A stretch of DNA of 64,000 bases from Gammaproteobacteria bacterium (GTDB lineage: Bacteria; Pseudomonadota; Gammaproteobacteria; Ga0077536): the NCBI GenBank assembly GCA_019747795.1, contig JAIEQK010000011.1, positions 7,737-71,736 on the forward strand. The letters are read 5' to 3'. Positions 1-64,000 of this stretch are shown one piece after another. How positions within the stretch are numbered: position 1 is the first letter of the stretch; each line of letters starts with the position of its first letter. Position numbers and translations under genes: made by a program. The notes under the pieces are model-generated. The model was not told where the DNA came from and searched no databases. It was given only the letters and a program-made list of their open reading frames with translations.

Positions 1-3000
1 AGCCTGCTCGGCGGCTTCTGGACCGAGAAGGGCGCCGACGCCTACACGCTGCTGGCGCCGAACGACACGACTGTCGCGCGCGCCGGTCGCCTGTCGCTCG
101 ACGTGGGGCGCCTCGGCGCCGACGGCATCGCGTGGCAGGAGCTCGCCGCGAACGGCTTCATCGGCGCGCTCGAGCTGCGCCTGCGGGATGGAGATCTCAC
201 CATCGCTGCGGATGAACTGCTGCGCGCGGCCGACATTCGCCTGGCGGTGGATCGTGGCCGGCTCGACATCGCCGGCACGCTCGACGCGAACGCGCCGGCG
301 GGGGGACGCATCGCGCTCGCTGCCGGCGGTGACCTCGTGGTCGACGGCAGCCTGCACGCGGCGGCAACGGCACGCGACGAGGACGGCGGCAGCGTCGAAC
401 TCGCCAGTCGCGAGGGACGCATCACTTTCGGCGCCGACGGCGATATCGACGTGCGCGGTCGCCGCGCGGACGGCACGGCGAGCGGCGACGGCCTGGTGCG
501 CATCGTCGCCCCGCGTGGCGCGGACAATGCGAGCGTGGCGGTCGATCCGCTCGCCGGCAGCGTGCTGGGCGCGGGCAGCATCGAAGTGATCGCGAACCGG
601 GTCTACGCAGGCATCGAGCGCATCGATGCGGTCGAGACTGCGGTCGCCACGCAGATCGGTCTCGACACGCTGCGCGCCGACAACGACGTCTTCGCGCTGG
701 CCGAGCCCGGTCTCGTCACCACGCTCGACCCCGACGGCGCGCTGGGCGCGCGGCTGGTGGTGATGCCTGGTATCGAGATCCGCAGCGACGCCGGCCGCGC
801 GCTGGAACTCGCCACCGACTGGTCGCTCACCACCTGGCGCGCCGGTTCGGCGCCCGGCCTGCTGACGCTCCGCGCCGGCGGCGACCTGCTGCTGAACGGC
901 GGGCTCAGCGACGGCCTCACGCAGCGCGACAACCTGCAGGCGCTGACCAACTTCTCGCTCGACCCAGCCGACTTCGGCAAGGTCGACATGCTGCTGGACG
1001 GTGCGTCGTGGAGCTATCGCCTGGTGGCCGGCGCGGATCTCGACAGCGCCACGAGCGGCGGGGCGCCGGCGGTGGCAGCGGCCGACGCGCTGGCCGTGCG
1101 TGACGACGGCGAAGGCGACCTGCGGCTCGCCAACGACCGCCGCGTGCGCACCGGCACCGGCAGCATCGAGATAGCGGCGGCGGGCGACGTGCGCTACCTC
1201 GGCAACGGCGCGGCCATCTACACCATGGGTCGCAACGCGGGCTACGGCAACATCGCCTTCGACCCGGCAGAGCTCGACGCGCTCGGCACTTTCATTGGTG
1301 ATTTCCTCGACCTGCAGATCGCTTTCGGTTTCGACTACGGCGGCGTGCTCGATGGTCGCGAGGACATCGCCTTCGCGCCGTACTTCTTCGACCGCTACCT
1401 GCCCGGCGCAGTGTTCGGCGAGCAGGGCGGCGACATTCGCATCGAGGCGGGGGGCGACATCGTCGGACCTGGCAGCACGCAGCTCATGACCCAGTGGCTG
1501 GTGGTGATGGGCGGCGAGAGCGGCGACGTGCGCCTGACCTTGGGCGGCCTCGAGCTGCCGACGATGTGGGCCATCCGTCCGGAACTGTTCCGCCAGAACC
1601 TCGGCACGCTCGGCGGCGGCGACATCGCGATCACCGCCGGCGGCGAGGTGAGCAACCTGTCCGTGGTGCTGCCGACCAGCGGTCGTCCCGACGGCGCGGG
1701 CTTCACCTACCTGCCGTTCACGGGCGCCTTCGGCAACGCTGGCGTCAACGCGGTCACCGAACTCGGCGGTGGCAATCTCACCCTGCGCGCCGGTGGCGAT
1801 GTGCTCGCGCCGCGCGTGATGGTCGGGCGTGGCAGCGCGCAGATCCGCAGTGGCGGGCGCATCGGCGCGCCCGAGGGCGCCTCGGTCGACGCGCTGTTCG
1901 CGCTCGGTCACGGCAACTTCGACGTGGTGGCCGCCGAGGGCGTAGCGGTCGAGGCGATGTTCAATTTCTCGATGATGCGTCGACCGCTCATCGCCGCGCC
2001 GGGCGGCGGCAGCCTGGATGCCGACACGCGCTCGTACTTCTTCACCTATGGCGAAGGCAGCGCGCTCGCGGTCGACAGCCTGGCCGGCGACGTGCTGCTG
2101 GAGAATCGCACGCGCTCGACCGATCCGATCTTCGCAAGCATCCTCGGCAACGCCGGCGTGACCAGCGCGGACGAGTCCGCGCTGCGCATCTATCCCGGCA
2201 GCGTGCGCGTGCGCGCGTTCGGCGGCGACGTGCAGCTCGCCCGCGGCTTCCAGCTGTTCCCGGACGCCGACGGCACGCTCGAAATGCTGTCCGCGGGCAG
2301 CATCACCGATCTCGGCTTCGAGGTCGGTCGGCAGCGCGTGACCGTGGTGCAGTCCGACGCCGACGTGCGTCGTCTGCCGAGCGTCAGTAATCCCGCGGCG
2401 GGCAGCCCAGGCATCGGCTCGACCTTCCTGCCGGCCAAGCAGCGCCCCGTGTCCGACGATCAGCGCGCGTGGCACGCGACCGTGCCCGTGCATCTGCAAG
2501 ACGACGATCCCAGCCTTCTGATCGCGCTCGGCGGCAACATCGGCCAGGCCCGTCTCGAAGCGCGCGGCTTCCGCCTGTTCCTCGCCGAGCCGGGCCGCAT
2601 CATCGCCGGCCGCGACATCCTGAATCTCGATTTCGAGATCCAGCACGTGGCGGCCGAGCAGACGAGCGTCGTGCGCGCGGGCCGGGATTTCATCTACACG
2701 CCGAACCGCGACCTCGCCGGCAACCTGGCGCAGAGCCAGCAGGAACGTTTCCAGGGCGCGCTGTTCAGCGGTCCCGGGCGCGGGTTCGTGCTGGCCGGGC
2801 GCAACATCGATCTCGGCACCTCGGACGGCATCGTCTCGGTCGGCAACCTGCGCAACTTCGCGCTGCCCGACAGCGGCGCGAGCCTGCACGTGTTCGCCGG
2901 CGCGGGGGAGGGACCGGACCTCGCGCGCTTCTACGCGCGCTACCTGCGCGACCTGCCGCGTACCAGCGCCGACGCCGTGCCCTACCTGCAGGCACTGGTG

Positions 3001-3993
3001 GGCAAGGAGCTCTCGGCCGAGGAAGCGGCATCGATGTTCAAGGACCTGGAGACCGCGCGGCGCGCGCTGGCCGAGGCCGGTGTGGCGCCAGGCGCGCGGG
3101 ACGTGGATCTCGACCTCGGCTCGGCGGTGAGCGAGCGCCTCCTCGCGCTCTTCTTCGGCGAGATCGAGCGCGCCGGCGTGGGCGCCACCACCACCGGCTC
3201 CGATGACTATTCGCGCGGCTTCGCCGCCATCGAGACGCTGTTCCCCGGCAAGGGGCGCGAAGGCGCGCTCAGCCTGCTGCTGAGCCGCATCCACACCGAG
3301 GACGGTGGCGACATCAACCTCTACGTACCGGGTGGCAGCGCCAACACCGGCGCCGCCGCCACCGCCAGCGTCACCAAGTCGGAGAACGAGCTCGGCGTGG
3401 TGGTGCAGGGCAAGGGCGACGTGCGGGGCTTCGTGCGCGACGACTTCCTGGTCAACGCCTCGCGTGTGTTCGCGCTGCAGGGCGGCGACATCCTGCTGTG
3501 GGCGAGCGAGGGCGACATCGACGCCGGCCGCGGCGCCAAGTCGGCGCTCGCCGCACCGCCGCCGCAGGTGGTGTTCGACCCGGCCTCGGGGCAGTTCGTC
3601 ACCGTGTTCCCGCCGGAGGTCGCCGGCAGCGGTATCCGCAACTTCGCGCCACCCGGCACGGTGCCCGGCAACGTCTTCCTGTTCGCGCCCAAGGGTGTGA
3701 TCAGCGCCGGCGACGCCGGCATCGCTTCGGCCGGCAACATCACCATCGGTGCGCGCGAAGTCATAGGCGCCGACAACATCGACGTCGGCGGCACGGCGGT
3801 TGGCGTTCCGCAGGCCGACATCGGCGTCGCGGCGGGCCTGAGCGGCGTGTCGAACGTGGCCAACGCCGCGGCCCGCGGCGCGCAGGACTCGGCGGCGGAG
3901 AACGCCAAGGAAGCCGCGGCCATGGCGGCCAACGGGCTCGAGCAGCCGACGGTGTCGATCATCTCGGTGGAGGTGCTCGGCTTCGGCGGTTGA
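1..3993 (+). CDS. Filamentous haemagglutinin-like TpsA adhesin/exoprotein, C-terminal part. Partial: open at the window start.
   Basis: The reading frame is open from nt 1 with no stop before the track ORF 103-3993. The protein is long and Gly/Asp/Ala-rich, with reiterated 'AGGD(L/V)..L/I..G' beta-helical repeat units typical of FHA/TpsA proteins (LRAGGDLLLNGGLSDGL, ITAGGEVSNLSVVLP, LRAGGDVLAP). A TpsB transporter is encoded at 24529-26154. Confidence 0.6.
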   Translation, partial: SLLGGFWTEKGADAYTLLAPNDTTVARAGRLSLDVGRLGADGIAWQELAANGFIGALELRLRDGDLTIAADELLRAADIRLAVDRGRLDIAGTLDANAPAGGRIALAAGGDLVVDGSLHAAATARDEDGGSVELASREGRITFGADGDIDVRGRRADGTASGDGLVRIVAPRGADNASVAVDPLAGSVLGAGSIEVIANRVYAGIERIDAVETAVATQIGLDTLRADNDVFALAEPGLVTTLDPDGALGARLVVMPGIEIRSDAGRALELATDWSLTTWRAGSAPGLLTLRAGGDLLLNGGLSDGLTQRDNLQALTNFSLDPADFGKVDMLLDGASWSYRLVAGADLDSATSGGAPAVAAADALAVRDDGEGDLRLANDRRVRTGTGSIEIAAAGDVRYLGNGAAIYTMGRNAGYGNIAFDPAELDALGTFIGDFLDLQIAFGFDYGGVLDGREDIAFAPYFFDRYLPGAVFGEQGGDIRIEAGGDIVGPGSTQLMTQWLVVMGGESGDVRLTLGGLELPTMWAIRPELFRQNLGTLGGGDIAITAGGEVSNLSVVLPTSGRPDGAGFTYLPFTGAFGNAGVNAVTELGGGNLTLRAGGDVLAPRVMVGRGSAQIRSGGRIGAPEGASVDALFALGHGNFDVVAAEGVAVEAMFNFSMMRRPLIAAPGGGSLDADTRSYFFTYGEGSALAVDSLAGDVLLENRTRSTDPIFASILGNAGVTSADESALRIYPGSVRVRAFGGDVQLARGFQLFPDADGTLEMLSAGSITDLGFEVGRQRVTVVQSDADVRRLPSVSNPAAGSPGIGSTFLPAKQRPVSDDQRAWHATVPVHLQDDDPSLLIALGGNIGQARLEARGFRLFLAEPGRIIAGRDILNLDFEIQHVAAEQTSVVRAGRDFIYTPNRDLAGNLAQSQQERFQGALFSGPGRGFVLAGRNIDLGTSDGIVSVGNLRNFALPDSGASLHVFAGAGEGPDLARFYARYLRDLPRTSADAVPYLQALVGKELSAEEAASMFKDLETARRALAEAGVAPGARDVDLDLGSAVSERLLALFFGEIERAGVGATTTGSDDYSRGFAAIETLFPGKGREGALSLLLSRIHTEDGGDINLYVPGGSANTGAAATASVTKSENELGVVVQGKGDVRGFVRDDFLVNASRVFALQGGDILLWASEGDIDAGRGAKSALAAPPPQVVFDPASGQFVTVFPPEVAGSGIRNFAPPGTVPGNVFLFAPKGVISAGDAGIASAGNITIGAREVIGADNIDVGGTAVGVPQADIGVAAGLSGVSNVANAAARGAQDSAAENAKEAAAMAANGLEQPTVSIISVEVLGFGG

Positions 3994-4039
3994 AGCCGCG
4001 GCGGGTGGCGCGCGCGAGAATCTCGCGCCCCTTGCGGCG

Positions 4040-4450
4040 ATGGGTGAGAATCGGCCCATCCCCGCAGCCCTCGTCGCGCGCATGCCATCGCCCAAGTCGC
4101 AGAAGGAGCCCGCCCAGGCCGCCACGGTCAAGGCCTCGCGCCAATGGTTGTCACGCCACGCGGCCGCGGTGCCGGCGATGGCGGACTTCTACCGCCTGCT
4201 CGCCAATCCCACCCGGCTGCGCATCCTGCTGACCCTCGGTCGCGTGGAGCGCCTGTGCGTGGGTGACCTCGCCGCGGTGGTGGGACTCAGCGTCGCGGCC
4301 ACCTCGCAGCAGTTGAAGATGCTGAAGGGCGAAGGCTGGCTGCGCGCCGAGGGCCGTGGCAAGCAGGTCTACTACTCCATCACCAGCACCGCCCTGCGCG
4401 ACGCCCTGGAGGGCGATCTCGAACTCCTGCGCAAGAAGCCGCGCGGCTGA
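4040..4450 (+). CDS. ArsR/SmtB-family HTH transcriptional regulator. The true start is possibly the internal Met at ~4082.
   Basis: Winged-helix core 'LANPTRLRILLTLGRVERLCVGDLAAVVGLSVAATSQQLKMLKGEGWL'. It has only one Cys in the ELCV(C)DL position, so it is probably not a metalloid sensor itself. Confidence 0.7.
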   Translation: MGENRPIPAALVARMPSPKSQKEPAQAATVKASRQWLSRHAAAVPAMADFYRLLANPTRLRILLTLGRVERLCVGDLAAVVGLSVAATSQQLKMLKGEGWLRAEGRGKQVYYSITSTALRDALEGDLELLRKKPRG

Positions 4451-4494
4451 GCCCAGGCGGGCTTCAAGTCGCTTCGGTCTTGGTGCTAACATTT

Positions 4495-4521
4495 TCAAAT
4501 TGTCGAAAATGATTGAGCATC
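4495..4521 (+). promoter_or_regulatory. Candidate operator/promoter element 'TCGAAAATGATTGAGCATC' ending 2 nt before the SMR start codon. Related copies lie at ~32420-32441 and 53152-53164.
   Basis: Exact 13-mer ATGATTGAGCATC is shared with 53152-53164. 18/20 match with the palindromic site upstream of manC. Inner inverted repeat TTTTC-N8-GAAAA. Confidence 0.25.
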
Positions 4522-4522
4522 G

Positions 4523-4894
4523 ATGAGCACCTGCGCACAGCACGACAGTCGCGGCGAGACGCGTGCATGGGGCCTGCTGGCACTGGCCGTGACGGGCGAA
4601 ATAGCCGGCGTGCTGGCGCTGCGCGCCAGCGACGGCTTCGCGCGCCTCCTGCCCTCGCTCGCGGCGGTGCTGGCCTTCGGCGTGGCGCTGGTGGTGGTGA
4701 GCCGGGTGATGAAGGTGCTGCCGGTCAGCGTCGCCTACCCGGTGTGGGCCGGTGGCGGCACGGCCGGCGTGGCGCTGCTCGGCATGGGCGTGCTCGGCGA
4801 GACACCGAGCGTCGCGCGGGCGGTGGGCGTCGCGCTGATCGTGCTCGGCGTGGTGCTGATCAATCGCGACCGCGTCGCCGCGGGCGGGTGCTGA
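4523..4894 (+). CDS. Small multidrug resistance (SMR/EmrE-family) protein, subunit A of a probable heterodimeric pair.
   Basis: ~120 aa with four TM helices. Conserved membrane Glu in TM1 (VTGEIAGVLALRASDGF) and the 'VAYPVWAGGGTAG' motif. Confidence 0.8.
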   Translation: MSTCAQHDSRGETRAWGLLALAVTGEIAGVLALRASDGFARLLPSLAAVLAFGVALVVVSRVMKVLPVSVAYPVWAGGGTAGVALLGMGVLGETPSVARAVGVALIVLGVVLINRDRVAAGGC

Positions 4895-4901
4895 GCCGCG
4901 C

Positions 4902-5234
4902 ATGGCCCTGCACGCGGCCTGGGGATGGGTGCTTGGCGCCATCGTCGCGGAAACGATCGCCGCGCTCGCGCTCCGCGCGAGCGATGGTTTTACCCGTCCG
5001 CTGCCGGCGCTGTTGGCGACGGCGAGTTTCGCCTGCGCCTTCTATCTCACCAGCCTGGCGCTGGTGGTCCTGCCGGTCAGCCTGGTCTACCCGGTGTGGG
5101 CGGGCGGCGGCACGGCGGGCGCCGCGACCGCGGCGCTGTGGCTCTACGGCGAGCGTGCCGGCGCGCAAAAGATGCTGGGCGTCGCCGCCGTCGTGGCCGG
5201 CATCGTGGTGCTGAACATCGCCGCGCCCGCGTGA
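4902..5234 (+). CDS. SMR-family protein, subunit B of the paired SMR transporter.
   Basis: Paralogous to the preceding ORF (VAETIAALALRASDGF..., LVYPVWAGGGTAG) and separated from it by 7 nt. This arrangement is typical of heterodimeric SMR pumps. Confidence 0.8.
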   Translation: MALHAAWGWVLGAIVAETIAALALRASDGFTRPLPALLATASFACAFYLTSLALVVLPVSLVYPVWAGGGTAGAATAALWLYGERAGAQKMLGVAAVVAGIVVLNIAAPA

Positions 5235-5251
5235 GCGGGAGAGGAGAGCAG

Positions 5252-6379
5252 ATGGGCGTCTACCTCCGCTACTTCGGTACCCACCTGCTGCTGCTGGTGA
5301 CCGCCGTAGGCTTCCTCCTCGGCGGCGCCGCTCACTGGCTCGGTCTCGCCAGCGGCGTGGTGGTGTGGATCGGCGCAGACGCGCTCAGCCCGCGCGTGGG
5401 CGCCGCGCCCGCCTATCGCCATCGCGCGCTGCTGGACGTCGCGCTCTACAGTCTGTTCCCGCCGCTCGCGGCGCTGACGGCGATTTTCGCCTGGAGCCTG
5501 TCGAGGACCGATGTCCTCGGCTTCGGCGCCTGGCTGCACTCGGCCTTCGGCTACGACGCCCTCGCGGCGCGCGCGGCGACCGCCGGCTGGGACCTGGTGG
5601 GTGGGGCCTGGTCCTTCGCCCTCGCCATCGCGCTCGGCGGCATCCTGGTCGCGCACGAACTCGTGCATCGCACCCGCGATCCACTCGCGCTGGCGGTTGG
5701 GCGCTGGATGCTCGCCATCGCCTTCAACGCCACGCTCGAAGTGGCCCACGTGTTCGGTCATCACCGCGACGTCGGCACGCCGGCGGATCCGACCACCGCG
5801 CGCCGCGGCGAGAGCGTCTATCACTTCTACCTGCGCTCGACCTTCGGGCAGGTAGCCCAGGCCTGGCAGATCGAGCGTGAGCGCCTGGCGGGTGCCTCCG
5901 CGTGGCAACGCTGGTGGAGCAACCGTGTGCTGCGCGGCTTCCTGCGTTCGTGGAGCGTGGCCGGCGTGTTCTTTGCCGTTGGCGGCTGGCGCGCGCTCGG
6001 CGTGTTCCTGCTCGCCGCCGCCTACAACAAGCTGCTGCTCGAAGCGCTCAACTACATGGAGCACTACGGCCTGGTGCGCGTGCCCGGCACGCCGATAGAG
6101 CCACGCCACTCCTGGAATTCCGTGAGCGCCTTCAGCCATGCCGTGCTGTTCAACCTGCCCTGGCACGCCGATCACCATGCGCGCAGCCAGGTTCAGTACC
6201 CGGAACTGCACGCGACCGAGACCGCGCCCGTGCTCGGCCAGGGCTACCTTGCCACGTTGCCGCTGGTGCTCGTGCCGCCCCTGTGGCGCAGGCTGATCGC
6301 CCCCCGCCTGGCCGCCTGGGATCGCGAGCGCGCGAGCGCGGCGGAACGTTGCCTGGTGGGAGGGGACGGCGGTGGGTGA
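5252..6379 (+). CDS. Integral-membrane di-iron hydroxylase/desaturase of the AlkB/fatty-acid-desaturase family.
   Basis: Three histidine boxes: HELVHR, HVFGHHRD and HADHHAR. Multiple TM helices. RBS GAGGAGAG lies 4 nt upstream of the ATG. Confidence 0.7.
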   Translation: MGVYLRYFGTHLLLLVTAVGFLLGGAAHWLGLASGVVVWIGADALSPRVGAAPAYRHRALLDVALYSLFPPLAALTAIFAWSLSRTDVLGFGAWLHSAFGYDALAARAATAGWDLVGGAWSFALAIALGGILVAHELVHRTRDPLALAVGRWMLAIAFNATLEVAHVFGHHRDVGTPADPTTARRGESVYHFYLRSTFGQVAQAWQIERERLAGASAWQRWWSNRVLRGFLRSWSVAGVFFAVGGWRALGVFLLAAAYNKLLLEALNYMEHYGLVRVPGTPIEPRHSWNSVSAFSHAVLFNLPWHADHHARSQVQYPELHATETAPVLGQGYLATLPLVLVPPLWRRLIAPRLAAWDRERASAAERCLVGGDGGG

Positions 6380-6429
6380 GCGCCCATGTTGCTTTGACAC
6401 GAGGGCATGAGGCGCGGTGGCGTCGTCGG

Positions 6430-7650
6430 TCAGGGGGCAGGCAGCGGAGCGCGTACCGGCAGGCAGAGCGTGAGTGCGAAACAGAGTACGAGCATGAGGC
6501 TGCTGCCGAGCAGGCAGGCGCTCATGCCGCCCACTGCGGTAAGCGTGCCGGACAGCAGCACGCCGCACAGACGCCCACCGGCGTTGGCCGCGTAGTAGAA
6601 GCCGACGTCCTCGGCTGCCTTCTCCGAGCCCGCGTAGGCGAGGATGAGGTAGGAGTGCAGCGAGGACATCACCGCGAACGCGCCGCCGAACGCGCACAGT
6701 CCCGCGGTGACGATCAGCGTTGCGTGCCGCGGGTCGCTGGTGGTCAGCAGCAGCGCGATCGCGAGCGGCAGGCTCACCAGTAGCGCGCTCCACAGGCGAG
6801 CTTCCGGGACTTCGCGGGAGAGACCGTCAGGGCTGCGGCGCACGAGGCGCGGCGCGAGTGCCTGCACCAGGCCGTAACCGATGGTCCACAGCGCGAGGAA
6901 GCCGGCCACTTCCATGTAGCGCCAGCCGTGCGCGTAGAGAAACACCGGCAGGCCGACCACGAACCACACGTCACGCGCGCCGAACAGGCACAGGCGCGCG
7001 GCGGCCATCAGGTTGACGGCGCGCGACTTGGCGAAAAGCTCGCGGATGGAGCGCGAGGCCTTGGCCTGGCCGAGCGCGCGGGGCAGGGCGAGCGCCGTGA
7101 GGATCAATACGCTCACCAGGGCGGCGGCCATCACCGCCAGCGCGCCGCGAAACCCCAGGGCCTCGAGCAACACGCCGCCGAGGAAGAAGCCGATGCCCTT
7201 CATGGTGTTCTTCGAGCCGGTGAACCAGGCCACCCAGCGGAACAGGCGACCGTGCTCGCCGGCCGAAGTCGCCTTTAGCGCGGACTTCGCCGCGGTCTTG
7301 GTGAGGTCCTTGGCCACCCCGGCGACGCCCTGCGCGAGGACGACACAAGCGACCGACAGCGGCGCCTGCCAGCCGGGGTCGAGCGCCGCCAAGGCGCCGA
7401 TGCCGAGCAACTGCAGGACCATGCCGGTCATCAGCATCCGCGGGATGCCGTAACGGGTCGCGAGCCAGCCACCGACCAGGTTCGCGACCACGCCCGCGCC
7501 CTCGTACAGCACGAACAAGCTCGCGAGCTGCACGGGCGTGAAGCCCACGCGGTTGAAGTGGAGCAGGATGAGCGTGCGCAGCGCGCCGTCGGTGAGGGTG
7601 AATACCCAGTAGGCACCGGTCACCACCGCGTAGCTGCGCACGGCGGACAT
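6430..7650 (-). CDS. arsJ: MFS transporter ArsJ-like (organoarsenical 1-arseno-3-phosphoglycerate efflux permease), gene partner of GAPDH.
   Basis: 12-TM MFS protein starting [17 protein letters not shown]. Its start codon overlaps the gapdh stop by 1 nt (TGATG). The gapdh-arsJ pairing is characteristic of ars operons. Confidence 0.75.
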   Translation of the reverse strand: MSAVRSYAVVTGAYWVFTLTDGALRTLILLHFNRVGFTPVQLASLFVLYEGAGVVANLVGGWLATRYGIPRMLMTGMVLQLLGIGALAALDPGWQAPLSVACVVLAQGVAGVAKDLTKTAAKSALKATSAGEHGRLFRWVAWFTGSKNTMKGIGFFLGGVLLEALGFRGALAVMAAALVSVLILTALALPRALGQAKASRSIRELFAKSRAVNLMAAARLCLFGARDVWFVVGLPVFLYAHGWRYMEVAGFLALWTIGYGLVQALAPRLVRRSPDGLSREVPEARLWSALLVSLPLAIALLLTTSDPRHATLIVTAGLCAFGGAFAVMSSLHSYLILAYAGSEKAAEDVGFYYAANAGGRLCGVLLSGTLTAVGGMSACLLGSSLMLVLCFALTLCLPVRAPLPAP

Positions 7651-8693
7651 CAGGCGTCCCGCGCCGCCACGATGCTCGCCAGATCGATCATGCGACACGC
7701 GTAGCCGGCCTCGTTGTCGTACCAGGCATAGACCTTGAGCAGGGTGTCGTCGGTCACCAGCGTGCTCGGACCGTCGATGATGGCGCTGCGCGTGTCGTTG
7801 GCGTAGTCGGCGGAGACCAGCGGGCGCGACTCGAAGCCGAGGATGCCGGCCAGCGGGCCGGCGGCGGCGGTCGCGAACAGCTGGTTGATTTCTTCCGCGG
7901 TGACCGCGCGCCGCATTTCGAACACGCAGTCGGTGAGGCTCGCGTTCAGCACCGGCACGCGTACCGCGTGGCCGTTCAGCTTGCCGGCCAGCTCCGGGTA
8001 GATGAGGCCGATGGCCGTCGCGCTGCCGGTGGTGGTCGGCGCGAGCGACAGCAGCGCCGAGCGCGCGCGGCGCAGATCCGCGTGGGGCGCGTCGACCACC
8101 ACGTTGGTGTTGGTCGGGTCGTGCAGCGTGGTGATCTGTCCATGGCGAATGCCGATGGCTTCGTGCAGCACCTTGACCACCGGCGCGAGGCAGTTGGTGG
8201 TGCAGGACGCGGCGGTCAGCAGCCGATGTTCGGTGGGGCGGTAGAGATGATCGTTCACGCCGACCACCACGTTCAGCGCGCTGCCGTCCTTGACCGGCGC
8301 CGCGACGATGACACGCTTCACGCCCTGCCGAAAATAGCCTTCGAGGGTTGCCTGAGTGAGGAAGCGTCCGGTGCATTCCAGCACCAGATCGCAGCCGAGT
8401 GCGCCCCAGGGCACGTCGCCAGGGTTCGGCAGGGCGCTGAAGCCGATGCGTGTACCGGCGACGCTCAGCGCCCCGGGTCCGTCCACCGCTATTTCCGTGC
8501 GCCAGCGGCCGTGCACGCTGTCGAATTCCAACAGGTGCGCGGTGGCCGCCGCGCCGCCCTTGATCTCGTTCACGTGGACGATCTCCAGCCGCTGCGCGCG
8601 GCGGGGATCGTCCACCGGGCGCGGCAGGCCGCCGAGCGCCGCGCGTGCGACCAGGCGCCCGATGCGCCCCATGCCGTTGATGCCGACTCGCAT
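7650..8693 (-). CDS. gapdh: Glyceraldehyde-3-phosphate dehydrogenase, ars-operon associated.
   Basis: [13 protein letters not shown] Rossmann N-terminus. Catalytic '[10 protein letters not shown]' motif. C-terminal WYDNEAGY signature. Confidence 0.9.
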
Positions 8694-8706
8694 TCCTGGT
8701 GCTCCT

Positions 8707-9246
8707 TCAGCTGGTGAGTTCATCGTCGCCGTCAACGGCGCGCGGCAAGCGGCCGATGTCGTCGAGCTTGCGTTGCAAGGTGAGCGAGTCCAGCGCCGCC
8801 AGGGGCAGGCTCAAGAAGAGTTCGATGCGCCGCTTGATCTGCAGCGTCGCCTGCTCGAACGCGCGCCGTCGGCTCTCCGGCGAGCCGCCCCTCAGTCCAG
8901 GATCGTCGATGCCCCAGTGCGCGGTCACGGGCTGCCCCGGCCATTGCGGGCAGGTCTCGCCGGCGGCGGCGTCGCACAGGGTGAAGATGAAATCGAGGCG
9001 CGGCGCCGCGGGGCGGGTGAATTCGTCCCAGGACTTGCTGCGCATGTTCTCGGTCGGCAGGTGCATCTCTTCGATCATGGCCCGCGCGAGCGGATGCACG
9101 AAACCCGACGGGTGGCTGCCGGCGGAATAGGCGCGAAAACGTCCGCCGCCCAGGTGTGCGAGCAGCGCTTCAGCGATCAGCGAGCGCGAGGAATTGGCCG
9201 TGCACAGGAAGAGCACCGCGTAGCAGATGTCGGGCGTTGCGGTCAT
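8707..9246 (-). CDS. arsC: Arsenate reductase ArsC, low-molecular-weight phosphatase family (thioredoxin-coupled type).
   Basis: CX5R P-loop 'LCTANSSRS' at the N-terminus, plus downstream Cys pair ([15 protein letters not shown]). ~179 aa. Confidence 0.85.
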
Positions 9247-9329
9247 GCCGCGGGTCTCGGCGTCGAGGGTGGGCGTCGAAGGTAGAAGGGCATTGTTACC
9301 AATAGGTGACGCGTGGCGAAGGCGTGTTA

Positions 9330-9350
9330 TTTAGTTGTCATTGACAACCG
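9330..9350. promoter_or_regulatory. Perfect palindrome TTGTCATTGACAA in the arsC/marR divergent intergenic region. Candidate operator.
   Basis: TTGTCA-T-TGACAA inverted repeat seen directly in the sequence, 50-60 nt upstream of the MarR start. A second GGTT-N10-AACC dyad follows. Confidence 0.3.
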
Positions 9351-9398
9351 AATGCGCGGCAACTACCTTGCGATCATGGTTTCCACTAGCAACCAATC

Positions 9399-9881
9399 AT
9401 GACAGACACATCCACTGCCGGCGCGCTGCTGCGCGAGATCGCCCGCAGGTATTCCCGCGCGCAACGGGTGGTCGCCGACTGTTGCCGGGCGACAGGCACC
9501 CAGTGCCATCTGCTGACCGAGCTGGATGGTGCGGGACCGCTCTCACTGATCGATCTCGGCGCCCGCCTGTGCCTGGAGAAGAGCTGGGTGTCCCGCGCGG
9601 TCGATGCCATGGTCCAGCGCGGCCTGGTCACCAAGGAGCCCAACCCCGCGGACGCGCGCAGCTGGCTGGTCACCTTGACCCCGGCCGGCGCGCAGACCGC
9701 CGCCGAACTCAACCGCAGCCTGGACAACCACGCCGAGCAGCTTCTGGCCGGGCTCAATGCCCGCCAGCGCGCGAGCGTCGAAGCCAGCCTGCACCTCCTG
9801 ATGGAGGCCCTCAAACAGGACGGCGCGGCCAACTGCTGCCTGCCCGCCACCACGAAGAAAGGAGCGAACGCATGCTGCTGA
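9399..9881 (+). CDS. MarR-family transcriptional regulator with vicinal-cysteine pairs at both termini.
   Basis: wHTH core 'LTELDGAGPLSLIDLGARLCLEKSWVSRAVDAMVQRGLV'. N-terminal 'ADCCRATGTQC'. C-terminal tail 'ANCCLPATTKKGANACC*'. Confidence 0.75.
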   Translation: MTDTSTAGALLREIARRYSRAQRVVADCCRATGTQCHLLTELDGAGPLSLIDLGARLCLEKSWVSRAVDAMVQRGLVTKEPNPADARSWLVTLTPAGAQTAAELNRSLDNHAEQLLAGLNARQRASVEASLHLLMEALKQDGAANCCLPATTKKGANACC

Positions 9882-11749
9882 ACGAATCCCTGCGTCTGCG
9901 GCCCGCCACGCCGGCCGACTGGCCGATGATCGCGAGCTTGCTGGAATGCGAGCAGCTGCCCCTGGCCGGCGCGCGCGAACACCTGGCCACCTTCGTGGTG
10001 GCGGTCCTGGACGACCGCGTGGTGGGCGTGGCCGGCGCCGAAGTCCATGGCGATGTGGCCCTGCTGCGTTCGGTGGCGGTGGAGAAGGGGATGCAAGGTC
10101 GCGGCATCGGCCGGCGCATGGTCGAGCTGATGCTGAGTGAGGCCGCGCGCCGCGACATCGTCGAGGTGTATCTCCTCACCACTGGCGCCGCCGAGTACTT
10201 TCCGCGCTTCGGTTTCAGCCCGCGCGAGCGCGCGAGCGCGCCCGCCGCGCTGGCGGCCTCCGCGGAGTTCCAGGGCGCCTGCCCGGACTCGGCGGCGCTG
10301 CTCGGTCTGCGCCTGCGCGATCGAGTGATGCCGAGCGGCGAGCTGCCGGTTGCCGTAATCGGCGCCGGGCCGGTGGGGCTGGCCGCGGTGGCGCGCCTGC
10401 TCGAACGCGGCATCGAGCCCCTGGTGTTCGAAGCGGGCGCCACCGTGGCCGCGAGCTACGTCGACTTCGGTCACGTGCGTCTGTTCTCGCCCTGGCGCGC
10501 GAACATCGACCCGTGCATGGCCGCGATGCTCGAGGCCCGCGGCTGGACGCCGCCGCCCAGTGAAGATCTGCCGCTCGCGAGCGAGGTCGTGAGCGGCGTG
10601 CTGGAACCCTTTGCCGCGCTGCCGGAAGTGGCGCGCAGCCTGCACCTGCAAAGCAAGGTGGTGGCCATTACGCGCGAGGGCCATGACAAGGTGCAGAGCG
10701 CAGGCCGCGAGGCCGCGCCCTTCGTCCTGCGCGTCGAGCGCGACGGTGTCGTGCAGGAGTTTCGCGCACGCGCCGTGATCGACGCGAGCGGCACCTGGCA
10801 GTCGCCGAATCCGCTGGGCGGGAACGGCCTGCCGGCGCTGGGCGAAGAGCAGCTGGCGACTTTCATCCACTACGGCATTCCGGACGTGCTCGGCAGCGCG
10901 CGAGCGCGCTATGCCGGCAAGCGCACGCTGGTGGTCGGCGCCGGTCACTCCGCGGCGAACAGCCTGCTCGCCCTGGCCGAACTGGCGCGCGAAGCGCCGG
11001 GCACGCGTTTCGTGTGGGCGGTGCGCTCCGAGTCGCTCGCCCGCGTGTTCGGCGGCGGCGCGGCCGATGGCCTGCCGGCGCGCGGCCAGCTTGGCCAGGC
11101 GCTGAAGGCGCTTCGCGACTCGGGCCAGATGGAGTTCGTGAGCGGCGTACGTATCGACGCCATGGAACGCGACGGCAAGGCCTTGCGCGTGCGCGGCCGA
11201 CGGGTCCGTGGCGAGACGGTGGACATCGCGGGCATCGACGAGATCATCTGCGCCACCGGTCAGCGACCCGATCTCGGCATGACGCGCGAACTGCGCCTGG
11301 CGCTCGACCCCTGGCTGGAATCGGTCCAGGCCCTCGGGCCGCTGATCGATCCCAACCTGCACAGCTGCGGCTCGGTGCGCCCCCACGGGCACCGCGAGCT
11401 GTCGCACCCGGAAGCGGGCTTCTACACCGTCGGCGTGAAGAGCTACGGCCGCGCGCCGACCTTCCTGATGATGACCGGCTTCGAACAGGTGCGCTCGGTG
11501 GTGGCGGCCTTGGCGGGCGACCTCGCGGCCGCCGACCGGCTGGAGCTCGAACTCCCCGAGACCGGCGTGTGCTCGGTCAGCGCCGATCTCGACCTGGGTG
11601 CGGGCAGCGCCTGTTGTGGGACGAGCGAGGTCGAGATCCCGGCGCCCTCGGCCAGCGCCTGCTGCGCGGCGCCCTCGGCATCGATGCCAGCGGCCGAGAG
11701 CGCCTGCTGCGCGAAGCCGGTCGCCAAGCCTGCGGCCTGCTGCGGCTGA
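9872..11749 (+). CDS. Fusion protein: N-terminal GNAT acetyltransferase (ArsN-like) plus FAD/NAD(P)-binding flavin monooxygenase/oxidoreductase (ArsO/CzcO-like) plus a C-terminal tail of four Cys-Cys pairs.
   Basis: GNAT motif 'VAVEKGMQGRGIGRRMVE'. Two Rossmann dinucleotide motifs: 'VAVIGAGPVGLAAVARLLERG' and 'TLVVGAGHSAANSLLAL'. Tail 'SACCGTSEVEIPAPSASACCAAPSASMPAAESACCAKPVAKPAACCG*'. The start overlaps the marR end by 10 nt. Confidence 0.7.
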   Translation: MLLNESLRLRPATPADWPMIASLLECEQLPLAGAREHLATFVVAVLDDRVVGVAGAEVHGDVALLRSVAVEKGMQGRGIGRRMVELMLSEAARRDIVEVYLLTTGAAEYFPRFGFSPRERASAPAALAASAEFQGACPDSAALLGLRLRDRVMPSGELPVAVIGAGPVGLAAVARLLERGIEPLVFEAGATVAASYVDFGHVRLFSPWRANIDPCMAAMLEARGWTPPPSEDLPLASEVVSGVLEPFAALPEVARSLHLQSKVVAITREGHDKVQSAGREAAPFVLRVERDGVVQEFRARAVIDASGTWQSPNPLGGNGLPALGEEQLATFIHYGIPDVLGSARARYAGKRTLVVGAGHSAANSLLALAELAREAPGTRFVWAVRSESLARVFGGGAADGLPARGQLGQALKALRDSGQMEFVSGVRIDAMERDGKALRVRGRRVRGETVDIAGIDEIICATGQRPDLGMTRELRLALDPWLESVQALGPLIDPNLHSCGSVRPHGHRELSHPEAGFYTVGVKSYGRAPTFLMMTGFEQVRSVVAALAGDLAAADRLELELPETGVCSVSADLDLGAGSACCGTSEVEIPAPSASACCAAPSASMPAAESACCAKPVAKPAACCG

Positions 11750-11758
11750 GACGCGTCG

Positions 11759-12946
11759 ATGTCGCGCACCGCGACCGTGGTCGTGCTCGGCATCGGCCAG
11801 ACGCTGGGTTGGGGCTCGACCTACTACCTGCCCGCGGTGCTGGCCGCGCCGATGGCCCAGGAACTGGGCGTGCCGACCGCGATGGTCTACGCGGCGTTCT
11901 CCGCGTCGCTGGTTCTGTCCGCCCTGGTCGGTCCGCTGGCCGGGCGTCTCATCGACGCCCACGGCGGACGCGGACTGCTGATGGCGACCAACGTAGTCTT
12001 CGCGCTGGGCCTCGCCGCGCTCGGCGCCGCGCAGGGCGTGCTCTCGCTGTTCGCGGCCTGGGCGGTGCTCGGCATCGGCATGGGCAGTGGGCTCTACGAG
12101 GCGGCGTTCGCCACCGTGGTCAGGCTGTGGCGCTACGAATCGCGCAACGCCATCACCGGCATCACGCTCATCGCGGGCTTCGCCAGCACCGTGGCCTGGC
12201 CGCTCAGCGCCTGGCTGAACGCGGAGTTCGGTTGGCGCATCGCGTGTCTCGCCTGGGCGGGGCTGCATCTCGGCGTCGCCTTGCCCTTGCACATGCGCGT
12301 GCCGCGTCCTTCGGCGGACGAGGCGCCAGCCGAGCAGAGCGCCGCGTCGACGCCGACGTCGGAGCACCGCTCCACACCTGAACTGCTGCCCGCCAATCCC
12401 ACCGTCACCGCGGCCGTGCTCGGCTACGTGTTCGCCGTCACCTGGTTCATCGCCACCGCGATGGCGGCCCATCTGCCGCGCATGCTCGAGGCGGCCGGCG
12501 CGAGCGTGACGCTGGCGGTGGCGGCGGGCGCCTTGATCGGCCCGGCCCAGGTGGGCGCGCGATTGCTGGAGTTCAGCCTGCTGCGCCACATCTCCCCGCT
12601 GTTCTCCGCCAGGCTCGCGGCCCTGGCCCATCCGCTCGGCGCGCTGGTGCTGCTGTTCGGCGGAGGCGCCTACGCCGCCGCGTTCACGGTGCTGCACGGC
12701 GCGGGTAACGGCATCCTGACCATCGCCAAGGGCACCTTGCCGCTGGTGTTCTTCGGCCCGGATGGCTACGGCGCCCGCCAGGGCTGGCTGATGCTGCCGG
12801 CGCGGGTCGCGCAGGCCGTCGCGCCACTTGCCTTCAGCCTGGCCCTGGACGGACTGGGTGGCCAGGTGGCCTGGTTGTCCGGTGGACTCGCGACCAGTGC
12901 GCTGCTGGCGCTGCTGGTGCTCAGACCGCCCGTGCGGCGCCTATGA
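11759..12946 (+). CDS. MFS transporter. Possible metalloid/organoarsenical efflux permease.
   Basis: 12 predicted TM helices. MFS signature region 'GPLAGRLIDAHGGRG'. Lies 10 nt downstream of the GNAT-FMO gene. Confidence 0.7.
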   Translation: MSRTATVVVLGIGQTLGWGSTYYLPAVLAAPMAQELGVPTAMVYAAFSASLVLSALVGPLAGRLIDAHGGRGLLMATNVVFALGLAALGAAQGVLSLFAAWAVLGIGMGSGLYEAAFATVVRLWRYESRNAITGITLIAGFASTVAWPLSAWLNAEFGWRIACLAWAGLHLGVALPLHMRVPRPSADEAPAEQSAASTPTSEHRSTPELLPANPTVTAAVLGYVFAVTWFIATAMAAHLPRMLEAAGASVTLAVAAGALIGPAQVGARLLEFSLLRHISPLFSARLAALAHPLGALVLLFGGGAYAAAFTVLHGAGNGILTIAKGTLPLVFFGPDGYGARQGWLMLPARVAQAVAPLAFSLALDGLGGQVAWLSGGLATSALLALLVLRPPVRRL

Positions 12947-13060
12947 ATACGTCGAGTGACCCATGCGCGTCTCGCGCCGTCCACGGCAGCGCGGAACCCC
13001 ACACGGGCTGTCTCCCACAACCATCACCATCACCCTGAACCTTCAACCGAGGATAGACAC

Positions 13061-13339
13061 ATGAGCACTCTCTCCATGCGCGATCGCGAACTCGTGGCGC
13101 TGGGCGCCGCGCTGGCCAGCAACTGCATCCCCTGCATCGAGTTCCACGTGCCCGCCGCCCGCAAGGCCGGCCTGAGCGACGCCGACATCGCCGAAGCCAT
13201 CGCGCTGGCCGACAAGATCCGCAAGGTCCCGGCGGACAAGGCGCTCGATGCCGCGCACGCGCAGCTGGGCGCGGCGCCGGCCGTGGCTGGCAGCGCCTGT
13301 TGCGCGCCCTCGGCAGAGCCGGGCAAGGCGTGTTGTTGA
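13061..13339 (+). CDS. Carboxymuconolactone-decarboxylase/AhpD-like small redox protein with a C-terminal di-Cys-pair tail.
   Basis: AhpD-core CxxC motif 'ASNCIPCIEFH'. Tail 'SACCAPSAEPGKACC*'. 92 aa. Confidence 0.65.
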   Translation: MSTLSMRDRELVALGAALASNCIPCIEFHVPAARKAGLSDADIAEAIALADKIRKVPADKALDAAHAQLGAAPAVAGSACCAPSAEPGKACC

Positions 13340-13391
13340 GCGCGCGGCCCGGCCGTCCGCGGGGCGGCCGGGCCCATGGAGGACCGCGTCC

Positions 13392-14030
13392 ATGAACGAT
13401 TCGCCGAGCATCGAACTCGACTTCGATGTCATCGCGCGCGAGCAGTCTCCCGCGCTGCTGCGCTATCTGCGCCGACGTGTCGGGGACCACGCCGACGCCG
13501 CCGATCTCTTGCAGGAGACGCTGATCAAGGCGAGCCGTGGTCTCGGCAGCTTCGCCGGCCGCGCGTCGCTGCAGACCTGGCTGTTGGCCATCGCCCGCAA
13601 TGTCGCCAACGATTTCCTGCGCAGACCCGAGCGCCGTCACTCGTTCGTTGCGGTGGAGGAGGCCATCGAGGTGGAGGACGGCGCACTCGGCGTCGAGCAG
13701 CGCATGGAAGCCGACGAGACGAATCTTTGCGTGCGCGAAGTCATCGACAGCCTGACGCCGGACTACCGCGCGGCGCTCATCCTCCACGACCTGGAAGGTC
13801 TGGATTGCGAGCAGACCGCCGAAGTCGTGGGTGGCAGCGTGGGCGCGGTCAAGGTGCGCCTCCACCGCGCGCGCCTGCGTCTCAAGTCCGTGCTCGAGCG
13901 CAGGTGCGGCTTCTATCGAGACAGCGACAGCGTGCTGCGCTGTGAGCGACGGGACGTGTCGTCGATCCCCGCGGGTGGAGCAGCCGACCGGTCGCCAACG
14001 CCTCCGCGCGCGTTGGGCGTATTTCTGTAA
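13392..14030 (+). CDS. ECF-type RNA polymerase sigma-70 factor with a ~50-aa Cys-containing C-terminal extension.
   Basis: Region 2 'LLRYLRRRVGDHADAADLLQETLIKA'. Region 4 'YRAALILHDLEGLDCEQTAEVVGGSVGAVKVRLHRAR'. Extension '...RRCGFYRDSDSVLRCERRD...'. Confidence 0.8.
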   Translation: MNDSPSIELDFDVIAREQSPALLRYLRRRVGDHADAADLLQETLIKASRGLGSFAGRASLQTWLLAIARNVANDFLRRPERRHSFVAVEEAIEVEDGALGVEQRMEADETNLCVREVIDSLTPDYRAALILHDLEGLDCEQTAEVVGGSVGAVKVRLHRARLRLKSVLERRCGFYRDSDSVLRCERRDVSSIPAGGAADRSPTPPRALGVFL

Positions 14031-14287
14031 CTCCTGTGGCGTTGCTCGCGTCTATCTGTCCAGGGCGCTCGATCGCGATCAACGAGGTCGAGCATGACGG
14101 AGGCAGAGAAGATGAGGGCCATTCGAATGGAATACGTTATGAGAATTCGTCGCCGCGTACTTGGCTTGCTTGCACGGGCGCGAGCGCGCATCGCTCACCT
14201 GTGCGGAAGGATGTCGGCCTGCTGCGCGGGCCGGGGTTGCATCTCGACCGCCGCGCACGGTGATACCCCGACCGGGAGCACGCGCAC

Positions 14288-14440
14288 ATGAGCGCCGAGC
14301 TCGAGAAACGCCGAGACGAGGCGCTGGTCAGCGTCGCCTGGCTGGCGGACAACCTCGATCGACCGGGCCAGCGCATCGTCGACATGCGCAAGGGCGATGG
14401 CTATGACGCTGCCCACATACCCGGGGCCGTCAGCCGATGA
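14288..14440 (+). pseudogene. Truncated rhodanese/sulfurtransferase N-terminal fragment (50 codons).
   Basis: Translation 'MSAELEKRRDEALVSVAWLADNLDRPGQRIVDMRKGDGYDAAHIPGAVSR*' matches the start of a rhodanese domain through the AHIPGA motif, then hits a stop. Neither continuing frame extends the domain. ATGA overlap with the next ORF. Confidence 0.35.
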
Positions 14441-15216
14441 CTACCCGTGTAATCCTGTCCGGGCGTGACGCCGAACTGGTCGCTCAGGTTCGTAGGCGCC
14501 TGGCGGCAGCGTGTGACGGTCGAGGGGGCATGACGATTGAGGTGGCATCCGCCGCCGGCGCATCCTGCGATCTCTGGATCGCGTTGGACCCCGGCGCGGA
14601 CGGCCCGCCGGCGCCGCCGCTGCGGCCACGCTACGTCGATTGGTCGTTGCTTGGTGGCTGGTGGGCGAGCAACCGACAGGCGCATGCCGATCCCAGCGCC
14701 GCGTACGCCGCGCTGGACGCGCTGCTGCAGCCGCGTATCGCCGTGCTGCTTGCGCTGCTGCCGGTGCCGGGCGGACCCGCCGCCGCGGAATTCCACGCCA
14801 GCCTGCGCGTGCAGGACCTGCCGCGCAGCGTGGCCTTCTACGCCTGGCTGCTCGACACCTGGCCGCGGGAGTGGACACACCGCTATGCGACCTTCATCCG
14901 GCCGGATCTCGCGCTCAACTTCGTGCTGATGGTCGCCGACGGCAACGCGCTTCACCACGACACGCTGTATCACCTCGGGATCGCGCTGCCGGATCGGGCC
15001 GCGGTCATCGATGCCTATCACCGCGCGCGCGCTTTCGGCGCCTGCATCTCGAAGCCGCCGCGCACGACCTGGCGGGGAACGCCACTGCACGAACTGTGGC
15101 TGGAGGATCCCGACGGTACGCTGATCGAGATCTATGCGCGCCTGACGCCCGCGGAACTGGCCGACATGCCGGCGGACCAGGCGCCGGTGTTCCTGGTGCC
15201 CGGCACGGCGCCGTGA
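14437..15216 (+). CDS. VOC-superfamily (glyoxalase/bleomycin-resistance/dioxygenase fold) protein with an uncharacterised ~110-aa N-terminal region.
   Basis: C-terminal half 'FHASLRVQDLPRSVAFYAWLLDT...HLGIALPDRAAVIDAYHRARAFG...HELWLEDPDGTLIEIYAR' is typical of glyoxalase-I-like beta-alpha-beta-beta-beta modules. It has no vicinal Cys, so it is not an ArsI-type C-As lyase. Confidence 0.6.
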   Translation: MTTRVILSGRDAELVAQVRRRLAAACDGRGGMTIEVASAAGASCDLWIALDPGADGPPAPPLRPRYVDWSLLGGWWASNRQAHADPSAAYAALDALLQPRIAVLLALLPVPGGPAAAEFHASLRVQDLPRSVAFYAWLLDTWPREWTHRYATFIRPDLALNFVLMVADGNALHHDTLYHLGIALPDRAAVIDAYHRARAFGACISKPPRTTWRGTPLHELWLEDPDGTLIEIYARLTPAELADMPADQAPVFLVPGTAP

Positions 15217-15222
15217 GCGCGA

Positions 15223-15245
15223 GGGGCGCCCGTCGTCGGGCGCCC
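15223..15245. terminator. GC-rich hairpin between the convergent VOC and acr3 genes. Candidate bidirectional terminator.
   Basis: GGGGCGCCCG-tcgt-CGGGCGCCC inverted repeat read directly in the sequence. Confidence 0.35.
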
Positions 15246-15253
15246 AGGTGAGA

Positions 15254-16306
15254 TCAGGCCGTCCGCAAGCCGCGCTCGTACCACTGCTTGGAGCGATTCA
15301 CGACGCGCACCACCAGCAGCATCACCGGGACTTCGATCAGCACGCCCACCACGGTCGCGAGCGCCGCGCCGGACTCGAAGCCGAACAGGCTGATGGCGGC
15401 CGCGACCGCCAGTTCGAAGAAGTTCGATGCGCCGATCAGGGCCGATGGACAGGCCACGTCATGGGACTCGCCCAACGCGCGGTTCAGCCCATAGGCCAGC
15501 GCCGAGTTGAACAGCACCTGCAACAGTATCGGTACCGCGAGCAGGGCGATCACCAGCGGCTGATCGAGGATGGCCTTGCCCTGGAAAGCGAACAGCAGCA
15601 CCAGCGTCGCGAGCAGCGCGGTGATCGACCAGGGACCGATGCGTTCCATCGCGGCGTCGAAGGCCGCCTGGCCGCCGGCCAGCAGGCGTCGGCGCCACGC
15701 TTGCGCCAGCAGCACCGGGATGACGATGTACAGCACGACCGACGTGAGCAAGGTCGCCCATGGCACGGTGATGGACGAGATGCCGAGCAGGAGCGCGACG
15801 ATGGGCGCGAAGGCGAACACCATGACGGTGTCGTTCAAGGCCACCTGCGAAAGCGTGAACAGCGGATGGCCATTGGTGAGACGGCTCCACACGAACACCA
15901 TCGCCGTGCAGGGCGCGGCCGCCAGCAGGATGAGGCCGGCGATGTAGCTGTCCAACTGCTCTGCCGGCAGCCAGGGCGCGAACAGGCCGCGAATGAACAC
16001 CCAGCCGAGCAGCGCCATCGAGAACGGCTTCACCAGCCAGTTCACGAACAGCGTCACGCCTATGCCTTTCATGTGTCGGCGCACTTCGTGCAGCGCGCCG
16101 AAGTCCACCTTCACCAGCATCGGGATGATCATCACCCAGATGAGCAGGCCCACTGGCAGGTTGACCTGCGCGAACTCGAGCCGGCCGATGGCCTGGAACA
16201 GGCTGGGCAGCGCCTGGCCGGCGCCGATGCCGACCAGGATGCAGAGAAACACCCACAGCGTCAGGTAGCGCTCGAAGATGCTCATGGGTGCGGGGGCAGT
16301 GCTCAC
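15254..16306 (-). CDS. acr3: Arsenite efflux permease, ACR3 family.
   Basis: 'FERYLTLWVFLCILVGIGAG' N-terminus and conserved 'AAAPCTAMVFVWS' Cys motif. ~345 aa with 10 TM helices. Last gene of the arsRDA-acr3 operon. Confidence 0.9.
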   Translation of the reverse strand: MSTAPAPMSIFERYLTLWVFLCILVGIGAGQALPSLFQAIGRLEFAQVNLPVGLLIWVMIIPMLVKVDFGALHEVRRHMKGIGVTLFVNWLVKPFSMALLGWVFIRGLFAPWLPAEQLDSYIAGLILLAAAPCTAMVFVWSRLTNGHPLFTLSQVALNDTVMVFAFAPIVALLLGISSITVPWATLLTSVVLYIVIPVLLAQAWRRRLLAGGQAAFDAAMERIGPWSITALLATLVLLFAFQGKAILDQPLVIALLAVPILLQVLFNSALAYGLNRALGESHDVACPSALIGASNFFELAVAAAISLFGFESGAALATVVGVLIEVPVMLLVVRVVNRSKQWYERGLRTA

Positions 16307-16340
16307 GAGGGGGACTCCATTGGTGCGTGTGGTCGAATGA

Positions 16341-18113
16341 CTATGGCGCGTCCGCGCCGTGGGTGGCCAGCCGTCGCAGGCGTTCGACGCCCACCGGCTC
16401 TTCGGTCAACAGCGGTACAACGGCGTGACGCCTGGCGTGTCGGGTGCGTACCAGGTCGATCTCGCGCAGCTCGTTGGCGGCGCGCTGGCGGAGCAGGGGC
16501 GCTTCGGGATGGCTGGCGGCGACGCAGTTGTTGATGACCCAGGCCCAGGGCTCGATGCCGGCCCGGCGCAGATCCTGCTGCAGGCTCGCGGCTTCCAGCA
16601 CCGGGGTGGTCTCCGCCAGCGTCACCAGCAGGACCTTGGTGCGGTCAGGATCCTGCAGCTGCAGCATCGGCGTGTGATAGCGCACCGACGAGCCGCTCAG
16701 CTGGCGGACGATTTCGCGGTGATAAGCGCCGGTAGCGTCGAGCAGCAGCAGTGTGTGACCCGTGGGCGCCGTGTCCATGACCACGAACTTCCTGGCCGCT
16801 TCGCGGATCACTCGCGAGAAGGCCTGGAATACCGCGATCTCCTCCGTGCAGGGCGAGCGCAGGTCTTCCTCGAGCAACGCGCGACCGTGCGCGTCGAGCT
16901 TGGCGCCCTTGGTGTCCATGACGTGCTGACGATAGCGCACGGTCTCCGCCTGTGGATCGATGCGGTCGACGGTCAGATGGGGCAACGCGCCGTCCAGCGT
17001 GTCGGCGAGGTGCGCGGCCGGGTCGGAGGTGGTCAGGTGCACGTCGTGCCCGCGCAGCGCGAGTTCGACGGCGACCGCGGCGGCGAGCGTGGTCTTGCCG
17101 ACCCCGCCCTTGCCCATCAGCATCACGAGCCCATGACCGCTCACGGCGATGTCGTCGACGAGCGAGGCCAGGCTCGGCGCCTGCAGTGGCGGCAGGGCCG
17201 GCAGCTGGGCGTCGGTCGCATCCATGGTCTCGCGCAGCAGCTGCCGCAGTGCGTCCACGCCGACGAGATTGAAGGGCTTGAGCGCGACTTCATCGCGCGG
17301 CAGTGCCTGCAGCGCTTCGGGCAGGGCGGCGAGTTCCTGTTGCTCCCGTCGGCACACGGCCTGGGCCAGAGGGTCGTCGCCTGCGCCGTCGCGCGGGTAG
17401 ACGCCGTTCACGACCAGGAACTGCTGGTCGATCCCCAGCTCGGCGAGCTCATCGTGGGTGCGGGCGGCTTCACGCAGGGTCGAGCGCTGAGCGCGGGCGA
17501 CCAGCACCATGCGCGTGCGCGTCGAGTCGGCCAGCGCCGCCACGGCAGCGCGATACTGATCGCGCTGTTTCTCCAGGCCGGCCAGCGGGCCGAGACAGGA
17601 GGCGTCGCCCTTGCCGGCGTCGAGAAAGCCGCTCCAGGCGCCCGGTAGCTGCAACAGGCGAATGGTGTGGCCGGTGGGCGCCGTGTCGAACACGATGTGC
17701 GCGTAGCGCTGCGCGAGATCGGCGCTGGTCAGCAGGCCCGTGAATTCGTCGAAGGCGGCGATCTCGGTGGTGCACGCGCCGGACAACTGCTCTTCGATGC
17801 TGCGCACGACACTTTCCGGCAGCACGCCGCGTACCGGGCCGACGATGCGATCGCGGTAGGCCTGGGCGGCGGCCTGGGGATCGATCTCGAGCGCGCTCAG
17901 GTTCGGTACCGCGGCGATGGGCGTCACGCGATTGCCGATCGCGATGTCGAACACCTGGCCGACGTTCGAGGCCGGATCGGTGCTGACCAGCAGCACCGCC
18001 TTGCCGCGACCGGCGAGTTCCACCGCCGTCGCGCACGCCAGGGAGGTCTTGCCGACGCCGCCCTTGCCGGTGAAGAAGAGGAAGATCGGCGGCGACTGCA
18101 GAAAGCGGAACAT
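16341..18113 (-). CDS. arsA: Arsenite-transporting ATPase ArsA (two homologous halves).
   Basis: Two Walker A motifs (FTGKGGVGKTS and LMGKGGVGKTT). Two signal-transduction DTAPTGHT motifs. 590 aa. Start MFRFLQSPP computed from the track by frame arithmetic. Confidence 0.9.
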   Translation of the reverse strand: MFRFLQSPPIFLFFTGKGGVGKTSLACATAVELAGRGKAVLLVSTDPASNVGQVFDIAIGNRVTPIAAVPNLSALEIDPQAAAQAYRDRIVGPVRGVLPESVVRSIEEQLSGACTTEIAAFDEFTGLLTSADLAQRYAHIVFDTAPTGHTIRLLQLPGAWSGFLDAGKGDASCLGPLAGLEKQRDQYRAAVAALADSTRTRMVLVARAQRSTLREAARTHDELAELGIDQQFLVVNGVYPRDGAGDDPLAQAVCRREQQELAALPEALQALPRDEVALKPFNLVGVDALRQLLRETMDATDAQLPALPPLQAPSLASLVDDIAVSGHGLVMLMGKGGVGKTTLAAAVAVELALRGHDVHLTTSDPAAHLADTLDGALPHLTVDRIDPQAETVRYRQHVMDTKGAKLDAHGRALLEEDLRSPCTEEIAVFQAFSRVIREAARKFVVMDTAPTGHTLLLLDATGAYHREIVRQLSGSSVRYHTPMLQLQDPDRTKVLLVTLAETTPVLEAASLQQDLRRAGIEPWAWVINNCVAASHPEAPLLRQRAANELREIDLVRTRHARRHAVVPLLTEEPVGVERLRRLATHGADAP

Positions 18114-18127
18114 GGCTCGCGCGCGTT

Positions 18128-18493
18128 TCAGCAGCACTGCTCGCCGCTGCAGCACGCGCCGGCGCCGGGCGCGGACGGCGCATCGCCCTGACGAGCCCAG
18201 CGCGCGAGCTCGGTGCGGCTCGGATAACGACCGTTCAAAACCGCCTCGCCATCCACGAGGACGAGCGGCAGGCCGGCCTCGCCACTGGCATGCAGAAAGG
18301 CGCTGACGACCGGGTTGTTCGCGAAATCGAGCGGCGCCTGGGCGAGATTGTGGCGTTGGACATCGACGCCCTGGCTGCGCGCCCATTCGAGGTCGGCAGC
18401 GAAATAGAGCAGGGCTTCGTCGACGTCGACGCCGCATACACCGCTCGCACAGCACAGGGCCGGGTCGTAGATGTCGATGACAGGCACGGTCAC
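18128..18493 (-). CDS. arsD: Arsenical-resistance metallochaperone/repressor ArsD.
   Basis: 'MTVPVIDIYDPALCCASGVCG' (Cys12-Cys13-Cys18 As(III) site). C-terminal 'GACCSGEQCC'. Closely parallels canonical ArsD. Confidence 0.9.
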   Translation of the reverse strand: MTVPVIDIYDPALCCASGVCGVDVDEALLYFAADLEWARSQGVDVQRHNLAQAPLDFANNPVVSAFLHASGEAGLPLVLVDGEAVLNGRYPSRTELARWARQGDAPSAPGAGACCSGEQCC

Positions 18494-18570
18494 TCCTCTC
18501 GTTCAGGTCTCGCCCCATCGGGCGGTGCAGTGGGACAACATGCGTCCTGCGCGGAACGGCGCGGACCTCG

Positions 18571-18936
18571 TCACTTCGCTGCCACGCGGGGCCGCGCGGT
18601 CTTTGCTGGCCGGCAGGACACCGACGCAAGGGCGTCGACGCACTGCTCGGGATGGCCCTGGCAACACTCGTCGGTGAGGAAGGCCACCAGCGCCTGCACC
18701 GCCGGCAGCAGCGCCCGGTAGCGTTGGAAGCGCCCCTCGGAGGTCACGGCGACCAGGCCCGCATGGGTCAGGGTCTTGAGATGGAAGGAGAGGTTGGCCG
18801 GCGTGACGCCGAGCGCGGTGGCGATTTCGCCGGCCACCAGGCCCGTGGGCTCGTGGCGCACCAGGAGGCGGAAAGTCTCCAGGCGCACAGCGGAGGACAG
18901 GGCCTCGAAGACCTTGCTGGCATCGGCAGAGCGCAT
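18571..18936 (-). CDS. arsR: ArsR-family As(III)-responsive repressor with a C-terminal Cys-Cys-x-Cys sensing site (atypical/AfArsR-like type).
   Basis: wHTH 'VRLETFRLLVRHEPTGLVAGEIATALGVTPANLSFHLKTL'. No Cys in the DNA-binding helix, but C-terminal 'DECCQGHPEQC'. First gene of arsR-arsD-arsA-acr3. Confidence 0.8.
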   Translation of the reverse strand: MRSADASKVFEALSSAVRLETFRLLVRHEPTGLVAGEIATALGVTPANLSFHLKTLTHAGLVAVTSEGRFQRYRALLPAVQALVAFLTDECCQGHPEQCVDALASVSCRPAKTARPRVAAK

Positions 18937-19061
18937 GTCGATTGATTCAATGCTTAAAGAGACATTAAAACGTCGTGGCGCCTGCGTCGTCAACCGACGC
19001 TGGGCATGCACGGGCGTTCAGGGTGCCGCTCACGACCCGGCGCGAACGCCGCGCCGGCCGG

Positions 19062-19745
19062 TCACTCGCTTCGCGGGGCTTGGGCCGGCGGCGCGAGCCG
19101 CTGGTCTTCGTTGCGATGCCGCAGGTCCTGCTCGAGGTTCTCGATCTCGACCTGCTTCAATCCCAGTGCCGGCTCGCTCTGCAGGAAGCTGGTCCAGGAG
19201 GTCTTGGACTTGAAGTGCTCGAGGATCTCGGCATTGATGCCGTAGAGCTCGTGGTTGCGCTTGCGCGCCGCGGTGAGATCGGCACGAGTGGCGGTGAGCT
19301 GGGTCTCGAGTTCGCCCTTGGCGGCCAGCGTCGCGCGATGTTCGGCCGCGAGCTCGCGGCACTTGGCGACCGTGTCACGGAGGCGTTGTTCGGTCTGCGC
19401 GAGGCGTTCGCCGCTGCCGGCGAGCTTCTTGTCCAGTGATTCGGACTTCCGTGCGGCGAGCTCGAGATCGGTCGCGAGTTCGTCTCGCGCGTGCTTTTCA
19501 CGCGCGAGATCGCGCTCGAGGCCTGCGATCTTCACCTGCGCGGCGGCGTTGTCCGCCTCCAGGCGCGTGCGCTGCTCGGCGAGCTGTCGCAGGAGTCCCT
19601 GGGCGCGATTCAAGGCCTGTTGCAGGGCGGCGGGATCGGCGGCGGCCTGTTGCGCCTGCGGCGCTGCGACGTGCGCCACGAGCAGCGCCGCGGTGAGCAG
19701 GCGCAGGCGCCAGCGGCCCGCGGCCCGGCGCTCAGAAGTTCGCAT
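19062..19745 (-). CDS. Secreted/periplasmic coiled-coil protein (DUF3450-like) associated with the TonB cluster.
   Basis: Signal peptide 'RLRLLTAALLVAHVAAPQA' followed by ~200 aa of heptad-rich Ala/Glu/Arg/Leu sequence. Overlaps the upstream porin gene by 14 nt. Confidence 0.5.
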   Translation of the reverse strand: MRTSERRAAGRWRLRLLTAALLVAHVAAPQAQQAAADPAALQQALNRAQGLLRQLAEQRTRLEADNAAAQVKIAGLERDLAREKHARDELATDLELAARKSESLDKKLAGSGERLAQTEQRLRDTVAKCRELAAEHRATLAAKGELETQLTATRADLTAARKRNHELYGINAEILEHFKSKTSWTSFLQSEPALGLKQVEIENLEQDLRHRNEDQRLAPPAQAPRSE

Positions 19746-21441
19746 TTACGTCGACCTGCAGGACATCCATGCTGAACGGCACGCCGTCGATTTCGTCGCT
19801 CGACATCCAGCGCGTGCGCAGCCAGGTGCCGCGCGTCAGGCCGTAGTCGGCGCCGATTACGTAGCCTTGCGTGTTGGTGCCGCCGAGATTGAAGTTCGAG
19901 TCGGTGAAGGCGTCCAGCATGGAGTCGCGCTGCAGGTAGCGGTAGTAGCTGTAGAGCGTCCACTCGCCGGCGCGGTCGACGCAGTGACTCAAGGCCTGGA
20001 CCGTATCGCAGGCATTGCCGACCTGCATGCCGAGATGCCAGGCCAGCGATCTCTCGGGCACGCGCAAGCCGGTGCGACCGGCGATCTCGCCCTCGTCATA
20101 ACCGATGTTCTTGACCAGCTCGCCGGTCAGCCACACGTCCGCCGCATCGAAGCCCGAGTAACGGTACTGCATCGAGAGATTGATGAGCGTGAAGTCAGCG
20201 GCCAGGCCGAACAGCTCGGAGGTCAGGTCGAGATCGTTGCGCAGGTCGTACAAGGTGTTGCCCTTGACCACGTTGCGCGGCGCGGTCCAGTCGCGCAGCA
20301 CGCTGTTGAACTGGTTCCGCTGACCCGGGATGTTGATGTAGTCGTGAAACGCGAAGGCGACGGTCGCCGCCTGGGTCGTGGTGAAGGCGAAGTCGATGCC
20401 GGCCTGACCGCCCCACAGCCACTTGTCGTTTGACTTGTCGTCGGCGACCGGCAGCTCGTTCTCCAGCAGCGGATAGGCGCCGACGGTCAGGAACACCTGG
20501 CGCTTCGGGCTCGCGGGGCCCGACACGGGATCGAGGAACCACAACGGCTGATGCACGCTGACGGCGAAGCCTTCGAATGCCAGGTCGTTGTCCCACAGCA
20601 CGTCGGAGGGCGTGAAGTAGGGATTGGGGATGCGGCCACCGCGAGCGAACACGCGCGAGAAGCCATCCGCGTCGCGCTGGTTCCAGCCTATCCACAGGCG
20701 GTCTACGTTGAACTCTATCGGGTCGCCCTGCCGGCCGAGCGACTCGTTCATGGAGATCGGGTTGTCCAGGCGGCCGGTCACGAAGCGCAGGCCGACATCG
20801 ACATTGTCGGCGACCGTGGCGTCCAGCGACAGGCGCGCGCGCACGCGCGTGCGGTGGCGGTCCTCGGTGGAATTCAGGAACGCGTTCTGGCCGGCGCGGG
20901 TGATGCCGCCCGCCTCGTTGATGGCCTGGAAGTTGGGCAGAGAGGCCGGCTGATTGCTGCTCGCGAAGTAATCGCCCTGGTAGCGCAGGCGCGCATCGCC
21001 GCTCCAGCGGAGCGCGGTGACCCAGGCCGGCAACGCGTCCTTCAGACCCCAGCGCTCTTCCTTGGCCTTGGCGACCACGTCCGCGGTGACGTCCTTGCGC
21101 AACTCGGCGCGCACCTGCTCGCGAATCTCGTCCTTCACGAAGTTCGGGACATAGGGCACGCGCACCACCTTGCCGGCGGCGGCGGTCTTGTCCGCGGCCT
21201 GGTCGGCGGGCGCCGTCTCCACCACGGTCTCGCGCGCCGCATCGGCGCGCGCGCGCGCCGCCGCCTCGTTCTTCAGCGCCTGGGCCTTGGCCTCCGTCAG
21301 GATGCCCTGTTCCACCAGCGCATCGACCAGGTTCAGGATGGTGTTCTTCATTTCGAGCAGATCGGTGCGCTCGTCCGCCCAGGCGGTGGCCATGGGCAGG
21401 GCGAGCAACAGCGCCGCGGCGGGGCGACTCAGGACTTTCAT
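19732..21441 (-). CDS. Putative outer-membrane porin / beta-barrel protein with an N-terminal coiled-coil segment.
   Basis: Signal peptide 'MKVLSRPAAALLLALPMATAWA'. Alternating amphipathic beta-strands throughout. C-terminal '...VLQVDVNANF' aromatic terminus typical of OM barrels. Confidence 0.5.
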   Translation of the reverse strand: MKVLSRPAAALLLALPMATAWADERTDLLEMKNTILNLVDALVEQGILTEAKAQALKNEAAARARADAARETVVETAPADQAADKTAAAGKVVRVPYVPNFVKDEIREQVRAELRKDVTADVVAKAKEERWGLKDALPAWVTALRWSGDARLRYQGDYFASSNQPASLPNFQAINEAGGITRAGQNAFLNSTEDRHRTRVRARLSLDATVADNVDVGLRFVTGRLDNPISMNESLGRQGDPIEFNVDRLWIGWNQRDADGFSRVFARGGRIPNPYFTPSDVLWDNDLAFEGFAVSVHQPLWFLDPVSGPASPKRQVFLTVGAYPLLENELPVADDKSNDKWLWGGQAGIDFAFTTTQAATVAFAFHDYINIPGQRNQFNSVLRDWTAPRNVVKGNTLYDLRNDLDLTSELFGLAADFTLINLSMQYRYSGFDAADVWLTGELVKNIGYDEGEIAGRTGLRVPERSLAWHLGMQVGNACDTVQALSHCVDRAGEWTLYSYYRYLQRDSMLDAFTDSNFNLGGTNTQGYVIGADYGLTRGTWLRTRWMSSDEIDGVPFSMDVLQVDVNANF

Positions 21442-21482
21442 CGGATGGAGCGGAACTCGAGGCTTGAGGTTCGTGGACGGCA

Positions 21483-22166
21483 TCAACTGCGCGAGGAGAT
21501 GCGGATTCGGATCGGCTGCGGCAGGTCCTCGGGCGGCGCATGCGACAGGCGCAGACCACCGGCCAGCGCACGCCGCACGGCCTCATCGACGGCCCGGTCG
21601 CCGGTACCGCGCATGACCTCGGCCTGCTGCAGACGGCCTTCGCCGTCGATCCAGATGCGCACGACCACCGCGTAGCGGCCCTTGTGCATCTCCGAGATGT
21701 CGGCGAGCAGGGCCTGCAGTTCGGTCTGAATGACGCCGGCGTACCACTTCTTGCTGTCACCGCCGCCGATGAGCGCGCGCCCGCCCTTCTTGGCCTTGAG
21801 ACCAAAGCCGTCCGCGCCCGCGACGCCGTCGGCGTCGAGGCCGAGATCGTCACCCGGCGGCGCTTCGTCACTGGGCTGCTCGGCCACCGGCTCCGGCTCG
21901 GGTTCGGGGACATCCACTTCCTGCACTTCCGGCGGCGGTTCTTCCACCTGCGGTGGCGGCGGTGGCGGGGGAGGTGGCGGCTGCACTATGGAGATCTGCT
22001 GGATCTCGGGCGCCTTGGGTGCGTCCGCGCCGCCCATGCTGCCAAAGAAGACATACAGGCCTGCGCCGATCACGAGGACGACCAGTCCGGCGGTGATCTG
22101 CGCGCCGTAGCGGCGCCAGAAGCCGTCTTCACTGTCGTCGTCGGCGTCGAATCTTGGTTCCATCAT
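21483..22166 (-). CDS. tonB: Energy transducer TonB.
   Basis: N-terminal TM anchor. Proline-rich spacer 'PPPPPPPPPPQVEEPPPEVQEV...PEPEPEP'. C-terminal TonB domain 'YAVVVRIWIDGEGRL'. Confidence 0.75.
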   Translation of the reverse strand: MMEPRFDADDDSEDGFWRRYGAQITAGLVVLVIGAGLYVFFGSMGGADAPKAPEIQQISIVQPPPPPPPPPPQVEEPPPEVQEVDVPEPEPEPVAEQPSDEAPPGDDLGLDADGVAGADGFGLKAKKGGRALIGGGDSKKWYAGVIQTELQALLADISEMHKGRYAVVVRIWIDGEGRLQQAEVMRGTGDRAVDEAVRRALAGGLRLSHAPPEDLPQPIRIRISSRS

Positions 22167-22573
22167 TTGACGAGCTTCTGTGTGACGAGTCCGATTTGCG
22201 TGATGCCTATGCGGCCGCACATGTCCAGCACGTCGACCACCAGTTGGTACTGCACGGTCGAGTCGCCCTTGATGATCACCGGCAGGCCGGGATCGGCGGC
22301 GTGCAGGCTGCCGAGGCGCGACTCCAGTTCCTGGATGGTCACGGGATAGGTGTCCAGGTAGATGGTGCCGTCGGCGGAAATGGTCACCGCCTTGGTTTTG
22401 GGCGTTTCCAGCGGCGGCGCGCTGCTCGCCTGCGGCAGGTTGACCTGTATGCCCTGCACCGCGGCGGTGGTCATGATGATGAAGATGATCAGCAGCACGA
22501 AGGTGAGGTCCACCATCGGCGTGATGTTGATGTCGTCGTAGGGTTCGTTGTCGCCCTTGAGTTCCGCGGCCAT
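22163..22573 (-). CDS. exbD: Biopolymer transport protein ExbD/TolR.
   Basis: 'INITPMVDLTFVLLIIFII' TM segment and periplasmic ExbD fold. 136 aa. 4-nt overlap with tonB. Confidence 0.85.
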   Translation of the reverse strand: MAAELKGDNEPYDDINITPMVDLTFVLLIIFIIMTTAAVQGIQVNLPQASSAPPLETPKTKAVTISADGTIYLDTYPVTIQELESRLGSLHAADPGLPVIIKGDSTVQYQLVVDVLDMCGRIGITQIGLVTQKLVK

Positions 22574-22593
22574 GGCTAGGATCCCTGCCGCGC

Positions 22594-24414
22594 TCAGCGA
22601 CCGTAGTACTCGTTGACGCGCGCCATGAACTCGTCGGCGAACACGTGCATGTCGGCCGAGATGTCCTTGACCCGCGCGCCGAGGTAGTTGTAGCCGAACA
22701 GCGACGGTATCGCGACGCCGAGGCCGGCCACGGTGGCGAGCAGCGCGGCGGCCATGCCGGGCGCGATGGCGGCGATGTTCACGTCGCCCGTCGCGGCAAT
22801 CGCGGCGAAGGTCACCATCACGCCGACCACCGTGCCGAGCAGACCGATGAAGGGCCCGCCGGAGATCGCGATGGTGAGCAGTACGAGCTGGCTGTTGAGC
22901 TTCTGGCCTTCACGCACCATGACGGCATCGAGCACCGCGCGGAGCGACATCATGGCCTTGTCGTCAAGCCCCACGGGCGCGGCGCCCACCGCCGGTGAGA
23001 AACGCGAGCGGACCTCGTCCAGGCCGCGTCGGTACACGCGGAACAGCGGCGAGTCCTTGAAGGCGCGAGCGCGATCGTAGAGTGAGGTGAAGCCCTGGTT
23101 GGGGTCGTCGACGGTCGGCGCGAGCGCTTCGTAGGCGGTCAGGAACTGCGCGGTCGCCTTGCGCGCGCGACCGAGGGAGATACCCTTCAGCACCATGACC
23201 AGCGCCGCGATGATCATCATCACGCCGCACACGCCGATCACGAGCTGTTCGACCAGCGCGTCCTTGTTGCCGAACACGCTCTGGAAAATGATGGTGAAGT
23301 GCCCGACGGCGTGGGCTTCGCCCTCGCCACCGGCGGCGCTGTCGGCGGACTCGTCCGCTGCGTAGGTGATGACGCGGTCGTTCTGCGTGCCCTGCACGGT
23401 GCTGGCGAGTGCCAGGTATTCGGCACTGCGCGCGACCGTGCTCACTTCGACTTCGTCGAGCGCGACGGCCACGCGCGCGCTGCCGTCGCCGACGCCGCCT
23501 AGAGTGATGGGGCCGTCGAGGTCAGCCAGGGTCACCGCCGCGCTGCCGGCCAGGCGACCATCGACGAACAGGCGCAGTTCGCCGCCGCCCGCGCTGACCG
23601 CGATGTGCTGCCAGGTGGCGGCGACCAGCGGCGTGGTGCTCACCACGCGTTGGCCCGCGTACTCGACCGAGAGTTCAGCGCCATTCACGGACACCGCGAG
23701 CCGCTGTCCTGCGCCGCTGCGCTCGACCAGGCGTGCGGCGCCGCTCGGCAGGCTGTCGAAGCGCGTCCACATCGCGATCGTGAAGCCCTTGTCGGCGGTG
23801 AAGCGCAGTTGCGGCGCGTCGGCCACGGTCAGCACGTTGCTGCCGTCGAGCAGCGCGCCCTGGCCGATCAAGGACGCCGGGTTGGGTACCGCGGTGCCGC
23901 TGACCTGGGTCTGGTAGGCGGTGCTGTCGGCGAGCAGCGTGGGGCCTGCGAAGTGCAGAGCGAGCGCGGTGTCCGCGTCGAAGCTCGCGCCTGGGTCGGC
24001 GGCATCGACCGCTTGCGCGTTGCCGAAATACATGAACAGGCGGTTGTCCGGCGTCTGCGGATTGACCACCGGCAGCTTGACCCACACCAGGGCCATCTGC
24101 GCGGCCGCGTCGAACTTCTCGACGTGGTACTTGAGCGGCGTCTGGTCGTCGCCCGCGACGAAGCGCAGATCGAGCCCGCCCTCGCGCACGTTCAGAAACT
24201 GCGGGAAGTTGCCCGCATGCAGGCGCAGGAGCAGCGGCGCATCGTTCACCGCCGCGGCGAGATTCGCGCCGGTGGTGCCGGTATCGACGGCCAGCGGTTT
24301 GCGTTGGGTCCATTCCTTCGCCCACCACGCGCTGGCGGACTGGGTGAAGGCGAGGGCGAGGGCGCAGAGCGCGCAGCGCAGGTAGGTGGAGCGTCGAAGC
24401 GTGGCTAGGCTCAT
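22594..24414 (-). CDS. MotA/TolQ/ExbB-family proton channel with a ~400-aa N-terminal periplasmic extension (TtpC/DUF2341-like long ExbB).
   Basis: Signal peptide. Large Ala/Gly/Thr-rich periplasmic domain. C-terminal three-TM channel module 'LTIAISGGPFIGLLGTVVGVMVTFAAIA'. Confidence 0.75.
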   Translation of the reverse strand: MSLATLRRSTYLRCALCALALAFTQSASAWWAKEWTQRKPLAVDTGTTGANLAAAVNDAPLLLRLHAGNFPQFLNVREGGLDLRFVAGDDQTPLKYHVEKFDAAAQMALVWVKLPVVNPQTPDNRLFMYFGNAQAVDAADPGASFDADTALALHFAGPTLLADSTAYQTQVSGTAVPNPASLIGQGALLDGSNVLTVADAPQLRFTADKGFTIAMWTRFDSLPSGAARLVERSGAGQRLAVSVNGAELSVEYAGQRVVSTTPLVAATWQHIAVSAGGGELRLFVDGRLAGSAAVTLADLDGPITLGGVGDGSARVAVALDEVEVSTVARSAEYLALASTVQGTQNDRVITYAADESADSAAGGEGEAHAVGHFTIIFQSVFGNKDALVEQLVIGVCGVMMIIAALVMVLKGISLGRARKATAQFLTAYEALAPTVDDPNQGFTSLYDRARAFKDSPLFRVYRRGLDEVRSRFSPAVGAAPVGLDDKAMMSLRAVLDAVMVREGQKLNSQLVLLTIAISGGPFIGLLGTVVGVMVTFAAIAATGDVNIAAIAPGMAAALLATVAGLGVAIPSLFGYNYLGARVKDISADMHVFADEFMARVNEYYGR

Positions 24415-24528
24415 GGCGTCAGCTTTATATGATGTTCTCGTTACGCTCTCGTGACAGTTGCGCTGCGCGGTCAGGACCCACGGTCGCCACCCTAGTCGAG
24501 CAGCGAGTCATGCGTGTGACGTGCGCGT

Positions 24529-26154
24529 TCAGAAGCCGTACTCGAGACGAAAATGCACGCGCGAGTCGCCGCTCGCGATGGTTCCGGAGTCCTTGAAGGG
24601 CGTGGCCCAGTCGAGTTCGGCCTGGAGCGCTTCGTAGGCGCGCAGACGGAAGCCGAGACCCGCGCTCCACAGCGTTGCTGTCGCGTCCTGGGCGGGCAGC
24701 GCGTCCTGGGTGCGACCGCTGGCGCCCTCCACGAAACCGTGCACGCGCGCGCTCGATAGCGCGGTCCACAGCCGCTTGGCGAAGTCGGGCGAGCGCAGTT
24801 CGAGCGAGGCGCGCAGGCCGTCGTCAAAGAACTGCTGGGATTCGAGGTAACCGCGGATGCTCTGTACGCCGCCGACGCCGAACTGCTCGTTGCTGATCAG
24901 CGGCGCGGCGGCGACCTGGCCGTCGAGCGCGCCGAACATCTCCGCGCCGCCCGGGAGGGGCTGCAGGTGCGAGAGCCGCGCATTGAGATAGATGAAGTTC
25001 GGCTTGGCGCGAAAGCGCTTGTCGGCGAATTCGCTGGTGCGATTGCCCATGCCGCGCAGCGCGAAGTTGAGCCCCGCGCTGAACTCGGTCTCGCTCGAGC
25101 CGCCGAGATACACGCCGCTGTAGAGCGCGCTCAGCACGTGGTAGCTGATGGGCGTGTTGAGCGTGTCGGCGCCGAGCAGCTGGATGGACTCACCGAAGTC
25201 CTTGTAGTCTCCGCCGAGCGTCAGGCTCTGGAAGAAGCTGCCGCGCGCCGGCAGCGGCAGGGTCGCGCGCACCCCGCCGATGATGCCGTTGCCCACCACG
25301 CCGAGCGTGCCGACCGCGGCTACGTCGCTCGTGGTCTTGACGCCGTAGAGCGTGAAGACCTTGTCCGAGTCCGGCAGCCGGAAGCTGTAGGTCGAGGAGA
25401 ACACCTCGACGTTGTCGCGGTTCTCGGGCGCCACCTGGTAGGCGGCCGAGATCGCGTGTTCGCGCTGCCACAGGTTGCCGTAGCGCACTTCGGCGTTCAG
25501 CCGCAGCCTCTCGGTGTTCTGCGTGAAGCGGTCGTTCAGTTCGAGGCTCGCGTGCACGGGCAGCTTGTCCTCGACCCTCAGCTCCACTTCGAGCGTGCCG
25601 GGCGTCGAGCCCGGGCGCAGCACCGGGGTCACGCTGCGGTCCGGGCTCGCCTGGTTCAGGCGCTGGAGTTCCTTCTGCACGGCCGGTAGATGCGGCACAC
25701 CGCCCTCGGCCAGGGCCGGCACCTGGGCGCGAATGCGACCGAGGGAGAAGTATCGCGAGCCGGTGACCTTGAGCCGCTGCACGCGCCCTTCGACCACGCG
25801 CAGTCGCACGATGCCGGCGTCCACGTCCTGCTCGGGGATGTCGATCAGCACGGTGCCGTAGCCGCGTTCCTTGTAGACCTTCTCGAGCGCGCCGCGCGCG
25901 GCCTCGACCGTGTCGATGGTCTTGTCCGGTCCGAGATGGGGGTAGACCGCGCGCTCGATGAGCTCCGCGTCGATGAGCGTGTTGCCCTCGACTTGGTATT
26001 CCCACACGTCGAAAGTCGCGTCGTCTTCCTCGGCGGACGGTTCCGAAGCGGGTGCTTCCTGGGTCGGCGCTTCCTGTGCGGCAAGGTCGACGGTCGTCAA
26101 CAGACCGGCTATGCAGACGGCACCGATGGCAGCCCGCGCCAGGACTCCGGTCAT
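24529..26154 (-). CDS. Two-partner-secretion outer-membrane transporter (TpsB; ShlB/FhaC/HecB family).
   Basis: Signal peptide 'MTGVLARAAIGAVCIAGLLTTVDLAAQEAP'. POTRA-containing N-terminus (FDVWEYQVEGNTLIDAELIERAV). C-terminal 16-strand barrel ending '...RVHFRLEYGF'. Confidence 0.8.
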   Translation of the reverse strand: MTGVLARAAIGAVCIAGLLTTVDLAAQEAPTQEAPASEPSAEEDDATFDVWEYQVEGNTLIDAELIERAVYPHLGPDKTIDTVEAARGALEKVYKERGYGTVLIDIPEQDVDAGIVRLRVVEGRVQRLKVTGSRYFSLGRIRAQVPALAEGGVPHLPAVQKELQRLNQASPDRSVTPVLRPGSTPGTLEVELRVEDKLPVHASLELNDRFTQNTERLRLNAEVRYGNLWQREHAISAAYQVAPENRDNVEVFSSTYSFRLPDSDKVFTLYGVKTTSDVAAVGTLGVVGNGIIGGVRATLPLPARGSFFQSLTLGGDYKDFGESIQLLGADTLNTPISYHVLSALYSGVYLGGSSETEFSAGLNFALRGMGNRTSEFADKRFRAKPNFIYLNARLSHLQPLPGGAEMFGALDGQVAAAPLISNEQFGVGGVQSIRGYLESQQFFDDGLRASLELRSPDFAKRLWTALSSARVHGFVEGASGRTQDALPAQDATATLWSAGLGFRLRAYEALQAELDWATPFKDSGTIASGDSRVHFRLEYGF

Positions 26155-26319
26155 CACAGGTCGCTCAGCGACCGGGCTCGAGGCGCGCGAGGAGAGTAAC
26201 GGGACGCCATCGAGGGTGCGGAGCAACATAAGCCGCGCATCATGGCGACGATTTATGACCAATGCGTGACGTTTATGTCGGTTGTTGGTGTGATGGCAGA
26301 GGGCGCTTACATGCATGGG

Positions 26320-26900
26320 CTCCGCCGAGCGCCGATGGACCCTCGCTTTCGCGAGGGTGACGGAGAAGTGAAAACTCGACGTGCTCCGTCATTCCTGCGA
26401 AAGCAGGCATCCATGGGCTTCGCCAACCGCAGATGGACCCCTGCTTTCGCAGGGGTGACGGAGACGCCATGCTGACGCCCAAAGTGACGTGGTCGCCGAG
26501 GCCTCCAATCCGTCATGCCTGCGAAAGCAGGCATCCAAGGGCTTCGCCAGCCGCAGATGGACCCCTGCTTTCGCAGGGGTGACGGAGAAGTGAAAACTCG
26601 ACGTGCTCCGTCATTCCTGCGAAAGCAGGAATCCAAGGGCTTCGCCGATCGCAGATGGCCCCCTGCTTTCGCAGGGGTGACGGGAAAGGAGACGTCAGGG
26701 TCGTCACGTCGAGCCTGCGTAATCAAGCATCCATTGGCTTCGCCCGGCGCCGATGGACCCCTGCTTTCGCAGGGGTGACGGAGAAGTGAGAACTCGAAGA
26801 GCTCCGTCATTCCTCCGAAAGCAGGAATCCAAGGGCGTCACTGACCGCAGATGGATCCCTGCTCGCGCGGGAGCGCCGGCGGAGCCTCGGCGCGTCGCCG
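26320..26900. repeat. Tandem array of ~6 copies of a ~100-120 bp imperfect-palindromic repeat (REP/MITE-like).
   Basis: Core 'CCGTCAYYCCTGCGAAAGCAGG' and its reverse complement 'CCTGCTTTCGCAGGGGTGACGG' recur at ~26344, 26441, 26561, 26663, 26761 and 26870, with conserved inter-arm sequence. This generates spurious ORFs with reiterated PAFAGMTE/SFLRKQ peptides. Confidence 0.7.
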
Positions 26901-26911
26901 CTTCTCCTTAC

Positions 26912-28888
26912 TCAGCGCTGCTGCTTCAACTGCTTGCGCAGTCGCGTGATCTCCTTGTTGCGGGCCGCGATGATGTTGTCGCGGTCCTTGATCTGCCTCG
27001 CGCGCCGGGTCAGCAGGCTGTTCTTGCTCGTGATGGTCGCCTGTGCGGAGGTCAGCTGGGTCTGCAGCGCGGCCGCGCTGGCCTGGGCCTCGGCCAACTG
27101 GTCGAGCAGGTCGCTGGCGCCGGAGCCCGTCGCGTCGACGTTCTTGCGCTTCAGGTTGACCGGGTCGAACACCACCGGCGCCGAGCAGCTCTCGCCGCGA
27201 TAGGTCCAGGTGTTGATCGGCAGCGGGTCGTCCGGGTTCATGAGACCGGCCGCGGTGAGCGGTGCGTCGGGCAGAGCGCCACCGGTGGAGGCGAGGGGGG
27301 CAGACAGCCAGCCGCCCATGCCCCAGGGGTGCAGGAAGTTCTGGTTGGTGTCGAACACGTCCACCGGGCCCGCCACGCACACCGAGTCGAAGATCGCGCG
27401 CAGTTCGGACGGCACCGCGTTCGGATCGATCGCGGAGTTGTCCTTGCGCATCTGGCAGGTGCCTTCGTAGTGATCGAAGTAGTCGCCGAGCCACACGTTC
27501 TCGATGGTCGGCGCCAGCTCGTCGATCTTGGCGAAGCGGTACTTCTGCGCGAGGTCGGGATTCTTCTCCGTGCTCTGCACGCCGATCGCCCAGCCGTAAC
27601 GCGGACCGAGCGGGCCGGCGCCGCCGAACAGCGTGCTGGTGTTGGTGTTGCCGTTCTCGAGGTCGTTCAGACAGCGGTCGACGTCGCTCGAGCCGCGGTT
27701 CGAGCACACCACCGACTGGCTGGAGTAGCTGCAGGTGCTCGGCCCGGGATTCAGCGGCTGCTCGGCGGTCATCTCGCCGTTGACGTTCATGCACGGGCGG
27801 TCGAGGAAGAAGGCGTTGAACTGCGCCTGGGTGCCCGAGCCGTCATTGCGCCGGCAGACGTGCACGCGCTGGTTGTCGAGCGTCGGCACCGCGCTGGTGG
27901 TGGGCACCGGCAGACCGGCCGCGGTCGCGGCTTCTACCAGGGTCACGCCGTCACGGTGCACCTGGCTCCACTTGGTGATGCGACCGGTCAGGATGCCGGC
28001 CACTTCCGCGCGGGTCAGGTTCGGCATGCAGGCCTCGCTGTCGGCCACCGTGGCGCGGCCCAGGGAGGGCGAGACGTCGGCCGTCGCGTTCTTGGTGCCG
28101 GCGGGGATGCGCGCGACGTCCAAGGCTTCCGGCAGGCCGTCGCCGTTGGTGTCGGCCGAGGTAGGCAGCAGCGTGCCCCACGCGGCGTTGGACGGATGGC
28201 AGGCGCTGGCGGTCGGGAACTGCAGCGCCTGCAGGGCGTTGCGCAGGCCGAGCGTCATCGGCACGCCGAAGCCCAGGCCGGCGAGCGGCTTCACGTCGAT
28301 CAGCGCAGAGTCACTGGCGGTGAAGGCGATGCCGGTGGACGGCGTGTTGACGTCGAAGAACAGCTTGGGCTCGACGTCCGAGGTGCCGATGTCGCCGCCA
28401 TTCAAAGGCTGGTTCGGAATGTTGCAGTTGTTGTACAGGCGGAAGCTGGTGCCGGCACCGGTCTGGGTGGTGACCGCGGCTGCACAGGCCGTTGCCGGGT
28501 TGAAGGCCGGCGTGGGTATCGGGTACTGCAGCGCGCTCTCGCTCGGGCGTGAGATGGGGGTGGTGCCGTCGCCCGAGCCGCCGCCCTGCTTGATGGCGCG
28601 TACCGTGCTGCCGCCGACGGCGCCCTTCAGATCGCAGATCACGACAAAGTCATCGGCGTCCTTCTGGTAGACGGTGATGTCCTTGCCGGACAGGCCACCG
28701 TTCGGATCGCAGGCATTGTCGATCAGGCTGTTGCGCACGAACTGCGCGGAGGCCGTGGCGCCGGAGAAGTACACCGTGTAGTCGATGGACGCGTCAATCG
28801 GCTCGAAGTCGATGGCCTGAGCGTGGACGCCCGCGAGCGCGAGCGCGGTCGCGCAGGCGAGACGCAAGGGAGATCTGTGCATGTGCAT
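26912..28888 (-). CDS. Secreted enlarged PstS-like (periplasmic phosphate-binding-protein fold) protein with a C-terminal coiled-coil tail, paralogue 1.
   Basis: Signal peptide MHMHRSPLRLACATALALAGVHAQA. 'TVYFSGATASAQF' and 'VCRRNDGSGTQAQFNAFFL' parallel the PstS GAGATFPAPVY / RRADGSGTSFVFTSYL motifs. ~80% identical to the next gene. Tail 'LTRRARQIKDRDNIIAARNKEITRLRKQLKQQR'. Confidence 0.5.
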   Translation of the reverse strand: MHMHRSPLRLACATALALAGVHAQAIDFEPIDASIDYTVYFSGATASAQFVRNSLIDNACDPNGGLSGKDITVYQKDADDFVVICDLKGAVGGSTVRAIKQGGGSGDGTTPISRPSESALQYPIPTPAFNPATACAAAVTTQTGAGTSFRLYNNCNIPNQPLNGGDIGTSDVEPKLFFDVNTPSTGIAFTASDSALIDVKPLAGLGFGVPMTLGLRNALQALQFPTASACHPSNAAWGTLLPTSADTNGDGLPEALDVARIPAGTKNATADVSPSLGRATVADSEACMPNLTRAEVAGILTGRITKWSQVHRDGVTLVEAATAAGLPVPTTSAVPTLDNQRVHVCRRNDGSGTQAQFNAFFLDRPCMNVNGEMTAEQPLNPGPSTCSYSSQSVVCSNRGSSDVDRCLNDLENGNTNTSTLFGGAGPLGPRYGWAIGVQSTEKNPDLAQKYRFAKIDELAPTIENVWLGDYFDHYEGTCQMRKDNSAIDPNAVPSELRAIFDSVCVAGPVDVFDTNQNFLHPWGMGGWLSAPLASTGGALPDAPLTAAGLMNPDDPLPINTWTYRGESCSAPVVFDPVNLKRKNVDATGSGASDLLDQLAEAQASAAALQTQLTSAQATITSKNSLLTRRARQIKDRDNIIAARNKEITRLRKQLKQQR

Positions 28889-29170
28889 GTTCCTCGAAAG
28901 CACGTGGTCGAAGCTGTGGGGCCGAGGACGCCAGGTGCAGGGGGGCATGGTGCGCGCGCTGCGGCAAGCGGTCGGGCTGGGCTGCCAGCGGCCGCGACTA
29001 TGTCACCGTCCGGTGACATATCCGTGACAATGTTGCAATGAAATGTAAGGAAGCAGGCGGGGCGGGCAGCGCGCGGAACGGCGCGGACCAGGGAGGGACC
29101 AGACCAGCCCGCGAGCGGGCTGGCATGGCGTCGGCACGGGCGACCCAGCGGGCCGCCCGTGCCCAGGCGA

Positions 29171-30922
29171 TTACAGGTCGCCTTCGCGGGTCGCGTTCAC
29201 CGGATCGAACACCACCGGGGCCGAGCAGCTCTCGCCGCGATAGGTCCAGGTGCTCACCGGCTTGGGATCGTTCGGATCCATCAGGCCGGCCGCGGTCAGC
29301 GGCGCATCCGGGGTCGCGCCACCCGTCGCCGCGAGCGGCACCGACAGCCAACCGCCCACGCCCCAGGGGTGCAGGAAGTTGAGGTTGGTGTCGAACACGT
29401 CAGCCGGTCCGGCGGCGCAGGCATTGTTGAAGATCGCCCGCAGCTCCGACGGCACCACGTTCGGATCGATCGACGAGTTGTCCTTGCGAATCTGGCAAGT
29501 GCCCTCGTAATGATCCGTGTAGTCGGCCAGGTAGACGTTCTTGATGCTGGGCGCGAGACCGTCGATCTTGGCGAACCGGTAACGGAAGCCGAGGTTCGGG
29601 TTCTTCTCCGTGCTCTGCACACCGATGGCCCAGGCGAAGCGCGGACCCAGGGGGCCGGTGCCGCCGAACAGGCCGCTGGTGTTGGTGTTGCCGGCGTCCA
29701 GGTCGTTCAGGCAGCGATCGACCTCGCTCGAACCACGGTTCGAGCACACCAGCGACTGACCCGTGTAGGAGCAGGTGTTGGCGCCCGGGTTGAGCGGGGC
29801 TTCGGCGGTGATGGTGTCGCCCACCTTCATGCACGGCCGCTTCAGGAAGAACGCGCTCAGCTGCGCCTGGGTGCCCGAACCGTTGTTGCGACGGCAGATG
29901 GCGATGCGCTGGTTGTTCAGCGCGGGCACCGCGTTGGCGGCAGGCACGGGCAGGCCCGCGGCCGTCGCGGCCTGGACCAGGTTGGTGCCGTTGCGCTGGA
30001 TCTGGGTCCAGCGGGTCAGGCGCCCGGTCAGCATGCCGGCCACTTCAGCACTGGTCAGATTGGGCATGCACTGCTCGCTGTCCGCGACGCGTGCGGTGCC
30101 GAGCGAAGGCGACACGTCCGCGACCGGGTTCTTGGTGCCGCTTGCCACGCGCGCCACGTCGACCAGTTCGGCCACACCGTCGCCGTTGATGTCGACGTTG
30201 GTCGGCAGCAGGGTGTTCCATGACGCGTTGTTCGGATGGCAGGGGCTGCTCACCGGGAACTGCATCGCCTGCAGGGCATTGCGCAGGCCCGTGGTCATCG
30301 AGATGCCGAAGCCGAGGCCGGCCAGCGGCTTGACGTCGAGCACGGCCGAGTCGGCTGCCGTGAAGGCGATGCCGGTGGAGGGCGTGTTGACGTCGAAGAA
30401 GAGCTTGGGCTCGACGTCCGAGGTGCCGATGTCACCACCGGACAGCGGCTGGTTGGGGATATTGCAGTTGTTGTACAGGCGGAAGCTAGTGCCGGCGCCG
30501 GTCTGGGTGGTGACCGCGGCGTTGCAGGCGGTGCCAGGATTGAAGGCCGCGGTCGGGATCGGGTACTGCAGCGGGCTGGCGGCCGGCTGCGAGATCGGCG
30601 TGGTGCCGTCACCCGAGCCGCCGCCCTGCTTGATGGCGCGCACGGTGCTGGCGCCGACGGCGCCCTTCAGATCGCAGATCACGACGAAGTCGTCGGCGTC
30701 CTTCTGGTAGACGGTGATGTCCTTGCCGGACAGGCCGCCGTTCGGATCGCAGACGTTGTCGATGAGGCTGTTGCGCACGAACTGCGCGGACGCGGTCGCA
30801 CCGGCGAAGTACACGGTGTAGTCGATCGACGGGTCGATGGGCGCGAAGTCCACCGCCTGCGCGCCGAGCGCCGCGGCGCCGAGTGCGGCGCTGACGGCGA
30901 AATTGAGAAGCTTGCGTTTCAT
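29171..30922 (-). CDS. Secreted enlarged PstS-like protein, paralogue 2.
   Basis: Signal peptide MKRKLLNFAVSAALGAAALGAQA. Same motifs (ICRRNNGSGTQAQLSAFFL). Collinear with paralogue 1 except for the C-terminal tail. Confidence 0.5.
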   Translation of the reverse strand: MKRKLLNFAVSAALGAAALGAQAVDFAPIDPSIDYTVYFAGATASAQFVRNSLIDNVCDPNGGLSGKDITVYQKDADDFVVICDLKGAVGASTVRAIKQGGGSGDGTTPISQPAASPLQYPIPTAAFNPGTACNAAVTTQTGAGTSFRLYNNCNIPNQPLSGGDIGTSDVEPKLFFDVNTPSTGIAFTAADSAVLDVKPLAGLGFGISMTTGLRNALQAMQFPVSSPCHPNNASWNTLLPTNVDINGDGVAELVDVARVASGTKNPVADVSPSLGTARVADSEQCMPNLTSAEVAGMLTGRLTRWTQIQRNGTNLVQAATAAGLPVPAANAVPALNNQRIAICRRNNGSGTQAQLSAFFLKRPCMKVGDTITAEAPLNPGANTCSYTGQSLVCSNRGSSEVDRCLNDLDAGNTNTSGLFGGTGPLGPRFAWAIGVQSTEKNPNLGFRYRFAKIDGLAPSIKNVYLADYTDHYEGTCQIRKDNSSIDPNVVPSELRAIFNNACAAGPADVFDTNLNFLHPWGVGGWLSVPLAATGGATPDAPLTAAGLMDPNDPKPVSTWTYRGESCSAPVVFDPVNATREGDL

Positions 30923-30956
30923 GTCGTTTCCTCTATGGAGCTGTCAGGAGGGCGGC

Positions 30957-31859
30957 TCAGGCCGCGGTGCGGCGACGGCCGGCGAGGCCGACCAGCGCGG
31001 AGCCGAGCAGCCACACGGCGCCGGGCACCGGAATGGGCGCCGCGGTCGGCGCGAAGCTCAGCGTGCCGTTGGTCGCCAGCGTCCACTTGCCGAGCGCCGC
31101 GGGGGCCGGTGCACCGGTGAAGTTGTTGGTCTCGAGGAAGTAGAAGTCGACGGCGTTGCCAATCGTGCCCTCGGTGTTGAAGCCGAAGGTGCTGGAGCCG
31201 CCGAAGTTGTTGTCGTGGTAACCGAACTGGCCGGGTGCGAACACGCCGGAGAGGTTCAGCGCGGCGGTGCCGGCGGCCGAGCCGTCGGTCTTGATGTTCA
31301 CGCCTTGCACGAACGACACGAAGGCCGCCTCGGCGCTCGAGTACTCAGAGAGCAGGCCGGGCTTCTTGGCCGCGACAGCGGCCGCGCTCTCACCGGCGGT
31401 GCTCAAGTAGCCGAGGTCGATGGCCTCGAAGGTGTTCGGGTCGAAGCCCGAGACGTTGTGCACGGCGGTCAGGTTGAAGCTGATGTCCTTGCCGGCATGG
31501 GTGGACAGGAAACTGGTCAGGTTGGCGTCCGGCGCGATGCTGAACGACAGCGAGCCCAGGGTGCCGGCGTTCAGCGCCTGCACGAAGGTGCGGGAGGTGA
31601 TGCCGAGATCGCGGACGTAGGAGCGGTTGCTGCCCGGATCGGACGGGCTGCGCGCTACGATCGAGACGAACAGTTCGCCCACGCCGCCGATGCTGTTGTT
31701 GCTGCCGCCGAGATCCGGCGCGCCGAAGTCCAGGCCGGCCAGCGTGTTGTTGCCGAGGCCCGGCAGGCCGTCGAGGCTGATGGCAGCCTGCGCGGGTGCC
31801 GTGGCGCACAGCGCCGCGGTCACGGCCGCTGCCGCTGTGAGGTTGTGCAGTGTCTTCAT
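30957..31859 (-). CDS. PEP-CTERM-type exosortase substrate (secreted Gly/Ser/Asn/Thr-rich protein) with a variant sorting signal.
   Basis: Signal peptide MKTLHNLTAAAAVTAALCATAPAQA. C-terminus '...PIPVPGAVWLLGSALVGLAGRRRTAA*' (Pro motif, hydrophobic helix, Arg cluster). GGAG RBS 7 nt upstream of the ATG. Confidence 0.55.
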   Translation of the reverse strand: MKTLHNLTAAAAVTAALCATAPAQAAISLDGLPGLGNNTLAGLDFGAPDLGGSNNSIGGVGELFVSIVARSPSDPGSNRSYVRDLGITSRTFVQALNAGTLGSLSFSIAPDANLTSFLSTHAGKDISFNLTAVHNVSGFDPNTFEAIDLGYLSTAGESAAAVAAKKPGLLSEYSSAEAAFVSFVQGVNIKTDGSAAGTAALNLSGVFAPGQFGYHDNNFGGSSTFGFNTEGTIGNAVDFYFLETNNFTGAPAPAALGKWTLATNGTLSFAPTAAPIPVPGAVWLLGSALVGLAGRRRTAA

Positions 31860-32412
31860 CGAAGTCTCCATAAAGGTCATCCCAGGGGTGATCCGCAAAG
31901 CCATCCTTGGTCTTTGTGTCACGCCGACCGCCGCGGATCGCGAGGGCCGGCGCGTCGCCCGCTCGGTACCGGCGCCGAGCGCGCATTGCGATTGCCGTTT
32001 CGTTGCTGACCTCATCCGGCGTCGTGGACAGTCAGCGGGGGGCAATGTGGCAGCGCTTGGCGACACCTTCGCGGCAGGTTCGTGACAATCGTGTCTCAGC
32101 GTGTCATTCAGGATGGAAGAGAGCGGGCCGCAATGCCGCGCGGCGGACCATGAGGGTCGCGCTGGGTTGGGGGCGGAGTGCCCGGAAGGCAGTGCAGCGT
32201 GCGGCCGTCACGTAGCCGCAACCACGGACGGTTACCCTGCGCAGCCCCGCGCTGGAGTGAAGACTGCCATGGCCCGGTCGCTAGATGAAGAAGGACCGGT
32301 CAGGGCACGCGTGTGAAAGGTGGAGAATTCTTGCGCTGCCGCATTTGGTGACCGCGTACATATAAATGTCGCGCGCGGGGCTGCTACTATTCGTCGGGTG
32401 GATACCAGTTAC

Positions 32413-32441
32413 GCTCAAGTTCTCGAAAATGCTTGAGCCTC
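32413..32441 (+). promoter_or_regulatory. Palindromic element GCTCAAG-N12-CTTGAGC containing the shared 'TCGAAAATGCTTGAGCCTC' motif, ~35 nt upstream of manC.
   Basis: Inverted repeat read directly. 18/20 identity to the element upstream of the SMR operon (4495-4521). Confidence 0.3.
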
Positions 32442-32470
32442 GTTGCCTATCAGGTTGAAAGCGATCTAGC

Positions 32471-33934
32471 GTGATGTCGACCAACGCAGTACCGGCCACT
32501 GTATTGCCCGTGATCCTCGCCGGGGGCGGGGGCACGCGGCTGTGGCCCCTGTCGCGCGGCCACTATCCCAAGCAATTCCTCGCGCTGGGTGGTGAGGAAT
32601 CGCTTCTGCAACAGACGCTTACGAGAGTCGCCGCGCATCCTTCGCTGACCGTCGCCGCGCCGCTCGTGGTGTGCAACGAGGAGCATCGCTTCCTGGTGGC
32701 CGAGCAGGCCCGCCTCGCCGGCGTGGCCTTGGACACGATTCTGCTCGAGCCGGTGGGCCGCAATACCGCCCCGGCGCTGTCCGCCGCCGCGCGCCTCGCG
32801 GTCCGCACCGGTGACGATCCCCTGATCCTGATGATGCCCTCCGACCACCTGATCGCCGACCGCGACGCCTTTCAGCGTGCCGTGTCGGTGGGCGCCACCC
32901 TCGCCGCGCGCGGCGACGTGGTGACCTTCGGCATCGTGCCCACCCGGGCCGAAACCGGCTACGGCTACATCGAACTCGGCGACGAGGAGGCCGGCGAGCA
33001 TCGCCCGGCGGCCTTCGTGGTGCGCGCCTTCAAGGAAAAGCCCGACCAGGACACCGCGCGCCGCTACGTGGATGGCGGCGGCTACCTGTGGAACGCCGGC
33101 ATCTTCATGATGCGCGCCTCCACCTGGCTCGCCCACGCGGAACGCCTCTGCCCCGAGATCACCTCGGCCGCAACCGCTGCCGTGAACGGCGGACGCCAGG
33201 ACGGCGACTTTTTCCGCCTCGACGTCGCGGCCTTCGAGGCCTCGCCGAGCGATTCCATCGACTACGCGGTGATGGAGCCCCTGGGCGCGATCGGCCAGGT
33301 GCGGGTCGTGTCGCTGGATGCCGGCTGGTCCGACGTCGGCTCGTGGGGCAGCCTGTGGGAAGTCTCCCGCCAGGACGGCGACGGCAACGTCACCCGCGGC
33401 GACGTATGCGCGCTCGACTCCCGCGGCAACCTGCTGTTCGCCGAGCATCGCCTGCTCGCGACGCTTGGCTGCGAAGATCTCGTGGTGGTGGAGACCGCCG
33501 ATGCCGTGCTGGTGGCCGACAAGGGCCGCACCCAGGATGTGAAGGCCGTCGTGGACTGGCTCACCCGCCAGAATCGCGACGAACGCCTCGCCCATCGTCG
33601 CGTCTATCGACCGTGGGGCACCTACGAAGGTGTCGATGGCGGCGACCGCTTCCAGGTCAAGCGCATCGTGGTCAAGCCCGGCGCCTCGCTGTCGCTGCAG
33701 ATGCATCACCACCGGGCAGAACACTGGATTGTGGTCAAGGGCACAGCGCGGGTGACGCGGAACGAGGAAGTATTCCTCCTGAGCGAGAACCAGAGCACCT
33801 ACATTCCCCTTGGCGCCACCCATCGCCTGGAGAATCCCGGCGCCATCCCGCTCGAGATCATCGAAGTGCAGTCCGGCCCCTACCTCGGCGAGGACGACAT
33901 CGTGCGGTTCGAGGACAAGTACCGCCGGGCATGA
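32471..33934 (+). CDS. manC: Bifunctional mannose-1-phosphate guanylyltransferase / mannose-6-phosphate isomerase (GDP-mannose pyrophosphorylase).
   Basis: N-terminal nucleotidyltransferase motif 'LPVILAGGGGTRLWPLSRGHYPKQFL'. C-terminal cupin 'VVKPGASLSLQMHHHRAEHWIVVKGTA'. Confidence 0.85.
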   Translation: MMSTNAVPATVLPVILAGGGGTRLWPLSRGHYPKQFLALGGEESLLQQTLTRVAAHPSLTVAAPLVVCNEEHRFLVAEQARLAGVALDTILLEPVGRNTAPALSAAARLAVRTGDDPLILMMPSDHLIADRDAFQRAVSVGATLAARGDVVTFGIVPTRAETGYGYIELGDEEAGEHRPAAFVVRAFKEKPDQDTARRYVDGGGYLWNAGIFMMRASTWLAHAERLCPEITSAATAAVNGGRQDGDFFRLDVAAFEASPSDSIDYAVMEPLGAIGQVRVVSLDAGWSDVGSWGSLWEVSRQDGDGNVTRGDVCALDSRGNLLFAEHRLLATLGCEDLVVVETADAVLVADKGRTQDVKAVVDWLTRQNRDERLAHRRVYRPWGTYEGVDGGDRFQVKRIVVKPGASLSLQMHHHRAEHWIVVKGTARVTRNEEVFLLSENQSTYIPLGATHRLENPGAIPLEIIEVQSGPYLGEDDIVRFEDKYRRA

Positions 33935-34018
33935 GACAGGCTCGCGCCCCTCAATCGGCACGCGCCGCGCTCACCGCGCCCAGAACGCCATAACGACAAT
34001 CACATTCGGGAGAGAGTC

Positions 34019-34597
34019 ATGAACAAGCATTCGCGCCGAGGCCTGCTGGCCCGCACCCTGTTGCTGCTGAGCCTGGTCGCCCCCTGGGTGACGACGTTCG
34101 CCCAGGAAACCAGCGCCGACTACCCGATCAAGCCCGGCGACACCCTCATCGTCAATGTCTGGAAGGAACAGGACCTGACCATGGAAGTGCTGGTGCGCCC
34201 GGACGGCAAGTTCAGCTTCCCGCTCGCCGGCGACATACAGGCCGCGGGCCGTTCCGTCGAGCAGGTGCGCCAGGACGTGGTGGCGAAGATCTCCTCCTAT
34301 ATCCCAGACGTGGTCGCGACCGTGATGGTCAAGATGATCGACGGCAACCGCGCCTACGTGGTTGGCAAGGTCTTGAAACCCGGCCCCATCCTCATGCTCT
34401 CCCAGACCAACGTCATGCAGGCCCTGTCCATGGCCGGCGGCACGGTGCAGTTCGCCGGGCTCAAGAACATCAAGATCCTGCGCGGCCAGGGTGGCGCCCA
34501 GACCGCCATCCCGTTCAACTACGATGAAGTGGAGGACGGGGAGAACCTTGAGCAGAACGTGGTGCTGGAGCCGGGGGATGTGGTGGTGGTGCCGTAA
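34019..34597 (+). CDS. Polysaccharide export protein (Wza/GumB-like Poly_export + SLBB, PEP-CTERM-locus type).
   Basis: Signal peptide. 'PGDTLIVNVWKEQDL...VRPDGKFSFPLAGDIQAAG' export motif. 192 aa. Confidence 0.75.
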   Translation: MNKHSRRGLLARTLLLLSLVAPWVTTFAQETSADYPIKPGDTLIVNVWKEQDLTMEVLVRPDGKFSFPLAGDIQAAGRSVEQVRQDVVAKISSYIPDVVATVMVKMIDGNRAYVVGKVLKPGPILMLSQTNVMQALSMAGGTVQFAGLKNIKILRGQGGAQTAIPFNYDEVEDGENLEQNVVLEPGDVVVVP

Positions 34598-34629
34598 GGC
34601 GCGGCCGCGTGTGGGGGGACGTTTCAACC

Positions 34630-35865
34630 ATGGCTAAACGCTGCATAGTCGCGGGACTGGGGATGGTCGCGCTGTGTGGGCAGGGGGCTCAAGCGGTGGA
34701 CCTTTCATGGGCGCCGCAGCTTAGGGTAGGGACTCGGGCGACGGATAACATCCAATGGACGACCACTGGAAAGGAAGCTGCCCTTGGCTTCGATACTGGA
34801 GGCGGTCTAGCACTCAAAGCCGTCGCTCAGGCGTGGAACTCCGCGGTAAATCCGTCATTTAACTTTCGTAGATTTCTCATTGGTGAGGACATCGACGCAG
34901 ACGAGTACGGGGTAAGGAGCCAGCACCAGTACAAAGTGACAGAACGTGTGCAGACTTCATTGCAGGCCGATTACGTGCGCGATTCGACACTGAGCTCAGA
35001 GCTTACCGACGCCGGGCGGAGGAACGACGTGGCAAACCGCGATACGCTAACTATCGCGCCAGGGGTGAATTACCTCGTCACCGACAGCACGGTCGTGAAC
35101 GCAAGCTACATGTATTCAGACGTTGGATTTGATGCTTCGCTCGATCAGGGATTCGTTGATTACACGTTCCAGCAATGGTCGGCGGGCACCACGCATTTCG
35201 TATCCGGGCGACTGCAGGTTTCTGCGAATTTCTTCGTCACCGATTTCGAAGTTGCCAGCACAAGCAGCGAGACTTGGACCTATGGCGGAATGGTGGGAGC
35301 CACTTACAGTTGGTCTGACAGCTTGTCCACCACGGGGAGCGTGGGTTATCAAACCGCCAGCACAGACTTCGTCGAACAGATTCTGACCGTAGTACCGGGA
35401 ACCAATCCGCCCCAGATTGTGGTCGTGGAGCAGCCCGCCAACTCGAAGTCGAGTGGCCCGATTGCCAACTTCGGTATCAGGAAGCGCTTCGCGAACATGC
35501 GGGCAGAGTTCAACTATGCGCGGCGCGTGAGCCCCAGTGCTCGCGGCGCTCAGACGCTAGAGGACGACATCATGTTGAATATCGACTATGACGTCTCTGA
35601 GCGCTGGGGTCTCGGGTTTCGCGGGGGCTATAACCTGCGTAGTGCCCAGGCCGAAGAACTCGGAGGCGCAATTCGAGACCTGAACAGAAATCAGGGTTCT
35701 CTGGGCGGATCCGTGACATATAAGGCGAGCGAAGAGATTTCGTTTCGCGGCGAGTATCGCTTTACGCGCCAGACGCTTGCCGAGACTGATGAGCGGGTCT
35801 ATGTCCACGCGATGTTCGTCTCGATGATTTTCAATGGCGCACCTCATTTCCACAATGTCTTTTAG
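34630..35865 (+). CDS. Putative outer-membrane beta-barrel protein associated with the exosortase EPS locus.
   Basis: Signal peptide MAKRCIVAGLGMVALCGQGAQA. Alternating-hydrophobicity strands rich in Tyr/Thr/Ser/Asn. C-terminal aromatic 'HNVF'. Markedly lower GC than neighbouring genes. Confidence 0.45.
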   Translation: MAKRCIVAGLGMVALCGQGAQAVDLSWAPQLRVGTRATDNIQWTTTGKEAALGFDTGGGLALKAVAQAWNSAVNPSFNFRRFLIGEDIDADEYGVRSQHQYKVTERVQTSLQADYVRDSTLSSELTDAGRRNDVANRDTLTIAPGVNYLVTDSTVVNASYMYSDVGFDASLDQGFVDYTFQQWSAGTTHFVSGRLQVSANFFVTDFEVASTSSETWTYGGMVGATYSWSDSLSTTGSVGYQTASTDFVEQILTVVPGTNPPQIVVVEQPANSKSSGPIANFGIRKRFANMRAEFNYARRVSPSARGAQTLEDDIMLNIDYDVSERWGLGFRGGYNLRSAQAEELGGAIRDLNRNQGSLGGSVTYKASEEISFRGEYRFTRQTLAETDERVYVHAMFVSMIFNGAPHFHNVF

Positions 35866-36110
35866 ATATTCCATGGACGGGCGTGAAAACGGTAGGAAAC
35901 GATGGAGAAAGAAATCAAGTTCGCTCTGTACTGTGGACCGGCGAGCATGCGCCAAACGTGTCTTGTGAGAGATTCATCTTGCGGCCCGAGTTGACGTGCG
36001 TTGATCCGCCTTTTGTCGACTTAGCCACAAATCTTGTGGTGTCTGCGGCGCTTCAATAACAAAGGTTCCCCAAAACCAATTCCCTATGGAACTTCTCAAT
36101 AGGTCCAAAC

Positions 36111-37856
36111 ATGGATGAAACGTCATCGTTCAACCTCAACGTGACGGAAGTGCTGAAGCGGCGACTTCCTATCGCATCGGTCGTGCTCGCCACACTGCTT
36201 TTCCTGACAATCGCCGCCGCGCTTGGTCTTCCATCGGTCTATACCTCCCGTGCCGTTATCCTAATTGAACAGCAGGAGATCCCCCAGGACCTTGTGCGTT
36301 CAATGGTCACTAGCTTCGCTGACCAGCGCATTCAGGTCATTTCTCAGCGTGTGCTAACGAATTCGAACCTTAGTTCGATCATCGAGAAATACGATCTATA
36401 CACTAATGACCGCGGTTCCAAGCCTCTCGAGACAGTGATAGAGACTATGCGCGAGGACATCGCGGTGACGCCGATAAGTGCGGACGTGGTCGATCCTAAG
36501 CAGGGACGCGCAGTTCAGGCCACCATCGCATTTGATCTTTCCTATCAGAGCGAGCGAGCGGAGACCGCGCAAAGGGTGGCAAACGAACTGGTCAGCCTGT
36601 TTCTAAACGAGAATCTCCGGCAGCGTCAGGAAACTTCCACGCAAACGGTGAATTTCCTGGCAGAGGAGAGCGAGAAACTGGGGCGGCAGGTCTCGGAAGT
36701 GGAGCAGAAGTTGGCGACGTTCAAGGAGCGTAACTATGACCAATTGCCCGAGATGCAGAGCATCAACATTGAGATGCGGAATCGCATGGAGGCTGACGTA
36801 CGCCAACTCGATACGCAAATCTCTTCGCTCGAGCAGCAGAGGGTGTATCTAGAATCGGAGCTCGCACAGCAGCAGCCTAATTCACTGCTGTACTCTGCGT
36901 CTGGCGAACGAGTCCTGAGCGCTGCGGATCGACTTAAGGTTGCTGAATCTGATTTCGCCCAACTGAGTGCCCGTTACGGCCCCAATCACCCGGACGTAGT
37001 GGCCCGTCGCAAGGAAATTGAAGCGCTGCGCAGCGAGGTGGCTGGCAGCGGTGACGGCTCTGAACTCGCGATTCGGCTTAAGGATGCTCGCGCCTCGCTG
37101 GCCGCAGCCCGTGAGAAGTATTCGGCCGACCACCCAGACATCAAGCGAATCGCACGCGAGATTTCGAACCTGGAGGAGCAACTGGCGAGAGCCAACACGG
37201 CAGCCCCGGCTCCGGTGCTCAATGTACTGCCTGACAATCCTGCGTATATCCAACTCAAGGCGCGTTTAGAGGCCACAGATTCAGATATTCGGTCCTGGCG
37301 AGCCCAGCGCGCTGACCTGCGCGCGAGGATTAGTGGACTAGAGGCAGGGCAGTCACGTGCTCCTGAAGTCGAGAGAGAGTACAGAAAACTCATGCGCGAT
37401 TACGAGGTGGCGCAGAGTAAGTATCAAGAGGTACTCGCTAAGCGACAGGAAGCCGAACTCTCTAGCAATCTTGAGAGCGAAAAGCAGGGCGAGCGCTTCA
37501 CGCTTATCGAGCCACCCGTGGTGCCGCAGAAACCGTCTAAACCCAACCGTGTGGCTATCGGTGCCCTTGGCAGTGTCCTAGCTTTCGTAGGTGGTATCGG
37601 CTCGGGGGCGCTCGTGGAGATGCTCGACCACCGAATCTACGGGCGTGCCGCAATTCAGCGCTTGTTGGGCGTGCCGCCTCTGGCGGTTGTCCCGAACATC
37701 AAGTCCGATGCCTCCCTTCGCAAGCGCAGACTCAACTGGATGCTTGCAATAGCGGGTGCCATTTTGCTGCTTGCGGTGGCCGCAATCTGCGTCCATCTCT
37801 TTTTTACACCATTGGACGTGCTGTTTTTCGTACTCACCCGCAAGCTTGGCTTCTGA
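36111..37856 (+). CDS. Polysaccharide chain-length determinant (Wzz/GumC-like PCP, EpsF type).
   Basis: N-terminal TM (VVLATLLFLTIAAALGL). Long periplasmic coiled-coil region. Second TM near the C-terminus (LAIAGAILLLAVAAICV). Confidence 0.7.
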   Translation: MDETSSFNLNVTEVLKRRLPIASVVLATLLFLTIAAALGLPSVYTSRAVILIEQQEIPQDLVRSMVTSFADQRIQVISQRVLTNSNLSSIIEKYDLYTNDRGSKPLETVIETMREDIAVTPISADVVDPKQGRAVQATIAFDLSYQSERAETAQRVANELVSLFLNENLRQRQETSTQTVNFLAEESEKLGRQVSEVEQKLATFKERNYDQLPEMQSINIEMRNRMEADVRQLDTQISSLEQQRVYLESELAQQQPNSLLYSASGERVLSAADRLKVAESDFAQLSARYGPNHPDVVARRKEIEALRSEVAGSGDGSELAIRLKDARASLAAAREKYSADHPDIKRIAREISNLEEQLARANTAAPAPVLNVLPDNPAYIQLKARLEATDSDIRSWRAQRADLRARISGLEAGQSRAPEVEREYRKLMRDYEVAQSKYQEVLAKRQEAELSSNLESEKQGERFTLIEPPVVPQKPSKPNRVAIGALGSVLAFVGGIGSGALVEMLDHRIYGRAAIQRLLGVPPLAVVPNIKSDASLRKRRLNWMLAIAGAILLLAVAAICVHLFFTPLDVLFFVLTRKLGF

Positions 37857-37885
37857 GCCTCTTTCGAATCAATGGGATTTTTGCA

Positions 37886-38689
37886 ATGGAAAGAATCAAG
37901 CAGGCTCTAGACAAGGCGCGTCTCGAACGCACCAATGAGGTCTCACCGCCACGAGTTGCTTCTGTAGGGGGGGCGCAGGCGTCAGTTACTGCGATTCAGT
38001 ACTCTGAAACACAGGTGCAAATGCTGAATCCGGACGTACTGCGGGAGCACCGCGTGATTTGCGGCTCAGACGATGCCGGTGGCCTTACCGCGTACAAGAT
38101 GCTTCGAACGCAGGTCATGCAGCGCATGGCGGCGAAGGGTTTGAACGCCATTGCGATCACTAGTCCAGCGCCAGGAGACGGCAAGACACTGACTGCGATT
38201 AACCTCGCTATCAATCTCGCTCGAGAAGTTCATCAAACGGTGTTGCTGGTGGACATGGACCTGCGTAATCCATCTATCCATCGTTATTTCGGTCTCAAGG
38301 TTTCAAAGGGCATAGGTGACCTGCTGCTTCACGGCGCGCCGATGGGCGAGGTGCTAATCAATCCCGGCATAGAACGACTCGTAGTGTTGCCAGGCAGCGG
38401 ACCAGTTTCCAATTCGTCGGAACTGCTTTCGTCGCCGGCGGTAGGCGCCATGGTGCACGAACTTAAGGCGCGCTATCCCTCGCGCATTGTGGTGTTCGAT
38501 TTGCCACCCTTGCTTGCGGGAGACGACGCGTTGGCCTTCGCTCCCTATGTGGACACTTTCCTGATCGTCTTGCGGGAAGGGAAGACCACACGAGACGAAA
38601 TCCAGCACTCGTTCGAAATGCTCAAAGACGCCGATATTCTTGGGACCGTGTTGAATGCTTCTGAAGACAGAGTAGCCACTTATTACTGA
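37886..38689 (+). CDS. Chain-length-determinant-associated tyrosine-kinase-like P-loop ATPase (BY-kinase/EpsG type).
   Basis: Walker A 'ITSPAPGDGKTLTAINLAINLA'. Walker A' 'VLLVDMDLRNP'. Walker B 'IVVFDLPP'. Confidence 0.7.
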   Translation: MERIKQALDKARLERTNEVSPPRVASVGGAQASVTAIQYSETQVQMLNPDVLREHRVICGSDDAGGLTAYKMLRTQVMQRMAAKGLNAIAITSPAPGDGKTLTAINLAINLAREVHQTVLLVDMDLRNPSIHRYFGLKVSKGIGDLLLHGAPMGEVLINPGIERLVVLPGSGPVSNSSELLSSPAVGAMVHELKARYPSRIVVFDLPPLLAGDDALAFAPYVDTFLIVLREGKTTRDEIQHSFEMLKDADILGTVLNASEDRVATYY

Positions 38690-38697
38690 GTAGCATC

Positions 38698-39546
38698 ATG
38701 TACGAACGGCATTTCGGGTTTCGTGAACAACCCTTCTCGCTCACGCCCGACCCAGGCTATCTGTACCGTAGCAACAAGCACGCCTTGGCATACGCAATGC
38801 TCGAGTATGGAATTAACGGCAATTTTCCGTTGATACTCATTACGGGAGGAATCGGCACCGGCAAGACGACACTCATACGGCATCTGATCGACAACCTTCA
38901 GCATGAGGCGACGATAGGTCTCGTCACGCAGACGCATGGTGGATTCGGTGTTCTTCAGCAGTGGGTTAACTGGGCGTTCGGTCTCGAGCATGACCGACTG
39001 GACAAGGTCTCGCTATATCGCCATTTCGTCGATTTTATTGTGAGCGAATTTCGATCGGGGCGTCGAACCATTCTAGTCGTGGACGAAGCTCAGAATATGG
39101 ACGCACAGACTCTTGAAGAATTGCGACTGCTGACCAACATCAATGCTGACAAGAATCTGGTGTTGCAGATTGTTCTCGTGGGTCAATCAGAGCTCAGAGA
39201 AGTGCTAACGCGGCCCGGATTGGAACAGTTCGTCCAGCGCATTGGTTCAGACTTCCATTTGGACGCTCTTTCCAGAGACGAGACCTGCGCTTTCATCCGG
39301 CACCGCGTGGCGGTGGCCGGCGCGACGCGCAATCCTTTCGCGAGCGACGCGATGCTCGCGATTCACCACCATGCCGGCGGCGTGCCGCGCATGATTAATG
39401 GTATCTGCGACGCGTCTTTGGTGTACGGTTACGCTGAGGGACGCAGGCGCATCCGCGCCGAACTGGTGGAGCGGATGCTCGACGACCGGCGACGGCGTGG
39501 GCTGTTCGGTGCCGGCCGCGACACCACGCCGATCCCGGCGGCATAA
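38698..39546 (+). CDS. ExeA-like AAA ATPase of PEP-CTERM/exosortase loci.
   Basis: 'FGFREQPFSLTPDPGYLY' N-terminus. Walker A 'ITGGIGTGKTTLIRHL'. Walker B 'ILVVDEAQNM'. Confidence 0.7.
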   Translation: MYERHFGFREQPFSLTPDPGYLYRSNKHALAYAMLEYGINGNFPLILITGGIGTGKTTLIRHLIDNLQHEATIGLVTQTHGGFGVLQQWVNWAFGLEHDRLDKVSLYRHFVDFIVSEFRSGRRTILVVDEAQNMDAQTLEELRLLTNINADKNLVLQIVLVGQSELREVLTRPGLEQFVQRIGSDFHLDALSRDETCAFIRHRVAVAGATRNPFASDAMLAIHHHAGGVPRMINGICDASLVYGYAEGRRRIRAELVERMLDDRRRRGLFGAGRDTTPIPAA

Positions 39547-39572
39547 CGTGTCTTGAATATCGGATAATCAGC

Positions 39573-40700
39573 ATGTCACCCAAGCGCATTCATCTCTGCA
39601 TCGTCGCCGGCGCCCGTCCCAATTTCATGAAGATCGCGCCCATCATCCGCGCAGTCGAGCGCCAAGCCGAGGTCTTCGACTACCGCCTGGTACACACTGG
39701 ACAGCACTACGATCGCGATATGAGCGACGTGTTCTTCGAAGAACTCGAGATCCCCAAGCCTCATTATCACCTGGACGTCGGCAGCGGCAGCCACGCGGTA
39801 CAGACCGCTAAGATCATGATGCGCTTCGAGGAGGTTTGTCTTGAGGCGCGCCCCGACGTGGTGCTGGTGGTGGGCGATGTGAATTCGACGCTGGCCTGTT
39901 CGATCGTCGCCAAGAAACTCGGCATCGCCGTGGCGCATGTCGAGGCAGGGCTGCGTAGTGGTGACATGGCAATGCCGGAGGAGGTCAACCGCATGGTGAC
40001 CGACGCGATCTCCGATTTCTTTTTCGTCACTGAGCAGAGCGGGGTGAGCAACCTCGAGCGCGAGGGCCATGCCGCAGCTAGCATCCACTTCGTCGGCCAC
40101 GTCATGATCGACAATCTGTTCCATCAGCTCGACAAGCTCGCGCACATGGACACGGGCGCCTTTCCGACCGCGGACTTCAAGCGTCGGCATGTGCGTTACG
40201 GCGTCGTGACCCTGCATCGGCCATCGAACGTCGATGACCCGGCCGCCCTCGCCGGCATCGTCGCGGGGCTGACCGCCATCGCGGCGGAGCTGCCCCTGAT
40301 CTTCCCAATACACCCGCGCACCCAGGCGCGCATTCGCGAGTTCGGTCTTGAGCTTCCGGCCGCCGTGGAGATGGTCACGCCGCTGCCGTTCATGGAGTTC
40401 CTCAATCTATGGAAGGACGCGAGTTGCGTACTCACCGACAGCGGCGGTCTGCAGGAAGAGACCACTGCGGTCGGCGTGCCCTGCCTGACGCTGCGTGCCA
40501 ACACCGAGCGGCCGGTGACTCTGGACGAAGGCAGCAACCAGTTGGTAGGCAACGATCCGGCGCGCATGATCGCCGCCGCCCGGGCAGCGCTGGCGAGCGG
40601 TCGCTCCGACAGCTTCCGGCGTCCCGCTCTGTGGGACGGTCAGGCGGCCGAACGCATCGTCTCGATCCTAGAGCGCGAACTGACTAAGGGCGGCGTCTGA
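39573..40700 (+). CDS. wecB: UDP-N-acetylglucosamine 2-epimerase (non-hydrolysing).
   Basis: 'IHLCIVAGARPNFMKIAPIIRAV', 'DSGGLQEETTAVGVPCLTLRANTERP'. 375 aa. Confidence 0.85.
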   Translation: MSPKRIHLCIVAGARPNFMKIAPIIRAVERQAEVFDYRLVHTGQHYDRDMSDVFFEELEIPKPHYHLDVGSGSHAVQTAKIMMRFEEVCLEARPDVVLVVGDVNSTLACSIVAKKLGIAVAHVEAGLRSGDMAMPEEVNRMVTDAISDFFFVTEQSGVSNLEREGHAAASIHFVGHVMIDNLFHQLDKLAHMDTGAFPTADFKRRHVRYGVVTLHRPSNVDDPAALAGIVAGLTAIAAELPLIFPIHPRTQARIREFGLELPAAVEMVTPLPFMEFLNLWKDASCVLTDSGGLQEETTAVGVPCLTLRANTERPVTLDEGSNQLVGNDPARMIAAARAALASGRSDSFRRPALWDGQAAERIVSILERELTKGGV

Positions 40701-40713
40701 CCCGTCGCCTTCC

Positions 40714-42150
40714 ATGCACTTCGATCTGCTCAACATTGCGCTCGCCGTCCTGCTACTAGGCGGGCTGGTCGCGATTTTCACCCGGCCAGCCAACGCCATC
40801 TACGCTTACCTTATTGTGTTGTTTTTTTTTCCGAACGTGAGCTGGGGCGTGGCGGCGGGTGTCGAAGCGATGAATCTCTATCATCGCGGCACGGGATATT
40901 TCTATTTCTCCATCGTTAATCTCTATCTGTACGGACTGGTCGTCCTCGGCATCTACCTGTGGGGGCGGCATAACCCCGCGGTGGACGCCTGCAACATCCG
41001 CAAGTATTTTCTGTTCCTGCTGATGCTGTTCATGGTGCAGGTTCTGATCGGAACGATGGAAAACGTGCCGATAACGAAGATCCTTTCGGTGCGCGGCACG
41101 ATCAACACCGTGAATCTGGGTCTGTTCACCATGGTGCTCATCCGCGCCATCAACAGCCCTCGAGAAGTTCAGCGCCTCGCCTCGCTTATCCTGATGTGCG
41201 CCACGGTGCGCGGCATCTTCGGCATGGGCCGCTACCTGTTCTTTGGCGGCGACATCGCCAACGTCTACGACAATGTGCAGAAGCTCGGCATCAAGCTGAC
41301 CTTCTTCGATATCAACGACGGCCTGGTCGCCTGTCTGGCCGCGTTCATCGCCGCATGGCGTCTGTTCGACAAAGCCGTGTCGGCGTCGCGTAAGCCCTTG
41401 TACCTGGCGCTCGTGCTGCTCGAGATCGCGATCGTCGCGCTGTCCTATCGCCGCACGGGTTGGGGTGGCCTGGCGCTGGCGGCGGTGCTGTTCTGCTTCA
41501 TGCAGCCTGTGCGATTGCGGATTGCGCTGCTCGCCGGCGGCGTGGGCCTCGGCGGTCTCGGCCTCACTGCACTGATTGCAAGGCGGTTTGCCAAGCTGAG
41601 CCACGGCAAGGACGTCGGCGGCATGCTTTTCTACGACATAAAGGGCGTGAAGGACGGTCGCTTTGCCGAGCTCTACCAGGCTTTCCAAACGGTCGCCGAG
41701 CACCCGGTGTTCGGCGTAGGTCCCTGGGGTGGTTATGGTCCTGGGCCCGTGCAGCGAGAATTCATGCACAGCGGGTTCCTGCATATGTGGCTGAAGAGCG
41801 GGCTGGTCGGGCTGCTGCCCTTCATACTGATGTTCCTGGCATTCGCCTGGTTCGGCTGGTCCAGGCGGCGAGACGTGCCCTGGAGCCACCGAGACACTTT
41901 CGGCGCCGGAATGGCGGGCATCCTGTTCATGGTTCCGACGCTGTTCACTGGCACGCCGATCATTGAGTACCGCACCATGCAGATCATGGCGCTGTGCATG
42001 GCGCTGCCCTACCTGACCTACGGCGTTTTTCGCGGCGCCGCCACCACGGCGCAGGTGCAGCGTCTACCCTCCGCTTTTGAAGTCGCGCGACAGAAGCTTA
42101 TAGACGCCGAGCGGGGGCACGGCACTGGTCTCGCGACGAGACCGCTATGA
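40714..42150 (+). CDS. O-antigen-ligase/Wzy-like polymerase family membrane protein (exosortase-associated).
   Basis: ~11 TM helices with a large periplasmic loop (GPWGGYGPGPVQREFMHSGFLHMWLKSG). 478 aa. Confidence 0.6.
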   Translation: MHFDLLNIALAVLLLGGLVAIFTRPANAIYAYLIVLFFFPNVSWGVAAGVEAMNLYHRGTGYFYFSIVNLYLYGLVVLGIYLWGRHNPAVDACNIRKYFLFLLMLFMVQVLIGTMENVPITKILSVRGTINTVNLGLFTMVLIRAINSPREVQRLASLILMCATVRGIFGMGRYLFFGGDIANVYDNVQKLGIKLTFFDINDGLVACLAAFIAAWRLFDKAVSASRKPLYLALVLLEIAIVALSYRRTGWGGLALAAVLFCFMQPVRLRIALLAGGVGLGGLGLTALIARRFAKLSHGKDVGGMLFYDIKGVKDGRFAELYQAFQTVAEHPVFGVGPWGGYGPGPVQREFMHSGFLHMWLKSGLVGLLPFILMFLAFAWFGWSRRRDVPWSHRDTFGAGMAGILFMVPTLFTGTPIIEYRTMQIMALCMALPYLTYGVFRGAATTAQVQRLPSAFEVARQKLIDAERGHGTGLATRPL

Positions 42151-43664
42151 GCCGCGGCCTGCTTCGCAATTCGCTGAGCAATTTCGTCGGCGGCCTGATC
42201 CCCGCTCTTGCGACCCTGGTCACCGTGCCGGTGGTGATCGGTCACCTCGGTGCCGTTCAGTACGGCATCTTTGTTCTCCTGACCTCGGTGGTGGGCTACT
42301 TCTCCATGCTGGACATCAACGTGTCCGCGGGCTCGACCAAGTACCTGAGCGAATACCATGCGCGGGGCGAGCATCAGCGTGCTTCCGAGGTGGTGAGCTG
42401 CGGGGCGCTGATTTACCTGGCTATCGGTCTGGTCGGATGCATATGCCTATTCTTCGGCGCGGCTTGGGTGCTGCGCCGTTTCTTCGACCTGCCTGGGGAG
42501 TTCCGCGCGACCACCGTAACGGCGCTGGAGATCGGTGGAGTCGCCTTCCTGTTCGGACAGCTGCAGGCGTACCTGATCAGCGTGCCGCAGGCCCTGCTGC
42601 GCTATGACATCTCAGCGCGATACGAATCACTGTTCGGCGTTCTGGTCTCCGTCGTTACGATGGGCGTGGCCATCGCTGGTGGCGGGCTGGTGGCCATCAT
42701 GCTGGCGCGTACCGCGCTAAGCCTGCTCAACTGCGTGCTGCTCTTAGCCGCCGTGCGTTCGCTTATGCCGTTGCTGTCCTGGCGCCTGCCGCCTCGCGGA
42801 ATGGTATCGGCCATCTTGTCCTTCAGCGGCTTCGCCTACCTGAGCCGCATCGCGGCGGTGACCTACCAGAACGCCGACAAGCTCATAATCGGGGCGCTCG
42901 CCGATATGCGCTCCGTCGCGCTCTTCTCGGTGCCGTTCATGCTGGCCAATCGTGTGTTTGGCATGGTGTATCGCCTCGGGCACGCGCTTTTCCCTCTGAC
43001 CAGCGCGCTCGCGTCGCAGGGAAGGCAGGACGAACTGCGTGCCACCTACCTGGTCGCGACGCGCTACATGGTGTACCTGAACGCATGCCTGTGCGTATTG
43101 CTCTGCCTTTTCGCGCGGGAAGTACTCCATTACTGGGCCGGTCACGAGTTCGGCGTGTCATCGGCGCGCATCCTGACCCTCGTTGCGCTCGCGGTGTTCA
43201 TCGATTCCCTGACCAATCTGCCCTCGCTCGTCAACGATGGCCTCGGCCGACCGCGTAATACCGGGTTGTTCGCGGTGGCGCGCGCCGCGCTGGCGGTAGT
43301 CGCTGTATATGCGCTGGTGCTGGCTTACGGCGTCGAAGGCGCGGCGGTCGGGCAGCTCGCGACGTCCTTCCTGATGGCGAGCGGCTTCCTACTCTACGTG
43401 CACGAGCGCACCGTGCCGGTCTCGCTGTGGGCCACCGTGCGGGAAGCCTACGGACCTGCCTTCACGGTGTTGGCGGTTTTCATGCCGCTGGCGCTCGGCC
43501 GCGTCGGCGGGCCGCCCGCTGGTCCGGTCACCAGCGCCGCGCTGATCCTCGGCACCGGCCTGGTCCTGCTCGCAGTGGGGTGGCTGTGGGTGCTGAACGA
43601 GCACGGCCGCCGCCTGGTGCTGGCGCGCCTGCGCGCGGTCTATGGCCAGGCCGTGGTCGAGTGA
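42147..43664 (+). CDS. Wzx-type polysaccharide flippase (MOP superfamily).
   Basis: 505 aa with ~14 TM helices. 4-nt overlap with the upstream gene. Confidence 0.65.
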   Translation: MSRGLLRNSLSNFVGGLIPALATLVTVPVVIGHLGAVQYGIFVLLTSVVGYFSMLDINVSAGSTKYLSEYHARGEHQRASEVVSCGALIYLAIGLVGCICLFFGAAWVLRRFFDLPGEFRATTVTALEIGGVAFLFGQLQAYLISVPQALLRYDISARYESLFGVLVSVVTMGVAIAGGGLVAIMLARTALSLLNCVLLLAAVRSLMPLLSWRLPPRGMVSAILSFSGFAYLSRIAAVTYQNADKLIIGALADMRSVALFSVPFMLANRVFGMVYRLGHALFPLTSALASQGRQDELRATYLVATRYMVYLNACLCVLLCLFAREVLHYWAGHEFGVSSARILTLVALAVFIDSLTNLPSLVNDGLGRPRNTGLFAVARAALAVVAVYALVLAYGVEGAAVGQLATSFLMASGFLLYVHERTVPVSLWATVREAYGPAFTVLAVFMPLALGRVGGPPAGPVTSAALILGTGLVLLAVGWLWVLNEHGRRLVLARLRAVYGQAVVE

Positions 43665-43669
43665 GCGCC

Positions 43670-44902
43670 ATGCGAGTCCTGTTCGTGACTGAGGACCTGC
43701 CCACCCGACACGCGGGGGGCGCCGGCAAGCACGCGATGCTGCTCGCGAACGCCCTGCTCGAAGCTGGGCACACGGTGGAACTGCTCGGCCGCAGTGATGT
43801 GCCGGGATACGACGGTTCCTGCGAGTTCCGCGGGCGTGTCCATCGCGCTTTCGATTTCGGGCGCACCGGCTGGAAAGAACGACAGTCCGGTGTCTTCAAC
43901 CCGCTACGCCGCCATCACATGGCGCGCCGCATCCGCGACGCGGTGCGGGCGCTCGGCGGCACCTGGGACGTAGTGCACTACCACGGTCATCTCCCCGAAC
44001 TGGGTGCTCAGCTTGGTCAGGACTTCAATTTCGTCCACACAATCCATGATCGCGGACTCGAGTGCATGACGGCACTGCGCCTCTACGAGAGCCGCCCCTG
44101 CACGGCAATGGAGGCCGCCACCTGCGCGCGTTGCGCGACAGACGCGCCGAACGCGTTGCAGAGGAGGGTGAGTGCGATGAGCGTGGAACTGCGGCGGGGC
44201 GCGGCGCACCGCGTGCTTGCCCGGCACCGCGTGATCTTCGTCTCGCGATTCCTGCAGCAGCGCACGCTCGAGGCGCTAGGCATGGCGGAGGACTGTCAGT
44301 CGACGGTGGTGCACAATTTCATCGATGCCCGCCATATCGAGACGCTGCTGGCGGTGCGACCGCCGGCCCGCGCTGCTGGCGAGCGGCTGCGCGTGTTTAC
44401 CGCCGGCCGCATCGACGAAACCAAGGGCTTCGGCGAGATGCTGGCACAGCTGGACGACGACACCGTGCGGCGGCTCGAAATCCGCGTCGGCGGGCTGGGC
44501 AAGGACCTCGAAGATCTGCGCCGTCGCCACGAGCGCCGCGGCGTCAGATTCCTGGGCTGGCTCGACTATCCGCAGATTGTGCACGAACTTGCGGCCTGCG
44601 ATGTCGCGGTCATGCCGTCTGTGGTGGAGGAGGCGTGCAGCACCTTCACCCTCGAAGGATTGACGGTCGGACGCCCAGTGTATGCGCTGCGACGCGGCGC
44701 GACGCCCGAACTGGCGGTCTACGCCAGCGCGCCCGGGCAGCTCGCGCTGTTCGATGACATGCCGTCGCTGGCCGCGGCGCTGGGGCAGCTGTCAGGCGCG
44801 CAGCCAGCGCGGCCGCTGCACATGCGCGCCGACGTGCTCGCGCGCCTGCCGGAGATCCTGTCCGTATATCAGGCGCGCGAACACGCGGTGCGCTCGCCGT
44901 GA
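43670..44902 (+). CDS. Glycosyltransferase family 4.
   Basis: 'MRVLFVTEDLPTRHAGGAGKHAMLLANALLEAGH' N-terminus. C-terminal GT-B motif 'VMPSVVEEACSTFTLEGLTVGRPV'. Confidence 0.7.
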   Translation: MRVLFVTEDLPTRHAGGAGKHAMLLANALLEAGHTVELLGRSDVPGYDGSCEFRGRVHRAFDFGRTGWKERQSGVFNPLRRHHMARRIRDAVRALGGTWDVVHYHGHLPELGAQLGQDFNFVHTIHDRGLECMTALRLYESRPCTAMEAATCARCATDAPNALQRRVSAMSVELRRGAAHRVLARHRVIFVSRFLQQRTLEALGMAEDCQSTVVHNFIDARHIETLLAVRPPARAAGERLRVFTAGRIDETKGFGEMLAQLDDDTVRRLEIRVGGLGKDLEDLRRRHERRGVRFLGWLDYPQIVHELAACDVAVMPSVVEEACSTFTLEGLTVGRPVYALRRGATPELAVYASAPGQLALFDDMPSLAAALGQLSGAQPARPLHMRADVLARLPEILSVYQAREHAVRSP

Positions 44903-45660
44903 AGTTTTCCGTCATCACCGTCTGCTATAACAGCGCGGCCACGCTGCCGGAGGCCATGCAGTCGTTGGCGGCGCAGCAGATGCAGGATTACGAGTGGGTG
45001 GTTGTCGACGGCGCGTCATCGGACGGCACCCAGGATATTGCGGCGAGTTTCAGCGGTCCGCGCGGTGCTTTTGTCAGCGAGCGCGATGGTGGTATCTACG
45101 CGGCGATGAACAAAGGCGTGAGCCTTGCGCGCGGCGAGTTCTTGTATTTCCTGAATTCCGATGATCGGCTGTCAGACGCGCAGGTGCTGGGAGATGTCGC
45201 GGCCACGCTCGCCGCGCGGCCGGAGCTCGAGCTGCTCTATGGCAACGTGATCTACATCAAGCCGGACGGGCGCGTGTTGCGGCGCTTCGACCATATCGAC
45301 CGCGGAACCCTGCGGTTCGAGGATCTGTGCCACCAGGCGGTATTCGCGCACCGAGAGCTGTTCGAGCGTCTGGGCGGCTTCAACGAACGTTTCCGCACCA
45401 ACGCCGATTACGACTGGCTACTGCGGGTCTTCGCCAGTGGTGCTATGACGGCATGGACCGATCGCACCGTGGGAGAATTCCGCACCGGCGGGGCGCACAT
45501 GCGCGACTTGCCCATGGCCATGGCCGAGCGGCGTGCCGTGCGCCTGCAGTACATGGGGAAAGCCGCGCTGGCCTGGGGTGATTTCCGCCGCCGGGTACGT
45601 CATCGACTTCACATCCTGCGCCACGGCCATCGGCCGGGCCAGGTGCCACTACCTACCTGA
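44899..45660 (+). CDS. Glycosyltransferase family 2.
   Basis: 'FSVITVCYNSAATLPEAMQSLAAQQ...YEWVVVDGASSDGT' and DxD 'LNSDD'. Confidence 0.8.
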   Translation: MKFSVITVCYNSAATLPEAMQSLAAQQMQDYEWVVVDGASSDGTQDIAASFSGPRGAFVSERDGGIYAAMNKGVSLARGEFLYFLNSDDRLSDAQVLGDVAATLAARPELELLYGNVIYIKPDGRVLRRFDHIDRGTLRFEDLCHQAVFAHRELFERLGGFNERFRTNADYDWLLRVFASGAMTAWTDRTVGEFRTGGAHMRDLPMAMAERRAVRLQYMGKAALAWGDFRRRVRHRLHILRHGHRPGQVPLPT

Positions 45661-45671
45661 CAGGCATCGCC

Positions 45672-46937
45672 ATGCACTCTCGCCGCCCTTGCCCTTCCGC
45701 GTGGTTCCTGCCTCGGTACGGGATCCTGTTGCTGATGTGCCTCCTGCCCTGGCTCGCGAGCGCCGACGAATATCTCACGCCGCCCACGGTACCGGTGCCG
45801 ACGACGTATTTCGGCATGCACTTTCATCGCGCGGGCGATCCGACGCGCGTGCCGAAGGAGGGTGTCGGCGCGTGGCGACTGTGGGATGCGCGGGTGGCCT
45901 GGCGCTATCTCGCCGACCATGGACCGGTGCTTGATTTCCGCCAGCTCGATCGCCTCGTGAGCCTGGCGCGCGACCGCCGCATCGAGTTGCTCTATACCTT
46001 TGGCGCCACGCCTGGCTGGGCGAGCGCGCGGCCAGAAGAGAAGGGACCCTACGGGCCAGGATCTGCCGCCGAGCCGCGCGATCCGGCGCAATGGCAGGGC
46101 TTCGTAAAGCGCATCGCGACGCGCTACAAGGGCGCAATTCGAACCTACGAAATATGGAACGAGCCCAACGGCGGGTTCTTCACCGGCGCATTGGACGAGC
46201 TGGTCAATCTCACGTGCAGCACTGCGACACTTCTGAAGTCGATCGATCCGACTATCACCGTGGTGTCGCCCTCGGGTGTCGGCGGCTATCCGCAGCAACT
46301 CGCCTGGCTGGACCAGTTCCTGGCGCATGGCGGTGGTCGTTGCGTAGATGTCATCGGTTATCACATCTACGCCGCGAAGGGCACACCGGAGTCGATGCTG
46401 GCGACGCTGCGCAACGTTCAGGCGCTGATCGCCAAGCACCACCTCGACAGCAAGCCCCTGTGGAACACGGAAACGGGATGGCGTCTTTACCAGGGGCCGA
46501 GCAAGGCGGCAGCCATCGACCCGAGTTGGCCTAAGCTTGATGCGCAGCGCTCCCCCGCTTACGTGGCACGTGCGCTCCTCATCGGCTGGGCTGCTGGGCT
46601 GTCGCGCTACTACTGGTACGCTTGGGATCACGACGACATGGGCTTCCTGACCGCGGACGGCCGCGAGACCGACAGCGCTACCGCCTATCTCGGCATGTCG
46701 CGCTGGATGCGGGGCGCCGTGGTTCGCGATTGTTCGAGCGTCGGCGCGCTGTGGCAGTGCAGGCTCGCGCGCGACGGCACGGACAACTTCGTCTTGTGGA
46801 GCGAGGACGACGAGACGCGGGAGGTGCCCGTGCCCTCGGGCGCCACACACCTCGAAACTCTGGGCGGCGCGCGCAGTGAGCTCGTCGTCGGCGGGCGCGT
46901 GACGGTTGGGCCCCAGCCCATCCTGTTGACGCCCTGA
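45672..46937 (+). CDS. Secreted TIM-barrel glycoside hydrolase (GH5/GH39/PslG-like endoglycanase candidate).
   Basis: Signal peptide. 'YEIWNEPNGGFF' with NEP catalytic-acid signature. 421 aa. Confidence 0.55.
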   Translation: MHSRRPCPSAWFLPRYGILLLMCLLPWLASADEYLTPPTVPVPTTYFGMHFHRAGDPTRVPKEGVGAWRLWDARVAWRYLADHGPVLDFRQLDRLVSLARDRRIELLYTFGATPGWASARPEEKGPYGPGSAAEPRDPAQWQGFVKRIATRYKGAIRTYEIWNEPNGGFFTGALDELVNLTCSTATLLKSIDPTITVVSPSGVGGYPQQLAWLDQFLAHGGGRCVDVIGYHIYAAKGTPESMLATLRNVQALIAKHHLDSKPLWNTETGWRLYQGPSKAAAIDPSWPKLDAQRSPAYVARALLIGWAAGLSRYYWYAWDHDDMGFLTADGRETDSATAYLGMSRWMRGAVVRDCSSVGALWQCRLARDGTDNFVLWSEDDETREVPVPSGATHLETLGGARSELVVGGRVTVGPQPILLTP

Positions 46938-46986
46938 CGCCAGCCGCGTCCGTCCCTTCAACCTCGCGTCGGCGTTTCCAGCCACC

Positions 46987-47988
46987 ATGCGTTTGTTGTA
47001 CGCCGGCAGATTCGACATCCCCGGCATCCTGCGTCAGGTGGCGGTCGGCGAGGCGCCGAGCAATCACCTGCACGGCGTGCCGCTACTGGCGTCATATGGC
47101 TGGCAAGTGTGTGGTCTCGATCTCAGCGCGCAAGAACTCGCCGAGCCGCGTGCCTTCCAGAGGCGGCTGTGGCGTGAACGGGCCAGCTACGATGTCGTGC
47201 TGGCGCACAACTACTACGATGTGCGCTGGCTGGCCATGGCGCGCGCCGCGGGACTGCTGCGCGCGCGGCTTGCGGCCTTCGTACATTCGTTGCGGCCTCG
47301 GCCTTGGGATCGAGTGCTGATGCATGGCTATGATCATCTCTTCACTCTGAGCGAATGCGCAATGGCGGCGGTGCGGCGTGGCGGTGGTCCGGCGGCGCGA
47401 CAGACTTATTTTGCCTATGGCGCGGACCTGCGTTTCTATCGCGAGCAGCCTTGGCCGATCTCGCCGGGCATCGTTCTCAGTGTGGGCGTCAGCGGGCGGG
47501 ATTTCGCTACGCTGATCGGCGCGGCGCGCGACATCGATGCCGAGGTCCACATCGTCGGTCGGGTGGATGCCCGCGACATGCGGGATGCACCGAAGAATGT
47601 CCATTTCCACTCCACCGGCAATTACGACCTGCCGTTCGCGGCGCTGACCGGCCTGTTCGCGCGCGCGGGCTGCGTGGTGGTGACCCACCATGGCAGCGAT
47701 CATCCCTACGGCCTCAACGCGGTGGTGGAGGCCATGGCCTACGGTCGGCCACTCGTGATGAGCGCCGGCCCTGGCATCGACATCGATCCGGTCGCGTTGG
47801 GCCGCGGACTGCGCGTCGCTCCCCACGATACGGCAGCGCTGGCGCGCGCGGTCACCGCCGTGCTGAGCGATGACGTCGCCGCCCGCGCCATGGGCGGCCG
47901 GGCGCGCGCGGCGGTGGCCGGCAAGTTCAATGCCAACGTCATGGCAGCCCAGCTCGACCGCGCACTGCGGGAGCTCTGCGAGACATGA
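46987..47988 (+). CDS. Glycosyltransferase (GT-B fold, GT4-like).
   Basis: Weak GT-B features: C-terminal 'GCVVVTHHGSDHPYGLNAVVEAMAYGRPLVMSAGPG'. Overlaps the next GT by 4 nt. Confidence 0.5.
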   Translation: MRLLYAGRFDIPGILRQVAVGEAPSNHLHGVPLLASYGWQVCGLDLSAQELAEPRAFQRRLWRERASYDVVLAHNYYDVRWLAMARAAGLLRARLAAFVHSLRPRPWDRVLMHGYDHLFTLSECAMAAVRRGGGPAARQTYFAYGADLRFYREQPWPISPGIVLSVGVSGRDFATLIGAARDIDAEVHIVGRVDARDMRDAPKNVHFHSTGNYDLPFAALTGLFARAGCVVVTHHGSDHPYGLNAVVEAMAYGRPLVMSAGPGIDIDPVALGRGLRVAPHDTAALARAVTAVLSDDVAARAMGGRARAAVAGKFNANVMAAQLDRALRELCET

Positions 47989-49172
47989 CAGCCCCTACGC
48001 AAGTCCGGGACGGGCGAGTCGCCGTCCTCCTGATAGACACTCTAAGCGCGACCAACGACTTCGGCGTCGAACTCGCTCTCGCGCTGGCGCAGGAAGTGGA
48101 CCTGACCGTGGTGACGGTCGCCGGAACGCCGCTGCAGAGTGGCCCGAGTATGCGGGTGTTGCCCTTTCTTCCTCGCTACGGTGGAGGGGGGCGTGTGGCC
48201 AAGGCGCTGGCCGCTATCGCCGGCAGTGTGCGCCTGGCGAGTACGCTATGGCGCCATCGCCATGGCGTGGTGCACGTGCAGTTCATGCGCTTTCCGCGCG
48301 TCGAATGGTTCATCTATCACATGTTCAGGCCGTGGCTGCGCTGCCTCGTTATTACCGTGCACAACACGTTGCCACACGAGCGACGCGCCTGGCATCACGC
48401 TTTCTATGGTCGCTGGTATCGACTGGCGGATCGACTGCACGTGCTCAGCGAGAACGTCGGGCGCCAACTGGTCGAGCAATTCGGCCTGCCGGCGGATCGC
48501 CTCGACATGGTGCCGCACGGCAACTATCGCCGCTTCGTGACCCGCAACAGCAGACCCACCCGCATGGCGGAACTGGGCTTGGACGTGCTCGACGATCCGG
48601 CTCGCTTCGTCGTGGGATTCTTCGGCCTGATCCGGCCGTACAAGGGCGTGCTCGATCTGGCCCGCGCGTTTGCCCTGTTGGATGACCTGGAAGTGGACTT
48701 GGTCATCGCGGGTAAGGTCGAACAGAGCGCGCGCGTAGAGATGGGCGAGGTTGACGCGCTGCTCGGCGGCCATCCACGATTTCATCTACTCCCGCGGTTT
48801 CTCAGTGAATCGGAGCTTGCGGCGCTGCTGCGCCGCGCCAACCTCGTGGTGTTTCCGTATACGGACATTTCGCAGAGCGGCGCCTTGATGCTCGCGCTGA
48901 GCCACGACAAGGTGGTGATCGCGAACGACATCGCGGGCTTTCGTGAGTATATCGTGGACGGCGAAAGCGGCGTGTTGTGCCGAACGGACGATGTGGCGGA
49001 GTTTGCACGTACGCTGCGCGCGGTGATTCAGGACGGCGCGCTGCGCGAGCGCATCGCGTGCTCTGTGCGGATATTGATGGCGGGTCGTTACGGGTGGGAT
49101 ACCATCGCGCGCGGCCTGCTGAACTGCTATCAGAGCGGGCTGCAGGGCGTCGACGCGCAACGGCAGTCCTGA
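47985..49172 (+). CDS. Glycosyltransferase family 4.
   Basis: 'LVVFPYTDISQSGALMLALSHDKVVIANDIAGFREYIVDGESGVLC'. Confidence 0.7.
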   Translation: MTAPTQVRDGRVAVLLIDTLSATNDFGVELALALAQEVDLTVVTVAGTPLQSGPSMRVLPFLPRYGGGGRVAKALAAIAGSVRLASTLWRHRHGVVHVQFMRFPRVEWFIYHMFRPWLRCLVITVHNTLPHERRAWHHAFYGRWYRLADRLHVLSENVGRQLVEQFGLPADRLDMVPHGNYRRFVTRNSRPTRMAELGLDVLDDPARFVVGFFGLIRPYKGVLDLARAFALLDDLEVDLVIAGKVEQSARVEMGEVDALLGGHPRFHLLPRFLSESELAALLRRANLVVFPYTDISQSGALMLALSHDKVVIANDIAGFREYIVDGESGVLCRTDDVAEFARTLRAVIQDGALRERIACSVRILMAGRYGWDTIARGLLNCYQSGLQGVDAQRQS

Positions 49173-49230
49173 GAGAGGGCGACGAACGCCATGACGCGCG
49201 GCTCGATGTCAGTCGAACCGCGCGCCGACT

Positions 49231-52200
49231 TCAGCCGGCCGGCGCCTGGCTGAACGAGCAGCCACGCGCGTTCGTGTAGGCCCCTGTCGGGGTGGCGGAG
49301 CACTGGTCCTGGAAGTTCGGCACACCATCGCCGTCGTCATCTACCAGGGTACTGTCACGCGAATAGATGACTTCCGAACTGTGTGGCTGGAGCGTGTAAG
49401 GCCAAGCTATCAGGAGGCCATCGGAGAACTTTACGAACTGTGTGCAGAGCGCCGGGTTGCTGGCCTGATCGGGGCAGTCCACGGCGCTGGGCGCGGCTGT
49501 GGCGTTGACCAGGATGCGCGTCTTCAGCGAAGTCTCGACCGGGTTCAACGGCACCATCTCGAGATTGCCGATAGCCAGCGAGGTGGCCGGCATGACGCGT
49601 TCGAAGTCCACTCGCACGCCGAGGTCGCCCGTTACCGGATCGGCGGCATTGACGGTCTTGGTGGCCTGGAACACAAAGGAGTAACGGGTCCACGCGGTCG
49701 AGCCGGCGAAGCCCAGCGAACTGGGCGCGATGCCCTCATAGCCGTTGGTGCCACCGCCACCGCGCCGCACTATCACCGAGATCGGTTGACCGGTGCTCTG
49801 CGTGCGTGCATCGAAGGAAATCCGATACCATTGGCCCTGCACGGTGCTGAAGTTCGGCGAGGACAGGAGGCTGGCGCTGCCACCGGCGGTCAAGCGTATG
49901 CAATTGCCCTGGGGGCATGACTCTAGCGCAGCCGTGGCGAGCGGCGCCGTTGCGTTCCACCACGTCCAGCCGCGGCGGCCAGCGGCGAGATTACCGTTCG
50001 GTATCAGGTTGCCGCCGGTCGTGCTGAAGGTCGCATAGCCGATACTGCTCACCTGCGAACCGTTCATGTCCTGGCCTCGCACTGACTGCCACCTGGGCAG
50101 GTCGTGCGCGCCGCCGCCGCCGCTCCACAGCTCGTTTGCCACGGTCGGCGAGAGGAGAGTCGAGTAGCGATTGCCCCGGTAGCTGGCGAAGCTGCTAGTG
50201 CTCGCATAGATGGTCTCCTGCTGCACGGGCTGCTGCGGTACGGCCGGGAAGAACAGGTTGTCATTGATCTGGTTTCCGAACACGTCACCCGCGGCGCGCT
50301 GACGATTGCTTGTCTCCTGTGCCCACACCTGGAAACGGCGATTACCGAAGAACGTGTTGCCGGCGATGATGTTCGATGCCGCGTCGTGCAGGTGCACGCC
50401 ATCGTCGGCACCGATCAAGGTGTTGTTGCTTACCGTAACGCCAGCGGCGAGTTCATCGAGATAGATACCGGCGGTGAGCGTGGTCGCCTGGCTCGGCATG
50501 CCATCGGTGTTGCCGATCACGGACTGCACCGTGTTGTGGTCGATCACGCTGCCGTTGTTGGTGCCCGCGGTGTAGATGCCAGCGCAGTCGTTCAGGCTAA
50601 TGCAGGCGTATTCGACGCGGTTGCCGGACGCGAAACTACCGGTGCCGAGCAGGATGCCGATGTAGCCCGCATTGATCACGACATTGTCTTGCACCGTGGC
50701 GCCGCTGCCCGCGCGCAATGCCCCGTAGCTGCGGATTGGCACGTCCAGCGCGCCGAGGCTGGGCCCACGCACGCCGCTGTTTACGATGCGATTGCCCATT
50801 ACCCGCAGCGACCGCGCGCTCTGTCCGTCAGCACCAACAGCCGACAGCGCATCGCGGCGGCTGTTGACGATTGTGTCCGCCGACACTTCGCAGTTCGAAC
50901 AGCGCACGGCGTCCACCGCATTGTTGCCGCTGTTGCTGATGCGCGCGTTACGCAGCACCAGGCCGTTCGCAGTGCGCATGCGCACGCCGGTGACGAAGCC
51001 GTCTACGTCGACGCCGTCTAGGGTGATGAAGCTGCCATTGCTGAAGTCGATGCCGACGTCGCCCACTGCGCTGGCGAGGCGCCCGGCCGGCGCTAGGCCA
51101 TCGGGCATCCACACCGCGAGCGTGCCAGCTGCCGTATCGACGTGCCACTCACCAGGGGAATCGAGCATCCAGCGCGCGCCGGTGAGATAGAAGCCCCAGT
51201 TCGCGTCGAGAGGAAAGGTGGTCGGGCGGTCAAAGTAAATTTTACCGTCGGCGTAGGAAGCCACCGTCAACTCGTCCATCATCCAGCCGTTGGTGCGCAC
51301 GACCACGCCCATGCCGGGCACGATACTCGCCCCCTCAGGCAGGGCCAGATTCGCGGCTGGCTGCAGGTAGGTGCTGCCCGTCCCACCGGCCTGCGCCACG
51401 CGGTCGGCGTTGGCGGCGATGGTCGCGAACATGCCGGCGGGCCGCGCGGGATCGAAGCCACGATTCGGGTGGTGCGCAGGCGCCAGCGTGCTGTCCGCGA
51501 ACATCAATTGTGTGGGCGCGCCGCCGGCATAGCTGGCGCGCACATCGCTGAGGTTGATGACCTGTCCCGCAACGCGCACGACGAAGTCGATGCGCGCGGC
51601 GGTGGTAGTGGCGGTAAAGACAGTGTCGTAGGTGAGTGTTTGCCAGGCACCGGTGCCGACCACCGTGCGGGTCGCGCCGATGGTGTCGTAGGGCGCCGCG
51701 CCGCGACGCGGTATCACATCCACGCTGACGCCGGCCGGAATGCGCAGGCGCGCGCTGATATTGAGCTGGTTGCCGGCCTCGACGCTGAAGTTGCCGCTGA
51801 TCGCGATTGTCGGCGTGGTGCCGCTGGTGAGGGTAATGCACGCGGAGGAGTTGACCACGCAGCTGAGGTCGTTTATCAGCGTCTGATCGTGGAGGCGCGA
51901 CCAGGAACTGAAGCCGAGCAGGTCGCCCGACGAACGCAGCAGGTTCACCGGGAAACGAGCTTGGTAGATATTGCCGCCGATGTTTGTCCAGGCATAGTTC
52001 GGAATGGGCTGGGCCGCGGAGACAAGCGGCTTGGCGGCACAGGGCGTGCCGTACTGGCCGACGGTGATGGGTGCCGAGGAGGTGCCGTTGGCGCGCAGGG
52101 CGAGCCGCTCTCGCCACACGCGATCGCAGCGCAGGAGTACCGTGTCACCGGGATTCAACGTCGCGCTGGAGACGCGGGCTAGGGAGCGCCACGGTCCATT

Positions 52201-52380
52201 GTCGAGATTGGCGGTCGCCGCGGACGTAGTGCCTGCCCATGCGTCGTTGCCGGTGACCGTGTCGACGTAGTAGGTGGCAGCGGACGCTGCCCATGAAAAG
52301 CTTGTCGCGAGCAGGCCTGCCGCCGCGCGCCTTAGTGACTCCTGTCGGGGGAAATGCGAGAGAAATCTGGAAGCGAACAT
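49231..52380 (-). CDS. Large secreted right-handed parallel beta-helix protein with C-terminal thrombospondin-type-3-like Ca-binding repeats. Candidate polysaccharide lyase/depolymerase or surface layer component.
   Basis: Signal peptide 'MFASRFLSHFPRQESLRRAAAGLLATSFSWAASA'. Numerous 'N..VDA..C.N..V..N.I' PbH1-like turns. C-terminus 'DDDGDGVPNFQDQCSATPTGAYTNARGCS'. Confidence 0.6.
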   Translation of the reverse strand: MFASRFLSHFPRQESLRRAAAGLLATSFSWAASAATYYVDTVTGNDAWAGTTSAATANLDNGPWRSLARVSSATLNPGDTVLLRCDRVWRERLALRANGTSSAPITVGQYGTPCAAKPLVSAAQPIPNYAWTNIGGNIYQARFPVNLLRSSGDLLGFSSWSRLHDQTLINDLSCVVNSSACITLTSGTTPTIAISGNFSVEAGNQLNISARLRIPAGVSVDVIPRRGAAPYDTIGATRTVVGTGAWQTLTYDTVFTATTTAARIDFVVRVAGQVINLSDVRASYAGGAPTQLMFADSTLAPAHHPNRGFDPARPAGMFATIAANADRVAQAGGTGSTYLQPAANLALPEGASIVPGMGVVVRTNGWMMDELTVASYADGKIYFDRPTTFPLDANWGFYLTGARWMLDSPGEWHVDTAAGTLAVWMPDGLAPAGRLASAVGDVGIDFSNGSFITLDGVDVDGFVTGVRMRTANGLVLRNARISNSGNNAVDAVRCSNCEVSADTIVNSRRDALSAVGADGQSARSLRVMGNRIVNSGVRGPSLGALDVPIRSYGALRAGSGATVQDNVVINAGYIGILLGTGSFASGNRVEYACISLNDCAGIYTAGTNNGSVIDHNTVQSVIGNTDGMPSQATTLTAGIYLDELAAGVTVSNNTLIGADDGVHLHDAASNIIAGNTFFGNRRFQVWAQETSNRQRAAGDVFGNQINDNLFFPAVPQQPVQQETIYASTSSFASYRGNRYSTLLSPTVANELWSGGGGAHDLPRWQSVRGQDMNGSQVSSIGYATFSTTGGNLIPNGNLAAGRRGWTWWNATAPLATAALESCPQGNCIRLTAGGSASLLSSPNFSTVQGQWYRISFDARTQSTGQPISVIVRRGGGGTNGYEGIAPSSLGFAGSTAWTRYSFVFQATKTVNAADPVTGDLGVRVDFERVMPATSLAIGNLEMVPLNPVETSLKTRILVNATAAPSAVDCPDQASNPALCTQFVKFSDGLLIAWPYTLQPHSSEVIYSRDSTLVDDDGDGVPNFQDQCSATPTGAYTNARGCSFSQAPAG

Positions 52381-53151
52381 GGAATTATCCCACCGAAGTT
52401 GCTGACATCTGGTCGAGGCTGGCGGGCGTCCGTGCCGTGCTTCGACCAATCTGAATGATTCACGGCCATTGACGAACGATGGCCGCGTGTAGGGAAGGGA
52501 ACGGCCTGCTTGTGACTTCTGTGGGCCGCAGGCTCGCGCACTTCGCGCGTAATCAGTCGACTAATATCGACGGAGCAACAATTGCGCTTCAACGGTCATT
52601 CTGTGAAATACCTCGCAATTGCAGCGAATCTTCTGCTTCCACCGACTTGACCCTGCTTTGCATCGAGAGACTTGACAGGTAATGTCCCTGCAACGAATGG
52701 CCTGCAACTTTGGCAGATTGCGCGCAGGCGCTGCACTGCGCGACGTGAGGAGAAAGAATCCGCAAGAGATGACCATCCCAAGTTAGAGCGCCGAATTGCA
52801 TATCGCGTGGCGGCGCGCGGCGACGTTTGGCGCAGCGTAAGCGGCGAGCGCACCCATGATGCTAGCCGTCCGGACCGAAACTTAGCTTGAGATGTAACGA
52901 GCCGACCGCCCAATGTGGCCGGCTTTCTTGCGTTCCGGGCACCCTCAGCGGCGCATCGATGGGCAGGTAACGACTTCTGAGTTTCACCGTCGCGAGTCCT
53001 GACGATGCAGGGCTTCACACCAATTGCCATTGATGCGATATTCCGAGCTGGACGACCCTGGCGCGCGATGCTGGCGTTCCCAATGCGCGTGACTAGATAT
53101 TCCCTCATTCCACAAGAGGTGGCTCACGGGTGCGGATCGGTTTGAACGGCC

Positions 53152-53164
53152 ATGATTGAGCATC
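53152..53164 (+). promoter_or_regulatory. Third copy of the ATGATTGAGCATC motif, ~190 nt upstream of the acyltransferase gene, inside an ~890-bp lower-GC intergenic region.
   Basis: Exact 13-mer identity with 4509-4521. Confidence 0.25.
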
Positions 53165-53342
53165 CTCTCGGCATTCTGATGCTAGCGATGGAAGCCACAA
53201 TTGGGGCTCGTCGCGCCTGCGAAGTTACCGGCTGCCCGATCGGTTCTAGGCACCTGGCCCGGGACTACTGCTGAATGCCGCGCACTGCCGCAGTGTTAAC
53301 GTTGCCGCGCCGCGTGGCAACCGGATCTCGCACGCTTCGCTA

Positions 53343-54362
53343 GTGTTCAACGTCGTCCAATGTCTGCGCGGCCTGGCGGCCCTTCTCGTACTGTTTCACC
53401 ACTCCCGGCTCTACATGCCTGCGGCTCCTGAATGGACCAACTTCGGTGCCCGCGGGGTCGACGTGTTCTTTGTCATTAGTGGCTTTGTCATGGCCCACTC
53501 ATTGTCCCAAAGAGATAGCCGCGGATTGGCCGCTGCCACTGATTTCGCCGTTCGTCGCCTATTGCGGGTTGTGCCGTTGTACTGGGTGGCGACTTTTCTC
53601 TTGATTCGCCATGACCTCCTCGCCGGGCGAGTCCCGGAGTGTTTATGGAAAGACCTGCTCTTCATTGCTCACGAGTCGATCCAGTTTCCGGGTCGCATGT
53701 ACCCGGTGCTCGTTCCAGGATGGACGCTAAACTACGAAATGTTCTTCTACGGGCTTCTCGCGGTGGCGCTCTTGTTCACCCGCAACGCTGCGCGGACGAT
53801 AGGTGCGGTCTTGTTGCTAATGACAGGAATAGGCTGGTGTGTGAAGCCACCGAACTCGTCGGTCGCTGGGTTTTACACGTCACCGTTTCTAGTGCTTTTC
53901 GTCGCCGGGATGATTCTGCATGGGGCGCGGTCGCATTTGCCTCGCCTTGGTGCGGGTCCAGCAGCGAGCATCTTGGTCGCTGCACTAATTGTGATGTGTG
54001 CTCCGCTTCCAGGGCCGCGTCTAGTTGCGGTTGGCATTCCGGCGTTAATTGCCGTAGGCGCCGCCGTGCAATTGTCTTCCGTGAGTACGGCTAGCTTCCG
54101 CCTGCCGATCGCGTTGGGTGACGCGTCCTATTCCATTTACCTATTGCAAGGCTTCGGTATCGGGGCAGGGCGGCGACTTATCGAGTTGCTCGGCTTCGCG
54201 CCCGCGCCAAATGGTGCCGGAGCTTGGTTAGCGGCCTTGGTTCTGTGCGTATTCGGCACCCTATGGGGACTCGCCGTATACCGATGGCTGGAGCGACCAG
54301 TTTATCTTTGGAGTATGCGCTGGTGGCGAGACATCTGGTCGCCACGCAATGGCCCGACGTGA
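53343..54362 (+). CDS. Acyltransferase family 3 (membrane O-acetyltransferase, OatA/WecH-like).
   Basis: 'LRGLAALLVLFHHS' N-terminal motif. 10 TM helices. Confidence 0.75.
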   Translation: MFNVVQCLRGLAALLVLFHHSRLYMPAAPEWTNFGARGVDVFFVISGFVMAHSLSQRDSRGLAAATDFAVRRLLRVVPLYWVATFLLIRHDLLAGRVPECLWKDLLFIAHESIQFPGRMYPVLVPGWTLNYEMFFYGLLAVALLFTRNAARTIGAVLLLMTGIGWCVKPPNSSVAGFYTSPFLVLFVAGMILHGARSHLPRLGAGPAASILVAALIVMCAPLPGPRLVAVGIPALIAVGAAVQLSSVSTASFRLPIALGDASYSIYLLQGFGIGAGRRLIELLGFAPAPNGAGAWLAALVLCVFGTLWGLAVYRWLERPVYLWSMRWWRDIWSPRNGPT

Positions 54363-54411
54363 TTGGATGCCTTGTTGGCACGAGTCCGCGCGGCAATACC
54401 CTGTGAATATC

Positions 54412-55584
54412 TCAAGGGCTGGGGGCTGCCGCATGTTGTGCCTCGAGTGTGCTCACGACGCGCGACACGAATGACTCGAAGGACAGAGGGCCGCGGATTC
54501 GGCTCTCGCCGGCCGCGCCCATGAGCGCCGCGCGTTGCGGATTCTGCAGGACGTCTCGCAGGCGGTCAGCCAGTTCCTGCGGCGAGTCACCGCGGAGCCG
54601 GTAACCGGTCTCGCCGTCAAGCACGAGGTCGTCGGCGCTGCCATCGGCATACCCCGATATCACGGGCAAGCGGTGCGCCATCGCTTCGTTGATCGCGAGG
54701 CCGCCGGTCCCCGGCAAGACGAACAGGTCCGCTGCGTCGAAGAATTCGCCGACGTGGTCGATAACCCTGCCGGCGGATGTCCAGTCTTCTCGCCGCGCGT
54801 GGCGCTGCTTGAGTGTCGGCAGGTAAGGACCATCGCCGACTACCATGAAGTGCACATCCATAAGACGCAGCAGATCCAGCGCCGCGAAGATCCGGTCAAG
54901 ATTCTTTTCCTCGAGGATGGCGCCGACGTAGAGGACGATGCGCTTACCTTCGAGCTGCGGCCAGCGGGCGATGAGGCTGCGGCGCGCCGCCTGCCGGTCG
55001 CCCGGCACGATGGCGGTCTCATCGATGGTGTTGTGCATCACCAGCGACTGGTGCGGCGCGGCGCCGAAAGTATGCACGTATTCGCGGGCGTTGCTGTGAT
55101 AGCACAGGTGGAAGTCGAACAAGGGAATGAACCGCCGCAACACCGCGAACTTGAGCCGGCCGGGGTTGTATTCGTAGCCACACTGCCAGGCGATCCGCGC
55201 GCGGCCGCGGCTGCGTGCCCAGTGCAGCAGCAACCATTCCGACAGCGTCCCCGAGTGACACATGGTCATCACCACGCGCGGGTTGACGCGCGAAAGGATG
55301 TCGCGCAGCCCGTGCTGATAGCGAAATGTGAAATTGCGGACGGGGATCTCGGTAAGCCGGAATCGCAGGTGTTCAGATACGACCCGGTCGCGCACCGCGA
55401 CCCTTCCGGTCGTGCCGGGCGCTTCGTGCGCCGAGGCGATGATGAAGCGAATGCCGCGTGCCGCAAGCCGCGCCTCGACGGCGCGCATCGTGGGCACGTG
55501 GTAGTGCATGATGCGGTCGGCGACGAACAGGACGCCGTTGGGGGAGGGTGTAGTGGCGACCGCCGCGGGATTGTGTGAGTTCAT
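54412..55584 (-). CDS. Glycosyltransferase family 4.
   Basis: 'FVLPGTGGLAINEAMAHRLPVISGYADGSADDLVLDGETGY'. Confidence 0.7.
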   Translation of the reverse strand: MNSHNPAAVATTPSPNGVLFVADRIMHYHVPTMRAVEARLAARGIRFIIASAHEAPGTTGRVAVRDRVVSEHLRFRLTEIPVRNFTFRYQHGLRDILSRVNPRVVMTMCHSGTLSEWLLLHWARSRGRARIAWQCGYEYNPGRLKFAVLRRFIPLFDFHLCYHSNAREYVHTFGAAPHQSLVMHNTIDETAIVPGDRQAARRSLIARWPQLEGKRIVLYVGAILEEKNLDRIFAALDLLRLMDVHFMVVGDGPYLPTLKQRHARREDWTSAGRVIDHVGEFFDAADLFVLPGTGGLAINEAMAHRLPVISGYADGSADDLVLDGETGYRLRGDSPQELADRLRDVLQNPQRAALMGAAGESRIRGPLSFESFVSRVVSTLEAQHAAAPSP

Positions 55585-55875
55585 GAATTCGGGCCGATCA
55601 GGGCGTGAAACGACGCGGCTAATGCCGGATTAGAGATTAACATAGGGTAATTGGATGAACTGTGACGTGGTTGTGGCGATGCCGCCGCCGACGCATGCCG
55701 CCGGCGGCGGCTCGGGCGTGTGCGCGTCACAGGAGGCTGCCCGTGCACGCGGTTGCAGGGTGGAACGATGACGCCGAACAGCGCTGTCGAGCGGCGCGAC
55801 TCAGCCCCGGACATGGTGATAGCACGAGGAAACCGCGTGGCTCCGCAGCCTGGTGAACGCGACCGCGAACTTGTA

Positions 55876-56628
55876 ATGAGCAGCTGGATCGACGTCGTCG
55901 ATTGGGAGCAAGCCACGAGTCGCATCCTGGCGTGGGCGGAGGCGCGCGAGCAGCGCACCGTCTGTCTGTGCAATGTCCATTCGGTGGTCACCGCGGATGC
56001 CGACCCGGCGCTGCGCGACGCGATCAACTCGGCCGATCTCGCGGCGCCCGACGGACATCCCGTGGCCTGGCTGCTGGGACGGCGGCGACGACGTCCGCAG
56101 CCGCGCGTCAACGGGCCGGACCTCACCGTGAAACTATGCCAGCTGGCCGCCGCGCGCGACCTGCCCATCGCCTTCTACGGCAGCACCGAGGACAGCCTCG
56201 CGCGGTTGCGTGAGGCCCTCGCCAGCCAATTCCCGCGGCTGCGGGTGGTTGCGACCATCTCGCCGCCGTTTCGGGCATTAAGCGCGTCGGAACTGGACGC
56301 ATACGGCGCGCAGCTGGCGGGCTCTGGCGCCGCCCTCGTGTTCATCGGACTTGGCTGCCCCAAGCAGGAGATCTGGATGGCGGCCAATCGCGCCAAGGTC
56401 GGGGCTGTGCTGCTCGGCGTCGGCGCGGCCTTCGAGTTCCTGGCGGGCACGGTACGCCGGCCGCCGGTGTGGATGCGGCGTCTCGGTCTTGAGTGGTTGG
56501 GACGACTACTTGCCGAACCGCGGCGACTGTGGCGTAGGTACTTGGTCACAAACACGCTGTATATTGCCTATCTCGCTCGCGAATTCCTCTTCAAGAAGCG
56601 GCCGCACGGCCCCAATCGGGATGTTTGA
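55876..56628 (+). CDS. WecB/TagA/CpsF-family glycosyltransferase (GT26).
   Basis: 'LCNVHSVVTADADPALRDAINSADLAAPDGHPV...VFIGLGCPKQEIWMAAN'. Confidence 0.75.
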   Translation: MSSWIDVVDWEQATSRILAWAEAREQRTVCLCNVHSVVTADADPALRDAINSADLAAPDGHPVAWLLGRRRRRPQPRVNGPDLTVKLCQLAAARDLPIAFYGSTEDSLARLREALASQFPRLRVVATISPPFRALSASELDAYGAQLAGSGAALVFIGLGCPKQEIWMAANRAKVGAVLLGVGAAFEFLAGTVRRPPVWMRRLGLEWLGRLLAEPRRLWRRYLVTNTLYIAYLAREFLFKKRPHGPNRDV

Positions 56629-56631
56629 CGG

Positions 56632-58236
56632 ATGGACCAGGCAATGGCCGGCACACTTTCGCCTGATGAGGCACCCGCCGAACGCTGGCATTTCGGCATG
56701 CGCGCCCTACTGGCGGCCGCGCTCGCGCTAGGCCTGCTCGGCTTTTTGTTCCGCGACGGCATCGCGGAGCTCCTGCACCTTTGGGAAACCAAGGAGGAAT
56801 ACAGCCACGCCTATCTCCTGCCGGCCCTCAGCCTGTTCCTGTTCTGGCAGAAAAAGAACGAGCTGCTCGCCCGGCCGTGGCGCGGGTCTTGGGCGGCGGT
56901 GGGCTTGTGTGCGGCCGGTCTGCTGGTGTTCTTCGTCGGCCAACTGAGCGCGATCTTCGCCGTCATTCACTATGCGCTGTTTATCACTGCCGCCGGCGTT
57001 GTGCTGGCGTACGCAGGTACGCGCAACCTGCGTTACCTGTGGGCCGGACTGGTGCTGCTGCTGTTCACCGTGCCGTTTCCGCAGTTCCTCTACCAGGCGA
57101 TGTCGACCAAGCTGCAGCTGCTGTCCTCGGAACTCGGCGTGGCGGTCATTCGGGCGCTCGGGGTCAGCGTCTACCTCGAAGGCAATGTCATCGATCTCGG
57201 CAGCTTCAAGCTGCAGGTGATCGAAGCCTGTAACGGCCTGCGCTATCTCTTCCCCCTGGCGAGTTTCGGCTTCCTCTGTGCATACCTGTATCGTGGCCCG
57301 TTCTGGCACAAGGTGGTGATCTTCGTCTCGGTGGCACCCATCACGGTGTTCATGAACAGCCTGCGCATCGGCATCATCGGCATCACCGTCGAACGCTGGG
57401 GACAGGCCATGGCGGAAGGCTTCCTGCATGATTTCGAGGGCTGGGCCATCTTCATGGCCTGCCTAGCTGTGCTGTTCGCCGAAATCGCGATCCTTTCGCG
57501 CCTGCAGCGTCCACCGGCCAGTTTCAGCGACTCCTTCTTCGTAGAAATTCCAGCACCCACTCCGCCGGGCGCGCGTGCCCACGACCAGCCGCTGCCGGCG
57601 TCGTTCCTCGCCTGCCTGGTGCTGGTGTCGGTGTCCTGCGTGGTTTCGCTCGTGGTCGGAAACCGGCCGGAGATCACCCCACCGCGCAGCGACTTCGAGG
57701 AATTCCCACTGCAGGTGGGCGAGTGGGTCGGCAAGCGCGAAATGCTGGACAAGATCTATATCGACGCGCTCAAGTTCACCGACTATGCGCTGATCAATTT
57801 TCGCCGCGACGACAATGCGGCGCCGGTCAATTTCTACGTGGCCTATTACGGCTCACAGCGTGCCGGCGAGTCGGCGCACTCCCCGCGGTCCTGCATTCCG
57901 GGCGGTGGCTGGAAGATCGAGGGCCTGGACACGCTCGAAGTCCCGCTCAGCGCGGCGGGTGTGCCACTGCGCGTCAACCGGGTGGAAATCGGCATGGGTG
58001 ACAATCGGCAGCTAGTCTATTACTGGTTCCAGCAGCGCGGGCGGGTGATCACCAATGAATACCTGGTCAAGTGGTATCTGCTGTGGGACGCCCTCACGCG
58101 CGACCGCTCGGATGGTGCGCTGGTGCGCTTGACTACCATGGTGCCCGCCGGCGCCGAATTCAGTGTTGGTGACAAGATCCTGCAGGATTTCATCGCCTCC
58201 CTCGGCGACAAACTCGATGCTTTCGTTCCCCGCTGA
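56632..58236 (+). CDS. xrtA: Exosortase A (XrtA/EpsH) fused to an EpsI-like C-terminal periplasmic domain.
   Basis: 8-TM exosortase core with catalytic 'VIEACNGLRYLFPL', 'FMNSLRIGIIGI' and the His region 'GFLHDFEGWAIF'. ~200-aa C-terminal extension '...NFYVAYYGSQRAGESAHSPRSCIPGGGWKIEG...'. Confidence 0.8.
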   Translation: MDQAMAGTLSPDEAPAERWHFGMRALLAAALALGLLGFLFRDGIAELLHLWETKEEYSHAYLLPALSLFLFWQKKNELLARPWRGSWAAVGLCAAGLLVFFVGQLSAIFAVIHYALFITAAGVVLAYAGTRNLRYLWAGLVLLLFTVPFPQFLYQAMSTKLQLLSSELGVAVIRALGVSVYLEGNVIDLGSFKLQVIEACNGLRYLFPLASFGFLCAYLYRGPFWHKVVIFVSVAPITVFMNSLRIGIIGITVERWGQAMAEGFLHDFEGWAIFMACLAVLFAEIAILSRLQRPPASFSDSFFVEIPAPTPPGARAHDQPLPASFLACLVLVSVSCVVSLVVGNRPEITPPRSDFEEFPLQVGEWVGKREMLDKIYIDALKFTDYALINFRRDDNAAPVNFYVAYYGSQRAGESAHSPRSCIPGGGWKIEGLDTLEVPLSAAGVPLRVNRVEIGMGDNRQLVYYWFQQRGRVITNEYLVKWYLLWDALTRDRSDGALVRLTTMVPAGAEFSVGDKILQDFIASLGDKLDAFVPR

Positions 58237-58260
58237 CATCTGGCCTGTGTCGTCTCGTCT

Positions 58261-59886
58261 GTGAATACCACCCTCTTCCTGCTGCTTACCATCGCGGTGC
58301 CGACGAGCATGCTCGTCATTCCGCTGGCCTGGCGACTCGCGCCGATGTTGAACATGGTCGACGAGCCAGACGACAGCCGCAAGGTGCACTCGATCCCGAT
58401 ACCGCGCATTGGCGGCTGGGGAATCGTGGCCGGCAGCCTGCTGCCGATAGTGCTGATGTGGCACTTCGACGACGTGACCCGCGCTTACGTGCTGGGCAGC
58501 ATCGTGCTGTTCTTGTTCGGCGCCTGGGACGATGCGCGACAGCTGAGTCACTGGGTGAAGTTCGTGGGCCAGGCGCTCGCGGCCGGCGCGGTGGTGTTCC
58601 TCGGCGGGCTGTACGTCTCTCACTGGCCGTTCGTGGACGATGCCATGCCCGAGCCGCTGGCGAAGGGACTGACGGTGGTGGCGCTCATGGGTACTATCAA
58701 CGCGATCAACCATTCGGACGGACTCGACGGGCTAGCGGGCGGCGAGACGATCCTAAGCCTCATCGCCTTTGCCTATCTCGGCTACCTTAGTGGCGATGAC
58801 GTGACCGTGGGCCTAGCGATGGCCACCATGGGCGGCATTCTCGGGTTCCTGCGCTATAACACCCATCCTGCGCGCGTCTTCATGGGAGATGGCGGCAGTC
58901 AGTTCCTGGGCTTCACGCTCGGCTTCCTCGCCATCCAGTTGACCCAGGTCGGCATGCCGACGCTGTCTACAGCCTCACCGCTGTTGCTGCTCGGCTTGCC
59001 GATCTCGGACATCCTAGTCGTGCTGTACAAGCGCGCCACGGGCGGCATGAACTGGTTCAAGGCCACGCGCAACCATGTCCATCATCGCCTGCTCGACCTG
59101 GGGCTCGATCACTACGAAACGGTCGTGCTCATCTACTCCGTGCAGGCACTGTTGGTGACGCTAGCGGTCTTGCTGCGGTTCGAATCCGATTTCCTCGTTG
59201 CCGGCAGCTACCTATTTTTGATTAGTGGGCTGTTCCTCGGACTGGGCACCGCAGAGGCGCGCGGCTGGCGTAGGCGATCACTAGGACCCTCGCTGATCGC
59301 GCGCGAGATTTCGCGCCTGCGCTCGGACGGACGACTCCGCGGCGTGCCCTACAAAGCCATCACTGCCTTGTTGCCATTGTGTATGATCGGCGGCGCCACG
59401 CTCGCCGGGACGGTGCCGCGCGATTTCGGCGTAGTGGCCGGCGTACTCGCGCTGATCATGGTTGCCCACCTCGGATTCACCCGCTCCACCGATTCCGTGA
59501 TCATTCGTCTCGTAGTGTACGTCGCGGCGATTTTTTCGAGCTACCTGTTTGTGCGGTTTCAGCCCGGAGGTGACATCACCGGCGCGGCGGCGGTAGGTGT
59601 CGTGCTGGTGCTGGCCTGCGCCGTGGCGATTTTTATCCGCTACACGTCTGACGTCCGGTTCGGCGCCACGCCGACCGACTACCTGCTCGTGTTCGGCGTT
59701 ATGGCCCTGGTGATATTTGGCGGCATCGACATACGGGCGCGTGGCACAGTGCAGACGGTCATGTTCGCCATCGTCATGCTCTACGCCTGCGAGGCGGTGC
59801 TGGGTGTGGCCAATGCACGCTGGAATACCATTAACGTTTCCACCACGGTGTGTATGTTGATCCTGGCCCTGCGTGGCCTGGCGTAA
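58261..59886 (+). CDS. Polyprenyl-phosphate N-acetylhexosamine-1-phosphate transferase (MraY/WecA/WbpL family) with a C-terminal membrane extension. Probable initiating enzyme.
   Basis: 'INAINHSDGLDGLAGG' and 'VFMGDGGSQFLGF' motifs. 541 aa. Confidence 0.7.
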   Translation: MNTTLFLLLTIAVPTSMLVIPLAWRLAPMLNMVDEPDDSRKVHSIPIPRIGGWGIVAGSLLPIVLMWHFDDVTRAYVLGSIVLFLFGAWDDARQLSHWVKFVGQALAAGAVVFLGGLYVSHWPFVDDAMPEPLAKGLTVVALMGTINAINHSDGLDGLAGGETILSLIAFAYLGYLSGDDVTVGLAMATMGGILGFLRYNTHPARVFMGDGGSQFLGFTLGFLAIQLTQVGMPTLSTASPLLLLGLPISDILVVLYKRATGGMNWFKATRNHVHHRLLDLGLDHYETVVLIYSVQALLVTLAVLLRFESDFLVAGSYLFLISGLFLGLGTAEARGWRRRSLGPSLIAREISRLRSDGRLRGVPYKAITALLPLCMIGGATLAGTVPRDFGVVAGVLALIMVAHLGFTRSTDSVIIRLVVYVAAIFSSYLFVRFQPGGDITGAAAVGVVLVLACAVAIFIRYTSDVRFGATPTDYLLVFGVMALVIFGGIDIRARGTVQTVMFAIVMLYACEAVLGVANARWNTINVSTTVCMLILALRGLA

Positions 59887-59917
59887 CGAATCTCTCATCT
59901 ATTGAGTCGACATTGCT

Positions 59918-61009
59918 ATGAGTAAGAAAATCGCGCTGATCACGGGTGTGACCGGGCAGGATGGAGCCTATCTCACCGAGTTCCTGCTCAAGAAGGGCTA
60001 CGAGGTGCATGGGCTGAAGCGGCGCGCGTCCAGCTTCAATACCGGTCGCGTCGATCACCTGTACCAGGATCCGCACGTGGAGCGGCGTAACTTCATTCTG
60101 CACTATGGCGATCTCACCGATTCGACCAACCTCATCCGAATCGTGCAGCAAGTACAGCCGGACGAGATCTACAACCTGGCAGCGCAGAGCCACGTAGCTG
60201 TGTCGTTCGAGACGCCAGAATACACGGCCAACGCGGATGCCGTAGGCACCCTGCGCTTGCTTGAGGCGATTCGAATCCTCGGACTGGAGAAGAAGACACG
60301 CTTCTACCAAGCGTCGACCAGTGAGATGTTCGGCAAGGTGCAGGAGATTCCGCAGCGTGAGACTACGCCGTTTTACCCTCGTAGCCCCTATGGCGCGGCT
60401 AAGGTTTACGCCTATTGGATTTGCGTGAACTATCGAGAGGCCTATGGCATGTTCTGTTGCAATGGCATCCTCTTCAATCATGAATCGCCGATACGTGGCG
60501 AGACATTCGTGACGCGCAAAATCAGCCGGGCGGTGGCGCGTATCAGTCTGGGTCTTCAGGCTTGCCTTTACCTCGGAAATCTCGATGCGCTCCGTGACTG
60601 GGGCCACGCGCGTGACTACGTGCAGGCAATGTGGCTGATGCTGCAACAGGATGAGCCGGATGACTTCGTTGTTGCTACTGGTCGGCAGATTTCTGTGCGG
60701 GAGTTCGTAACGCTCGCGTTCGCCGAAGTTGGGGTCAGTATCGATTGGACAGGCAGCGGACTTAACGAGCAAGGCGTTGAACGGGGCAGTGGGCGCGTTC
60801 TGGTTGCGGTTGATCCGAGGTATTTCCGCCCGACCGAAGTCGAAACCTTGCTTGGAGATCCTAGCAAGGCGCGCAGCAAACTAGGCTGGGAGGCGACAAC
60901 GTCCATCGAGGAACTCGTGAGGGAGATGGTGCGCGAGGATCGTCGAGACGCCGAGAAGGACGAGTTGTGCAAACGTGAAGGTTATCGGGTATTCGACTAT
61001 TTCGAATGA
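59918..61009 (+). CDS. gmd: GDP-mannose 4,6-dehydratase.
   Basis: '[29 protein letters not shown]', '[22 protein letters not shown]'. Confidence 0.9.
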
Positions 61010-61040
61010 GCCGCAATTCGAAAGCGTTGGAAGACATGAA

Positions 61041-61982
61041 ATGAACACATCGGCCAAAGTATTTGTGGCGGGTGCCCGCGGTATGGTGGGCTCGGCGATC
61101 GTTCGTGCCCTTGAGCGGCATGGCTACACGCACATCCTTACACCCTCGCGCGAGCAAGTAGACCTAAAGAATCAGAGCGCTCTGGACGCGTTCTACGCGG
61201 CGGAGAAACCTGACTTAGTCTTTGTCGCAGCGGCCAAAGTTGGTGGCATCCTCGCGAACAGCAGTTTCCCTGCGGATTTTCTCTACGACAACCTGATCAT
61301 GGAGTGCAATCTCATCCATGGTGCCTATCGCCACGGTGTCAAGAAGTTGCTCTTCCTGGGTAGCACCTGCATCTACCCGAAGCTGGCCGCACAGCCACTC
61401 AAGGAGGAGTATCTGCTGTCCGGACCGCTGGAACCGACCAATGAATGGTACGCGGTGGCCAAGATTGCTGGGATCAAGCTCTGCGAGGCCTATCGGCGGC
61501 AGTTTGGCGCCAATTTCATTTCTGGCATGCCCACGAATCTTTATGGCCCCAACGACAATTTCGATTTGTCGTCCTCACATGTGCTGCCTGCCTTGATTCG
61601 GAAGTTTGACAGCGCGCTTAGGCAGGACGCCGATGAAGTCGTGGTATGGGGGTCCGGCACTCCGTTGCGGGAGTTTCTCCACGTCGACGATTGCGCAGAT
61701 GCGTGTTTGTACTTGATGGACCATTACGACGAAGCAGAGCACGTCAATATCGGGGTGGGGGAGGACCTGACCATTCGGGAACTCGCCGAGTTGGTGGGCC
61801 GGGTGGTTGGTTTTGTCGGTCGAATTGTGTTCGACCCGTCGAAACCCGACGGGACCCCGCGCAAGCTGGTCGATACTACCCGAATCAATTCGTTGGGTTG
61901 GCGCCCGAGAATCGCTTTGGAAGAGGGTATCCGCTCCACCTACGCTTGGTACCTGGCAAACGTGCCCCGTCACGATGACTAG
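61041..61982 (+). CDS. fcl: GDP-L-fucose synthase (GDP-4-keto-6-deoxymannose 3,5-epimerase/4-reductase).
   Basis: 'KVFVAGARGMVGSAIVRAL', 'YAVAKIAGIKLCEAYRRQFG'. Confidence 0.9.
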   Translation: MNTSAKVFVAGARGMVGSAIVRALERHGYTHILTPSREQVDLKNQSALDAFYAAEKPDLVFVAAAKVGGILANSSFPADFLYDNLIMECNLIHGAYRHGVKKLLFLGSTCIYPKLAAQPLKEEYLLSGPLEPTNEWYAVAKIAGIKLCEAYRRQFGANFISGMPTNLYGPNDNFDLSSSHVLPALIRKFDSALRQDADEVVVWGSGTPLREFLHVDDCADACLYLMDHYDEAEHVNIGVGEDLTIRELAELVGRVVGFVGRIVFDPSKPDGTPRKLVDTTRINSLGWRPRIALEEGIRSTYAWYLANVPRHDD

Positions 61983-62540
61983 CCGCCTACCGCGGGCATA
62001 GGGCCGCAGCCGTTTCCCCAGCAGCGCGATGCCGTCGCCGCTGTAGGGACGGTTCCGCGGTCAGTCGGTGCGTGAAAAAGCAAAGGTGTCTCTTCCAGGC
62101 GACACGTTTGACGACTGACCCGACGAGCTACGCCCGATGGCGCACGGCGAGCGTGCGCTATCGGCTGATCTGGTGGCACGTCAACGGCCAGGAGTTAGAG
62201 GGGTTGTTGATGACCGCAGACATAGATCGTAACGAATTGTGAACGCCGGGCGCTCACGATAGTAGAGCCGACCGGGGTGCCTTTGCGAATCAATCTGTTG
62301 GATCCAGGCTCCCGGCTTGCGCGGCAGCTCCGAACAAAACTTGAATTTCTTTCCCCACCCGTTTTGGCTACTAGGTCTCAAATCCTCTTCTTGTCGCCGA
62401 TTGTTGCTAAACAGAATGGCCCGGCCATTGCTATATTCCTGCCAGGCAAGACGGGTGCTGCAGTGCACACGTTTAGCTGAACCGCGGACCAGGACGAGCC
62501 CGCGCTGTGTTTTGGCAGAGACGATGGTAAGGAAGAAGAT

Positions 62541-62996
62541 ATGAAGCTCTTGAAAAACTACTCGATGATCAGTGCGCTGCTCGTGCTGCTGACCCTCAGC
62601 GTGGCCTCCCAGGCTCAGGTTGTGGACAGCGGCTTCAGGGCTGGTAGCTGGGCGGACTTCGGCGAAATCACGCTGGCCGCTGGCGACTATACCCTCGAGC
62701 TGTCGGCGATTGGCTCGGGTGTGCCGCTGTTGTTCGGCCTCATCGGTCAGGACGTGGCGGAAGCCTACCAGGTGGTCCTCGGTGATCTGCCAGGTACGGT
62801 TTCCAAAACGTTTACCACCGTTGGTGGCACGTTCGACTGGCTGGTTGGCGGTCCTGGCCCGTTCACCGTGTTCACCGCTTCGGTGAACAAGGTCGAGCCG
62901 ATCCCGCTGCCCTCTTCGGTCATCATGCTGGGCTCGGCGCTTGCCGCCATGGTCAGCATCGGCCGTCGTGGCATGAGCCGTCGCGCCCGCGCGTAA
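62541..62996 (+). CDS. Small PEP-CTERM-type exosortase substrate.
   Basis: Signal peptide MKLLKNYSMISALLVLLTLSVASQA. C-terminus 'VEPIPLPSSVIMLGSALAAMVSIGRRGMSRRARA*'. Confidence 0.55.
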   Translation: MKLLKNYSMISALLVLLTLSVASQAQVVDSGFRAGSWADFGEITLAAGDYTLELSAIGSGVPLLFGLIGQDVAEAYQVVLGDLPGTVSKTFTTVGGTFDWLVGGPGPFTVFTASVNKVEPIPLPSSVIMLGSALAAMVSIGRRGMSRRARA

Positions 62997-63021
62997 GCGT
63001 TGGGTTGACGTCTTGATTCGG

Positions 63022-63047
63022 TGCCGGCCGCCTTACGGCGGTCGGCA
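63022..63047 (+). terminator. GC-rich imperfect hairpin downstream of the PEP-CTERM gene. Weak terminator candidate, with no U-tract.
   Basis: GCCGGCCGCC-ttac-GGCGGTCGGC, with one mismatch. Confidence 0.2.
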
Positions 63048-63107
63048 TCGGGTCTCCCGGAGGGCCGCAACGGCGCTCCTTCCCGCACTCTCCCCCCTCA
63101 AGCTCCC

Positions 63108-64000
63108 TCAGATCTCCGACAGTAATCGCGTCAGGACGCCGTCCTTGGGACGCAATGCGCTGGCGACGATGGCATCGGCACGCGCCTGGCTGTCCGCGAC
63201 CGCATAGATACGTAGTTCGTCGGCGTTGCCGGACGGCCGCACGTGGGCGACGTCGTGATTGGCGAAGCCGAGCCGGGTGCCGTCGGTGCCATTCACCGAG
63301 ACCACGGCTGGGAAGCCATCCTCTGGGGTGAAGTACCGGGCGACGCGGCCGGCGAACTCGGCCTGCGGCTCGCCGTCGCGGGGCAGCAGGGCGGCGGCGG
63401 CGGCGAGCCCGGCGCTGCGGGGGCAGGGCCGCAGCAGGCTGGCGCGGCTGTAGCGGCGGGGCAGGGCATCGAACAGTGCGTCCACCGGGCAGCGTCGCGC
63501 CAGCGCTTCGCGCAGCACGGTGATGATGGGCAGGAAGGCGTCGCGCGTCGGAAGCGCGGGCAGCACGTGGCCGTCGCGCTCGATGTCGGAGCCGGTGAGA
63601 AAGCCGCCGTTGGCCTCCCAGCCGCACACGCGGCGCGCGCCCCGCGCGCGGGCCGCCAGCATGCCGGCGATGACGTAGGGCGAGCCGATGCGGGTCTTGG
63701 GTTCGAGCAGGGTCGCGAGCGGCCCGCGGTCGATGGCGTCGTTGCAGCTCACCGGCACCACCACCCGATCGGCGCCGAGTGCCGCGGCGACCACCATGCC
63801 GACCAGGTCACCACCGTGGAAGCGCGCCGTTGGGCGCCCACTGTCGTCGTAACGAAGGCCAAGGATCAGGGGACGATCGGAGTCGCCGTCGGTCGAGACC
63901 AGGGCGTCGAAGCGTGCGCTACCGCCGCTGGCGGCGATGGCGAGTGCGGTGAGCTCGTCCAGGGTCGAGTCGTCCAGCGCCTCGGTGTCGATGGGCACGA
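63108..64000 (-). CDS. Phosphomannomutase/phosphoglucomutase, C-terminal ~295 aa. The N-terminus lies beyond the window end.
   Basis: 'GWEANGGFLTGSDIERDG' and phosphoserine-loop-like 'STDGDSDRP'. Frame open to nt 64000. Confidence 0.7.
   Translation of the reverse strand, partial: VPIDTEALDDSTLDELTALAIAASGGSARFDALVSTDGDSDRPLILGLRYDDSGRPTARFHGGDLVGMVVAAALGADRVVVPVSCNDAIDRGPLATLLEPKTRIGSPYVIAGMLAARARGARRVCGWEANGGFLTGSDIERDGHVLPALPTRDAFLPIITVLREALARRCPVDALFDALPRRYSRASLLRPCPRSAGLAAAAALLPRDGEPQAEFAGRVARYFTPEDGFPAVVSVNGTDGTRLGFANHDVAHVRPSGNADELRIYAVADSQARADAIVASALRPKDGVLTRLLSEI

What the first reader, a model, noticed from the sequence alone, without database searches (positions are those of the whole stretch)
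26912..30922. Tandem duplicated, enlarged PstS-like secreted proteins with no ABC transporter partners. One carries a coiled-coil tail.
Two ~80% identical genes (678 and 583 aa) carry signal peptides and the hallmark PstS motifs (YF[SA]GATASAQF; RRN[DN]GSGTQAQ). They are about twice the size of PstS and are not linked to pstCAB. They sit next to a PEP-CTERM protein and the exosortase EPS locus. Secreted PstS relatives include DING proteins and the LapA-type alkaline phosphatases. These long forms, with Cys-rich insertions and a Lys/Arg-rich coiled-coil tail on one copy, could be surface- or matrix-associated phosphate scavengers or phosphatases.
Basis: partly seen in the sequence, partly recalled or inferred. 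Interest (0 to 1): 0.6.

Follow-up and report, generated by a model that had tools for sequence, protein, structure and literature searches.

The report
Long PstS-like proteins tied to two-partner secretion
Two duplicated genes encode enlarged phosphate-binding proteins that work not with an ABC importer but within a phosphate-starvation gene cluster built around a giant secreted adhesin, its outer-membrane exporter, a surface-sorted partner protein and a TonB motor; this pairing appears undescribed and gives a testable handle on a Pseudomonas virulence island whose function is still unknown.

Summary
Two minus-strand genes (B, 29171-30922, 583 aa; A, 26912-28882, 656 aa from its likely start) are 78% identical. 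Both have signal peptides, and A has a 76-aa coiled-coil tail. An AlphaFold model (pLDDT 88.8) matches only PstS phosphate-binding proteins in the PDB. The inferred PstS phosphate-site residues are near-invariant in 167 relatives.

"No partners" is wrong. The genes belong to a conserved cassette: a VPLPA-CTERM-sorted ~300-aa protein, the long PstS-like protein, the TpsB exporter and a giant TpsA (DUF3739). A TpsB is present in 62 of 79 loci. The sorted partner is upstream in 47 of 55. In this lineage DUF2341-LamG-ExbB, ExbD, TonB, Porin_5 and a coiled-coil protein follow. That matches, in order and domain content, P. aeruginosa pdtB-exbB2-exbD2-tonB4-PA0696-PA0697, which lies next to lapA/DING and is PhoB-controlled.

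Pho-box-like sites are strongly enriched upstream (15 observed, about 1 expected). The only perfect site in the window lies just upstream of A.

Most likely these are Pi-starvation-induced phosphate-binding accessory proteins of a PdtAB-type two-partner secretion system. They occupy the LapA/DING slot but form a distinct, unnamed family (about 1,400 cluster representatives). The exact role is unproven.

The parts
29171..30922 (-). Paralog B: long PstS-like protein, 583 aa, with a signal peptide. Inferred Pi-site residues are T43, S103, D169, R345 and S349-G350-T351.
   Evidence: ORF. AF2 pLDDT 88.8, pTM 0.85. All significant PDB fold matches are PstS proteins. Motif conservation.
26912..28882 (-). 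Paralog A: long PstS-like protein, 656 aa from Met23 (the ORF extends to 28948). 78% identical to B.
   Evidence: (P0004, 656 aa). Pfam PBP_like_2 32.9 bits, above the 27-bit cutoff, but only a partial match.
26912..27142 (-). 76-aa coiled-coil-like, Lys/Arg/Gln/Ala-rich C-terminal tail, present only on A.
   Evidence: Weak coiled-coil family matches. Conserved in the close relative L005. Absent from all other family members in A1. Composition.
30957..31859 (-). Conserved partner: 300-aa exported protein with a VPLPA/PEP-CTERM-type C-terminal sorting signal (…PIPVPGAVWLLGSALVGLAGRRR).
   Evidence: 48-61% identical homologs directly upstream of the PBP-like gene in relatives. 47 of 55 upstream ORFs carry this tail. 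NCBI names. AF2 pLDDT 82.7 with no PDB fold relative.
29002..29030 (-). Pho-box-like site TTGTCAC-GGAT-ATGTCAC-CGGA-CGGTGAC, about 130 bp upstream of A.
   Evidence: The only perfect TGTCAY-N5-TGTCAY in the 64-kb window. Sequence read.
32060..32088 (-). Weaker Pho-box-like periodic repeats (TTGTCAC-GAAC-CTGCCGC-GAAG-GTGTCGC), about 200 bp upstream of the partner gene.
   Evidence: Read. [quoted passage not shown]
26320..26900 (.). Block of REP-like palindromic repeats between A and the TpsB gene.
   Evidence: Read. Also present after the A ortholog in L005.
24529..26316 (-). TpsB-type outer-membrane transporter (POTRA_2 + ShlB). The true start is probably downstream of the ORF start.
   Evidence: Pfam. 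A homolog follows the PBP-like gene in 62 of 79 loci.
22594..24414 (-). DUF2341 + LamG + MotA/ExbB fusion protein (606 aa).
   Evidence: Pfam and NCBIfam. Same gene in L003, L080-L082.
22163..22573 (-). ExbD.
   Evidence: Pfam PF02472, E 9e-31.
21483..22220 (-). TonB-like protein (TonB_2 C-terminal domain).
   Evidence: Pfam PF13103.
19732..21486 (-). Porin_5 family putative outer-membrane porin (584 aa).
   Evidence: Pfam PF16930, E 1.5e-147.
19062..19745 (-). 227-aa coiled-coil protein that ends the module.
   Evidence: Weak coiled-coil matches. Conserved in L003, L004 and L005.
1..3993 (+). C-terminal about 1,330 aa of a giant TpsA exoprotein (DUF3739). The gene runs off the left edge of the window.
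   Evidence: Pfam PF12545, E 1.5e-36. Frame open from base 1. 44-63% identical to the TpsA of L001-L004.
56632..58236 (+). XrtD, the VPLPA-CTERM-specific exosortase (EpsH + EpsI fusion); the likely processing enzyme for the partner protein.
   Evidence: TIGR04152, 575 bits against a cutoff of 400. Pfam.

Best explanation
A and B are exported, disulfide-stabilised, enlarged PstS-fold proteins that bind orthophosphate or a phosphoryl group. They do not serve an ABC importer. They are the phosphate-binding accessory component of a phosphate-starvation-induced, PdtA/PdtB-type two-partner secretion cluster.

The conserved unit is a VPLPA-CTERM (XrtD-sorted) partner, the long PstS-like protein, the TpsB exporter and a giant TpsA (DUF3739). 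In this lineage it is extended by ExbB-ExbD-TonB, a Porin_5 porin and a coiled-coil protein.

Proposed working (inferred): under low Pi, PhoB switches on the cluster. The TpsA fibre and the exosortase-sorted partner build a surface or matrix scaffold. The PstS-like protein captures Pi at or near that scaffold, or in the periplasm beneath it, and feeds it toward the cell, possibly helped by the TonB-energised porin module. It is thus the functional counterpart of DING/LapA in the Pseudomonas hxc-lapA-pdtAB-exbB2D2-tonB4 island.

The tandem duplication and the coiled-coil tail on A are recent, lineage-specific elaborations. The tail probably tethers or oligomerises one copy.

Shown: the fold, the conserved site, export signals, gene linkage, Pho-box enrichment. 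Inferred: the ligand, the location, and the hand-off mechanism.
For: - Fold: the AF2 model has pLDDT 88.8. All 23 PDB matches at E<=1e-3 are PstS-type phosphate-binding proteins.
- Binding site: residues at the positions of E. coli PstS T10, S38, D56, R135 and S139-G140-T141 (mapping from my own knowledge of PstS) are conserved in 158-166 of 167 family representatives.
- Export: signal peptides are present, and 8 near-universal Cys could form four disulfides.
- Linkage: a TpsB is present in 62 of 79 loci, directly downstream on the same strand in most. A TpsA C-terminal homolog is in 41 of 79. A partner homolog is in 41 of 79. A VPLPA-CTERM tail is on the upstream ORF in 47 of 55. The stand-alone four-gene cassette occurs in Methylococcus capsulatus. 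The nearest relatives have partner-PBP-TpsB-ExbB-ExbD-TonB with short gaps.
- The window carries the TpsA C-terminus and XrtD.
- Pho regulation: one perfect site lies upstream of A. Across 54 promoter regions there are 15 sites against 1.0 expected from the rest of the loci (P 4e-13), and against 0.36 in composition-matched resamples, 0 of 200 reaching 15.
- Literature: the gene-order-equivalent P. aeruginosa unit pdtB-exbB2-exbD2-tonB4-PA0696 (putative porin)-PA0697 is PhoB-dependent with functional pho boxes (PMC4971064, PMC7035377). DING/LapA lie between hxc and the TpsA gene and are induced by Pi limitation (PMC2225411). PstS and DING are found on surface appendages at low Pi (PMC2242829).
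Against: - No binding, localisation or expression data exist for any family member.
- Sequence similarity to PstS is very weak: NCBIfam PstS models score 11-20 bits against cutoffs of about 205, and B is below the Pfam cutoff.
- About half the protein (TM normalised to the query about 0.3) is insertions of unknown function, which could change the ligand.
- No route across the outer membrane is evident. A T2SS is absent from the window and lies within 10 kb in only 5-6 of 79 loci. TpsB proteins are not known to export folded PBPs.
- Gene linkage shows functional coupling, not mechanism.
- Only 14 of 54 promoter regions have a detectable Pho-box-like site at one mismatch or fewer.
- Orthology to the P. 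aeruginosa genes rests on domain content and gene order, not on direct sequence comparison.
Confidence: 0.55

Rival explanations
1. This is a free secreted phosphate scavenger or LapA-type phosphatase. The protein leaves the cell by a type II secretion system, as DING and LapA do through Hxc. It acts in the medium or matrix independently of the TPS genes, which merely share a Pho-regulated island with it.
For: In L001 and L002 the gene sits directly after an Hxc-like T2SS cluster, and a T2SS is also nearby in L012, L040 and L058. There is a Pseudomonas precedent for Hxc-dependent secretion of DING and LapA (PMC2225411, PMC2242829). The many conserved disulfide-forming cysteines suit an extracellular protein.
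Against: There is no T2SS in the 64-kb window or within 10 kb in more than 90% of loci, whereas a TpsB is adjacent in 62 of 79. In M. capsulatus the cassette stands alone among housekeeping genes. Nothing tested here indicates catalysis: the conserved residues are those of the PstS binding site.
Confidence: 0.18
2. This is a periplasmic phosphate sensor or gate for the TPS machine. The apo (low-Pi) form interacts with the TpsB POTRA domains or the TpsA TPS domain to license or chaperone secretion of the giant exoprotein. The Pi-bound form blocks it.
For: The gene is very tightly adjacent to tpsB on the same strand. With only a Sec signal and no dedicated secretion route, the default location is the periplasm. 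The strictly conserved ligand site fits a sensor as well as a scavenger.
Against: Transcription already appears to be Pho-controlled, which would make a second Pi checkpoint redundant. No PBP-type accessory is described for any TPS system in the review consulted (PMC5422565). The duplicated, tailed copy is hard to explain for a gate.
Confidence: 0.15
3. This is a binder of a phosphorylated macromolecule or organic phosphate (for example phosphorylated exopolysaccharide, LPS or lipid head groups, eDNA, polyphosphate or mineral phosphate). The large insertions open the PstS cleft, and the protein acts as an adhesive or matrix-organising lectin for phosphate groups alongside the TpsA adhesin and the exosortase-sorted partner.
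For: About half the protein is insertion relative to PstS (spacing between site residues). It is linked to an adhesin-type TpsA and a VPLPA-CTERM protein, and in the window it lies next to an XrtD/EPS locus. The partner weakly resembles the flocculation protein PepA.
Against: The full set of PstS Pi-contact residues, including the Asp that in PstS selects protonated phosphate (my own knowledge of PstS), is retained. That is typical of a buried orthophosphate site. I could not inspect model coordinates to judge whether the cleft is open.
Confidence: 0.09
4. This is an ordinary PstS paralog that delivers Pi to a PstCAB transporter encoded elsewhere, and the neighbourhood is coincidental.
For: The fold is PstS and the binding site is conserved. 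Orphan pstS copies are common (my own knowledge).
Against: Linkage to TpsB, TpsA and the VPLPA-CTERM partner across dozens of distant genera cannot be coincidence. The size, insertions and disulfides differ from transporter-docking PstS, and the PstS family models score far below their cutoffs.
Confidence: 0.03

Closest known systems
DING proteins (P. fluorescens Psp, P. aeruginosa PA14_55410) and the DING-like LapA/LapB (PA0688/PA0689)
   Same: They are exported PstS-fold relatives not linked to pstCAB and induced by Pi limitation. Their genes lie between an Hxc T2SS cluster and a giant TpsA gene, the slot the window's family occupies in L001 and L002 (PMC2225411). LapA/LapB are also a tandem pair. 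DING is found with PstS on surface appendages (PMC2242829).
   Different: DING is about 40 kDa with a DINGGG N-terminus, and LapA/LapB, described as low-molecular-weight phosphatases, begin -VTGGG (PMC2225411, PMC2242829). The window proteins are about 58-66 kDa and begin VDFAPID/IDFEPID. They carry large insertions and 8 family-wide Cys. They have a VPLPA-CTERM partner and are usually next to tpsB rather than a T2SS. No DING structure appeared among the significant fold matches.
Classical PstS (phosphate ABC transporter substrate-binding protein; E. coli PBP 1a54/2abh, S. pneumoniae PstS1 4exl)
   Same: Type-II periplasmic binding-protein fold. Four phosphate-binding motifs are conserved.
   Different: About 1.75 times larger. 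There are no pstCAB neighbours. Sequence models score far below their cutoffs. The genomic partners are different.
P. aeruginosa PUMA3/Pho-regulated island pdtA, pdtB, exbB2, exbD2, tonB4, PA0696, PA0697
   Same: The domain content and order match: TpsB, ExbB, ExbD, TonB, putative porin, then a small exported or coiled-coil protein, with a giant DUF3739-type TpsA and pho boxes (PMC2729926, PMC4971064, PMC7035377).
   Different: No vreAIR (PUMA3) genes, phdA or hxc genes were identified in the window. ExbB here carries an N-terminal DUF2341 + LamG extension. An arsenic-resistance island separates tpsA from the rest. Orthology was not tested at the sequence level.
HxuA/HxuB/HxuC haem-haemopexin system of Haemophilus influenzae
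   Same: It is a working analogy only: a TPS-secreted surface protein cooperates with a TonB-dependent outer-membrane step to capture a scarce nutrient (PMC4873976, abstract seen).
   Different: The nutrient, the proteins and the receptor type (a TonB-dependent transporter rather than Porin_5) all differ. There is no binding-protein component.

Membership tests
PstS family (PF12849 PBP_like_2; TIGR00975; TIGR02136) | Type-II periplasmic binding-protein fold closest to phosphate-binding proteins | tested here: met
   AF2 pLDDT 88.8. 23 of 23 significant PDB matches are PstS-type, with TM normalised to the target of 0.41-0.68.
PstS family (PF12849 PBP_like_2; TIGR00975; TIGR02136) | Conserved Pi-contact residues (Thr/Ser, Ser, Asp, Arg, Ser-Gly-Thr) | tested here: met
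   S/T43 158, S103 163, D169 164, R345 166, S349 162, G350 164 and T351 159 of 167. The mapping to E. coli PstS residues is from my own knowledge, not from a structural superposition.
PstS family (PF12849 PBP_like_2; TIGR00975; TIGR02136) | Score above the curated model cutoffs | tested here: not met
   TIGR02136 scores 20.2 bits (A) and 10.7 bits (B) against a cutoff of 206.6. TIGR00975 scores 11 against 205. Pfam gives A 32.9 bits (cutoff 27, about 60 of 267 profile columns) and B 20.5 bits, below the cutoff. Only 13 of 29 family members match at E<=1e-3.
PstS family (PF12849 PBP_like_2; TIGR00975; TIGR02136) | Operon with pstC, pstA and pstB | tested here: not met
   None was found among the annotated ORFs of the window or in the gene tables listed for related loci.
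DING proteins | Mature N-terminus DINGGGATLPQ and a size of about 40 kDa | tested here: not met
   The mature N-termini are VDFAPIDPSIDYTVYFAGATAS and IDFEPIDASIDYTVYFSGATAS, and the mature proteins are about 560 and 633 aa. DING properties are from PMC2225411 and PMC2242829.
DING proteins | Gene adjacent to an Hxc-type T2SS, with secretion dependent on it | tested here: inconclusive
   A T2SS is adjacent in L001, L002, L012, L040 and L058 but absent from the window and most loci. Secretion is not testable here.
LapA/LapB low-molecular-weight alkaline phosphatases | Sequence homology to PA0688/PA0689 | not testable with these tools
The genome scan returned no Pseudomonas locus.
LapA/LapB low-molecular-weight alkaline phosphatases | Alkaline phosphatase activity | not testable with these tools
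   An enzyme assay is needed.
PdtA/PdtB-type Pho-regulated two-partner secretion island | TpsB with POTRA_2 + ShlB, and a giant TpsA with TPS and DUF3739 domains | tested here: met
   TpsB. The TpsA C-terminus with DUF3739 is in the window. TPS + DUF3739 occur in the TpsA of relatives, and a TPS-type N-terminus in L028.
PdtA/PdtB-type Pho-regulated two-partner secretion island | tpsB followed by exbB-exbD-tonB, a putative porin and a small exported protein | tested here: met
   The order matches PMC7035377 and PMC4971064.
PdtA/PdtB-type Pho-regulated two-partner secretion island | Pho box in the promoters / PhoB dependence | tested here: inconclusive
   Motif evidence only: a perfect site upstream of A and enrichment across loci. 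The site upstream of the window's partner gene is weak. No expression data.
PdtA/PdtB-type Pho-regulated two-partner secretion island | Control by a VreAIR (PUMA3) cell-surface signalling system | not tested
   An ECF sigma gene lies at 13248-14030, but its relation to VreI was not examined. No vreA- or vreR-like genes were looked for.
VPLPA-CTERM / XrtD sorting system (applies to the partner protein) | C-terminal VPLPA-type motif, then a hydrophobic helix and an Arg/Lys cluster | tested here: met
   The window partner ends PIPVPGAVWLLGSALVGLAGRRRTAA. 47 of 55 upstream ORFs carry the motif. The relative in L015 scores 28.1 bits on TIGR03370 against a cutoff of 25.35. The window protein itself is below the PEP-CTERM model cutoffs.
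VPLPA-CTERM / XrtD sorting system (applies to the partner protein) | Cognate exosortase XrtD in the genome | tested here: met
   Window 56632-58236 scores 575 bits on TIGR04152 against a cutoff of 400.

The most novel reading that the evidence does not exclude
The long PstS-like protein is an integral third or fourth component of a previously unrecognised class of two-partner secretion machines dedicated to phosphate acquisition. A giant TpsA fibre and an exosortase-sorted partner display or dock a high-affinity phosphate-binding module outside the cell, and a dedicated ExbB-ExbD-TonB-porin unit brings in the captured phosphate. This would be a phosphate counterpart of the HxuABC haem system, and it would assign a function to the PdtAB/ExbB2D2/TonB4/PA0696-0697 virulence island of P. 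aeruginosa, which is still unexplained.
Probability: 0.25. Interest if true: 0.8.

Novelty: new variant of a known kind. Interest (0 to 1): 0.6.

Why it matters
Secreted PstS relatives (DING, LapA) and the neighbouring PdtAB / ExbB2-ExbD2-TonB4 / PA0696-0697 genes of P. aeruginosa are strongly induced by phosphate starvation and linked to virulence. The papers consulted still list their functions as unknown.

The analysis shows that a PstS-fold protein is tightly and anciently linked to this type of TPS system. The linkage spans methanotrophs, sulfur oxidisers and marine hydrocarbon degraders, and usually includes an exosortase-sorted partner. This argues that phosphate binding is part of how these systems work, not a neighbour by chance.

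It defines a large unnamed family (about 1,400 cluster representatives) that current Pfam and NCBIfam models do not capture. It also points to tractable, non-pathogenic cultured hosts such as Methylococcus and Methylomonas in which the function of the whole island could be tested.

Tried and rejected
- The E. coli 18-bp Pho-box consensus at up to 3 mismatches gave only chance-level matches, none near the cluster. The shorter half-site pattern was used instead.
- Sequence searches of the PDB with the single protein and with the family profile gave only marginal PstS hits (E 0.006-1.5) and no DING. The relation to PstS rests on the fold and the motifs.
- Source names for relatives were almost all 'hypothetical protein'.
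- I tested whether A's coiled-coil tail derives from or resembles the downstream 227-aa coiled-coil protein. There was no meaningful similarity.
- The partner protein's fold search found no significant PDB relative. Its weak PepA resemblance (30 bits against a cutoff of 80) is not membership.
- The simple sigma-70 promoter scan found nothing in 18.9-32.6 kb.
- Literature probes for VPLPA-CTERM/XrtD biology and for expression of such cassettes in methanotrophs under P limitation found nothing relevant.
- The idea that Hxc-type T2SS is the universal partner was rejected: it is near only 5-6 of 79 loci.

Full report
**1. The observation**

On the minus strand there are two adjacent ORFs, B (29171..30922, 583 aa) and A (26912..28948, a 678-aa ORF). 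They align without gaps at 78% identity over 580 residues, starting at Met23 of A. A therefore most likely starts at 28882 and is 656 aa, the length of the database protein P0004. Nucleotide identity is 79.3% and dN/dS is 0.27, so both copies are maintained by selection.

Both have Sec-type signal peptides ending in AQA (read by eye). They share 14 cysteines at identical positions in the mature part.

A alone has a 76-residue A/L/Q/R-rich tail with weak coiled-coil family matches. The tail is conserved, with substitutions, in the A ortholog of a closely related genome (L005), so it is genuine. The window is 100% identical to a protein from a 'Gammaproteobacteria bacterium' MAG (P0001).

**2. 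What the proteins are**

Sequence models barely recognise them. Pfam PBP_like_2 matches about 60 of 267 columns (A 32.9 bits, B 20.5 bits, cutoff 27). NCBIfam PstS models score 11-20 bits against cutoffs of about 205. PDB sequence and profile searches are marginal.

The family alignment (A1) shows four blocks that correspond to the phosphate-binding segments of PstS (mapping from my own knowledge of E. coli PstS):
- SGATAS
- K-x-GGGSGDG
- G-T-S-D
- C-R-R-x-x-G-S-G-T-Q-A-Q

An AlphaFold2 model built on A1 is confident (pLDDT 88.8, pTM 0.85). Against the PDB, all 23 matches at E<=1e-3 are PstS-type phosphate-binding proteins from S. pneumoniae, L. brevis, Synechocystis, V. cholerae, M. tuberculosis, E. 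coli, P. aeruginosa and others. TM is 0.41-0.68 normalised to the target but only about 0.3 normalised to the query. The PBP core is thus about half of the protein, and the rest is insertions spread between the site residues (spacings).

**3. How big and how conserved the family is**

The word-indexed search found only 30 relatives, nearly all labelled 'hypothetical'. The exhaustive profile search found 1,434 cluster representatives at E<=1e-3 and 464 at E<=1e-30, mostly 470-650 aa. The ten I looked up were unnamed or 'hypothetical'.

In 167 full-length representatives the inferred Pi-contact residues are almost invariant: S/T43 158, S103 163, D169 164, R345 166, S349 162, G350 164, T351 159. 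Eight cysteines are present in 159-165 of 167. Binding a phosphate or phosphoryl group is therefore the selected function, and the protein is built for an oxidising, extracytoplasmic location.

The genome scan places the family in many Gammaproteobacteria, including cultured Methylococcus capsulatus, Methylomonas aurea and Methylocaldum.

**4.

Downstream of A and co-directional with it are, in order:
- a block of REP-like repeats
- a TpsB transporter (POTRA_2 + ShlB)
- a DUF2341-LamG-ExbB fusion
- ExbD
- a TonB_2 protein
- a Porin_5 porin (E 1.5e-147)
- a 227-aa coiled-coil protein

Upstream of B is the 'PEP-CTERM' gene. The left edge of the window holds the C-terminal ~1,330 aa of a giant DUF3739 TpsA, open from base 1. 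An arsenic-resistance island (about 4040-18630) separates it from the rest.

Homologs show the same parts in other arrangements:
- Hxc-like T2SS, ~280-aa protein, PBP-like, then a 3.6-4.0-kaa TpsA (L001, L002).
- TpsA, 285-aa protein, PBP-like, next to TpsB-ExbB-ExbD-TonB-Porin_5-coiled-coil (L003).
- In the nearest relatives, one operon-like run: partner, a single PBP-like gene, TpsB, ExbB, ExbD, TonB (L080-L084).

The tandem duplication and the tailed copy are therefore specific to the window/L005 lineage.

Across the 79 loci held at that point:

| Feature | Loci |
|---|---|
| TpsB homolog present, directly downstream on the same strand in most | 62 of 79 |
| TpsA C-terminal homolog, usually 8-10 kb further on | 41 of 79 |
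| Partner homolog, usually just upstream | 41 of 79 |
| Upstream ORF ends in VPxPAAVW(L/M)(F/L)GSGLxGLxGxxRR(R/K) | 47 of 55 with an upstream ORF |

In M. capsulatus Texas the four genes (partner with a PKD domain, PBP-like, TpsB, TpsA with a TPS-type N-terminus) stand alone among housekeeping genes. A T2SS is within 10 kb in only 5-6 loci and is not in the window. The primary, ancient linkage is to two-partner secretion, not to T2SS and not to an ABC importer.

**5. The partner and the exosortase**

The partner (30957..31859, 300 aa from MKTLHNL) is 48-61% identical to the upstream genes of relatives. NCBI names its relatives PEP-CTERM or VPLPA-CTERM sorting-domain proteins. A relative passes the TIGR03370 VPLPA-CTERM cutoff.

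The exosortase in the window's EPS locus (56632..58236) is XrtD, the VPLPA-CTERM-specific exosortase (575 bits, cutoff 400). The 'PEP-CTERM neighbour' is thus a conserved partner with its cognate sortase nearby. Its model is confident (pLDDT 82.7) but has no significant PDB fold relative. Resemblance to the flocculation protein PepA is weak, at 30 bits against a cutoff of 80.

**6. Regulation**

The E. coli 18-mer Pho-box consensus gave nothing. The B-A spacer, however, contains TTGTCAC-GGAT-ATGTCAC-CGGA-CGGTGAC. It is the only perfect TGTCAY-N5-TGTCAY in the window and lies about 130 bp upstream of A on the coding strand. A weaker periodic site lies about 200 bp upstream of the partner gene.

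Across 54 non-redundant promoter regions (-400 to +150 of the partner ORF start), sites with one mismatch or fewer number 15. That compares with 1.0 expected from the rest of the loci (P 4e-13). It also compares with a mean of 0.36 (maximum 2) in 200 composition-matched resamples. The sites include a perfect one in L080 and a one-mismatch site in M. capsulatus. Only 14 of 54 regions have a site, so this supports Pho control but does not prove it.

**7. Comparison with what is known**

In Pseudomonas the slot between hxc and the giant haemagglutinin-type TpsA holds DING (Psp) or the DING-like LapA/LapB. [quoted passage not shown] PstS and the 40-kDa DING occur on low-Pi surface appendages (PMC2242829).

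Downstream, pdtB-exbB2-exbD2-tonB4-PA0696 (putative porin)-PA0697 form one PhoB- and sigma-VreI-dependent unit with functional pho boxes. The papers describe the TonB system as uncharacterised and PA0696-0700 as unknown (PMC2729926, PMC4971064, PMC7035377). PdtA's function is listed as unknown in the TPS review, which names no PBP-type accessory (PMC5422565).

The window's cluster matches this island in domain content and order. The PstS-like component differs: it is about 1.5 times the size of DING, lacks the DINGGG N-terminus, has extra disulfide-forming cysteines, is paired with a VPLPA-CTERM protein, and usually abuts tpsB.

**8. Best explanation and rivals**

Most likely (0.55) A and B are Pi-starvation-induced, phosphate-binding accessory proteins of a PdtAB-type TPS cluster. 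They are the functional counterpart of DING/LapA and act at the envelope or surface together with the TpsA fibre, the XrtD-sorted partner and, in this lineage, a TonB-porin module.

Shown: the fold, the site conservation, the export signal, the linkage and the Pho-box enrichment. Inferred: the ligand, the location and the hand-off.

Rivals:
- a free T2SS-secreted scavenger or phosphatase (0.18)
- a periplasmic Pi sensor or gate for TpsA secretion (0.15)
- a binder of phosphorylated polymers (0.09)
- an ordinary PstS serving a distant PstCAB (0.03)

**9. Verdict**

This is a new variant of a known kind. It is a large, unnamed family of long PstS-like proteins whose defining context is a TPS system plus a VPLPA-CTERM partner. 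Interest is 0.6. It does not overturn anything, but it gives a concrete, testable link between phosphate binding and a widespread, functionally unexplained secretion island.

Noticed in passing
window 4040-18629: An arsenic-resistance island lies between the TpsA gene and the rest of the TPS/TonB cluster. It holds an ArsR-type regulator, an SMR pump, a GAPDH and a separate MFS transporter (ArsJ-like system), the LMW-phosphatase-type ArsC, a second ArsR, ArsA and an Acr3/SBF permease. In relative L003 those two parts lie within about 4 kb of each other.
   Followed up: partly
window 26320-26900: There are several copies of a REP-like palindromic repeat (…cgtcacccctgcgaaagcaggggtccatc… / …ggattcctgctttcgcaggaatgacgg…) between paralog A and tpsB. 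Similar repeats follow the A ortholog in L005. They may mark the duplication or rearrangement junction.
   Followed up: partly
window 56632-58236 and the surrounding 32471-64000: The exosortase of the EPS locus is XrtD, the VPLPA-CTERM-specific type (TIGR04152, 575 bits). The locus also encodes ManC, a Wza-like exporter, Wzy and Wzx-like proteins, glycosyltransferases and a 1,072-aa beta-helix/CBM protein (49231-52449).
   Followed up: partly
window 22594-24414: ExbB is fused to an N-terminal DUF2341 + LamG (concanavalin-like) domain of about 380 aa. The fusion is conserved in L003, L080, L081 and L082. A TonB motor with no TonB-dependent transporter nearby, sitting in one gene run with a TpsB and a Porin_5 porin, is unexplained.
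   Followed up: partly
window 30957-31859: The conserved partner protein gives a confident AlphaFold model (pLDDT 82.7, pTM 0.78) with no significant structural relative in the PDB (best E 0.17). It may be an uncharacterised fold.
   Followed up: yes
window 13248-14030: An ECF-type sigma factor gene (Sigma70_r2 + r4_2) lies inside or beside the ars island. I did not examine whether it relates to the VreI-type regulator of the Pseudomonas island.
   Followed up: no
L002 1-2696: Next to the Hxc-like T2SS of this relative are a classical-size PBP_like_2 (PstS-type) gene and an OprO/OprP-type phosphate porin. The long PstS-like family therefore coexists with ordinary Pi-uptake components in one island.
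   Followed up: no
L028 8064-9446, L044, L051, L074: In Methylococcus-type loci the upstream partner is longer (371-514 aa). In L028 it contains a PKD domain. These partners lack the VPLPA-CTERM tail, so the partner is anchored or sorted differently in that clade.
   Followed up: partly
L003 12104-12610 and L084 7867-8103: Small unannotated ORFs (168 aa and 78 aa) follow the PBP-like gene in some relatives. They were not examined.
   Followed up: no
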